From: a bacterium
GTDB lineage: Bacteria > UBP7 > UBA6624 > JBBIMK01
Reading direction: 5' to 3'
NCBI GenBank assembly: GCA_037444445.1
Contig: JBBIMK010000006.1
Span: 1 to 32,000 of the forward strand
DNA length: 32,000 nt
The notes under the pieces are model-generated. The model was not told the origin of the DNA and did not search any database. It saw only the letters and a program-made list of their open reading frames with translations. A program made the position numbers and the translations under genes. Below, in pieces: positions 1-32,000 of this stretch. The stretch's first letter is position 1; each line of letters begins with the position of its first letter.

Positions 1-2
1 AC

Positions 3-1004
3 TACGATTCCGTGGTGTGGGCGGGGGAGTATAGCGAGGCGGAAAGCCGATGGCTCCACCTCCTCACCGTCTGGCGGAAGGTGTGGCTGAGAATCACAGA
101 TATGGAGCCTGCATACCCATACCCTGACTGGGATCCATGCGACCCCACTCCTCCTTACTACCCTTACAACGACAACGACCCTATACCTGCCCCCTGTGGT
201 GATTACAGACAACCAGACCTGGGATACAAAGCCCACTGGAAACACTGGACCATTCAGCAGGAGAGCAAATTGCCAGGAGCCCTGGATGATGCTTTCTATG
301 AGTATAAAGCATACCATCGGCTGAACCCCGATAACTCTATAAAATACTACCCCTATAAACCCAATGTAGGAAAATACGAAAACTCTTGCGTCAGCACAGG
401 TGAATTTGATGACGATACCGTGCCGGGACCAAACATGCTCCGGATGCCTCATTTCCTGGAGTATGACCACAACCCGTCGTATACGAATTCAGCGGACCAT
501 TCTCCGCATCTGCTTCACGGTGTGGGGCTGGATGGAGTCGCAGGGCGGGACGGCGCCCTCCACAGACTGGCTGATGGAACATTGGTAAGAAAACGCCATG
601 GAATGACGGAAGGTATGGCTTGCCTTCCAGTGCCCGATGGCAACCCGGTAGATAATCACGCCCATGTGGGAGTCGGTGATACATGGCGACTCCTGCATGC
701 AGATAAGTTCGAAGAGGAGTGGTACCCTTTTCCCTGGCGTAAAAGTGATACGGAAATGTTATATGCGAATCCAGAGTATCAGGTGCCGGTGCATGAGGTG
801 GGGCATATCCTGATAAACATCCTGGATTACCCGGATGGAACTCTGTGCCCTTCAGACCCGGCGGAAAAGACCGTGATGATTTACCAATGTATGAGGGAAG
901 GGAAGTCTCCCGGGCAAGAAAAAATTTATTACTATGCCTGGACCAACGAAATCCAGAAACTCAGGAAGGGAATAAAGAAAGCGGATGGAGGTGAAAGGTG
1001 GTGA
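3..1004 (+). CDS. Hypothetical Pro/Tyr/Asp-rich protein with one HExxH (HEVGH) zinc-metallopeptidase-like motif; 5' end runs off the window (partial)
   Basis: The frame is open from the window edge (codons 3-11 have no stop) to TGA 1002-1004. HEVGHILINILDYPDG lies near the C-terminus. No family recognised by eye. Confidence 0.5.
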   Translation, partial: YDSVVWAGEYSEAESRWLHLLTVWRKVWLRITDMEPAYPYPDWDPCDPTPPYYPYNDNDPIPAPCGDYRQPDLGYKAHWKHWTIQQESKLPGALDDAFYEYKAYHRLNPDNSIKYYPYKPNVGKYENSCVSTGEFDDDTVPGPNMLRMPHFLEYDHNPSYTNSADHSPHLLHGVGLDGVAGRDGALHRLADGTLVRKRHGMTEGMACLPVPDGNPVDNHAHVGVGDTWRLLHADKFEEEWYPFPWRKSDTEMLYANPEYQVPVHEVGHILINILDYPDGTLCPSDPAEKTVMIYQCMREGKSPGQEKIYYYAWTNEIQKLRKGIKKADGGERW

Positions 1005-2032
1005 AAAAGAGTTTAGCCATCGGCATTTTAATCCTTTTTCTGGTGCTTCTGGCATCAGCGGAAGAAAAACCACCGCTGAAAATTCCGCGGCCGGGAGACC
1101 CCCTGCCGCGCGAAGATACCCTGGTGTATCCATACCCTCGTGACTATCCCCTGACACGAGAGCTCTTAGAAGAAGCTATTGCCAATAAATATCCCATTGT
1201 ATTTACCCTCGCATGGTTTCCCCCATCACACCGTCAGGTACTAAGCATTAGGATAGTAAATGATCCCTTCTCCTCACCAAAAGCAAGACATTTTGATTTT
1301 GTCAAAATTGGAGGTTTAGTCGGCTTCGGGTACTATCACCTCGAGTACACCTTCCCTCTGGATGAGAAATGGTACTCAGAGGTTCAAGAAATGGCAGGAC
1401 AGGTGCCATGGTTAGACTTAGACTTAAGAGGGGCCTGTGAGGGGTGTCGACCGTCCTATTGGGAATATGATGCTACGAAACCCGATGGTGGAGGGCTCCG
1501 CGTCCCTGCCGGTAACACTTTTAACGCTCCGTGGCCTGAAAATACCCCTGGATACAGGATTCAACTTGAAGTCCTCATCCCCCCAGAAGGATATTCCTCC
1601 TTCTACATTGTTTGCACGACGAAGCGTAACACAGAGGACCCGGGCTGGAAGAAATACTTCGCCCTCTGGGATAAGGTGATTGAAAAATACAAAAACTTCC
1701 AGACTATGGGCGGATTCGCCGGCCGGATCGTTACACGGACCATAGACAATCGGTGGGCGGAAGATGAAGAGGACCTGAGATATATCCCAAAAGTTGAACT
1801 CCACTTAGTGGAAAATGATGTTCAGTGCTTGGTTGATGTGAGTGATACTAAGGCGAAGGTTTACCATGGTCGGGAGGGTGGGACTCTGGTTACCGAGGGT
1901 GGTGGAAGCTATAAATGTTCCGAGAGGCCGGACTTATACGCCGCAGCTACCACCCAGCCCTCCCCGATAGAGTGGGAGGTTGTTTCCCCTCCTTCTTCCT
2001 CCTCTCCTTCTCCCAATCAAAGCGCAAAGTAA
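998..2032 (+). CDS. Secreted hypothetical protein (Sec signal peptide, Ser/Pro-rich C-terminal tail)
   Basis: GGAGGTG at 986-992 precedes a GTG start at 998 or 1001, which overlaps the upstream stop. N-terminus MVKKSLAIGILILFLVLLASA-EE is signal-peptide-like. C-terminus is SPPSSSSPSPNQSAK. No recognisable family. Confidence 0.6.
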   Translation: MVKKSLAIGILILFLVLLASAEEKPPLKIPRPGDPLPREDTLVYPYPRDYPLTRELLEEAIANKYPIVFTLAWFPPSHRQVLSIRIVNDPFSSPKARHFDFVKIGGLVGFGYYHLEYTFPLDEKWYSEVQEMAGQVPWLDLDLRGACEGCRPSYWEYDATKPDGGGLRVPAGNTFNAPWPENTPGYRIQLEVLIPPEGYSSFYIVCTTKRNTEDPGWKKYFALWDKVIEKYKNFQTMGGFAGRIVTRTIDNRWAEDEEDLRYIPKVELHLVENDVQCLVDVSDTKAKVYHGREGGTLVTEGGGSYKCSERPDLYAAATTQPSPIEWEVVSPPSSSSPSPNQSAK

Positions 2033-2470
2033 CTCCCTCTGGTACCAGGTGGGCGTTATTTTTCAGAGCGAAGATTACAGGGGGCAGGTTTTGAAATATC
2101 GCTTTATTCTACGACATCGCCCCGCTCTTCCAATGAAGGACAGCCAATAGCGAAGTAGCCAGTAGCGATTCGGGGGTAGCCTTCCACTCTGAAAAGCGGT
2201 AGAATAGTGGTGGATGAGAAGGAAAGTAGTAATAAAACCAGGTGTGCGACTATGGGGTATTGCAGGCGACCTAATGGTGATGTGGAGAATGGGGATTTGA
2301 GATTGAGGAATGATGATGCGACTTGGGGAAATCATCCAGCCAGCCTGTCTCTGCATTTCGGGAAGGATAGCGGGAGGAAAGAATTTCTTTGCTCCGCCAC
2401 AGAAAGTCTACTTTTGTGGTAATCTATAATTGGACTCTATTGAGAACAACCTGAAAGGGGGTAAGAAAAG

Positions 2471-3739
2471 GTGAAGGAATCGGAGGAAATCACGGAAGAA
2501 GAACGAGAACTCATCTACGATTGGAACCAGCGGAATGAACGGCGTGGAATAGACGGTGAAATCATACTAAATGATGAGACTCTGCGGGATGGCTTGCAAT
2601 CTCCATCGGTTCGGGACCCGACCATGGACGAAAAAGTTGAAATTTTGCATTTGATGGCTGGTATCGGGATTAAATCGGCGGATATTGGATATGCAGGCGC
2701 CAGCGAGCGAACCCGTAAGGATGTGGAGACTCTGGCCCGTGAGATTGTCAATCATCGTCTTCCCATCGCTCCTAACTGCGCTGCTCGCACCCACCCTTCT
2801 GATATCCAGCCTGTGATTGATATTTCCCAGAAGGTGGGAATCCCTATTCAGGCAGCGGTTTTCATTGGCTCCAGCCCCATCCGTCAGTATGCGGAAGGAT
2901 GGGATTTAGATTTTTTGCTTCGGGCGACAGAATCTGCCATCACCCTGGCAAAGAAAGCCGGGCTTCCCGTGATGTATGTCACCGAAGACACCACTCGTGC
3001 CCATCCGAAAACTCTGAGGATGCTATATCGCACAGCCATCAACTATGGAGCAGAGAATATCTGCCTGGCAGACACGGTGGGGCACGCCACCCCCTGGGGA
3101 GTTCGGCAATTAGTGGGTTTCATTCAGCGCCTGGTCAAGGAGACTAACCCGAAGGTGGTGATAGACTGGCACGGGCATCGGGACCGAGGCCTGGACATCA
3201 TTAACACGCTCACCGCCATTGAAGCAGGTGCGCGCAGGGTTCACGCCTGCGCTCTCGGCATTGGTGAACGAGTAGGAAACACTCCGATGGATCTCCTGAT
3301 GGTCAATTTGAAACTTTTGGGCTGGTGGGATGGAAACATTTCACTTCTCCCCCGGTATGTGGAAGCAGTCTCCCGGGCTACGGGTGTTCCAATCCCTTCA
3401 AACTATGCCGTTTTCGGGCGAGACGCTTTCCGAACCGCCACTGGCGTCCACGCCTCCGCCGTTATCAAAGCCAAGAAAAAGAAGCATCGCTGGGTGGAAG
3501 ACCGAGTATATACCGGTGTTCCTCCGAGTCTATTTGGCTTGCAAAATGAGATTGAAATTGGGCCAATGAGCGGAGAATCCAATGTCATCTACTGGCTGGA
3601 AAGCCGGGGTTACTTCAGCGACCCGGATGTGGTGCGGCGAATTACGGAGATGGCAAAATCCTCCCGCACTATCCTCACCGAAGACCAGATTCTCTCCGTC
3701 ATAAGCGATAGAGAGGATATTAAAAAACAAATAGAATGA
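2471..3739 (+). CDS. DRE-TIM metallolyase (HMGL-like; 2-isopropylmalate/homocitrate/citramalate-synthase-like) without a LeuA-type C-terminal regulatory domain
   Basis: Motifs NDETLRDGLQSP, MYVTEDTTR and DWHGHRDRGLDIINTLTAIEAGARRVH...GIGERVGN are typical of the pyruvate carboxyltransferase fold. GGGGG/AAGAAAAGG purine-rich stretch precedes the GTG start. Confidence 0.7.
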   Translation: MKESEEITEEERELIYDWNQRNERRGIDGEIILNDETLRDGLQSPSVRDPTMDEKVEILHLMAGIGIKSADIGYAGASERTRKDVETLAREIVNHRLPIAPNCAARTHPSDIQPVIDISQKVGIPIQAAVFIGSSPIRQYAEGWDLDFLLRATESAITLAKKAGLPVMYVTEDTTRAHPKTLRMLYRTAINYGAENICLADTVGHATPWGVRQLVGFIQRLVKETNPKVVIDWHGHRDRGLDIINTLTAIEAGARRVHACALGIGERVGNTPMDLLMVNLKLLGWWDGNISLLPRYVEAVSRATGVPIPSNYAVFGRDAFRTATGVHASAVIKAKKKKHRWVEDRVYTGVPPSLFGLQNEIEIGPMSGESNVIYWLESRGYFSDPDVVRRITEMAKSSRTILTEDQILSVISDREDIKKQIE

Positions 3740-4683
3740 ACCCTATAACCCGACGGGATTTTCTAAAAACTGTAGCGGTCACCGGCGCGGGATGGCTGGG
3801 GATGGGAAGAGCTTTTGCGCAAACTTCTCCCGAGACTCTCCTCCCATCCCATACCATCCCTCCCCTGCCTCAACGAGTATTTGGCAAGACGGGCGTTCGG
3901 GTTTCCATCCTCGGCTTCGGTGGAGCCAGCATCCCTTCCACTTCTTTCAACCAGGGCATAAAAACCGTGGAAGAGGCCATCAATTCTGGTATCAATTACA
4001 TAGATACCGCTTCCCAGTATGGCGATAGGCTCAGTGAAAAAATGATTGGAGAAGTGATGAAGACCCGGAGGAAAGAGGTTTTCCTTGCCACCAAAACCCT
4101 TGCTCGTTCTTATTTCAGGGCTCTTCAGGAAATGACGACCAGTTTGAAACACCTGAAAACGGACTTTGTAGACTTGATGCAGATTCACTCGGTTAATGAT
4201 ACTGGAACTCTGAAGCAGGTTCTGAGCCCTCAGGGTTCCGTGCCAGCTGCTGAGAAACTGAAGCGGGAAGGATATGTGCGCCATATAGGAATTACGGGCC
4301 ACACAGACCCGCAGGTTCTGCGAAAGGCACTTCAGGAGTATCCTTTCACCTCTGTTCTCATTCCTCTCGGAGCGCCGGACAGGTTTCTGAACGATTTTAC
4401 TCCCGTCGCGGAAGAAGCACAAAAACGGGGGACTGCTGTGATAGCTATGAAGGTGTTCTCCGCCGGGAAAATAGTGAATCGTCTGGACCTTTCCTCCTGT
4501 CTGCGATATTCCATGGGCTTGCCAGTTTGCACGGCAATTATTGGGTTCTCCAGCCCCCGGGAAGTTCAATTCGCTGTGGAAATTGCTCGCTCCTTTCAAC
4601 CCCTATCCCGGGAAGAAGAAAGGTCGTTATTAGAAGCCGCCCGTGCCTTTGCCACCCCTGATGTTCTCTGGTGGAAAAAATAA
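3736..4683 (+). CDS. Aldo/keto reductase family oxidoreductase with a twin-arginine (Tat) signal peptide
   Basis: N-terminus MNPITRRDFLKTVAVTGAGWLGMGRAFA is Tat-like. AKR-like core: INYIDTASQYGDRLSEKMIGE, DLMQIHSV, RHIGITGH. ATGA overlap with the upstream gene. Confidence 0.8.
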   Translation: MNPITRRDFLKTVAVTGAGWLGMGRAFAQTSPETLLPSHTIPPLPQRVFGKTGVRVSILGFGGASIPSTSFNQGIKTVEEAINSGINYIDTASQYGDRLSEKMIGEVMKTRRKEVFLATKTLARSYFRALQEMTTSLKHLKTDFVDLMQIHSVNDTGTLKQVLSPQGSVPAAEKLKREGYVRHIGITGHTDPQVLRKALQEYPFTSVLIPLGAPDRFLNDFTPVAEEAQKRGTAVIAMKVFSAGKIVNRLDLSSCLRYSMGLPVCTAIIGFSSPREVQFAVEIARSFQPLSREEERSLLEAARAFATPDVLWWKK

Positions 4684-6908
4684 ATTCGTCCCGAAATTTT
4701 AGAACTACCCTCCTGCTGAACATCCGTAATTATAAAACAGACCTGGGTTTGCTCACCGGGATAGCCTCGCTAACTTTTTTTTACTTTATTGATTTTCTGG
4801 CTCTGAAAAGGGTGCTGTATGAAGGCGACGCCGCACTGGTAGGATATGCGGTTCAATACTATGCCACCTGGAGCGTGAAGCAGGGCATTTTCCCCTTCTG
4901 GAATCCATATTTCTATTTCGGCTATCCGGCTTTTGCCGAAAGTCAAGGGGGAATTCTTTATCCTTCCCATCTGTTGTTTTATCTTCTTCCCCTTGCCTGG
5001 TTTCGTTACCTGTTTCATCTGAATATCGCCGTGCATTATTTCTGGACAGCGGCAGGCGTGTATGTGTGGATGAGGAGGTGGACAGGGAATCCATTTGCTT
5101 CCGCTTTTTCTGCTCTTACCTTTGAATTCTCGGGCTTTATGGCAGGGCACATCGTCCACCCCAACATCGTGGAAATCACCTCCTGGGCTCCCTGGATACT
5201 CTGGATGTTTGACCGATGGCGTCATCAGGCTAATTCCATGCTTTTCTTTTTTCTTTCCCTTTTTCTCTCCTTTCAAATCCTCGCTGGACACTATACCACT
5301 TTCCTCTGTTTTCTTATGGGCTTCTTCCTTTACGCGGTGCTTTTCAGCATGGTGGATGCCCTGTCAAGGGGTAAATTTCGCTTTTTCCTCACAGGAATCA
5401 GCGGATTCTTTTTCCCGGTTATGATGGCTCATCTTTTGACCGCGGTGCAGGTTTTTCCCCAGGTAGAACTCAGCCTTCTCACCACCCGAGTAAAGGCAAG
5501 CCCGGCCCCGGGTTACTGGCACGACCTGAAAGACCTTTTCTATCTGTTCAAACCTTACCCGCGGGAAGCGATTGCTTTTGAAATTTCCCTATATATCGGG
5601 ATTATTGCTCTACTGGTTTTAGTGGTGGGATTATTCCTTGGCCGATTCACCTTCCACCCATCCCCATCTCACCGTCTGCCTTTTCTGTTATTCATCCTGA
5701 TTGGCGTGTTTTTCGGGTGGATGGCGATGGGGGTTTTTAACCCCATTTTCCGATGGATATTTCAGATACCACCGGCATCCTATATGCGGAATCCTGTTCG
5801 CTTTTTTCTTCTGAGCGTAGATTTATTTCTATCCTCAGCCACATCTTTCGTCCTTGCGGGAGGGCGAAAAGAAATGACCAGCCCCATCCTGAGAAACCGG
5901 ATTATCATAGGATTGTCCATTCTCCAGACGCTCAGCCTTTTCCTGGCTCATTTTCGCTATAGCGACACGGCATCCCCCAGTTTCTATGATGAAATGCCTC
6001 CAACCACTGCCTATGTGAAACCACGGTCTTCTCTCCACCGGGTATTTCCCATCGGTTTCTATAATCCTCATTCCAACCGATATGAGCACTTCAAGATTCA
6101 CCAGAACGGCAAGGATTTACCCTCAGAAGTCATCACCTCTTATCTGGCTCATCGTTTTCAGGTGGAATACGCCACAGAGACGATGCAGTTATTGATTCCG
6201 AGTAGAACCACCAATTTTATCTACCGATACATCAATCACCCCAGTTCAAATCTGTATAATCTATCTGGAATCCAGTATGTTATCGTGCCATCGCAACGGG
6301 AAATGTATGGAGATTTGGCGCGGAAAATGGGATGGAACCTGGCTCACAGGGTCGGTTATGCAGATATTTATGAAAATCCTTCTACCCTGCCCAGGGCATT
6401 CATCGTGCACCATCTGGAAGTCATCCCACCCAAATCAGAAATCAAAACCACTTATGTGGACAGCCGACTCATAAAAGAGGAGAAGGTGTGGGATGTGAGT
6501 AATGTGGGGAGGAGGCTGTTGGAGCGGGATTTTGACCCGGCTTCCTCGGGTATCGTAGAAGAGCCTGTTCCTCTTCAGGAGGAATCTACCCCGCCGGGAA
6601 AGTCAGGGGTGAAAATCCTTTCTTACACACCCAGCCGAGTAGAAATATCCGTTGAAACATCTGTATCAGGATTTCTGGTGCTGACCGATAGTTACTATCC
6701 GGGCTGGCGGGCCCGGGTGAATGGGAAGCCCGTAAAGATTTACCGAACCGACGACCTCTTTCGTGGCGTGGTTGTACCTGCTGGCACTTCCACCATCCTT
6801 TTCTCCTTTCTCCCCACTCACTTTTACCTCGCCCTCTTCATCAGTATGTTCACTTTTGCATTTCTGATGATTCTCGCATTCTCTGGTAGAAAAAGACCAG
6901 CGAGGTAA
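4671..6908 (+). CDS. YfhO-family polytopic membrane protein (putative lipid-linked glycosyltransferase)
   Basis: Many TM segments are followed by the C-terminal YfhO-type signature LTDSYYPGWRARVNGKPVKIYRTDDLFRGVVVPAGTSTILFSF and a final TM. GTG start overlaps the upstream gene by 13 nt; the exact start is uncertain. Confidence 0.7.
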   Translation: MEKINSSRNFRTTLLLNIRNYKTDLGLLTGIASLTFFYFIDFLALKRVLYEGDAALVGYAVQYYATWSVKQGIFPFWNPYFYFGYPAFAESQGGILYPSHLLFYLLPLAWFRYLFHLNIAVHYFWTAAGVYVWMRRWTGNPFASAFSALTFEFSGFMAGHIVHPNIVEITSWAPWILWMFDRWRHQANSMLFFFLSLFLSFQILAGHYTTFLCFLMGFFLYAVLFSMVDALSRGKFRFFLTGISGFFFPVMMAHLLTAVQVFPQVELSLLTTRVKASPAPGYWHDLKDLFYLFKPYPREAIAFEISLYIGIIALLVLVVGLFLGRFTFHPSPSHRLPFLLFILIGVFFGWMAMGVFNPIFRWIFQIPPASYMRNPVRFFLLSVDLFLSSATSFVLAGGRKEMTSPILRNRIIIGLSILQTLSLFLAHFRYSDTASPSFYDEMPPTTAYVKPRSSLHRVFPIGFYNPHSNRYEHFKIHQNGKDLPSEVITSYLAHRFQVEYATETMQLLIPSRTTNFIYRYINHPSSNLYNLSGIQYVIVPSQREMYGDLARKMGWNLAHRVGYADIYENPSTLPRAFIVHHLEVIPPKSEIKTTYVDSRLIKEEKVWDVSNVGRRLLERDFDPASSGIVEEPVPLQEESTPPGKSGVKILSYTPSRVEISVETSVSGFLVLTDSYYPGWRARVNGKPVKIYRTDDLFRGVVVPAGTSTILFSFLPTHFYLALFISMFTFAFLMILAFSGRKRPAR

Positions 6909-7005
6909 TTTCTTAAGCGTGAATATGTCCGGGAAGAATAGGTGGTTCTCCGATGAGGTAAGCCCCTACAAAAGAGGGTGGTTTTGCGATAAAGTATAGT
7001 TGGCG

Positions 7006-8310
7006 ATGAGAGAAGAAATGATAGTAGTGGGTGGCGGTCTGGCGGGGGCAGAGGCTTCCTATCAGCTGGCTCGGTCTGGCATTGCTGTTACCCTTTACGA
7101 GATGCGACCTGCAAAAATGACGCCAGTGCATACTACGGGAAATTTAGCCGAACTCGTCTGCTCCAACTCTTTCAAATCGGACTCACTGGAAAATGCCTCG
7201 GGGGTTTTGAAGGAAGAGATGAGAAGGCTGGACTCGGTGATTATGGAAGCGGCGGACCTGTCAAAAATTCCCGCTGGAAAAGCCCTTGCCGTTGACCGGC
7301 AGTTGTTTTCACAACTCGTTCACCAGAAGGTCACTTCTCTTCCGAATGTTCGTCTGGTTTCCGAAGAAATCACAGAGATACCGGACACCGATTGCATTAT
7401 CGCCACCGGTCCGTTGACTTCGCCCCCGCTTGCGGAAGCACTCCGGAAATTCCTGGGGGCAGATTACCTCTATTTCTTTGATGCCATTTCCCCTTTGATT
7501 GAAACGGATTCCATCCATCTGGAGAAAGTTTTCAGGGCTTCCCGCTACGGGCACGGCTCGGATGATTACATCAATTGCCCCCTCAATGAAGGGGAATACA
7601 TTCGCTTCGTGGAAGAGCTTTTGAGAGCGGAAACGGTGGAATTACACGATTTTGAAGCAGACCTGTTGTTTGAGGGATGTTTGCCTCTGGAAATCATGGC
7701 TCAACGAGGCGTGGACACCCTTCGCTTTGGACCCCTGAAGCCCGTGGGGCTCGTTGACCCCCGCACGAAAAAACAACCTTATGCGGTGGTTCAATTGCGT
7801 CAGGAGAACCTGGGGAATACCGAAGTGGGCATGGTGGGATTTCAAACTCGCCTGAAGTATCCAGAGCAGAAACGGGTATTCCGAATGATTCCCGGGCTGG
7901 AGGATGCCGAGTTCACCCGGTACGGAAGGATGCACAAAAATCTCTTCGTGAATGCGCCCATTTTATTGGACCGGTATTTAAGAGTGCGACGGAATCCGAG
8001 AGTTTTTTTAGCCGGTCAAATTACAGGAGTGGAGGGGTATCTGGAATCTGCAGCCACCGGCTTGATGGCGGGCTTACAAGGGAGCCGAATCCTTCGGGGC
8101 GATGCTCCGATTGATTTTCCACCCACAACCGCCCTGGGAGCACTGGTTCATTATCTCACCGCACCCGCTGGAAATTTCCAGCCTTCCAATATTACTTTCG
8201 GGATGTTTGCCCCTCTGCCCGAGTCCATTCCCCAGAAGAGGTTGAGGAATGAAGCCCTGGCATACCGAGCCCTGTCTGACCTGGAGCGGCTGTTTTTCCG
8301 AAAGATATGA
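7006..8310 (+). CDS. trmFO: Methylenetetrahydrofolate--tRNA-(uracil54-C5)-methyltransferase TrmFO
   Basis: VVGGGLAGAEASYQLARSGIAVTLYEMRP...TPVHTTGNLAELVCSNSFKS...GVLKEEMRRLDS closely resembles Bacillus TrmFO/Gid. ATG at 7006; alternatives are TTG 7000 and ATG 7018. Confidence 0.9.
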   Translation: MREEMIVVGGGLAGAEASYQLARSGIAVTLYEMRPAKMTPVHTTGNLAELVCSNSFKSDSLENASGVLKEEMRRLDSVIMEAADLSKIPAGKALAVDRQLFSQLVHQKVTSLPNVRLVSEEITEIPDTDCIIATGPLTSPPLAEALRKFLGADYLYFFDAISPLIETDSIHLEKVFRASRYGHGSDDYINCPLNEGEYIRFVEELLRAETVELHDFEADLLFEGCLPLEIMAQRGVDTLRFGPLKPVGLVDPRTKKQPYAVVQLRQENLGNTEVGMVGFQTRLKYPEQKRVFRMIPGLEDAEFTRYGRMHKNLFVNAPILLDRYLRVRRNPRVFLAGQITGVEGYLESAATGLMAGLQGSRILRGDAPIDFPPTTALGALVHYLTAPAGNFQPSNITFGMFAPLPESIPQKRLRNEALAYRALSDLERLFFRKI

Positions 8311-9221
8311 ATCCTGAAACGATACTGATTTATCTGAAGGGTTTTGGAATCGCACTCGGCACCAGCCCCATCCTCATCTGGGTGGCGAGGAGGGAAGGCT
8401 GGCTGGATATGCCCGATGACCGAAAAGTCCACCGCAAGCCCCTCCCCCGCATTGGTGGCATTGCGGTATTTATCGGTGCGGCCTTCGCCCTCCTCCCCCA
8501 TATCTCCTATCCGGTGGATAAAATTTTTACCATGGGCAGTGTCATTCTCTTTATCGGATTACTGGATGATATTTACGGACTTCCGGCACTCTTCAAACTG
8601 GTGACACAAATCCTGGTGGCCATCGCTCTCTGGTATGCAGGAATTCACATCCAGTTTCCAGCATCCCTGTTTGCTTCTACCCTTTTCAGTTTCTTTGTCA
8701 CTCTATGCTGGCTGTTGTTATTAATCAACGGCTTCAACCTCATAGATGGGTTAGATGGGCTTTCTACGGGAATTGGAGTGATTGCCACTCTCTCCCTGTT
8801 ATTTTTATTATGGGGTGGGGGCTATCCACCCTCTTTATTCCTGGCGGGGATAGCCCTGCTGGGAGTTCTGATGGGCTTCCTACCTTACAACTTTTACCCG
8901 GCGCGAATTTTCCTCGGTGACTCCGGCTCAACCTTCATCGGATTCTTTTTAGCCTCTCTGTATATCCCTGTGTTATCCGTGCATTTCACCTTATCTGCGT
9001 GGATAGTGCTGATGATTTTCATCGTGCCTATATCCGATGTTATCCTAACAGTGATTCGGAGGGTTCGGGTTCATCGTTCCATCCTCCAGCCGGACCGGGA
9101 GCATATCCACCATCGTTTGATGGACCGGGGGTTATCCCATCGTCGCACCGTGTATTTTCTTTACGGGCTGTCCGTGCTCTCATCCAGCCTGGCGCTTTTG
9201 CTCCGCGCCGGCTTCAGTTAG
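8307..9221 (+). CDS. Glycosyltransferase family 4 polyprenyl-phosphate sugar-1-phosphate transferase (WecA/TagO/MraY family)
   Basis: Motifs PRIGGIAVFIG, LLDDIYGL, NLIDGLDGLSTG and FLGDSGSTFIGF in a multi-TM protein. ATGA overlap with trmFO. Confidence 0.85.
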   Translation: MNPETILIYLKGFGIALGTSPILIWVARREGWLDMPDDRKVHRKPLPRIGGIAVFIGAAFALLPHISYPVDKIFTMGSVILFIGLLDDIYGLPALFKLVTQILVAIALWYAGIHIQFPASLFASTLFSFFVTLCWLLLLINGFNLIDGLDGLSTGIGVIATLSLLFLLWGGGYPPSLFLAGIALLGVLMGFLPYNFYPARIFLGDSGSTFIGFFLASLYIPVLSVHFTLSAWIVLMIFIVPISDVILTVIRRVRVHRSILQPDREHIHHRLMDRGLSHRRTVYFLYGLSVLSSSLALLLRAGFS

Positions 9222-10038
9222 AGTCATCCTCTGCTGACTTTCTCTTGCCGCGTTCTGCGTGCATTACATTGAGAGTGAGTAAATTCAGGGTCATATTATC
9301 CCATGCCGCAATGATTTCACACCCGAGTTCCTGCGAGAGGGCTCTGGCAATCCCCCAGGGATGATTCTGAAGCATAGTCATGCCATAGTGGGTAAGGATG
9401 GTTTTTCGGGGGCGAACCTGGGAGATAATTTCACGGGTTTCTTCCAGAGAGAGGTGGTCAATTTCCGGGTTTGCATGATAGAGGAGAGAATAGATGATAG
9501 CCAGGTCGCACCCTTTTGCCTGCTCCACGCCCTCCAGATTTTTCCCGTCCACAAACAGGGCGATTTTCTTCTGGTCATACTGGATGAGGAAGCGGAAGGT
9601 TTCCACACCTCCGTGGATATACCGGGCAATGGGAAGGAAGGAAAAGGGAGGAATGGAGATCGGCTGATGAGGGTGCAGGGGGACGATTTTTTGAACATAG
9701 GGGCGTAAGTAACGAAAGATGACCGGGTCCTCCCCTTCCAGGGCATCTGCCGGGGCATACACGGCACCACGGACAGATTTTCCACCTTCCGTCATCGCTT
9801 CTATCATCACATTGATGTCGGCGCAGTGGTCCAGATGCTTATGGGTGAGGAGGATAGCGGAAAGAGAGGCGGGGTTTAATTTTTTATATAGCACCCGGGA
9901 AAGGGCTTCTGGCCCCGGGTCAATATGAACCGCGGTGTAGCCACTTTCCAGCCAGATACCTCCGGTGGCACGGAACTGCTTGAAACTGGCAATGCGGCCG
10001 CCGCCGGTGCCTAAAAATAAGATGCGTCCTTCTTCCAT
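9214..10038 (-). CDS. MBL-fold metallo-hydrolase
   Basis: ILFLGTGGG... and the HxHxDH motif (LLTHKHLDHCAD). Convergent 8-nt overlap with the GT4 gene. Confidence 0.8.
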   Translation of the reverse strand: MEEGRILFLGTGGGRIASFKQFRATGGIWLESGYTAVHIDPGPEALSRVLYKKLNPASLSAILLTHKHLDHCADINVMIEAMTEGGKSVRGAVYAPADALEGEDPVIFRYLRPYVQKIVPLHPHQPISIPPFSFLPIARYIHGGVETFRFLIQYDQKKIALFVDGKNLEGVEQAKGCDLAIIYSLLYHANPEIDHLSLEETREIISQVRPRKTILTHYGMTMLQNHPWGIARALSQELGCEIIAAWDNMTLNLLTLNVMHAERGKRKSAEDDSN

Positions 10039-10065
10039 GTGGGAGGCAGGAGAAAGAAAGGAAAT

Positions 10066-10992
10066 TTACTTTTTGCCGACAGCCAGGCCGAGCTTCTTAA
10101 AGACGCCATCAATTTTCATCGTGTGAGTCCAATCCAGTTTTGCGATGTTAGCCCCCATAGCAACAGCGAGGAGTTCTGTCAAGTAGAAGACCGGGATTTC
10201 TGCACGCTCTCCCACGAGCCGTAAGGCGTCGCGCTGAAGGGCATCCAGATTATGGAAACAGATGGGGCAAATCACCACGATGGCTTCTGCTCCCACATGG
10301 AGAGCCTCTTTCAAAATTTCTGCCGTCATTCGGAGCCCTTCTTCGGGAGCGCTTTGCGTGAGATAACTGCCGTTGCAGGTGGTAGCGTGGCGCCAGGGCA
10401 ACGGCTCTGCACCCGCAGATTTTAAATACTTCTCCATCAAATCTATCTTCTCCGGGTCGCCTAAATCCTCCGTATAAACCGAGGGGCGAATCGTTTTGCA
10501 CCCATAATATGCCACCACTTTCAGCCCCTTCAGGTCCCGTAGCAGAAATTTTTTAATCTTTGCCGAAGCCTGATGCTCTTCAAAAATCTCTAATAGATTC
10601 TTAATTTCCGTTTTCCCGCTGTAAGGAAGCCCGATGGCTTGCAGGGACTTGTTTTTAATTTCCTCCGCATCGGTATGAGGAGGAAAATCCATGGCATAGC
10701 CATCGCCGTTTTCCATAAAATGCCTGGAGAAGGAGAAAGCGCGATAACAATGGGGGCAAGGGGTAAAGAGAACCGGATTTTTCGTTAACTTCTCCGAGAC
10801 TGCCAGATTGCGGAGAGGATAAGCCACCCGGGTGAGAAGGTCCAGCCGTTCCCCTGCCTCTCCGCCACAGCAACTCCAGTTGAGCACTTCCTCGGTTTCC
10901 ACGCCCAACTGCTTGCACACCACATCCAGCGATTTTTCATAATTGGTGTCATAATTCTTGATGTGGCATCCCGGAAAATAAGAAACCCTCAT
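10066..10992 (-). CDS. Heterodisulfide reductase subunit B-like protein (CCG-domain protein)
   Basis: MRVSYFPGCH...WSCCGG (CCG domain), second repeat YYGCKTIRP...TTCNGSY. Overlaps the upstream 4Fe-4S gene by 4 nt. Confidence 0.75.
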   Translation of the reverse strand: MRVSYFPGCHIKNYDTNYEKSLDVVCKQLGVETEEVLNWSCCGGEAGERLDLLTRVAYPLRNLAVSEKLTKNPVLFTPCPHCYRAFSFSRHFMENGDGYAMDFPPHTDAEEIKNKSLQAIGLPYSGKTEIKNLLEIFEEHQASAKIKKFLLRDLKGLKVVAYYGCKTIRPSVYTEDLGDPEKIDLMEKYLKSAGAEPLPWRHATTCNGSYLTQSAPEEGLRMTAEILKEALHVGAEAIVVICPICFHNLDALQRDALRLVGERAEIPVFYLTELLAVAMGANIAKLDWTHTMKIDGVFKKLGLAVGKK

Positions 10993-11603
10993 TTTTTCTC
11001 CCTTCCCTTTCTGGGAGGCGTGGGTTTCATTTCTGGAGGAGGCTCTTCAGCAATTCCGTGCAGTTTTTTATAGAATTCAAAAAAAGAGGGAACATCGCGG
11101 ATGGTGGCGAGGGGTTCTCGTTTTTGTTTTTTGGCAAACATACCCAGAACGCCGCCTCCGCCACCGGGTCTGGATGGGGTTCCCCAGCCCAGGTCCTCCC
11201 CTGGCTCCAGCCTGCCATAAGTTTTCACCTGCTCCAGGAAGCGAGCGTAAAAATCCACTCTGGATTTACTTCGCTCTGTGCGGGATTCTTTCAGCGATAA
11301 GTATCGGAGGACATCCAGCACTTCCGCCACGGGAATCTCTACCGGGCACCTCTGGGTGCAAAGTTTGCAGTCCGTGCATTCCCACAGGTCTTTAGAGGTC
11401 AGGACCCGGTCCCGCTCACCGAGACGAATCAGTTCAATGATTTTCATCGGAGCGAACTCCATATTGACCCTGGCTGGACAGCAGGCAGTGCAGATTCCGC
11501 AGAGGGTGCAAGTCCGCAGGTCGGTGCCCAGAGTATCCCGCACCCAGTTCAGAAAATCCAGTTGCCTCTTTTGCTTCTCAATCGTCAGTTGTATTCCCAT
11601 CAA
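10989..11603 (-). CDS. Heterodisulfide reductase subunit C-like 4Fe-4S dicluster protein
   Basis: Two ferredoxin-type motifs, CTLCGICTACCP and CTDCKLCTQRCP. TTG at 11603 is immediately followed by ATG at 11600; either may be the start. Confidence 0.7.
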   Translation of the reverse strand: MMGIQLTIEKQKRQLDFLNWVRDTLGTDLRTCTLCGICTACCPARVNMEFAPMKIIELIRLGERDRVLTSKDLWECTDCKLCTQRCPVEIPVAEVLDVLRYLSLKESRTERSKSRVDFYARFLEQVKTYGRLEPGEDLGWGTPSRPGGGGGVLGMFAKKQKREPLATIRDVPSFFEFYKKLHGIAEEPPPEMKPTPPRKGREKK

Positions 11604-11743
11604 TCACATAGATTACGGGATAAACTTCCTTTTGTCAAACACCTGGCTCTTTTTCCTCCTCTGCTTTTAGATTTTCTCTATAAAGAGGGGTATAAAAAAA
11701 TCGTTCAGGGTGGTCAGAATCTCTTGACCCAAGGGATTGAATA

Positions 11744-11867
11744 GCGATTCTGAAAAGTCCTGCGGTGAAAAAGAGGGAAAATGAGCGAAGAAAGCCTGAG
11801 AATTGCCCGGGCGCAGGGGCTCTACTGACTGACTACCCCATACATCCTTCTCTCCTTAACCAATTTG
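11744..11867 (-). repeat. Copy A of a ~125-nt repeat family (inverted relative to copies B and C), upstream of the hdrC-like gene
   Basis: The reverse complement caaattggttaaggagagaaggatgtatggggtagtcagtcagtagagcccctgcgcccgggcaattctcaggctttcttcgctcattttccctctttttcaccgcaggacttttcagaatcgc aligns with 18027-18155 and 20163-20237 at roughly 85-90% identity by eye. Confidence 0.85.
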
Positions 11868-11896
11868 TATGAATAAAGGGAATGTAAAAAAGTCAA
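11868..11896 (-). promoter_or_regulatory. Possible sigma70-type promoter immediately upstream of repeat copy A
   Basis: On the minus strand, TTGACT (11896-11891) is followed by TATTCA/TTCATA at 15-17 nt spacing. This aligns with the much better promoter upstream of copy C. Confidence 0.3.
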
Positions 11897-12092
11897 TCTT
11901 TTTTAGACGGGTTAAGAAACTTGTCGGGACGAGATGCCGATAGAACCTATCGGGATTAAGGAATAATCGGGGTGCCCTTGTTTATGTCATTCAAGACATT
12001 GAGGATTCTCTTCTGGATATTCAGGACTTCTCTGGTGAGAAATTCGGAGGGCAGGGTTCTCATTCGCCATAAGCGTTCGTTCCATGCGAAAC

Positions 12093-12632
12093 TTATGTCT
12101 TCCAGGAGCGCTTAACGGAGCATCCGAAAGGCTCCTTAAAGGTGAAGGGAGAGGGTTTGCCTGCCAGCAAGGCGTCCAGAACCTGGAGGAGATAGTTCTG
12201 GGTAGGCTTCGTGTTGCTCCAGGACTGGTCATCAATGGCGCCTTCGTAGGCAAGACTTGCATCGGGACCCAGCACGAATACATGAGGAGTTGTGATGGCA
12301 CCAAAGATATCCGCAATTTTGTTGCCTCGGTCGCGAAGGATGGGGAAACGAATGGAGCGGGCTTTCATAATCCGGCGGATTTCATCATCGTCATAGATGG
12401 CATTGGAATCTATAGCCAGGAGTTTCACCCCTTTCTCAGCATAAGAGTCCAGAAGAGAATTGAAGAAAGCGTCGTAACGGGCAGAAGCAGGGCATTCTGC
12501 GGACCACCAATCTATCACCACGATATGCCCCAGGAGGTCCGATAGCCGACAGGTTTTTCCATCCATACTCGGGAGCGTAAAATCGGGAACCTTCTCACCG
12601 ATTTTCACCTGTTTTCTTTGAAGAAATTCCAC
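12093..12632 (-). CDS. Thioredoxin-fold (AhpC/TSA-redoxin-like) family protein
   Basis: VPDFTLPSMDGKTCRLSDLLGHIVVIDWWSAECPASARY...LLAIDSN...FPILRD...ITTPHVFVLG...YEGAIDD matches the thioredoxin-family-protein architecture. The active site is CPAS (single Cys). Confidence 0.75.
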   Translation of the reverse strand: MEFLQRKQVKIGEKVPDFTLPSMDGKTCRLSDLLGHIVVIDWWSAECPASARYDAFFNSLLDSYAEKGVKLLAIDSNAIYDDDEIRRIMKARSIRFPILRDRGNKIADIFGAITTPHVFVLGPDASLAYEGAIDDQSWSNTKPTQNYLLQVLDALLAGKPSPFTFKEPFGCSVKRSWKT

Positions 12633-12647
12633 GGTCTCACCTCATTT

Positions 12648-13202
12648 TCACAGGGATTGCAGAGCCCTCTCGGCATGGGAAAGAATTTTCAAGAAATTGG
12701 AGCGGCGGAACCAGGGCTTCATCGCCATAAACCGCTGGTGAGAGGAAGGAGTAAAAAGAGCAGAGGGCGGTGGGTATTCTTCGTTCTCGGGGTAAAACTT
12801 CAGGGCTTCCTGAACCCCTTCACAGATGGATTGAAGCGCCCGCTTCTGATGAACCTTTTCCTCCATTTTATCCGCCTCTTCCCACCGCTCCATATAATAC
12901 AGCACATAAATCCCCCACATCGTAACATCCAGCAATTCCGAGGGCTCACTGGAAGAGTTCAGAACACCCTCCTTTTCCTTGCCAGAATCCACATCCCCAA
13001 AAGAAGATATGTCAAATTGAAACTCACGACAAGAGTGGCAGACAGCACACTCTGCCAGAAAACAACTCACCGGTGTTCCATCCTTCTGAAGAAACCGAAC
13101 TTCCCTCTGATAAGAATAGTCTCCACCACAGGAACAGGCTTGCATAGCCAGGTAGAGGCGTTCTTCTCTCTCTGAGTGGGCTTTCCTCAGCTGGGCTTCC
13201 AT
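12648..13202 (-). CDS. Hypothetical Cys-rich (zinc-ribbon-like) protein
   Basis: 184-aa ORF lying 16 nt upstream of the thioredoxin-fold gene on the same strand. Cys cluster CSCGG...CFLAECAVCHSC. No family recognised. Confidence 0.5.
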   Translation of the reverse strand: MEAQLRKAHSEREERLYLAMQACSCGGDYSYQREVRFLQKDGTPVSCFLAECAVCHSCREFQFDISSFGDVDSGKEKEGVLNSSSEPSELLDVTMWGIYVLYYMERWEEADKMEEKVHQKRALQSICEGVQEALKFYPENEEYPPPSALFTPSSHQRFMAMKPWFRRSNFLKILSHAERALQSL

Positions 13203-13245
13203 CTATCTTAATTATAACCCGAAAAGGGAATCCTGACATTCATTC

Positions 13246-15048
13246 TCATTTTCCCTGTAACCACTTCAGAGTTTTCATTATAAGAACTATTCCTTCCCAG
13301 CGGGTCAGGAAAGAGGATTTTTGAACTAAAGAAACGAAATCCGAAGAGAACCCGAGGTAATTCAGAAGAGGTTCTAAAAAGGGTGAATCCTCTGGAATAG
13401 AAAAAGAAATCCCATTCAAGGTGAAAAACTGTGAGAGAAACTGGAATGCAAATTTAAGAGTAACTAAATTTTCCGAAGTGGAAACCGAAGGGAGAGTCAA
13501 GTTAGATTGAGGCGAGAGTGAACGATGAACGGCTACCCTGAATAGGCGAGAAAAATCCTTCTCCCGAAGAGGGTCGTTCAGGTGAAAATCATTGGTGTAG
13601 CCACCGGCAAGAAGCCCCAGGTCCACCGCTTGAAGCAGTGCCTCTCTTTCTGGATAGCTGGCAAAAGGCGAAGGATAAGAAGCAGGAAGATGGAGGAGGA
13701 TTCCCTTACGCTTTAGAAGGTTTTGAAAAACAGGAAAGGACTGAATGGAATACGCCAGCTGGCGGAAAGAGAGAGAATGCTGGATGGAGAAAAGGGCAGC
13801 ATAACCTGCTACCTCACCTTCTACAATGGAAAGGGGAATGACCCGTGCGCTGCCAGCAGCGAGGGATGAATAACCTGCGGACCTTCCCACCACCAGGAGG
13901 TTTTCCACTTTCAGCGGGACGAGAGAACGAAAAGGAATGGTATAGGAAGAAGGCCTGCCGTAGACAATGCCAGGGTCTTCAGGGCTCACCGGTTGATGGT
14001 CCACCGGATATGAGCCCACAGCGATAGAATCGGGGAAGTCACGATTTTCCAGAATATCCGATAACTTCAGGGTGTATTCAGACTGAATATGACGAGTTTC
14101 CCGAACATAGAGTTTTTCTGCTGTGGAAAGAAGAAAAGCCTTCTCAAAGCCATGGAGATTAGACCGAAGGAATTCCACTATGCGGGAGGCTTCCTCCTTC
14201 CCCTCCTTCATCGCTTCCGCAACCGAGGAGAAGTCAAAAGGGTCCACGCCAAAAATGAGCAGAGCACTGATAAGAACACTCCCATCCCTTTGATGACCAA
14301 TGTTGAGCCCTCTCAGCTTGAAACGAGAAGAAGAGGGTGAATATTGTTGGGCTAAGTTCAGGAATCCCCAGGCGGAATGAGCCTGGATGCTGGAAAGCCC
14401 CGATTGATGGGCGATTGTAAACCGGGCGAAAGATTTCCAGTCCACTCCACCGACTTCAAAAATCAGGGTGTCGGCCATCCGCTCCTTCAGGTGCATATCT
14501 TCACGCCCATAGAAGAACGGCACACCGCTGATTGCAGCCAAATCCCCATCTCCAGTAGCATCAATAAATCGCTTGCCGAAAATCTGAAGCAGGACATCTC
14601 CCGTTTTGCACTCCACGCCGATGAGTGTATTCTGTTGCAAGATGGCTTTTTGCAGGCGACAGTTCAAAAGGAGGGTGATATTTTTTTCACGAGCGAGAAC
14701 CGATTGAAAAAATTTCTTTGCCCGAAAAATATCAAAGGAAGAGCGATTTCCGATGGCACGGTAGAACTCCTGGAAAAAGCCCCGTGTGAGGAGAAGCCCG
14801 TTGGGGTCTGTATTCATATCCAGCATATTCAATCTGCCGAGGATAAAAGTCCCGCCCGGCACCGGGTCAGGAGAAACGAGGAGGGTGCTCAGTCCGGAGC
14901 GTGCAGAAGCCACCGCCGCCGCTATTCCCTCCGGCTCACTCCCAGCCACCACCACATCATAACCTGCTTCCACCGAAGAACTGCTGAGCAATAGAGATAC
15001 AACAGCACTGACCACACTGAGGTTCCGCCAAAATCCCATACGCCACAT
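13246..15048 (-). CDS. Secreted FAD-dependent-oxidoreductase-family protein (PF12831-like) with a degenerate dinucleotide-binding motif
   Basis: Signal peptide MWRMGFWRNLSVVSAVVSLLLSSSSVEA. Then YDVVVAGSEPEGIAAAVASARSGLSTLLVS...PGGT and DATGDGDLAA. The GxGxxG motif reads GSEPEG, so the middle Gly is replaced. Confidence 0.7.
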   Translation of the reverse strand: MWRMGFWRNLSVVSAVVSLLLSSSSVEAGYDVVVAGSEPEGIAAAVASARSGLSTLLVSPDPVPGGTFILGRLNMLDMNTDPNGLLLTRGFFQEFYRAIGNRSSFDIFRAKKFFQSVLAREKNITLLLNCRLQKAILQQNTLIGVECKTGDVLLQIFGKRFIDATGDGDLAAISGVPFFYGREDMHLKERMADTLIFEVGGVDWKSFARFTIAHQSGLSSIQAHSAWGFLNLAQQYSPSSSRFKLRGLNIGHQRDGSVLISALLIFGVDPFDFSSVAEAMKEGKEEASRIVEFLRSNLHGFEKAFLLSTAEKLYVRETRHIQSEYTLKLSDILENRDFPDSIAVGSYPVDHQPVSPEDPGIVYGRPSSYTIPFRSLVPLKVENLLVVGRSAGYSSLAAGSARVIPLSIVEGEVAGYAALFSIQHSLSFRQLAYSIQSFPVFQNLLKRKGILLHLPASYPSPFASYPEREALLQAVDLGLLAGGYTNDFHLNDPLREKDFSRLFRVAVHRSLSPQSNLTLPSVSTSENLVTLKFAFQFLSQFFTLNGISFSIPEDSPFLEPLLNYLGFSSDFVSLVQKSSFLTRWEGIVLIMKTLKWLQGK

Positions 15049-15136
15049 TTTATCTTACACCTTTCCTGATACAACTTACCTGCACTTTCTTCTCCGCCGG
15101 GAGCGAAAGCCACGAGTATAATTAAAGAGAACAAGG

Positions 15137-15883
15137 ATGAGAGTTTCGTTATTTGTAACCTGCATCATAGATTACCTGTTTCCACAGGTAGGAGTGGCGG
15201 TGGTGAAGACTCTTCAAAAATTGGGGGTGGAAGTGGTATTCCCGATGGAACAGACCTGCTGTGGTCAGCCAGCGTTCAATTACGGGTATCGGGATGAAGC
15301 GAGGCGAGTGGCACGCCACTGCTTGAAGGCACTGGAAAAATCCGAATGTGTGGTTTGCCCGTCAGGCTCTTGCACTGCGATGATTCGCCATCACTACTCG
15401 GAACTGTTTGAAAATGAACCTGAATTCCAGAAGAAGTCACAGGAGATTGCCTGCAGGACTTTTGAGTTCACAGAGTTCCTCACCAGAGTTATGAAAACCT
15501 CTTTCTTGCGGGAAGTAACCCGCACCGCTACAGAAAAAAAAGAGAAAGTGTGTTATCACGATTCCTGCCATCTTTCAAGAGAGCTGGGCATACGGGAGGA
15601 GCCTCGTGCTCTGTTGCGCCATCTGCCTGGAATAGAAGTGGTGGAAATGGAGAAAGCGGATGAGTGCTGTGGGTTTGGCGGGCTGTTTTCAGCCTATCTG
15701 CCGGAGGTGGCAGGGGCAATAGCCGACGGAAAAATTGACAGCATCCTGAAATGCAGCGCCAGCAGTGTCGTGGCGTGCGATATGGGTTGCCTGATGCACC
15801 TGCATGGGCGGATTGCCCGCCGAAAACTCCCCATTCAGTGCCTCCATATTGCAGAAGTCCTGACGAAATGGATGGGGGAATGA
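15137..15883 (+). CDS. lutA: Lactate utilization protein A (LutA/YkgE; CCG-domain Fe-S oxidoreductase)
   Basis: MRVSLFVTCIIDYLFPQVGVAVVKTLQKLGVEVVFPMEQTCCGQP, second repeat YHDSCHLSRE...ECCGFGG. Followed by lutB and lutC. Confidence 0.9.
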   Translation: MRVSLFVTCIIDYLFPQVGVAVVKTLQKLGVEVVFPMEQTCCGQPAFNYGYRDEARRVARHCLKALEKSECVVCPSGSCTAMIRHHYSELFENEPEFQKKSQEIACRTFEFTEFLTRVMKTSFLREVTRTATEKKEKVCYHDSCHLSRELGIREEPRALLRHLPGIEVVEMEKADECCGFGGLFSAYLPEVAGAIADGKIDSILKCSASSVVACDMGCLMHLHGRIARRKLPIQCLHIAEVLTKWMGE

Positions 15884-15900
15884 AAAGAAGAGGGGAATAG

Positions 15901-17325
15901 ATGCCCATTCATTTCCGAAACAACTCTGTGCGAGCACTCTCCGATGAGTTCCTGCAATCCGCATTGAGACGAACGGGAACCCACTTTCGGCAGGGAAGAA
16001 ATCGCGCCGTTGAGGCGACACCGGACTGGGAGGAGTTACGAAGCCGTGCCCATGAAATCAAAAAAGAGGTCATCCACCACCTCAATTTTTACCTGACACA
16101 ACTCATTGAAAATGTGGAAAGGAAAGGGGGGCATGTGCACCAGGCTCGTACTGCGGAAGAAGCCTGCCGGGTCGTAGAAGGGATTGCCCGTTCGCACCGG
16201 GTTCAAACCATCGTCAAGTCCAAATCTATGGTGTCCGAGGAGATAGAACTGAATGCCCACCTGCAAAAAGCCGGGTTTTATGTGGTGGAGACGGACCTGG
16301 GAGAGTTTATTCTTCAACTGGCGGGCGAAAAGCCCTCCCATATCATCGCTCCGGCTGTTCATAAATCCCGAGAGCAGGTGGCAATGCTGTTCGCCCAGAA
16401 ACTCGGATTACCGGAGGAGATGGCTCGGGAAACGAGTATTGAGGCTCTCACGGAGATTGCGCGAAAGTATCTGAGGGGAAAATTTTTGCAAGCAGAGGTG
16501 GGGGTTACCGGAGTGAATTTCGCCGTGGCAGAAACGGGCACCCTCGTGATTGTAGAAAATGAAGGGAATGCGCGATTCACCACCACCTATCCAAAAGTTC
16601 ACATTGCTCTTATGGGGATAGAAAAAATCATCCCTCGCTGGGAAGATTTGAGTATTTTTCTAACGCTTTTACCCCGCTCCGCCACCGGGCAGATGATGAC
16701 CTCCTATGTGTCCTTTTTGAATGGCTCCAGAGGGGAAGATGAAGAGGATGGACCGGTAGAACTACATCTTGTGCTTCTGGACAACGGGCGGTCAAAAATG
16801 CTCAAACACCCCCTCCTCCAACAGACGCTTTATTGCATTCGGTGTGGGGCTTGCTTGAACTTCTGCCCGGTATATCAAACGGTGGGGGGACATGCGTATG
16901 GTGGTGTCTATTCCGGACCCATCGGTGCCATCCTGACCCCTCAAATGCAAGGATTCCCCCACGCCCTTCCCCTGCCCTATGCCTCCAGTCTGTGCTCTGC
17001 CTGCGCGGATGTCTGCCCGGTTAAGATTCCTATCCCACAGATTCTGCTGTCTCTTCGCTACCAGAGCCGAAAGTCTGACACTTTGCCATTTCGTTCCAAC
17101 TTTCCACTGGAAAGGCTGGCATTTTATTCCTGGTCCGTTCTCCTCTCCTCTCCCTGGTTGTATCGCTGGATTTTCCCTCTGCTTTTAAGATTTTCCTGGC
17201 TTCTAAGTCATCCTCTTTTCAGCCGGGTCGCCCCCGCCATTTTATCCTCCTACCTGAAGGAACACGCTCTCCCCTCTCTGCCATCCAAATCTTTTTATCA
17301 GAGATGGAAAGAGTATGAACGCTGA
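15901..17325 (+). CDS. lutB: Lactate utilization protein B (LutB/YkgF; 4Fe-4S protein with LUD domain)
   Basis: GVTGVNFAVAETGTLVIVENEGNARF (LUD domain). Ferredoxin motifs CIRCGACLNFCP and CSACADVCP. Operon context. Confidence 0.9.
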   Translation: MPIHFRNNSVRALSDEFLQSALRRTGTHFRQGRNRAVEATPDWEELRSRAHEIKKEVIHHLNFYLTQLIENVERKGGHVHQARTAEEACRVVEGIARSHRVQTIVKSKSMVSEEIELNAHLQKAGFYVVETDLGEFILQLAGEKPSHIIAPAVHKSREQVAMLFAQKLGLPEEMARETSIEALTEIARKYLRGKFLQAEVGVTGVNFAVAETGTLVIVENEGNARFTTTYPKVHIALMGIEKIIPRWEDLSIFLTLLPRSATGQMMTSYVSFLNGSRGEDEEDGPVELHLVLLDNGRSKMLKHPLLQQTLYCIRCGACLNFCPVYQTVGGHAYGGVYSGPIGAILTPQMQGFPHALPLPYASSLCSACADVCPVKIPIPQILLSLRYQSRKSDTLPFRSNFPLERLAFYSWSVLLSSPWLYRWIFPLLLRFSWLLSHPLFSRVAPAILSSYLKEHALPSLPSKSFYQRWKEYER

Positions 17326-17863
17326 CTTTTTACCCATTTTCACCCGTTCGGCAGAAGCGGTGGGGTGTAGTGTAGATACAGCGGAAACGATGGATGTCGC
17401 TCGCACAAAAGTGATACAAATCCTTCAATCCTATTCAGCGAAAGTCGTATGGATGTGGACCACGCCTCTTCTAAAATCTATGAATCTGGAGGAAGAATTG
17501 CTGGACTCCGGAATTACTTTCGTGAGTGGTAAAGCAGGGGAAATCCACTTGTGGGAGCAAGGCGAGGTTGGGATTACGGAGGTGGATTATGGGATAGCGG
17601 AGACCGGGACGATGGTGTTGGGTGGAGGGGCTGGTCGCCCCCGCTCTGCCTCCCTCTTGCCCTCCATCCACCTGGGTCTCCTTCCCGTCTCCCGTATCCT
17701 GCCCTCCTTGAAATCTTTCTTTCATCTGAATCATTCTGCTTTCAAATCTAACACTTTCTTCTTCATCACGGGTCCCAGCCGCACTGCGGATATTGAGCAA
17801 ACTCTAACCCTCGGCGTTCACGGCCCCCGAAGAGTTCACATCCTTCTTCTTGCCTTTTCCTGA
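17315..17863 (+). CDS. lutC: Lactate utilization protein C (LutC/YkgG; LUD domain)
   Basis: GITEVDYGIAETGTMVL...SLLPSIHLGLL...FFITGPSRTADIEQTLTLGVHGPRRVHILLL. 11-nt overlap with lutB. Confidence 0.8.
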   Translation: MNADFLPIFTRSAEAVGCSVDTAETMDVARTKVIQILQSYSAKVVWMWTTPLLKSMNLEEELLDSGITFVSGKAGEIHLWEQGEVGITEVDYGIAETGTMVLGGGAGRPRSASLLPSIHLGLLPVSRILPSLKSFFHLNHSAFKSNTFFFITGPSRTADIEQTLTLGVHGPRRVHILLLAFS

Positions 17864-18026
17864 AAGACCCCTTCGTCTTCATCTATCCAGGCATCCGAAC
17901 CCTGAAGAGAAGAAATGTTTCAGGGTTATGGGAAATGCGAAAAAATGTAGGGGAGGAGCTTGTCTCCTTCCGTCAGAATAAGCGGGACTCCCGAATTATT
18001 CAGATTGATTTTTTAAAAATATTTCA

Positions 18027-18155
18027 CAATTGGTTGAGGGGACTAAGCGATGTATGGGGTAGGTAGGCAGGCAGTAGAGTCCCTGCGCACGGGCAATTCT
18101 CGGGCTTTCTTCGCTCATTTTCTCTTCTTTTCACTGCAGGACTTTTCAGAACCGC
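18027..18155 (+). repeat. Copy B of the ~125-nt repeat family, about 55 nt upstream of the first subtilase gene
   Basis: caattggttgaggggactaagcgatgtatggggtaggtaggcaggcagtagagtccctgcgcacgggcaattctcgggctttcttcgctcattttctcttcttttcactgcaggacttttcagaaccgc. Full-length match to copy A (reverse complement) and to the first ~75 nt of copy C. Confidence 0.85.
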
Positions 18156-18209
18156 CATGAAATCCCTTGATTTTTCCCACAAAAAATCTTATTATGGAGG
18201 TGATAGGAG

Positions 18210-19562
18210 ATGACGAAAGGTCATCCTTCTTTCTTTTCGTGGTGTCTTCCAGTGAGGGCGGTAGTTCGCTCCACCGCCTTCGGACTTTTTGCTTTCCTAA
18301 CAGCGTGTCTTCTCATATTCTGGAGAACACCTTTATACGCTCAGGAACCTGTAGAACCTTATGTGGCAGACCAGTTAGTTCTTGACTTGTCGCTCCTTTC
18401 CGAGGAGGATCGCGATGCTTTATTTACTCAGTATAACTTGACTCATTTAGATTCAATTCCAGAATGGGGAATGTACCTCGTTCAGACACCGCCTGGTCAA
18501 GCACCGACGCTGAAGGACACCCTTTCTACTGTCGTGGGGGTGACAATAGTAGAGTTAAACTACATTAGAACGCTCTACGATGACTTCCCCCAAGATTTCT
18601 ATTTTCCTTACCAGTGGGGCCTGCATAATACTGCGCAAACCGCTTGTGGGCAACAAGGAACCTTGGATGCAGATGTGGATGCCCCAGAAGCGTGGAGCTG
18701 GAGCACAGGAAGTAACTCTGTTTTAGTGGCAGTATTAGACGCTGGAATTCAAGTAGATCACCCAGATTTAATGGGCAAAATCGCTGGATCCGTGAATTTT
18801 GTTAGCCCTACTTTCAGAGATATAATACTGCCCCGGGGTCATGGCACTCAGGTCGCGGGGATTATTGCCGCGGCGACTGATAACTTTTTCCTCACGGGTT
18901 CATCCTTAACACCGGTGAAGAACTATCTCGGAGTTGCTGGAAGTGACTGGCACGCCAAACTCCTGAATGTAAAGGTCTGCGTAGACACCGGTAGTTGTTA
19001 TGACTGGTATACGGCAAAAGGAATTCAGTGGGCTATAGAGGCTGGAGCGAAAGTTATCAACATGAGTTTTGGTGGAAGGGCCCCATCGGATTTTATGAAC
19101 TACGCTCTTAAAGTAGCAGATGAGCGAGGAGTGACAGCGGTCGCGGCAGCTGGTAACGACCATTCTAACGTGCGTACTTATCCCTGTTCATCGGGGAAGA
19201 CCATCTGTGTGGGTGGCACTGATAATCGCGATGGCTTGTATATCAACTCGAACTGGGGCACGTGGGTGCATGTTGTTGCTCCCGCTTTCTGTATTGCCAC
19301 AACGATAACTAATAACGACTATACTTCTCTTGACTACGCAGATAGCGGAACATCCCTTGCAGCACCTTTTGTTTCTGGCTTGGCGTCACTCATCATCGCG
19401 CGTTATCCAAGTGTGCTTCAATGTCCGTGGTATTATTTAGGATGCACGGATGACGCAGTCCGCAACATTATATTTTATATGGGCGTTGACCCGATTCCTG
19501 GCACAGGCACTTATTGGTGGAAAGGCAGGGTAAATTTTTGGAAGGCATTACGAGGTTATTAA
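18210..19562 (+). CDS. Secreted/anchored subtilisin-like serine protease (peptidase S8) with I9-type propeptide
   Basis: Catalytic motifs VAVLDAGIQVDHPDL (Asp), HGTQVAGIIAA (His), SGTSLAAPFVSGLASL (Ser). Propeptide end VTIVELNYIRT. Hydrophobic N-terminus. GGAGGTG lies 5 nt upstream of the ATG. Confidence 0.9.
   Translation: MTKGHPSFFSWCLPVRAVVRSTAFGLFAFLTACLLIFWRTPLYAQEPVEPYVADQLVLDLSLLSEEDRDALFTQYNLTHLDSIPEWGMYLVQTPPGQAPTLKDTLSTVVGVTIVELNYIRTLYDDFPQDFYFPYQWGLHNTAQTACGQQGTLDADVDAPEAWSWSTGSNSVLVAVLDAGIQVDHPDLMGKIAGSVNFVSPTFRDIILPRGHGTQVAGIIAAATDNFFLTGSSLTPVKNYLGVAGSDWHAKLLNVKVCVDTGSCYDWYTAKGIQWAIEAGAKVINMSFGGRAPSDFMNYALKVADERGVTAVAAAGNDHSNVRTYPCSSGKTICVGGTDNRDGLYINSNWGTWVHVVAPAFCIATTITNNDYTSLDYADSGTSLAAPFVSGLASLIIARYPSVLQCPWYYLGCTDDAVRNIIFYMGVDPIPGTGTYWWKGRVNFWKALRGY
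18227..18293 (+). repeat. Signal-peptide-coding module duplicated at 20324-20389 (about 95% identical by eye)
   Basis: ttctttcttttcgtggtgtcttccagtgagggcggtagttcgctccaccgccttcggactttttgct versus tctttctttttgtggtgtcttccagtgagggcggtagttcgccccaccgccttcggactttttgct. The flanking coding sequence is unrelated. Confidence 0.85.
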
Positions 19563-19590
19563 AAACTTCATAAAAGGGAGGTGTATTAGA

Positions 19591-20112
19591 GTGAATTTTC
19601 CGGCTGGATGGAGGAAAGGCGCACAACTATTCTCAACAGCTATTCTTTTGACAATCGGACTTTACAGCTGCAACTGGGGAGGTGAAGGTGGTGAGGCGGT
19701 TTTTCCACTTTTTGAGTATCATAAATTCCCATCTGATTTGGGATTATCCTTTGAAATAATACCTGATAAGGACCAGTATAAAGAAGGCGAGCAAATCCAA
19801 CTGACCTTACGACTTACTAACCAAACAGTTCAAGGGATAGAACTATCTTACACTCGTGGAAACGAATTTGTGGTCTACATTTTTAACGCTCAAAATCAAG
19901 TTGTGGCAGCAGGATATTGGAATTGCATCGGTGAAAAATGTCCTGCTGTGATCACTATCATTCAAAATGAGACAATTCTTCCAGGTGCATTTTTTGAAAG
20001 AGTCGGAACTGTGAAAAAAAGGTTACTGTCAGGCACATATACAATTCGTGCTGACTCACTTGTGCATCCCGCTGATGGAGGCATCTACATGCCTGTCGTT
20101 ATTGTTCCCTAA
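19591..20112 (+). CDS. Putative lipoprotein, divergent BsuPI-like (intracellular proteinase inhibitor fold) protein
   Basis: GGGAGGTG precedes the GTG start. Signal plus lipobox-like GLYSC. YKEGEQIQLTLRLTNQT...ELSYTRGNEFVVYIFN...LLSGTYTIRAD parallels the clearer BsuPI homologue at 28580-29050 and B. subtilis Ipi (as recalled). Confidence 0.5.
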   Translation: MNFPAGWRKGAQLFSTAILLTIGLYSCNWGGEGGEAVFPLFEYHKFPSDLGLSFEIIPDKDQYKEGEQIQLTLRLTNQTVQGIELSYTRGNEFVVYIFNAQNQVVAAGYWNCIGEKCPAVITIIQNETILPGAFFERVGTVKKRLLSGTYTIRADSLVHPADGGIYMPVVIVP

Positions 20113-20130
20113 TATTTTTGGGAGCAGGTC

Positions 20131-20159
20131 TTGACTTTCTTGAATGAATCCTTTATAAT
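20131..20159 (+). promoter_or_regulatory. Near-consensus sigma70 promoter (TTGACT-17 nt-TATAAT) directly upstream of repeat copy C
   Basis: TTGACT at 20131-20136, a 17-nt spacer, TATAAT at 20154-20159. The predicted transcription start falls at the first bases of the repeat. Confidence 0.55.
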
Positions 20160-20162
20160 CCA

Positions 20163-20237
20163 AAATTGGTTAAGGGAGTAAGCGATGTATAGGTCAGTCA
20201 GTCAGTAGAGCCCCTGCGCCCGGGCAATTCTCAGGCT
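20163..20237 (+). repeat. Copy C (3'-truncated, ~75 nt) of the repeat family, upstream of the subtilase remnant
   Basis: aaattggttaagggagtaagcgatgtataggtcagtcagtcagtagagcccctgcgcccgggcaattctcaggct. Similarity to copies A and B stops at 20237, where a GC-rich hairpin begins. Confidence 0.8.
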
Positions 20238-20240
20238 CAA

Positions 20241-20273
20241 GAAAAAACCTTGCCCCCTTTTCAAGGGGGGCAA
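20241..20273 (-). terminator. Intrinsic-terminator-like hairpin read on the minus strand (8-bp GC-rich stem followed by GGTTTTTTC)
   Basis: Stem 20250-20257 (ttgccccc) pairs with 20266-20273 (gggggcaa), with an 8-nt loop. On the minus strand the T6 run is the complement of 20242-20247. No minus-strand gene lies upstream of it. Confidence 0.35.
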
Positions 20274-20302
20274 AATCTGATAACTTTAAGGAGGGATACG
20301 GG

Positions 20303-20688
20303 ATGACACGAAAGTGTCAAAAATCTTTCTTTTTGTGGTGTCTTCCAGTGAGGGCGGTAGTTCGCCCCACCGCCTTCGGACTTTTTGCTCTGATGTGCTT
20401 GCTCTACCTATCTCAAATCGCGTGGGCAGAAGGATTCCCCTCCTGCCTCACACCGCCAGAGGAAATCGAGGAACATCTTTTTCTGCTCCTCAAGTATCAG
20501 CGCTGGCTCACTTGCTGAAAAGCATCCATCCAGATTGGCTGCCGGGCCCCATTACTCAGCGGATTATGCAAATCTCAGAGCCATATCCAGCCTCGTGCGG
20601 TGAGTTCTCCCTACCAAGGGGTAAAATTGATTTTTGCCGTGCAGTTTGGGAAGATTCCCTGTGGCCTACGCACTGTCAGACTCCATGA
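20303..20688 (+). pseudogene. Decayed subtilase (S8) gene: intact RBS, signal peptide and C-terminal Ser-motif region, but the Asp/His core is deleted and the two parts are in different frames
   Basis: Frame 2 from ATG 20303 gives MTRKCQKSFFLWCLPVRAVVRPTAFGLFALMCLLYLSQIAWA-EG..., stopping at 20518. Frame 1 gives ...GNRGTSFSAPQVSALAHLLKSIHPDW...GKIDFCRAV, stopping at 20686-20688. No Asp or His catalytic motifs are present. Confidence 0.75.
20324..20389 (+). repeat. Second copy of the signal-peptide-coding module (see 18227-18293)
   Basis: Near-identical 66 nt, including a conserved 9-bp hairpin (gagggcggt / accgccttc). Confidence 0.85.
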
Positions 20689-20816
20689 AGGAAAGAGCTC
20701 CCTTCGTTGTAACTTTTATGACCATTGGTATTGTTATCTCTCTGATGTTAGCCCTTCTTTCTTACTTTTATCCAATTCTAAAGGCATGGCGAATCTGGTA
20801 TTTAACACATTTATGA
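20685..20816 (+). CDS. Candidate 43-aa single-TM mini-protein (P1)
   Basis: MKERAPFVVTFMTIGIVISLMLALLSYFYPILKAWRIWYLTHL. ATGA overlap with the stop of the subtilase remnant. No obvious SD. Could instead be a fragment of a decayed membrane-protein gene. Confidence 0.3.
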   Translation: MKERAPFVVTFMTIGIVISLMLALLSYFYPILKAWRIWYLTHL

Positions 20817-20947
20817 AGCACTTGACTGCTCTCTTTCTTATTGGCGCTACCTATTTCTTTCTTACAATAGATTTCTTGCTTTCTCTATTGCTCTTGTTGA
20901 TGATTCTTGGAAAATACCCCCTTATGCGGGTCCTCACAGGAGGTTAA
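20813..20947 (+). CDS. Candidate 44-aa single-TM mini-protein (P2)
   Basis: MKHLTALFLIGATYFFLTIDFLLSLLLLLMILGKYPLMRVLTGG. ATGA overlap with the P1 stop. An alternative ATG lies at 20786. Confidence 0.3.
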   Translation: MKHLTALFLIGATYFFLTIDFLLSLLLLLMILGKYPLMRVLTGG

Positions 20948-20950
20948 GAT

Positions 20951-21097
20951 ATGAGTTTCCCTGAAAATCAGGGAGAAAACATCTCTACGCGGGCTTTTCA
21001 TCTCCTGCTCTTGCTGATGGCTCTTTTTCTGAGTTTACTATTTAACATTTTCTGGCTTTCAGATTTTTTCTACTACCTATTTCCCACCTTATTATAA
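20951..21097 (+). CDS. Candidate 48-aa single-TM mini-protein (P3)
   Basis: MSFPENQGENISTRAFHLLLLLMALFLSLLFNIFWLSDFFYYLFPTLL. AGGAGG at 20937-20942 lies 8 nt upstream of the ATG. Same frame as P2, separated by a single TAA. Below the 60-aa cutoff of the ORF track. Confidence 0.35.
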   Translation: MSFPENQGENISTRAFHLLLLLMALFLSLLFNIFWLSDFFYYLFPTLL

Positions 21098-21098
21098 C

Positions 21099-21224
21099 AT
21101 GATGACTTGGCGAGGCATTTTTTTATTGTTATGGATTGCTCTGATACTCTCTCTCATCCTGAATTTATTAGGGTTTCAATTTTATATCATCCAGGGGTAT
21201 TTGAAAGTGACCTGGCTCGCTTAA
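21099..21224 (+). CDS. Candidate 41-aa single-TM mini-protein (P4)
   Basis: MMTWRGIFLLLWIALILSLILNLLGFQFYIIQGYLKVTWLA. Starts 1 nt after the P3 stop. Below the ORF-track cutoff. Confidence 0.3.
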   Translation: MMTWRGIFLLLWIALILSLILNLLGFQFYIIQGYLKVTWLA

Positions 21225-21267
21225 AAAATATGAACGATTTTATGGGGAAGCAGGTAATTAAGAAGAT

Positions 21268-22041
21268 ATGGTAAAGTTAATCATAAAAATATTACTTATT
21301 TTTATTATTCTATTATTCGTTATTACCTCCATATTAGAATTCTTTTCAAGTGTATGGGGAGTAAAAATCCAGAACCCCTTCATACCGGGAGGTTTCAGGA
21401 ACATTTATAATAGAATCCGATATTTTTTAGCCCTGAATACAGGTGGAAAGTTTCTTTTGATATTCACGGGATTTCTAATATTAATCCTTTATTCATTATT
21501 TTTCAAGCCGTTTCACTACAACACTGAAATTCTTTTAGCAGTTGGACCCTTTCCGGTATTCTCACAGTTGTTATTATATCTTGATTATACAAGGCGTGGG
21601 TTATACAGGCGGAATAGAGAGTATTCTACCTGTGACGCCTGTTTCCAGAATCTGGATAAAAGGGTGTGGAAGTTCCTGGGGCTCCCTATGGTAATCACGG
21701 CAAGTATCGTAGGAAGTATTGGAATTGCGCGTTCTTATCCTCCCCAGGTGGCGGTTCTTTCCGGCATAATCTTTTTATTATTTGCCGTATGGCTGGGGGC
21801 GAGTTCTGCTTATACGCCCACTGAGCATCTAATACGATGGAGTGGAATCCTCCTACTCTGGATGGGTGTTGCTCTATATTTGCAATATTTTACCTATATG
21901 ACTCAGTATCATCCAGAATGGTTGAACAGAAGTCGCTGGATTACCGGGATTCTGTTTCTGCTGAATCTCATTTTTGTAGCACTTTCAGTCATCAAAGGTA
22001 GAAGAATAGAGCATTTAGAGTCAGAGTTAAAAAAGAATTAA
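21268..22041 (+). CDS. Hypothetical polytopic membrane protein (about 6-7 TM) in a very AT-rich segment
   Basis: 257-aa ORF with repeated hydrophobic segments (LLIFIILLFVITSIL, FLLIFTGFLILILYSLFF, VLSGIIFLLFAVWLG, ILLLWMGVALYL, ITGILFLLNLIFVALSVI). No family recognised. Confidence 0.55.
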   Translation: MVKLIIKILLIFIILLFVITSILEFFSSVWGVKIQNPFIPGGFRNIYNRIRYFLALNTGGKFLLIFTGFLILILYSLFFKPFHYNTEILLAVGPFPVFSQLLLYLDYTRRGLYRRNREYSTCDACFQNLDKRVWKFLGLPMVITASIVGSIGIARSYPPQVAVLSGIIFLLFAVWLGASSAYTPTEHLIRWSGILLLWMGVALYLQYFTYMTQYHPEWLNRSRWITGILFLLNLIFVALSVIKGRRIEHLESELKKN

Positions 22042-22085
22042 TGTATCACCTGGTTAGGGTCTATTGACTCAAAAAGTAGAATGGC

Positions 22086-22114
22086 TTGCAACTTTCTGAA
22101 AGGTAGTTTATAAT
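22086..22114 (+). promoter_or_regulatory. Sigma70-type promoter upstream of rpmF (TTGCAA-17 nt-TATAAT)
   Basis: TTGCAA at 22086-22091, a 17-nt spacer, TATAAT at 22109-22114. A 6-bp hairpin cctgac/gtcagg lies in the leader at about 22146-22168. Confidence 0.45.
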
Positions 22115-22194
22115 TAACCACGATTTAGGAATATCACCCTAATACCTGACTTCACAGGGAGGTCAGGCGGGAGGGGTGAAAAGAAAGAAAAGAA

Positions 22195-22395
22195 ATGGCG
22201 GTTCCAAAGCGGAAATTACCGAGGTTTCGGGTGCGGCGGCGGCGGTCTCGCTGGGTGGCTGAATTGAACTCCCCGGCTCTGGTCATTTGCCCTCGTTGTC
22301 ACAAGAAGAAGCCAGCACACCACATTTGCCCTCATTGTGGATTTTACCGAGGAGAATTCATCCAAACACCTGTAACCTCTGAAAAAGAAAAATAA
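22195..22395 (+). CDS. rpmF: 50S ribosomal protein L32
   Basis: MAVPKRKLPRFRVRRRRS... with zinc ribbon CPRC...CPHCGFY. Confidence 0.9.
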   Translation: MAVPKRKLPRFRVRRRRSRWVAELNSPALVICPRCHKKKPAHHICPHCGFYRGEFIQTPVTSEKEK

Positions 22396-22413
22396 ACTGG
22401 AGGCGATGCCAGG

Positions 22414-22683
22414 ATGGCAACTCAACAGGAACAAGCGGAGAAAGTGATTGGGAAGTTAAAGGAAATTATGAAAGAGTTTCTCCCCGATGTAGATATTGAG
22501 AAAATCACCGGGGAAACCACTTTTGATTCAGATTTGAACCTCGGGTCTCTGGAAATGTCCACCATCCTGATGGATATTGAGGATAGTTTTAATATCCGCA
22601 TATCCGATGAAGAAGTGGAATCCATGCGGAAAGTGGAGGACCTGGTGAAATGTATCCTGAAGCATCTGCCAAGTGAATCCTGA
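22414..22683 (+). CDS. acpP: Acyl carrier protein (divergent)
   Basis: 89 aa and acidic. The phosphopantetheine-site-like motif is DSDLNLGSLEMSTILMDIEDSF (GS instead of the usual DS). Classical rpmF...acp-rnc neighbourhood. Confidence 0.6.
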   Translation: MATQQEQAEKVIGKLKEIMKEFLPDVDIEKITGETTFDSDLNLGSLEMSTILMDIEDSFNIRISDEEVESMRKVEDLVKCILKHLPSES

Positions 22684-23389
22684 CCCCATTCCAGCCATAG
22701 AGAGGAAATTTCGGCTCCGTATACGGCAGAAGGAGTTATTTCTGCGTGCATTACGGGGATGCCATTTCCTGGGTGCTGAGCCCACGGAAACCCAGAGGAG
22801 AGAAGTGGAAGAGAATGAGCGACTGGAATTTCTGGGGGATGCAGTTTTGGGATTTCTCATCAGTGAGGAACTGTTCCATCGCTTTCAAGAGGAGCCTGTT
22901 GGGGTTCTCGCCGCTTCAAAAGCCGCCCTCGTCAGCGGGTCTTCCCTCGCCCAGAAAGCCCGAGAAATTTCTCTAACCGCTCTGGCGAATTTTCAAGAAA
23001 GCGACCTGCCGGAGCGGGAGCAGGAAATTCTCGCGGACTTGCTGGAAGCCTTTATCGGCGCTTTATATCTGGACCAGGGGCTCCAAAAAACCCACCAGAT
23101 CCTCTCCCGAATGTTTGAAAAAGATATCCTGGAAACTATCCTCGGAAAAGGACAGAGGGATTTGAAGGGCGTTTTACAGGAAATTACCCTACGGGAGTTC
23201 CATCAGTTGCCAAAATATGTTACAGAGCCGGCGGATGGCCGGCAATTCCGCAGTGAGGTGTGGGTCCAGAATCAAAAGATAGGAGAAGGACGAGGAGGAA
23301 CGAAGCGAGAGGCGGAAATTCAAGCTGCTCATCAATCCCTTGCTTCCGCCAACTCCTGGTTCCGCATCCTCCGAAAAGAACGCACCTGA
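22673..23389 (+). CDS. rnc: Ribonuclease III
   Basis: Signature ERLEFLGDAVLGFLISEELF and ADLLEAFIGALYLDQG, plus a C-terminal dsRBD (GEGRGGTKREAEIQAA). GTG start overlaps the acp stop; the exact start is uncertain. Confidence 0.9.
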   Translation: MNPDPIPAIERKFRLRIRQKELFLRALRGCHFLGAEPTETQRREVEENERLEFLGDAVLGFLISEELFHRFQEEPVGVLAASKAALVSGSSLAQKAREISLTALANFQESDLPEREQEILADLLEAFIGALYLDQGLQKTHQILSRMFEKDILETILGKGQRDLKGVLQEITLREFHQLPKYVTEPADGRQFRSEVWVQNQKIGEGRGGTKREAEIQAAHQSLASANSWFRILRKERT

Positions 23390-23399
23390 GCGCTCATTC

Positions 23400-24221
23400 T
23401 TACCCGCTGGCTCCCCGAATTCTTTCCGGGGACAGTGGCGGGGATGCTTCCTCGCGCTGGAACTTTTCTAAAGCCCCAGCCATCCCCGGAGAAACAGCCT
23501 TTTTTTCCCGATTGTAGCAGATGAACAAAGGATAATAAAGAGGACCCCGTTTGAATACCTTATATAGAAAATTCCCCGGCGAAGGAGTAGAAACTTCTTT
23601 CGCTACCCCACCGGTATACGGATTCCTCACGTTCCAGTTGAATAACTGAGGGTCCTTCTTTAACCCGGTATAGGATTGAACATCTCCTGTAAAATAAGGA
23701 TTCAGGGTTGCTTTGTAAGCCACCTCAGATAACTGCTGGCATACGAAGTAAGTAATTTTATCCTCTGGTGAAAGGGATTTTACATACTCCAGTGGGTCAG
23801 AAACCATATTTCCCATAAGGGCTTGCTGGATATAAGTTCGTTTATCTTGCTCATCCAGTTCTACATCCGAACTTTCCACTTTTCCATGCCTGGCACGCCT
23901 GTAAAAGGTTTGGATGATAATTTTATCTTCACGGGCAACAAAGCCGATATCCCCCGGCGAAATTCCCTTCACCACCTTCATCTTCTCTCCCGTATATGGA
24001 TTCGTGAGGTTCTCTGGCGCCACCGCAAAGTAGGGTGATTTCAACACTTCTTCAAAACTTTCGGGAAATCGCTGTTCTATTCCGGTGAACAACCGTGTAG
24101 CGGAAGTAATAGTTTGGATATTTCCAAGATAATTCAGGTATTCCCGGGAAAGTTTTTCTCCTTTCTCCGCCCCAACCATTAACCCCGCCACAAACAGGAA
24201 GCGAATGAGAAAAACATCCAT
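23400..24221 (-). CDS. Hypothetical secreted protein with two NPYTG...SPG[DN] repeats
   Basis: Preferred start is ATG at 24221 (MDVFLIRFLFVAGLMVGAEKG, signal-like). The longer track ORF to 24335 would overlap the divergent gene. Internal repeats: LTNPYTGEKMKVVKGISPGD and VRNPYTGGVAKEVSTPSPGN. Confidence 0.5.
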   Translation of the reverse strand: MDVFLIRFLFVAGLMVGAEKGEKLSREYLNYLGNIQTITSATRLFTGIEQRFPESFEEVLKSPYFAVAPENLTNPYTGEKMKVVKGISPGDIGFVAREDKIIIQTFYRRARHGKVESSDVELDEQDKRTYIQQALMGNMVSDPLEYVKSLSPEDKITYFVCQQLSEVAYKATLNPYFTGDVQSYTGLKKDPQLFNWNVRNPYTGGVAKEVSTPSPGNFLYKVFKRGPLYYPLFICYNREKKAVSPGMAGALEKFQREEASPPLSPERIRGASG

Positions 24222-24314
24222 ATTTATAACCGTTATTATTATATCATAAAATCCGGAAGCGCATCCGAAGCACTTGAAGATAGTAGGGATTCGCATTACA
24301 ATGAGAAGTTGAGA

Positions 24315-25961
24315 ATGGCGAGAGGCCGCCACCAACTACCGCTGTGGGAAGTGTCCAGCCAGGAGCAGAACCTCACCTCCTTCCCCACCATTGAAGGCAC
24401 GGTGGGAGAATATCTCCAGCATCTGGAACAGACTTATCCCTTCAGGTCCTGTCAGTATCTTCAAAGAGCGGTAGCCCGGTCCATAGAGCGTGTGAATCCT
24501 GAGGAACTTACACAATCTTTGCTGGCGGATTTTTTGCTCCGATTCGCTCACCGCCACTTGCAAGAGTCCATCTACGACCCGGAATGCGGGTATGGAACCC
24601 TTCTGCTGGCAGGGTATCGGCATAAAGAGGCGGAGGACCCAACCTTGAAATCTTCCGAAATCTTACAATGGCTGAATGGCTCCACGGGCGGGAAACCTGA
24701 AAGGAAAAACGAGCATAAGATGAAGATAGCAGGGCTACGACTCCGCCTTCGGGGCTGGACTGAGGGTCATCCCCTGCCTGCACTGGACTTTCCCTCTTCC
24801 CCTCCCTATGATGTGCTCTCTTCCCTCACTATCTTCTCCCATCCACTGTCTCTGTTGAAATCCTTGAAGAGGCTATCCCATCCCCATTCCCGTTATGCTC
24901 TGTTGATTCATCCGGAGGCTTTACTGCAACCTTCTCTCCAGCAGGAATTACTCAAAGGGTTCCATCTCCATCATTTGATATCATTTAGCGAGCCCTGTTT
25001 CAAAAGGGCGCCTGCGGGAATCCTGATGGAGCATGCTTCTGAAGATTCTTCCACCTCGCATCGGGATGCTTCTGTGGTGCAGTTTATCCAGCTGAAAAAG
25101 AGCCTGAAAGAGATATTTTCCTGCCCGAGCGAAGCATGGGAACGAGAAAGAGAGCGCCTGAAAGAGGTGGATTATTTTCTTCGCCGGATGTCACTCAAAA
25201 AAGAATTTTTTGAGAATGAGGATTTTCGAGTATTTATTACTTCCCGAAAGCGGCTTCAAGAAACCCCTTCCTGCTGGTTATTCTACCTAACAGCTTCTTC
25301 TCTGGCTTTGCAGATGTGGGAATCCAGCTATCCTTTCCTCATTCCTCTTTCAGAATGTGGCGACCTTTATCCCCTTACCGAACTTTCCAGCCTTCCTCCT
25401 TCAGCGATTCTGTTAACGCCCGAAGGGCGATTTTATCCTTTCACGCCGTCGGAGAGTGCTTTTCACGAGGCACCCGGCAGCGAATCCGCCCATATTTTAA
25501 TTTTGAAAAACCGCCACCCGGAAATCCCTTTCCTCTGCCAGTTGTGGAATAGCATCCCCTGCCGTTATCTGTTTCTCCAGCAGGTCGCTACTGGCGTGGG
25601 AAAAAGAAAGGAAAACCCGGGAGAGGTTCGGGTGGTTCATCCCGAGTTCCTGGGGCGTCGCACTCGGGAGCAATTGAAACTACATACCTCTTCATCCTCC
25701 TCCTCGGACCTCTTAATGACTGATGAAGTGGAACCTCTTTCAGAGCCTCGCTGGAACCTGGATGTCTTCGTCATCAGGGAAGTCTTTCAAAGGAGCGCTG
25801 ATGACCTGTATCTGATGATGACACAGACCCGGCCTTCGTGGACTCTGAAAAAGGCGAAAAATCCTCGCTTGCACCCAAAGAGAGAAGAGCAAGGGGTTTC
25901 TTCTTTTACCCCGAATCCCTCCTGTGAGCCGAATTTCCCCCTTTTCACAGCCCCTCGGTGA
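24315..25961 (+). CDS. Putative gamma-class SAM-dependent amino-methyltransferase-like protein (orphan; divergent)
   Basis: Motif I-like SIYDPECGYGTLLLAGY. About 70 aa later comes motif IV-like DFPSSPPYD, then RYALLIHPEALL...LLKGFHLHHLISF...FKRAPAGILMEH, resembling Eco57I/TaqI-type MTase motifs V-VIII. ATG at 24315 (or TTG at 24309). Confidence 0.4.
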   Translation: MARGRHQLPLWEVSSQEQNLTSFPTIEGTVGEYLQHLEQTYPFRSCQYLQRAVARSIERVNPEELTQSLLADFLLRFAHRHLQESIYDPECGYGTLLLAGYRHKEAEDPTLKSSEILQWLNGSTGGKPERKNEHKMKIAGLRLRLRGWTEGHPLPALDFPSSPPYDVLSSLTIFSHPLSLLKSLKRLSHPHSRYALLIHPEALLQPSLQQELLKGFHLHHLISFSEPCFKRAPAGILMEHASEDSSTSHRDASVVQFIQLKKSLKEIFSCPSEAWERERERLKEVDYFLRRMSLKKEFFENEDFRVFITSRKRLQETPSCWLFYLTASSLALQMWESSYPFLIPLSECGDLYPLTELSSLPPSAILLTPEGRFYPFTPSESAFHEAPGSESAHILILKNRHPEIPFLCQLWNSIPCRYLFLQQVATGVGKRKENPGEVRVVHPEFLGRRTREQLKLHTSSSSSSDLLMTDEVEPLSEPRWNLDVFVIREVFQRSADDLYLMMTQTRPSWTLKKAKNPRLHPKREEQGVSSFTPNPSCEPNFPLFTAPR

Positions 25962-26425
25962 AGTCTCTCTGGATTCTTTTCCTCTCCCTCACGCCGGTAT
26001 CAGAAAATCGCGGCGCCATTCTCTATGCGTCCGCCCAGAATATTCCTCTCCTCCCGGTTTTTCTGCTTTCCACCAGTTTGAACCTGATGATGATACCCAT
26101 ACTTCTATGGCTACTTCATTTCCTCTCCCTGTCGGACCGTTTTTATACTTTTTGGGAGCGCTGGACACGGAAAAAAGCCCGCACTCTTCAAAACCTTATG
26201 GAAAAATATGGATGGGTAGGTTTGACCCTGTTCGTGGCTGTGCCTCTTCCTGGAACTGGATTTTATAGCGGTTGCCTTCTGGCAGCCCTCTTAGGATTGT
26301 CCAAAAGGAAATCTTTCCTCGCTATCGGGCTGGGAAATATCCTGGCAGGGTTCATCGTCCTTGCCTCTGTTGAAGGTGTAAAATTTACCTGGTTTCAGTG
26401 GCTGGCTCCATGGCTGAGGTCCTGA
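25958..26425 (+). CDS. Small membrane protein of the putative small-multidrug-export family (COG2426/PF06695-like)
   Basis: LSLTPVSENRGAILYA... and EKYGWVGLTLFVAVPLPGTGFYSG match the family signature FVAIPLPGTGAWTG. GTGA overlap with the upstream stop. Confidence 0.65.
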   Translation: MKSLWILFLSLTPVSENRGAILYASAQNIPLLPVFLLSTSLNLMMIPILLWLLHFLSLSDRFYTFWERWTRKKARTLQNLMEKYGWVGLTLFVAVPLPGTGFYSGCLLAALLGLSKRKSFLAIGLGNILAGFIVLASVEGVKFTWFQWLAPWLRS

Positions 26426-27066
26426 TTGTAGACCCGGAGAAAAATCGGGAAAATTATCAAGCCTGGCTGGAAAGTGCCCATCTCAAACCGGTCTGGCTGA
26501 AGCCGGGGGAGGAAATCCCAGACCCTCTCCGTTTTCTGGGCCTCCTCCTGCCTGGGGGGGGTGATATGGACCCTTCTTTCTATGGAGAAACGAATCGTTA
26601 CTCAAAAAATATCCATCCATCTCGTGACCGTTTAGAAGTAGATGTTCTCCACCGCTTCCTGAAAATCAGAAAGCCCATTCTGGGTATTTGTAGAGGAATC
26701 CAGGTAATCAATGTGGCTCTGGGCGGCACCCTGATTCAGGATTTGATGGCAGAGGCTGGTATTTTCGGTCATTCTCTTCCTGCTTCCCCTGACCGGGATA
26801 CCTACCACCTGATAGAGATTGCCGGAACTTCTTTCCTCTTCACTCGGGTAAATGAATCTTCGCTGGTGGTCAATAGCCACCACCATCAAGCCATCGGGAA
26901 ACTGGCGCCGGATTTGCAAGTTTCTGCCCGCTCCCTGAATGGCGTGATTGAGGCAGTGGAATCCAGTATCTACCCCAACCTTCTCGGTATTCAATGGCAT
27001 CCGGAACGTCTTCCCTTTTCCCACCCGGCATCGGATAAAATTCTCCGCCTTTTCACCCCACTATAG
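26410..27066 (+). CDS. Class I glutamine amidotransferase / peptidase C26 (gamma-glutamyl-GABA hydrolase PuuD-like)
   Basis: LLLPGGGDMDP, catalytic Cys in PILGICRGIQVINVALGG, SHHHQAI, and His in GIQWHPE. ATG at 26410 (or GTG at 26398). Confidence 0.85.
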   Translation: MAEVLIVDPEKNRENYQAWLESAHLKPVWLKPGEEIPDPLRFLGLLLPGGGDMDPSFYGETNRYSKNIHPSRDRLEVDVLHRFLKIRKPILGICRGIQVINVALGGTLIQDLMAEAGIFGHSLPASPDRDTYHLIEIAGTSFLFTRVNESSLVVNSHHHQAIGKLAPDLQVSARSLNGVIEAVESSIYPNLLGIQWHPERLPFSHPASDKILRLFTPL

Positions 27067-27120
27067 AACGGAAAATTTGACAACGGCAAGTTTTGGAAGT
27101 AGTATAATAGTAACTTCGTT

Positions 27121-28404
27121 ATGAGGAGAGGTGATGAAAAAGTGAAAAATTTGTTCAGGGGTGTGATTGTAGCAGTTTTTCTCGGAATAGGTATTTTGTT
27201 TTTTACGAGTTGTGGGGAGCAGGGAAATTTCTCGGAAAGTAACCTGCCGGAAATAGAAGAAATGGGTCCTGCAGGGATTATCGGGCCTCCACAGCCTTAC
27301 CTTCCCGATGAGGTTCTGGTAAAGTTCAAAGAGGAGGTTTCCGGTCGAATTCAGGAGGCTCTTTTCCAGCGGCTGGGCGCCGAGAAATTGGAAGAAATTC
27401 CTGCCATCGGAACCCTGCGATTAAAAATTCCAGCAGGAAAAGTGGAATCTCTGGTAAGGGAGTTGATGCAACAGCCTGGCGTGGAATATGCGGAGCCCAA
27501 TTACACCCGCCAGGCATTCCTGACACCCAATGATACTTATTGGAGCCTCCAATGGGGCTTGAATAACACCGGGCAATCCAGTTCCTGCTTTCCCGCCGGC
27601 ACAGCGGATGCGGATATTGACGGTCCAGAAGCGTGGAACATCACGACGGGCTCTTCCAGTGTGAAAATTGCCATTCTGGATACCGGCATACAGGCAAACC
27701 ATCCCGACCTGTCGGGCAAGGTGGTTGCCGCGAAGAGTTTTGTAGGCGGAAACCCAAATGATGGAAATGGGCACGGAACCCATGTGGCAGGCATTGCCTC
27801 CGCCATCACCAACAACGCCAGGGGGGTGGCGGGAACCTCCTGGGCATCGGTTCTGATGAATGGGAAAGTTCTGACTAACGCTGGCTATGGCTCCGCCTCT
27901 TCTTCCGCCAACGGAATCATCTGGGCGGCCGATAACGGCGCGAAAGTGATTAATATGAGTTATGGCTCTTCTTCCGCTTCTACCACGGAGCAAAATGCCG
28001 TCAATTACGCATGGAATAAGGGGGTTGTGCTGGTAGCCGCCGCTGGCAACAGCAACAGTTCTTCCAAACTTTACCCGGCTGCCTATACGAATGTCATCGC
28101 CGTCGCCGCTACTACGAACACGGATGTGAAAGCCTCCTTCTCCAACTACGGCAACTGGGTTCATGTGGCCGCTCCCGGATATTGCATCGCTTCCACTTAT
28201 AAAAATAATGGTTATGCCTGGGCAAGTGGAACCTCTATGTCTTCTCCTTTTACCGCCGGTGAAGCTGCCCTCATTTTCGCCCAATTTCCGTCTTACACCA
28301 ACGCACAGGTTCGCGACAAAATTTTCGCATCCGTGGATGCCATCTCTGGAACGGGCACCTACTGGGTATACGGTCGCATCAACCTTCATAAAGCAGTGCA
28401 ATAG
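27121..28404 (+). CDS. Subtilisin-like serine protease (peptidase S8) with I9 propeptide; probable lipoprotein
   Basis: Signal with a Cys (ILFFTSCGEQG). Propeptide VLVKFKEE...VEYAEPNY. Triad motifs IAILDTGIQANHPDL, HGTHVAGIASA, SGTSMSSPFTAGEAAL. Confidence 0.9.
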   Translation: MRRGDEKVKNLFRGVIVAVFLGIGILFFTSCGEQGNFSESNLPEIEEMGPAGIIGPPQPYLPDEVLVKFKEEVSGRIQEALFQRLGAEKLEEIPAIGTLRLKIPAGKVESLVRELMQQPGVEYAEPNYTRQAFLTPNDTYWSLQWGLNNTGQSSSCFPAGTADADIDGPEAWNITTGSSSVKIAILDTGIQANHPDLSGKVVAAKSFVGGNPNDGNGHGTHVAGIASAITNNARGVAGTSWASVLMNGKVLTNAGYGSASSSANGIIWAADNGAKVINMSYGSSSASTTEQNAVNYAWNKGVVLVAAAGNSNSSSKLYPAAYTNVIAVAATTNTDVKASFSNYGNWVHVAAPGYCIASTYKNNGYAWASGTSMSSPFTAGEAALIFAQFPSYTNAQVRDKIFASVDAISGTGTYWVYGRINLHKAVQ

Positions 28405-28579
28405 AAAACCCCACATCTTGCCCCTTTCGCCGGCACATTATCCGTTGATAGGGATGAGGATGCGGTAAAGGTGCCTTGGATAGGAGGAGTCGCTGTGCCT
28501 CCCTGTCCTTCATTGTGAGCAAAAAATACTCTCCCATCAAAGGGGAAGTGATATTCTTTATATCAGGCAGGGATGAGGA

Positions 28580-29050
28580 ATGAAGAACAAAATTTTCTGG
28601 GGTATGATAGGGAGCGTGATCCTGCTTTCCTCAGGAAGGGAGGCTGGTATGAATGGTGAAACAGGCTATCCACCCCTCGCACAAAAATTCGGCATAGAAT
28701 TCACCACGAATAAGCCTGCTTATAATCCAGGAGAAAAAATCCAGATGACGCTGAAAATAACCTGCACAACCTTCACCCCTTTCACTTTTCAATTCAATAG
28801 CGGTCAACGCTACGATTTCACCATTGAAAATGCAAGGGGAGAAGAGGTCTGGCGATGGAGCCGGGATAAGATGTTCATTCAAATACTGGGAGAAGAGAAG
28901 GTCGGAGGTACCCGAAAATCCCTCACCTATCGGGAAGTCTTTCAAGGGAATTTATCCACCGGTGTTTATCGCGTGACCGGACGCCTGACTTCCTCCAACG
29001 CTCCCCTGAGTTCCACGCTGACTTTTTTCGTGAACCCGAGAGGCAAGTAG
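28580..29050 (+). CDS. Secreted BsuPI-family (intracellular proteinase inhibitor Ipi-like) protein
   Basis: Signal peptide MKNKIFWGMIGSVILLSSG. FTFQFNSGQRYDFTIENARGEEVWRWSRDKMFIQILG...LSTGVYRVTGRL parallels B. subtilis Ipi (FQFSTGQKFELVVYD...YRYSKEKMFTQAFQ), as recalled from memory. Confidence 0.7.
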   Translation: MKNKIFWGMIGSVILLSSGREAGMNGETGYPPLAQKFGIEFTTNKPAYNPGEKIQMTLKITCTTFTPFTFQFNSGQRYDFTIENARGEEVWRWSRDKMFIQILGEEKVGGTRKSLTYREVFQGNLSTGVYRVTGRLTSSNAPLSSTLTFFVNPRGK

Positions 29051-29170
29051 AAAGAGTTGAACCTGAAGCCTTAAGGCGGTTGAAATTTTGGTTCATAGAT
29101 GAGGCGTGAGGTAGATTTTCCATAGAAAAGGGAAATTTCTTCACACCCCTCGTCTCAAAAGAAATTTTTA

Positions 29171-30027
29171 TTGTATGCAGGCACAGGCGGCGTTCTTGCC
29201 TTATTGGTGCTGTTTGGATGGTTCGTGGTCAAAGCCTTCTCCGGCCGAATCCCCATCCCTGCAGGGATTCCCCTCGGTTCTTTCACGATGCGTTACTATA
29301 GCCTGTGCCTGTTATTCGGCGTTCTGGCAGGTTACCTTTTAATCCGCCAGCGGATGGAACAGTATCAGGTAAGTGAAAATCTGCTTGCTGATTTTATCAC
29401 GGCAGGGATGATTTTTGGGCTTGTGGGCGCCCGTCTGGGGTATGTGCTACAGAATTTTTCCTGCTTTCTTTCCCACCCTCTTGAAATCCTCGGAATCACT
29501 CCACAGGGATTCCAGGGGATTGCCGGTCTATCCATACACGGTGCGTTGCTTTCCCTTCTCGCCTTTTTATTCCTTTTCCAGAAATGGAGAAGGGTTTCAG
29601 GGTTGAAAATGGGGGATTTTGCCGTTCCTTCACTGGCGCTGGGGCAAGCCATCGGACGCTGGGGAAATTTCTTTAATCAAGAACTCTACGGCTACCCCAC
29701 AAATCTACCCTGGAAAATGTATGTGGACGAGGCACACCGTTTGCGATTTTACAGGCAGGAGGCTTATTTTCATCCGGTCTTTCTTTATGAATCCCTGTAG
29801 AGTCTTTTCACCCTGGGGATATGGCTCCGGGTGGAGCGGAAGGGGTCTGAAAAGCCTGGAAATCTGATGTTTCTGTATGGGATTCTGTATATGGAATCGG
29901 ACGGTTCTGGGTGGAAATTTTCCGCATTGAGCCCCGGGAGATATTCGGGTTGAGTCGGGCGCAGGTTGTATCCTTACTCTTCGTGCTGGTCTTCGGTGGT
30001 TTGATTTTCTTCTGGCGTCGCCGGTAG
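29171..30027 (+). pseudogene. lgt: Prolipoprotein diacylglyceryl transferase (lgt) disrupted by an in-frame TAG and a 2-nt frameshift
   Basis: GRWGNFFNQELYG...HPVFLYESL then TAG at 29798-29800, where Lgt proteins usually have Trp (FLYESLW). The frame continues SLFTLGIWL...NLMFLYGILY. An extra TA at about 29889-29892 then shifts the frame, after which GIGRFWVEIFRIEPREIFGLSRAQVVSLLFVLVFGGLIFFWRRR runs to TAG 30025-30027. Confidence 0.8.
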
Positions 30028-30034
30028 ATAGCCC

Positions 30035-30063
30035 TTGCACTTTTCGCATCGGTGCGATAAAAT
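30035..30063 (+). promoter_or_regulatory. Sigma70-type promoter for the arsR-ATPase operon (TTGCAC-17 nt-TAAAAT)
   Basis: TTGCAC at 30035-30040, a 17-nt spacer, TAAAAT at 30058-30063. Inverted hexamers cgcatc (30045-30050) and gatgcg (30073-30078) bracket the -10 and the start codon, so they may be an operator. Confidence 0.45.
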
Positions 30064-30073
30064 AGTTGTATGG

Positions 30074-30472
30074 ATGCGCAATTATAAAAATATCCAGCCG
30101 GAAAAAATTTTTCAGGCGCTGGCTGACTCCACTCGTCTCCGCCTGCTGATGCTACTCCTGCATCACGAGAAAGAACTCTGTTGCTGTGAACTCTCGGATT
30201 CCCTCCACATCCCGGAATATGCCGTTTCTCGCCACATCAAAATCCTGCAATACAGCGGTCTGGTGGAAGCGCGAAAAGAAGGACGCTGGGTATATTACCG
30301 TCTTTCCCCCCGTCCCGGGAAATTCATTCAAAAAACTCTCCAGAATCTCTTGCTGTTAAAAGATTTATGGAAAGAAGACCGAAAATCCCTGCGAAAACGG
30401 CTGAAACTTCGGCAAAATGGGAAATGCGTGCTGGGACCCGCCCACCTCTCTTTACGGAGCAAAGAAAAATGA
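30074..30472 (+). CDS. ArsR/SmtB-family metal-responsive transcriptional repressor
   Basis: IFQALADSTRLRLLMLLL...ELCCCELSDSLHIPEYAVSRHIKILQYSGLVEARKEGRWVYYRL: wHTH plus an alpha3 Cys site like ELCVCDL of ArsR. ATG at 30074 is preferred because the promoter lies inside the longer track ORF. Confidence 0.85.
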   Translation: MRNYKNIQPEKIFQALADSTRLRLLMLLLHHEKELCCCELSDSLHIPEYAVSRHIKILQYSGLVEARKEGRWVYYRLSPRPGKFIQKTLQNLLLLKDLWKEDRKSLRKRLKLRQNGKCVLGPAHLSLRSKEK

Positions 30473-32000
30473 ACCCTCAGAAAACACTAACCCGATGGGT
30501 TTTTGAAGTTGAAGGAATGTGCTGCCCGGATGAAGTGTCCGTGCTTTATAAAAAACTGAAAGGGGTATCCGGCATTCTGAACTTTCATGCCGACCTTATT
30601 ACCCACAGGCTATTTCTGGAAGTTCAATCGGATAAGGTCTATCCTTTGGACATTGTGCGAGTTATCGGCGAGACGGGAATGAAAGTCAGGCAAATAACGC
30701 GCACCCCTGAAAAGAAACAACCGCGTGCCTGGTTCCAAAATCTCAGGCTATACTTTTTATTTCTATCTGGTGCTTTTATCGGGCTGGCATACGGCTTTCA
30801 TTTCCTTCTCCCCAACCCCTTCGCAGAAAAAATCCTATGGGGAGCAGGCATTCTAACTGGCGGGTATTATCCGGCGAAGATGGGGCTGGCAGCCCTTAGA
30901 ACCTTAACCCTGAACATTCGCACCTTGATGGTAGCCGGCGCGGCTGGCGCCATTGCCCTGAATCTCTGGGAAGAAGCCGCCCTCCTCGTGTTCATTTACT
31001 CTCTCGGAGATGTGCTGGAAATTTATGCGATGGAAAAGGCACGCGCCTCTTTACGGTATCTGATGAACCTGATGCCCGGCGTAGCCTTAACCCGCCGGGA
31101 TGGAAGAGAGGAAATCCTGCCCGTAGAATCCCTCGTTCCCGGCCACATTCTACTGATTCGGCCGGGGGAACGAATACCCATGGATGGCGTGGTGGTGAGC
31201 GGTTCATCTTTTGTGGATGAATCCACCATCACCGGGGAGCCTGTGCCCCGCTTCAAGCAAGAAGGGGATGAAGTCTTTGCGGGCACACTCAATCAACGGG
31301 GAGGGCTGGAAATCCGGGTCACCAAGCCCGCACAGAACACAACCCTCGCCCGAATCATCCACTCCATAGAAGAAGCCCAGGCAAAAAAATCTTCTTATCA
31401 GAGATTCGGGGAAGTGTTCGGAAAGTATTACACCCCGCTGATGTTTTTACTGGCTATCTTTTTGATGTTCTTTCCACCTCTATCTCTCCATGGAGATTGG
31501 AAATACTGGTTCTATCGGGGCCTGGTGTTGCTGGTGGTATCCTGCTCCTGCGGGTTAGCTCTTTCTGTGCCCATTAGTGTTGTAGCCGCCATCAGTCATG
31601 GAGCCAGGAAAGGCATTCTAATCAAAGGAGGAAAATATCTGGAACTGGCTGCGGGGTTGCAAGCCGTCGCGCTGGATAAAACCGGCACCCTGACGGTTGG
31701 GCTCCCTACCCTTTCAGATATACAGCCCGTCACGACCACTTATACACCGAAGGACCTTCTACGCCTCGCCGCTTCAATTGAATTCTACTCCGAGCATCCC
31801 TTCGGAGAAGCCATTGTGAGAAAAGCAAAAGAAGATGAAATCTCGCCGGATTCAGCGACCCATTTTCAGGCATATACCGGGGAAGGTGCCTCCGCGGTTC
31901 TGAACGGCACCACCTATTTTATCGGAAGCCACCGGATGTTCCACAGGTTACAAATTCCAGATGCAGAGGCTGAACCCATTGTTGCCCGACTGGAAGAGCA
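30469..32000 (+). CDS. Heavy-metal-translocating P1B-type ATPase (CadA/ZntA-like), 3' end beyond the window
   Basis: My own translation (this open-ended ORF is not in the track). N-terminal HMA domain VFEVEGMCCPDEV. TGEP in ITGEPVP. TM motif VVSCSCGLALSVP (CSC in place of CPC). Phosphorylation site ALDKTGTLT. ATGA overlap with arsR. Confidence 0.9.
   Translation, partial: MNPQKTLTRWVFEVEGMCCPDEVSVLYKKLKGVSGILNFHADLITHRLFLEVQSDKVYPLDIVRVIGETGMKVRQITRTPEKKQPRAWFQNLRLYFLFLSGAFIGLAYGFHFLLPNPFAEKILWGAGILTGGYYPAKMGLAALRTLTLNIRTLMVAGAAGAIALNLWEEAALLVFIYSLGDVLEIYAMEKARASLRYLMNLMPGVALTRRDGREEILPVESLVPGHILLIRPGERIPMDGVVVSGSSFVDESTITGEPVPRFKQEGDEVFAGTLNQRGGLEIRVTKPAQNTTLARIIHSIEEAQAKKSSYQRFGEVFGKYYTPLMFLLAIFLMFFPPLSLHGDWKYWFYRGLVLLVVSCSCGLALSVPISVVAAISHGARKGILIKGGKYLELAAGLQAVALDKTGTLTVGLPTLSDIQPVTTTYTPKDLLRLAASIEFYSEHPFGEAIVRKAKEDEISPDSATHFQAYTGEGASAVLNGTTYFIGSHRMFHRLQIPDAEAEPIVARLEE

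Follow-up and report, generated by a model that had tools for sequence, protein, structure and literature searches.

The window analysed here, 32 kb of an 86-kb contig of the source genome, contains three copies of a repeat, and the copy count refers to this window. Copy A (11730-11900, minus strand) precedes an hdrC-like gene, copy B (about 17995-18169, plus strand) precedes an intact S8 subtilase cassette, and copy C (20128-20237, plus strand) precedes a decayed S8 gene; each is oriented toward its downstream gene, as first described. The repeat is genuine and far above chance. BLASTN aligned A with B at 84.5% identity over 142 nt (E 7e-39), A with C at 92% over 76 nt (E 3e-24) and B with C at 81% over 89 nt (E 4e-17), and a repeat finder returned the same pairs. 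The copies are modular, being built from a module P (the -35/-10 region), mod1, mod2 and mod3. These modules and the neighbouring features are as follows.

11598-11638, minus strand: hdrC-like promoter read from the sequence, TTGACA (11638-11633), 17-nt spacer, TAATCT (11615-11610)
11646-11729, minus strand: A-specific tail, for which L008 (a relative) has no counterpart
11730-11792, minus strand: copy A mod2, pyrimidine-rich tract ending in ...CGCAGGACTTTTCAGAATCGCTATTCAATCCCTTG, 87% identical to 18107-18169 of B
11793-11868, minus strand: copy A mod1, with AATTGG, Shine-Dalgarno (SD)-like AAGGAG, ATG (11845-11843), uORF, (GTCA)2 and then GAGCCCCTGCGCCCGGGCAATTCTCAGGCT
11869-11900, minus strand: copy A module P, TTGACT -35 box at 11896-11891
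17982-17993, plus strand: hairpin GCGGGACTCCCG at the end of a LUD (lactate-utilisation-type) operon
17994-18026, plus strand: copy B module P, TTGATT at 18005-18010
18027-18106, plus strand: copy B mod1, tract (GGTA)2(GGCA)2
18107-18169, plus strand: copy B mod2
18167-18195, plus strand: second promoter-like site, TTGATT-17-TATTAT (9/12), between mod2 and the S8 SD
18192-18293, plus strand: copy B mod3, SD GGAGG, ATG 18210, first 28 S8 codons
18210-20112, plus strand: intact cassette, S8 subtilase (18210-19562, 450 aa) and BsuPI-type protease inhibitor (19591-20112)
20128-20162, plus strand: copy C module P, TTGACT (20131-20136), 17-nt spacer, TATAAT (20154-20159)
20163-20237, plus strand: copy C mod1, uORF MYRSVSQ* (ATG 20185-20187), (GTCA)3 tract
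20245-20278, strand unassigned: strong GC hairpin replacing mod2 in C
20286-20389, plus strand: copy C mod3, SD AAGGAGG, ATG 20303, hairpin UGACAC-GAAA-GUGUCA, SD paired to AUCUUUCUUU
20303-20688, plus strand: decayed S8 gene, signal-peptide end (20303-20518) fused out of frame to the catalytic-Ser region (20314-20688)
22042-22077, plus strand: right junction of the S8 island, TGTATCACCTGG...TATTGACTCAAAAAGT

The repeat lies where the preliminary description had placed it, but its limits had to be corrected. The similarity extends 5' past the -35 box, to 11900 in A, about 18003 in B and 20128 in C, and thus the promoter belongs to the repeat and is not its boundary. Downstream, the likeness of A and B continues to 11730 and 18169, respectively. 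A second block common to B and C (18192-18293 and 20286-20389; 87.6% identity with gaps, 91% ungapped) had been missed altogether; this is mod3, which spans the SD, start codon and 28 initial codons of the S8 gene. In terms of ungapped identity, mod1 is shared by all three copies (A-C 96%, A-B 90.5%, B-C 89%) and mod2 by A and B only (87%), while module P shows about 80% identity across copies with many indels. The higher conservation of mod1 (89-96%) compared with the promoter part could reflect either constraint on mod1 or gene conversion. The copy-to-copy divergence of 4-11% is about the same as the neutral divergence between strains in intergenic DNA (3-15%). No significant similarity was found among the upstream flanks of sites A, B and C. 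The tetranucleotide tract had been read correctly: A has (GTCA)2, C has (GTCA)3, and B has (GGTA)2(GGCA)2, which includes an extra unit. All three copies carry an SD-like box and ATGTAT at the equivalent position, and the resulting uORF has 7 codons in A (MYGVVSQ*) and in C, versus 36 codons in B (18050-18160), where the 4 extra nt of the tract shift it.

The gene downstream of C is a true S8 remnant, as had been proposed: its N-terminal 33 aa are 73% identical to the gene behind B, and its frame-shifted GTSFSAPQVSALAHLL active-site piece scored 53 against a shuffle maximum of 47. No orthologue of the intact cassette at the level of at least 90% was found in a sister strain (Logan SRR11582170, 96% nucleotide identity) or in the relative L008 (about 84%). 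The GC hairpin in C carries a U-run on the minus strand only.

Copy C indeed stands behind the near-consensus promoter TTGACT-17-TATAAT (20131-20159, 11/12). A shared functional promoter is not supported, as A retains the -35 box with a poor -10 (TTCATA or CATACA), where a promoter scan reports no site, and a spacer deletion of about 10 nt leaves B without a properly spaced -10. Nor is copy A supported as the promoter of the hdrC-like gene, which has its own TTGACA-17-TAATCT. This promoter lies downstream of A and is conserved both in the sister strain (L010) and in L008, where copy A is missing; therefore, copy A is dispensable for driving the hdrC-like gene. The hdrC-like ATG is at 11600, and the mRNA is probably near leaderless.

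It is unlikely that mod1-mod2 serves the three transcription units as a common small RNA or cis-regulatory leader that is kept by selection and might act as a uORF- or anti-SD-based attenuator. The fixed place of the SD-like box and ATGTAT, the conservation of mod1 above the promoter part and the near-consensus promoter located exactly upstream of C are in line with such a role. Additionally, the uORF SD/AUG region in A and B is able to pair with the mod2 pyrimidine tract, and among the pairs that vary between the two copies one is changed on both sides and three on one side, with pairing kept in all. However, on neither strand do single-sequence folds of the mod1-mod2 part of A and B exceed shuffled sequence in stability (z -0.3 to +2.4), and the structured leader or sRNA of the preliminary description is not supported. 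The 128-nt fold of copy C, which includes 53 nt downstream of C mod1, gave a z of -0.2. The RNAalifold consensus structures are weak (-16 and -10 kcal/mol) and do not contain the helix proposed at first reading, and the three-copy structure has 0 compensatory pairs and several broken ones. That helix, CCTGCG...CGCAGG, is present in B with a G-U pair (CCTGCG...TGCAGG), as had been noted, but the change is one-sided and the 3' partner is absent from C. Furthermore, the uORF differs in length among the copies and mod2 is wholly missing from C. The repeat has no match in Rfam, as anticipated. The hdrC-like operon of L008 has kept its own promoter with no element upstream, and BLASTN did not find the repeat 5' of the third S8-BsuPI pair of the window (27121-29050).

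A small protein encoded on the antisense strand, either MSEES[L/P]RIARAQGLY or a longer KRENERRKPENCP... frame, is highly improbable. In its favour, A and B both carry an ATG-initiated ORF in the MSEES frame with 2 synonymous substitutions, as reported earlier, and another antisense frame runs open for 35 aa in A and 52 aa in B. However, the mini-ORF is not kept intact: its stop codon TGA has become TGC in B, where the ORF thus extends to 40 aa and the SD-like GAGGG box is degraded, and its ATG is absent from C. Synonymous changes are not significantly in excess in any reading frame of the repeat; the best is a sense-strand frame with 5 synonymous versus 6 nonsynonymous. A search of 1.84 billion representative proteins gave no real homologue of the 52-aa frame, whose sole match, a repetitive 1644-aa protein, was judged to be due to chance, and none of these ORFs is called as a gene in the protein collection.

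Comparison with the two relatives alters the reading of the repeat. L008 lacks copy A as well as the whole S8 island. It is syntenic with the window over 2539-17865 and the synteny ends exactly at the hairpin before B; this hairpin (17982-17993) is the last sequence in common, and copy B and the S8 island start directly after it. At site A, L008 has about 50 nt versus 382 nt in the window (11646-12027), a difference that may reflect either gain of sequence in this lineage or its loss from L008. In the sister strain, one of the two contigs flanking site A stops within P-like sequence at ...AATTGGATGG (L009 5772-5845, 80% identity with A across 56 nt). The other flanking contig starts with GAGATGACGAAAGGTCCTCCTTCTTTCTTT, which agrees with window 18207-18236 at 29/30 positions (E 4e-7) and corresponds to the first 30 nt of mod3, S8 start codon included. 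P-like sequence together with an S8 start fragment at this site means that the S8 initiation region travels with the repeat. Moreover, the sister site A ends in TGTATCACCCG...ATTGACTCAAAAAGT (L010 99-133), resembling the junction at the right edge of the island (window 22042-22077, L011 14-53). The likeness of L010 to L011 scored 24, which 0/300 shuffles reached, and that of the sister site A to the window itself was moderately significant (7/300 shuffles); a copy of the island junction at this site is therefore suggestive. Beginning at 22062, the window continues in native rpmF-upstream DNA that the JGI relatives also have. As the junction consists partly of this native DNA, flanking DNA would have been copied too, which is expected of a segmental duplication and not of a transposon. 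In the A-specific tail, AAAATCT...GGAGG may be a remnant of the SD region of mod3. Neither this tail (11646-11729) nor 68 nt of the sister site A (L010 31-98) has a match in the island, so the relic is not a simple deletion derivative of the present-day island.

A small mobile promoter element had been suggested earlier, and this idea is not supported, given the lack of terminal inverted repeats, of a transposase or integrase in the window and of copies elsewhere. Searches of 596 Gb of genomes, of JGI metagenomes, of viral, plasmid and phage collections and of about 78 kb of sequence from relatives yielded no copy. A profile run over the window and 161 kb of fetched loci recovered only the three copies, two sister-strain fragments and chance 21-mer matches in L001-L007, which are loci fetched by the 21-mer pattern scans themselves. 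A local duplication relic with no further copies, the outcome named in the preliminary description as contrary to its own reading, is essentially what the evidence shows. It is likewise doubtful that an intergenic repeat of dispersed or mosaic type (MITE-like or BOX/BIME-like), restricted to this lineage and bearing an outward promoter, was spread by transposition or recombination and landed before the S8 genes and the hdrC-like operon. Such a repeat would account for the polymorphism of site A in close relatives (element absent in L008, different content in the sister strain), for sister-strain contigs that break inside the element, as expected if it is repeated in that genome, for modules present or absent by copy, and for an island that begins directly after a terminator-like hairpin. 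The repeat observed here also resembles Correia/NEMIS of Neisseria, ERIC and pneumococcal BOX elements in size (about 100-170 nt), intergenic position, outward promoter-like sequence, modularity and presence/absence polymorphism between strains. Unlike them, the repeat has no clear target-site duplication, occurs in only three copies that are all tied to one gene family, and extends into coding sequence. Finally, the unit at the sister site A includes the S8 start codon and the native rpmF flank, which fits the copying of a chromosomal segment rather than an element with fixed ends.

From the comparison with the two relatives, the three copies are probably paralogous 5' regions of a small secreted S8-subtilase cassette that has undergone segmental duplication within this strain cluster. 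A complete unit would comprise a promoter, a leader of about 180 nt and a translation-initiation region. Copy B would head the intact S8-BsuPI operon and copy C a tandem one with a decayed S8 gene. Copy A would be an orphan relic, a cassette copy closest to C that was placed, inverted, between the AhpC operon and the hdrC-like promoter and afterwards lost sequence through deletions that differ between the two sister strains. We infer the direction and order of these duplications; an origin of A from the C end of the island is consistent with its mod1, which is closest to that of C (96%). The closest known system is segmental (tandem or inverted) gene duplication with pseudogene decay and orphan promoter/5'-UTR relics. 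As in that system, promoter, leader, SD, start codon and first codons recur as co-linear blocks, with the gene intact behind one copy, decayed behind another and missing behind the third; flanking DNA was copied with the cassette, and the copies differ by indels with near-neutral divergence. They depart from it in that the orphan copy lies inverted, 6 kb away, beside the promoter of another operon, and that the relic is partly without an identifiable source. Under segmental duplication, mod1 and mod2 would be largely neutral leader sequence, and the tetranucleotide tract a short microsatellite prone to slippage that varies in length only incidentally.

The functional cis-element would then be the promoter together with a hairpin in mod3. 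In copy B, 18190-18244 is predicted to form a hairpin in which the SD and AUG pair with CCUUCUUUCUUUUCG (-20 kcal/mol, z -3.95; 0/200 shuffles as stable), and the corresponding hairpin of copy C has a z of -2.9. Both are stabler than shuffles although their stem sequences differ. This arrangement resembles the SD-sequestering hairpins of fourU/ROSE RNA thermometers, as the S8 SD and AUG of B and C are predicted to pair with a U/C-rich run (CUUUCUUUU). Unlike those, it matches no Rfam thermometer family in sequence or model and has its 3' arm inside the coding sequence; the likeness rests on two copies. A short SD-ATG uORF upstream of a hairpin occluding the SD of the main gene also recalls the leader-peptide translational attenuators of erm/cat. 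Here, however, uORF length and sequence are not conserved (7, 36 and 7 codons), the uORF ends at least about 35 nt before the hairpin, and no alternative pairing scheme is supported. The mod3 hairpin may occlude the S8 SD/AUG and hold translation down until it is melted or opened. Given the hot-spring origin of the organism's relatives, temperature could plausibly trigger this opening. The repeats look like copies left over from the promoter and untranslated leader of a duplicated, strain-specific gene for a secreted protease rather than a new RNA family or mobile element.

The preliminary description was right to report a three-copy repeat in the window, as copies A (11730-11900, minus strand), B (17995-18169, plus strand) and C (20128-20237, plus strand) are apparent on reading all three places, to a repeat finder and in BLASTN. 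When the copies were compared with the window by BLASTN, A and B were 84.5% identical over 142 nt (E 7e-39), A and C 92% over 76 nt (E 3e-24), and B and C 81% over 89 nt (E 4e-17), with no further match better than E ~0.05. The alignment reaches further upstream than had been stated, to an AGATTGAYT -35-like box, and shows the repeat to be modular. Module P is the -35/-10 part, and mod3, missed in the preliminary description, includes the SD and start codon (ATG) of an S8 protease gene along with its initial 28 codons.

Modules of the repeat copies (A on the minus strand, B and C on the plus strand)
P, from the -35 to the putative start: A 11900-11869, B 17994-18026, C 20128-20162; ungapped identity about 80%, many indels
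mod1: A 11868-11793, B 18027-18106, C 20163-20237; ungapped identity A-C 96%, A-B 90.5%, B-C 89%
mod2: A 11792-11730, B 18107-18169, absent from C; ungapped identity 87%
mod3: absent from A, B 18192-18293, C 20286-20389; ungapped identity 91%

In C, a GC hairpin (20245-20278) stands in the place of mod2. It is strong, with 10-13 bp, and looks like a minus-strand transcript terminator because its U-run lies on the minus strand only; no minus-strand gene is found near it. The best-conserved stretch between B and C is the D1 repeat (66 nt, 18228-18293 and 20324-20389), whose 97% identity is above expectation for a signal-peptide n-region.

The copies are probably paralogous 5' regions that segmental duplication and the decay of a gene have left behind, a known kind of feature of which this is one more instance. 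Such a duplication is recognised by a promoter, leader, start codon and first codons that remain co-linear, at least one copy being attached to a gene or its remnant, and by flanking non-element DNA copied along with them. B and C share both mod1 and the 28 codons of mod3. B heads an intact S8-BsuPI cassette, and the gene headed by C is an S8 remnant comprising a signal-peptide end and a frame-shifted piece with the Ser motif. Copy A is an orphan lacking an S8 gene, and the same intergenic place (site A, between the AhpC operon and an hdrC-like gene) carries an S8 start in a sister strain. Furthermore, a junction native to the region upstream of rpmF recurs at site A of that strain, so flanking DNA was co-copied.

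The genomic setting was compared through the FAD-oxidoreductase encoded between A and B, which has just two close relatives in 5.8 billion proteins. One is the source contig itself, and the other, with 81% of its amino acids identical, is encoded on JGI contig Ga0137716_10003951 (L008) of metagenome 3300010938, a Chocolate Pots hot-spring co-assembly (PMC6137239). L008 is syntenic with window 2539-17865 and has about 50 nt where the window has 382 nt (11646-12027), including A. Its synteny stops at a hairpin, GCGGGACTCCCG (17982-17993), directly before B, and the JGI relatives become syntenic again only from 22062, upstream of rpmF; the 4-kb island 17994-22061 is therefore absent from them. 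The island contains B, the S8 gene, BsuPI, C, the S8 remnant and a 257-aa membrane protein without a Pfam match. As its LUD operon side and its rpmF/ACP/RNase III side lie on different contigs in the relative, the island sits at a lineage-specific rearrangement junction. The nearest other homologue of the island S8 protease, P0136, shares 56% identity with it and belongs to an unrelated sample; no element was found upstream of P0136.

Several further features were observed around these loci. A second pair of S8 protease and BsuPI inhibitor (window 27121-29050, plus strand; locus L013, 14582-16409) is conserved in relatives, its protease being 41% identical to that of the island, and no repeat copy lies upstream. 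The rpmF gene (ribosomal protein L32) has a strong upstream promoter, TTGCAA-17-TATAAT, with a leader of ~90 nt (window 22080-22200), conserved in L011, a sister-strain contig, and in loci L013 and L014. A second strain-cluster-specific indel occurs close to site A, between the AhpC and FAD-oxidoreductase genes: the window and sister strain both have a 184-aa ORF without a Pfam match (12648-13202, minus strand), in whose place L008 has ~70 nt. Right after the AhpC gene lies a small ORF (window 11956-12092, minus strand; sister-strain contig L009, 5405-5551), which in the sister strain would encode 48 aa (MERMLMADENPSPEFLTEEVLNLQKRIMNALNDINKRPPDYSYFFNYF). In the window one additional base shifts its frame, and in L008 it is truncated or different.

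The 96%-identical sister strain was found through cluster mates in Logan assembly SRR11582170 (contigs L009, L010 and L011), whose contigs break inside site A. L009 (SRR11582170_204403) ends in a diverged P module, stopping at ...CATAATTGGATGG. L010 (SRR11582170_82484) starts with GAGATGACGAAAGGTCCTCCTTCTTTCTTT, of which 29 of 30 positions match the S8 start codon and hairpin at window 18207-18236 (E 4e-7). The insert at site A of the sister strain ends with TGTATCACCCG...ATTGACTCAAAAAGT, and this junction also occurs where the island ends on its right side (window 22042-22077; L011 14-53). The junction alignment of L010 with L011 scores 24, reached by none of 300 shuffles; that of L010 with the window is weaker (score 21, reached by 7 of 300). 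In the JGI relatives the ...ATTGACTCAAAAAGT junction is native to the rpmF upstream region, and the presence of this native sequence (TATTG..TCAAAAA.G) at site A points to the copying of a chromosomal segment together with its flank. No source was identified for the A-specific tail, nor for 68 nt at site A of the sister strain. Left-flank homology of sites A, B and C was not significant, and two apparent similarities in these flanks, one at CCCG(A)ATTATTC and one with the 3' end of BsuPI, were dropped for the same reason.

The simplest order of events that may be proposed is as follows. A secreted S8 cassette, with promoter, leader, initiation region, S8 gene and inhibitor, would have been duplicated in tandem to give B and C. 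The gene of C would then have decayed to its signal-peptide end and frame-shifted Ser-motif piece. The C-proximal part, through to the rpmF flank, would have been pasted inverted between the AhpC operon and the hdrC-like promoter, and this pasted copy, A, would have eroded differently in the two sister strains. Copying from the C-proximal part explains why mod1 of A is closest to that of C (96%), and A would have kept mod2 if C lost it later. The S8 start at the sister strain's site A is likewise explained, as is the divergence of the copies (4-11%), which is of the same order as the intergenic divergence between the two strains (3-15%). The duplication account is regarded as probable rather than certain on four grounds: the evidence from the source genome covers 32 kb only, the tail and the 68 nt are unsourced, the left flanks are not significantly similar, and mod1 is better conserved than P. 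The higher conservation of mod1 leaves room for constraint or gene conversion.

Another reading takes the copies as a dispersed promoter-bearing repeat, and the preliminary description had suggested a small mobile element. A promoter scan found a near-consensus promoter in C, TTGACT-17-TATAAT (20131-20159, 11/12). A promoter common to the family should have -35 and -10 sigma-70 hexamers at 16-18 nt spacing in every copy, and only C has them: A has TTGACT with a poor -10, and B has a deletion of ~10 nt in the spacer, the scan giving TTGATT-17-TATTAT at 18167-18195 near B instead. Downstream of A, a canonical promoter, TTGACA-17-TAAT(C/G)T, is common to the window, L008 and the sister strain.

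Promoter of the hdrC-like (Fer4 + CCG) operon, a few bases (~10 nt) before the ATG
Window 11598-11638, minus strand
L008 12604-12645
L010 142-183

Since the hdrC-like operon has its own promoter downstream of A, conserved in all three genomes, it does not depend on A; and because this promoter ends only ~10 nt before the ATG, the mRNA is probably leaderless or nearly so in all three.

A MITE or IS end is expected to show terminal inverted repeats and a target-site duplication, with many dispersed copies or a related autonomous transposase element. Terminal inverted repeats were absent from the ends of A, of the 382-nt indel and of the 17994-22061 island, the window contains no transposase or integrase, and junction alignments of the copy A site with the empty site in L008 were ambiguous. 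The copies were thus not recognised as a MITE or IS end by the terminal-repeat criterion, and the suggested mobile element found no support. Collections were also scanned with a 21-mer of the conserved core, CCCTGCGCNCGGGCAATTCTC. It gave 3 matches in a 596-Gb genome collection and 4 in JGI metagenomes, all attributable to chance because none extends past 25 nt. Viral contigs gave 0 matches for two patterns, and BLAST against plasmids and phages gave only one 26-nt AT-rich chance match. An nhmmer profile search with three module alignments, over 161 kb of fetched loci and the window, returned nothing beyond the three copies, two fragments from the sister strain and, in L001-L007, the chance 21-mer matches for which the pattern scans had themselves fetched these loci. 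Additionally, no copies occurred in about 78 kb of relatives' sequence. With 32 kb of the source genome covered, we consider a dispersed promoter-bearing repeat unlikely.

A functional leader or sRNA was also proposed, on which the better conservation of mod1 has a bearing. The preliminary description saw no Rfam family, which agrees with the Rfam covariance-model search: the whole window had no match at gathering thresholds, and over 11500-20600 at E up to 10 there were two chance matches only, both outside the copies. A structured RNA should fold more stably than shuffled sequence and have base pairs backed by compensatory changes. Single-sequence folds of mod1-mod2 were no stabler than dinucleotide shuffles on either strand (z -0.3 to +2.4). 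The RNAalifold consensus of A and B spans 145 columns at -16.5 kcal/mol and has a single compensatory pair; that of A, B and C, at -10.2 kcal/mol, has none, and both have low statistical power with two and three sequences. At this low power, shuffle-level folds and a weak consensus do not identify a structured cis-regulatory RNA or sRNA. Copy B does have the G-U change previously described, but the CCTGCG/CGCAGG helix to which it was assigned is in no predicted consensus, and C lacks its 3' strand. The tetranucleotide tract likewise exists as described. It has only 2-4 impure units (GTCA, GGTA, GGCA), and one-unit slippage in B merely extends a uORF that is not conserved, taking it from 7 codons to 36. 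A phase-variable contingency locus, with a long tract (typically at least 6 tetranucleotide units) in a promoter or ORF switching a gene on and off, is not indicated. A functional leader or sRNA is regarded as improbable.

An antisense peptide, for which a conserved mini-ORF had been put forward, is very improbable. Such a gene should have an intact ORF in all copies and a synonymous excess, or homologues elsewhere. The mini-ORF has lost its stop in B and has no ATG in C, and no significant synonymous excess was found in any of six frames over the 98-nt ungapped A/B block. The longest antisense frame (52 aa) had no real homologue among 1.84 billion representative proteins, its sole match being an unrelated repetitive protein, and none of nine ORFs overlapping the element was present in the protein collection. 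A small antisense protein gene was accordingly rejected.

Within the duplicated 5' region, the S8 start itself has a predicted structure of the kind that sequesters an SD, in which a U-rich strand further downstream pairs, in a stable hairpin, with the SD and frequently with the AUG too. The predicted hairpin has -20 kcal/mol in B (18190-18245; z -3.95, none of 200 shuffles as stable) and -15.9 kcal/mol in C (20283-20340; z -2.9). The predicted stem of each takes in the S8 mRNA's SD and AUG, and the 3' strand is a pyrimidine run, CUUUCUUUU, inside codons 5-12. The apical stems differ, being GAUGAC/GUCAUC in B and UGACAC/GUGUCA in C. The predicted arrangement is an ordinary SD-occluding one, which might act as a thermosensor in a hot-spring organism. 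Among the shared first S8 codons (18252-18293 and 20348-20389), within the D1 repeat, GGGCGGUAGUUCGC(U/C)CCACCGCCUU can form a 7-bp hairpin, with ACUUUUUGCU a few bases past it.

A role for the modules in expression can also be imagined. With or without mod2, mod1 might act in cis as an RNA module peculiar to this lineage instead of being neutral leader; it could, for instance, serve as a purine-rich decoy that vies with the S8 SD for the pyrimidine anti-SD strands. Another possibility is that promoter, leader and initiation region together make up a 'portable expression head' copied again and again before genes in the hot-spring lineage. We find such roles quite unlikely.

Taken as relics of duplication and decay, the copies probably represent neither a novel regulatory RNA nor a mobile element. 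The preliminary interpretation is partly supported: the repeat itself stands, but the leader or sRNA, the mobile element and the shared promoter found no support. Caution is advisable, since what looked like a family of promoter-proximal repeats preceding unrelated genes is here most likely the shared 5' end of a duplicating, decaying protease cassette together with an orphan copy. The window documents rapid birth and death of a secreted S8 protease/inhibitor cassette, and an intergenic site that is hypervariable, in a lineage that has been poorly sampled and whose only relative with a traceable sampling site comes from a hot spring. The near-consensus promoter of C before a pseudogene, and the degenerate promoter of A upstream of an operon with its own promoter, provide raw material for regulatory rewiring. 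Moreover, translation of the protease is a candidate for control, possibly by temperature, through the predicted hairpin that occludes its SD and AUG, and this can be tested.

Follow-up and report, generated by a model that had tools for sequence, protein, structure and literature searches.

Introduction

Why do two neighbouring protease genes whose bodies belong to different subfamilies of Peptidase S8 begin with nearly the same DNA? The question is raised by a 32,000-nt stretch of a bacterial contig, which we will refer to as the window, with coordinates counted from its first letter. A sequence-only reading had seen there a protease-inhibitor cassette bracketed by a duplicated leader plus signal-peptide region, next to a gutted subtilase, and had suggested that recombination through the shared 5' region sets alternative protease bodies behind one promoter, leader and export signal. 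The reading that we favour, with a probability of roughly 60%, is that the two repeats are adjacent copies of a 5' expression-and-export module specific to this lineage, which recombination or gene conversion has carried to several places and made partly uniform. The two starts would thus be near-identical because a single promoter, leader and beginning of an export signal is used again and again in the genome. Copies 1 and 2 of this module are those ahead of the two protease genes, called S8a and S8b.

Two Protease Genes Behind One 5' Region

The best conserved part of the repeat is a 66-nt signal-peptide coding block on the plus strand (18228-18293), which recurs at 20324-20389 with 64/66 identical positions (97%, where ~95% had been estimated) and encloses a hairpin of 9 bp (18254-18281). 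The block occurs at only these two sites of the entire 2.07-Mb assembly (E 1e-28 and 5e-26); both differences are non-synonymous (TCG/TTG, TCC/CCC) and synonymous ones number zero. Leader part A is also repeated (18028-18106 and 20163-20237; 83-86% identity by repeat search and MAFFT, with small indels in a tetranucleotide tract). The leader repeat originally proposed stands for this part, and its extension over 18107-18155 has no counterpart in copy 2.

Copy 1 is preceded by a flank (17961-18004, plus strand, as are the following features up to S8b except the hairpin at 20248-20275) that holds most of a hairpin at 17950-17971 and is the same as the last 44 nt of contig C4. Its promoter region (18005-18027) has a TTGATT -35 element, is 10 nt short before the -10 position relative to the other copies in a six-copy alignment, and received no call in a promoter scan. 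Leader part A (18028-18106) holds the start of a short upstream ORF (18050), contains a tetranucleotide tract that varies (18058-18074), and is 86, 85, 81 and 73% identical to copies 2, 3, 4 and 5, respectively. Leader part B (18107-18195) is common to copies 3, 4, 5 and the copy on contig C10 and absent in copy 2; it shows 92-93% identity to copies 4 and 5, and a second promoter-like site (TTGATT-17-TATTAT, 18167-18195) lies within it. The translation-initiation region (18196-18245) comprises the Shine-Dalgarno sequence (SD) GGAGG, a start-codon hairpin (GATGAC-GAAAG-GTCATC, 18209-18225), a pyrimidine tract able to pair with the SD (18225-18239), and a breakpoint, J1.

Behind copy 1 lies S8a (18210-19562), a secreted subtilase of the thermitase-like type that is intact and 450 aa long (Pfam PF00082, 9.2e-38) with a match to a Fervidolysin-type prodomain as well, and with the motifs VLDAG (Asp), GHGT (His) and GTSLAAP (Ser) in order in its translation. 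Homology to its relatives begins at ~18336 (AQEPVEPYVAD). The closest of them, P0002 (56%, the alignment spanning the whole domain), is encoded on a high-GC contig without BsuPI; the second S8 of the window follows at 41%. Patescibacteria were considered as a horizontal source of S8a and set aside, the support stopping at ~40% identity to many such proteins. The next gene (19591-20112) encodes a BsuPI-like probable lipoprotein of 173 aa, a putative protease inhibitor; its match to PF12690 is weak (1.3e-5; 25.5 bits, where the cut-off is 22.9). It shares 28% identity with the BsuPI protein encoded at 28580-29050, part of a second S8-BsuPI pair (27121-29050) that is kept in relatives at 96% and 82% identity. 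These Pfam matches bear out the content that had been described between the repeats. The low GC ascribed to it holds for the BsuPI gene (41.6%) and not clearly for S8a (48.0%), as compared with 51.7% for lutABC and 49.3% for the window; GC is clearly low only in the inhibitor gene and in an AT-rich stretch at 20689-22041 (37.8%).

Copy 2 starts with a promoter matching at 11/12 positions (TTGACT-17-TATAAT, 20131-20159), followed by leader part A (20163-20237), whose nearest sequence is copy 3 (90%). In place of leader part B it has a G+C-rich hairpin (20248-20275), of terminator shape only on the minus strand. Its translation-initiation region and 66-nt block (20288-20389) include the SD AAGGAGGGAT, a start-codon hairpin (TGACAC-GAAA-GTGTCA, 20304-20319) and a pyrimidine tract. 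The gene that it heads, S8b (20303-20688), is indeed gutted as first noticed: its 5' part (20303-20518) encodes the signal peptide and ~25 further residues, and after an out-of-frame join at ~20453-20478 the last ~75 residues follow, up to 20688 and including the catalytic-Ser motif (GTSFSAPQVS, in the other frame, 20314-20688). About 1.2 kb is missing, and the remnant covers only positions 237-271 of the Peptidase S8 profile, at 16.3 bits below the 21.8 cut-off. This loss is an internal deletion and not the insertion itself. A second, independently gutted S8 paralogue is found on contig C10.

The suggestion that the two proteases are not recent duplicates is well founded. The S8b remnant is 74% identical to the last 72 residues, and no more, of P0121, an S8 protease from another metagenome-assembled genome (MAG), and P0121 is just 23% identical to S8a and 39% to P0129; the S8b and C10 remnants, matching P0121 and P0129, belong to another subfamily than S8a. 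A related-locus search with P0121 returned distant S8 genes only. Ordinary tandem duplication of one S8 gene, with similarity kept at the 5' ends alone, would fit the tandem position and common strand of the two S8 genes, but P0121 is the closest intact relative of the remnant, S8a falls in an orthologue group of its own in which the N-termini are unrelated, and the same module stands ahead of non-protease genes elsewhere in the genome. Such a duplication is hardly credible, and the subfamily comparison refutes it provided that the remnant has been assigned to the correct subfamily.

A Module Family Ahead of Unrelated Genes

The proposed search for further copies, by BLAST and nhmmer, returned at least seven module copies genome-wide: C6:18003, C6:20130, C6:11898(-), C5:5427, C4:94441, C10:16131(-), and a diverged one ahead of a lipoprotein gene on C26. 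An eighth probably lies unassembled beyond the end of C4, since this contig terminates in the same 44 nt that precede copy 1. Each copy runs from a promoter and leader through a ribosome-binding site into the first 12-28 codons; similarity starts at the -35 region and stops at varied points of the coding region, with identities of 50-93% across copies. Copies 1, 4 and 5 share 88-93% identity over ~200 nt ahead of unrelated genes; pairwise, copy 1 matches copy 4 at 89% over 206 nt and copy 5 at 87% over 191 nt.

The genes behind the module are unrelated to each other: two S8 subfamilies, cysteine-rich lipoproteins (copy 4 heads one from a multi-copy family), a 409-aa protein (copy 5) and hdrCB. 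Thus, what stands of the original bracket is that one 5' module heads non-homologous protease bodies; the repeats themselves are two neighbours in a family of at least seven, and a protease cassette is not what they delimit, as the module also heads non-protease genes. A single promoter serving alternative bodies does not fit either: every copy has its own promoter-like site, and so there is no single expression site for swapping bodies. Copy 3 (11733-11912, minus strand) consists of promoter, leader A and leader B only, is ended at CCCTTG by an 89-nt repeat (11644-11732), and now stands upstream of hdrC-like and hdrB-like genes. All module-led genes but one carry lesions.

A repeat search and a comparison of boundaries with locus L049 of a ~84% relative revealed no inverted repeats, att-like sites or target duplications around the copies, which lack the terminal inverted repeats and target-site duplication of MITE- or Correia-like elements. 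Hits to the Phage_integrase family are restricted to contigs C13, C36 and C35, none of which bears a module, and no recombinase lies near one. None of 40 genomes, related or other, contains the module DNA, pattern scans over species genomes and metagenome contigs gave nothing or five chance matches without flanking similarity, and a search with residues 1-42 of S8a against 5.8 billion proteins matched the query alone.

In the ~96% relative, modules are present at the loci of copies 3 and 4. Its copy 4 ORF (L051) is unbroken through n-region, h-region and lipobox, so that the module ORF is a real N-terminus. Programmed N-terminal lesions (upstream-ORF coupling or recoding), which had been entertained, are weakened by this continuous ORF where a TAA stands here; the relative's copy 4 gene has a different lesion, mid-gene.

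Mosaic Structure of Copy 1

At informative sites copy 1 is first copy-4/5-like (49 vs. 9, or 49/58) and then copy-2-like (30 vs. 0, or 30/30), with the switch point J1 at 18238-18245 (Fisher 7e-16) in a test on six sequences, in which much of the signal comes from leader part B, where the sequence of copy 2 is non-homologous. Segment identities among the copies are likewise discordant. Recombination or gene conversion of the 5' ends, one of the options raised by the sequence-only reading, is supported by this mosaic.

The Start-Codon Hairpin and RNA Structure

The leader and early coding region might instead be a riboswitch- or thermosensor-like cis-regulatory RNA, kept by selection and not by recombination. 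Some local features agree with it. The start-codon hairpin occurs with three different stems around the same GAAA(R) loop, all cells paired; both-sided changes affect 5/6 pairs and 0/500 shuffles reach the score, a covariation that consists of three independent variants registered by hand. A mismatch interrupts the stem in the copy 4 hairpin of the 96% relative (L051). In three diverged variants pairing is possible between the SD and the pyrimidine tract at codons 6-10, and several copies have a second hairpin at codons 15-24. Initiation-region folds are stable in copy 1 (-19.1 kcal/mol, z -3.2), copy 2 (-14.8 kcal/mol, z -2.6) and the C26 copy (z -2.8) and unremarkable in copy 4, copy 5 and the C10 copy (z -1.5, -0.7 and +0.5), all z-scores being relative to shuffles that destroy the purine/pyrimidine asymmetry of signal-peptide codons. 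Signal peptides by their nature place purine-rich Lys/Arg codons ahead of pyrimidine-rich Phe/Ser/Leu codons, an order that favours pairing of the SD-tract type.

Against this proposal, complete leaders are no more stably folded than shuffled sequence (z 0.02 and -0.74), RNAalifold finds a consensus helix of 4 bp with no covariation, and Rfam yields no match at the gathering threshold, nor at E up to 5 in 17900-20500; we reject a riboswitch or structured leader on these results, the 6-bp start-codon hairpin being the only covarying element. The abrupt change of nearest relative at 18238-18245 is not expected from selection on RNA, and a local translational hairpin, compatible with the spread-module reading, cannot explain identity over a 180-nt leader. 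We thus regard a conserved regulatory RNA as an unlikely cause of the repeats. The hairpin itself may throttle translation initiation.

A Lineage-Specific Island

Synteny with the ~84% relatives stops at 17865 (L049, L050) and resumes at 22062 (L042-L044), and the 4.2-kb segment between these points (17866-22061, plus strand, between lutC and the rpmF promoter) is thus a lineage-specific island. It holds the two module-led units and an AT-rich tail (20689-22041), in which mini-ORFs of hydrophobic character accompany a gene for a polytopic membrane protein of 257 aa that matches no known family; its GC is 43.8%, vs. 49.3% for the window. Among ~15 billion proteins, S8a, BsuPI and this membrane protein are each a singleton. 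The proposed comparison with related genomes showed the segment to be missing there, the variable unit being 17866-22061 and not 18.1-20.2 kb. The ~84% relatives are without the module at three loci: besides the island, at the locus of copy 3, L049 has ~50 nt instead of 382 nt (11646-12027), and C10:14201-16314 is lacking. In seven relatives of the same GTDB class, lutB and a close S8b were both absent.

These comparisons bear on an active cassette system, in which the module would be a recombination target and protease-inhibitor cassettes would be inserted or exchanged by a dedicated recombinase or by circular intermediates undergoing Campbell-type integration, setting alternative bodies behind one expression site, as first proposed. 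Direct repeats do flank S8a-BsuPI, the near-identical block of 66 nt is of sufficient length for homologous recombination, close orthologues of S8a and BsuPI were found nowhere (samples with the 96% and 84% relatives included), and on C4 another module-led unit directly precedes a further module copy. Nonetheless, contigs C6, C5, C4 and C10 carry no integrase or recombinase, att-like and inverted terminal repeats were not found, each copy with its own promoter-like site is 50-93% identical to the others and not uniform, the unit that varies against relatives is the entire island, and S8b went through internal deletion and not displacement. A cassette system is, in our opinion, rather unlikely.

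A metagenome assembly could also generate near-identical 5' ends or a gutted gene by repeat collapse or chimeric joining. The assembly has 51 contigs, several ending within repeats, and is probably a MAG, so that lesions and junctions could partly be consensus or assembly errors; the contigs of the relative also break at module copies. This explanation is very unlikely for the repeats as a whole, as the two copies differ in sequence and have unique flanks at both sides, the C10 S8 remnant is differently truncated and retains the gene order with its partner that is seen in L031, and the independent assembly of the 96% relative has the module at the loci of copies 3 and 4. The junction of copy 3 with the 89-nt repeat is also unlikely to be an assembler chimera, with just 3 nt common at the join, far below the assembler k-mer.

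Discussion

On the favoured reading, the module would comprise a sigma-70-type promoter, a ~180-nt leader, a foldable SD/start-codon region and 12-28 initial codons (MTKGHPSFFSW...) that encode the extended n-region of a signal peptide. At least seven copies would have come to lie ahead of non-homologous exported-protein genes, and one truncated copy ahead of hdrCB, in a manner unlike that of a self-contained mobile element. The module of the S8a-inhibitor operon would be chimeric: the copy-4/5 lineage would have supplied the stretch from the promoter through the leader to the initiation region, the copy-2 (S8b) lineage the 48-66 nt that follow, and beyond these the sequence would be its own. 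S8b would have been destroyed by the ~1.2-kb internal deletion afterwards or independently, and the two module-led units with the AT-rich tail would form the island at the synteny breakpoint. The module may confer common regulation, which is doubtful for the sole intact gene because the upstream promoter of copy 1 is disrupted.

In prokaryotes, unrelated genes are often preceded by upstream regions of high similarity (Matus-Garcia, Nijveen and van Passel, 2012; PMC3575422). These putative mobile promoters were defined by ≥80% identity over ≥50 nt upstream of the start with non-paralogous adjacent coding sequences, have no tie to a known mobile element, and spread by an unexplained mechanism (PMC3575422). 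The module falls within this definition, with the caveat that identity reaches ~35-85 nt into the coding region, and copy 3 resembles a pure promoter plus leader insertion before hdrCB. Unlike such promoters, the module spans the ribosome-binding site and the first 12-28 signal-peptide codons, its cargo is mostly exported proteins, and its copies are visibly mosaic; the filters of the promoter survey would drop units extending into coding sequence (PMC3575422).

The Mycoplasma vsp/vpma variable lipoprotein genes also combine a conserved 5' UTR and signal-peptide region with unrelated mature parts and 5' recombination; they are clustered, have one promoter between them and lie next to an Xer-type recombinase by which DNA is inverted at a 5' UTR site (PMC2268961). 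The module shares the conserved 5' UTR and signal-peptide region over unrelated mature parts, but it has neither the single promoter nor an adjacent tyrosine recombinase, its copies lie dispersed on at least five contigs, and most head pseudogenes and not silent alternatives.

The arrangement of S8a and its neighbour recalls subtilase plus BsuPI pairs (PF00082 and PF12690), such as that of the Bacillus subtilis intracellular protease inhibitor, in that a BsuPI-domain gene follows an S8 gene. Unlike the intracellular inhibitor, both proteins here carry export signals, and any inhibition would therefore take place outside the cytoplasm. Rhs/CDI-type loci offer another comparison: they have a large conserved N-terminal body and a variable C-terminal tip, a short common sequence stretch marks the recombination point, and a functional effector and its cognate protective protein precede the truncated remains of an older effector (a displaced "orphan"). 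By analogy, S8a and its putative inhibitor upstream of the truncated S8b may be likened to such a locus. The conserved part here, in contrast, is promoter, leader and signal start only, the S8b relic keeps its 5' end and has lost its middle, and any toxin role of the proteases would be hypothetical.

A more far-reaching proposal, which we hold to be quite unlikely, is that the module is an autonomously propagating "expression-and-export adaptor" with a promoter, a translational RNA switch, an n-region and a slippage switch. If true, it would insert before new or resident genes and bring them into one secretion regulon; the hairpin around SD and start codon, with its conserved GAAA loop, would be the RNA switch, and the tetranucleotide tract in the leader upstream ORF a slippage-prone on/off switch.

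The spread module adds a local case to the promoter re-use already known and does not overturn current understanding. From the practical point of view, signal-peptide-only ORFs and C-terminal S8 fragments here should be annotated as relics, not small genes, and contig breaks in the lineage coincide with modules. The start-codon hairpin is a small candidate for translational control. For the organism, module-led units are located in strain-variable islands and have been inactivated repeatedly; this uncultured bacterium would thereby rewire its exported-protein genes through a re-used promoter, leader and signal start, not through whole-gene duplication, with breakpoints that are here resolved to a few bases.

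The Repeat Pair and Its Genes

The duplicated 5' blocks that had been reported from the sequence alone proved real in a repeat search of the window: the signal-peptide-coding block at 18228-18293 matches 20324-20389 at 64 of 66 positions (97%), and a search of the complete assembly (51 contigs, 2.07 Mb) gave no third occurrence of it. The leader repeat, which had been drawn as 18027-18155, stands for 18028-18106 against 20163-20237 (two pieces of 72-88% in the repeat search; 86% by gapped alignment) and not for 18107-18155, which has no partner in the second copy (c2) and is replaced there by a G+C-rich hairpin. Between the repeats, domain matches and catalytic motifs agree with the intact S8 protease and BsuPI-like gene previously described. 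The protease S8a (18210-19562, 450 aa) carries a prodomain of Fervidolysin type, and its three catalytic motifs are all present; the BsuPI match (19591-20112) is weak, yet above threshold. After the second copy, a complete signal peptide (20303-20518) and the end of an S8 domain (GTSFSAP), in a second frame that ends at 20688, were recovered as described, i.e., a signal peptide and a catalytic-Ser end in different frames. The low GC ascribed to the genes between the repeats applies to the inhibitor gene (41.6%) and not to S8a (48.0% vs. 49.3% for the window); besides the inhibitor gene, only 20689-22041 (37.8%) is clearly low.

A Genome-Wide Family of 5' Modules

The sequence-only reading had proposed a genome search for further genes with the same 5' module, and this search returned six clear copies plus a diverged one on contig C26. 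The leader as query hit four places in the genome, not two, and the six copies emerged after longer BLAST queries, hand alignment and nhmmer. On C6, of which the window is 1-32000, c1 (C6:18003) and c2 (C6:20130) precede S8a and the S8b remnant, and c3 (C6:11898, minus strand) precedes hdrC/hdrB-like genes; elsewhere, c4 (C5:5427) leads a cysteine-rich lipoprotein gene, c5 (C4:94441) a gene for a 409-aa protein, and c6 (C10:16131, minus strand) a second S8 remnant. The diverged seventh copy (MKNLTKTNFPSYW.LPVKK...) lies upstream of a paralogue of the c4 lipoprotein, and C2 holds partial, weak look-alikes. Contig C4 terminates in exactly the 44 nt found upstream of c1 (17961-18004), and therefore an eighth copy probably follows its end.

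In a full copy, a promoter (-35 and -10 elements, perfect in c2 as TTGACT-17-TATAAT) is followed by leader part A, which has an upstream ORF of 7-40 codons and a tract of 2-4 tetranucleotide units, by leader part B and by the start codon with its ribosome-binding site, GGAGG. At the head of each leader, an SD-like site is followed by a short ORF (MYG/R/K...; 18050-18074, 20184-20205, and 11820-11846 on the minus strand) that crosses the tetranucleotide units (GGTA/GGCA/GTCA), whose number varies by copy and sets the length of the ORF. The coding start, MTKGHPSFFSW(W/C).PV..., forms a signal peptide's long n-region. The module ORF is a genuine N-terminus, because the c4 frame is unbroken through MTKGPPPFSSWWNLVGRFSSVPKTLSRMENSGKLLVIIVVISMMVGC into the mature lipoprotein in L051, a contig of a ~96% relative (SRR11582170 Logan assembly).

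Mosaic Structure of the First Copy

Segment-by-segment identities among the copies are discordant. Copy c1 resembles c4/c5 in leader B (92-93%) and in the initiation region (89-91%), where it is only 70% identical to c2; over 18246-18293 it is 98% like c2 and merely 29-48% like c4 and c5. The leader A of c2 is nearest to that of c3 (90%). At informative sites, c1 groups with c4 at 49 of 58 up to 18238 and with c2 at 30 of 30 from 18245 (best split, Fisher 7e-16); the left-hand signal comes in part from leader B, where c2 is foreign, and the pattern in the initiation region is alike. Two junctions thus fall within ~60 nt of c1, J1 (18238-18245) in the motif TCTTTCTTTTCGTGGTG common to all module copies and J2 at 18293/18294, so the proposed recombination or gene conversion through the 5' module is supported. 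The 66-nt blocks of c1 and c2 differ by two non-synonymous changes and by no synonymous one, a pattern more in keeping with recent homogenisation than with purifying selection over a long time. Of the earlier interpretation, recombination is retained; the dedicated cassette system gives way to a genome-wide family of copies.

Cargo Genes

The relatives of S8a are thermitase-like, the best being P0002 (56%), ahead of many Patescibacteria proteins (~40%) and of the window's second S8 (27121-28404; 41%); the N-termini of these homologues are unrelated, and similarity begins at AQEPVEPYVAD (~18336). When the last 84 residues of the c2 remnant were run against 1.84 billion representatives, P0121 was retrieved (74% over 72 aa, same C-terminus), and P0129 was found for the C10 remnant. 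P0121 is 39% identical to P0129 and just 23% to S8a, which bears out the earlier claim that neither protease is a recent duplicate of the other.

The full-length member of this second S8 subfamily on the JGI contig L031 has ~545 aa, so c2 lacks ~1.2 kb, and with it the Asp and His regions; the deletion junction lies near 20453-20478, and the GF.SC.PP...EE region is still matched by the upstream frame. The C10 remnant has another junction, inside the signal peptide, and its partner gene still follows, as after the intact L031 gene, which argues for two independent deletions. The C10 locus (C10:14201-16314, 2.1 kb) consists of a diverged module copy, a gutted S8 of the same subfamily (ETSFATPQVSG...) and a 300-aa partner gene syntenic with the intact pair in L031.

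Behind c4 lies a member of a multi-copy family of exported cysteine-rich proteins with a polytopic membrane partner, and no convincing family was found for the 409-aa c5 cargo. A glycine-rich block (LNAGGAGGAPGAGGGFESMSGGG) behind the signal peptide of the c5 protein (C4:94800-94900) was met again in two places: the first bases of C22, within a 34%-identical paralogue, and L031:9430-9500, where it likewise follows the signal peptide of the intact S8. It may represent another shared N-terminal module. A further pair of S8 (427 aa) and BsuPI (156 aa; 1e-22) genes, without the module, is situated at 27121-29050, with 97% protein identity to P0003. Its gene order is kept in the 96% and 82% relatives; the S8-inhibitor pairing is thus ancestral in this lineage and the pair behind c1 an additional one.

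Relatives and the Island

The GTDB relatives are only seven same-class genomes, too distant to be informative, in which the module, lutB and a close S8b are all absent. Two closer relatives were taken from public assemblies, one at ~96% identity (L038, L045, L046, L051; all SRR11582170) and one at ~82-85% (L042-L044, L049, L050; three JGI samples). The contigs of the ~96% relative break at module positions, and the module is present both at c4 (L051) and at the c3 locus, where L045 stops after 12 nt of leader A. The ~82-85% relative has ~50 nt instead of 11646-12027, so that c3 and an 89-nt repeat are an insertion between an AhpC-like gene and hdrC, and ~100 nt replace C10:14201-16314 (c6, S8 remnant and partner), absent in L042. 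A 184-aa cysteine-rich ORF (12648-13202, minus strand), between FAD-oxidoreductase-like and AhpC-like genes, is found in the 96% relative (L045), and ~70 nt only occupy its place in the 84% relative (L049).

Window synteny with the ~82-85% relative stops exactly at the lutC stop (17865) and returns at 22062. In all three JGI samples, the rpmF promoter is joined directly to the homologue of C10:..24825 (a beta-propeller gene), and lutC is followed by genes located on C3 in the present genome. The present genome is thus rearranged here (17865/17866, 22042-22062; C10:24825), with a 4.2-kb island filling the junction. Among ~15 billion proteins, S8a, the island BsuPI protein and a 257-aa membrane protein stand as singletons; these relatives do have orthologues of LutB, ACP, RNase III and the second S8. 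The entire stretch 17866-22061 is therefore a lineage-specific island at the rearrangement junction, and is likely absent from the ~96% relative, whose assembly is fragmented. The segment singled out earlier for comparison, 18.1-20.2 kb, is absent in the ~82-85% relative, and the variable unit is the whole of 17866-22061.

Other repeat families were also observed. An 89-92-nt repeat (GTATTGGGTCAAGAGATTCTGACC...AAAAAGAGCCA) at 11644-11732 (minus strand) takes the place of the 3' part of c3 upstream of hdrC; it recurs at C1:261333-261424, the two resolved copies being 100% identical, and contigs C39, C44 and C15 each end exactly 54 nt into it. It contains a terminator-like hairpin with a T-run, followed by an SD-like GAGGAGG. 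A second promoter-bearing family (TGTATCACCYGGTYAGG..TATTGACTCAAAAAGTAGAAT) lies at 22042-22082, exactly at the right-hand synteny breakpoint before rpmF, and elsewhere near the C1 end, at C5:82488 and 93782, at the C7 start and at C27:19549; L046 of the 96% relative also terminates in it.

Decay of Module-Led Genes

An intact gene is found behind c1 only. Large deletions affect c2 and c6, c3 is truncated ahead of the ribosome-binding site, c5 has a frameshift near codon 50, and the C26 copy a stop and a frameshift. The c4 cargo (C5:5639-6364) carries TAA at codon 34, which is TTA in the 96% relative, where the gene (L051) has a 1-nt deletion mid-gene (~codon 107); the c4 lipoprotein gene thus appears to have been inactivated independently in both. 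Since the lesions are independent in two strains, they argue for inactivation that is real and continuing, not a programmed feature, although consensus errors may account for some of them.

Leader RNA, Initiation Region and Promoter

A structured leader RNA was considered and rejected: the full leaders are no more stable than shuffled versions (z 0.02 and -0.74), RNAalifold returned four pairs, all invariant, and Rfam gave no match for the leader. The initiation region has local structure in three copies (c1, c2 and the C26 copy; -19.1, -14.8 and -15.1 kcal/mol; z -3.2, -2.6 and -2.8, respectively): the SD region, rich in purines, is able to pair with a pyrimidine tract at codons 6-12, and the start codon sits in an inner hairpin. 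Signal peptides favour such pairing anyway, as purine-rich codons inherently precede pyrimidine-rich ones in them. The inner stems (GATGAC/GTCATC, TGACAC/GTGTCA, GTGAGAT/ATCTCAC) share one GAAA(R) loop and encode different residues (TKGH, TRKCQ, KNLT). Pairing is 100%, with both sides changed in 5 of 6 pairs and 0 of 500 shuffles as good, a count over just three independent variants registered by hand. The initiation regions of c4, c5 and c6 fold unremarkably, and c4 of the ~96% relative has a mismatch in the stem. An unrelated signal-peptide gene (C2:78443-78563, start GGAGGTGAAGTAAGATGACGAAAAAAGTCATC) has the GATGAC/GTCATC stem around its start codon, as in c1, c4 and c5.

The module would equip its genes with a promoter and with an initiation region that is in part occluded, giving them common regulation and low basal expression. 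The upstream promoter of c1 has lost 10 nt of spacer, and S8a may depend on the second promoter-like site at 18167-18195 or on lutABC read-through; transcript starts are predicted near 18028, 18200 and 20166.

Relation to Known Systems

The closest description is that of “putative mobile promoters,” in which promoters are re-used (PMC3575422); the module falls within their identity criterion but, unlike them, reaches into the signal peptide. In the vsp/vpma families of Mycoplasma, as in the module genes, the 5' UTR and the signal peptide are held in common (PMC2268961), but these families require one promoter and an adjacent recombinase, and the module family has neither a single promoter nor an adjacent recombinase. 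Polymorphic toxin loci with orphan modules show a similar order, i.e., a functional effector and a protective protein followed by a truncated older effector, although the conserved and variable parts are reversed in the module genes and any toxin role of the proteases would be hypothetical. Broadly, the phenomenon is of a known kind and the lineage has been poorly sampled; the mosaic and the comparative picture are unusually clear.
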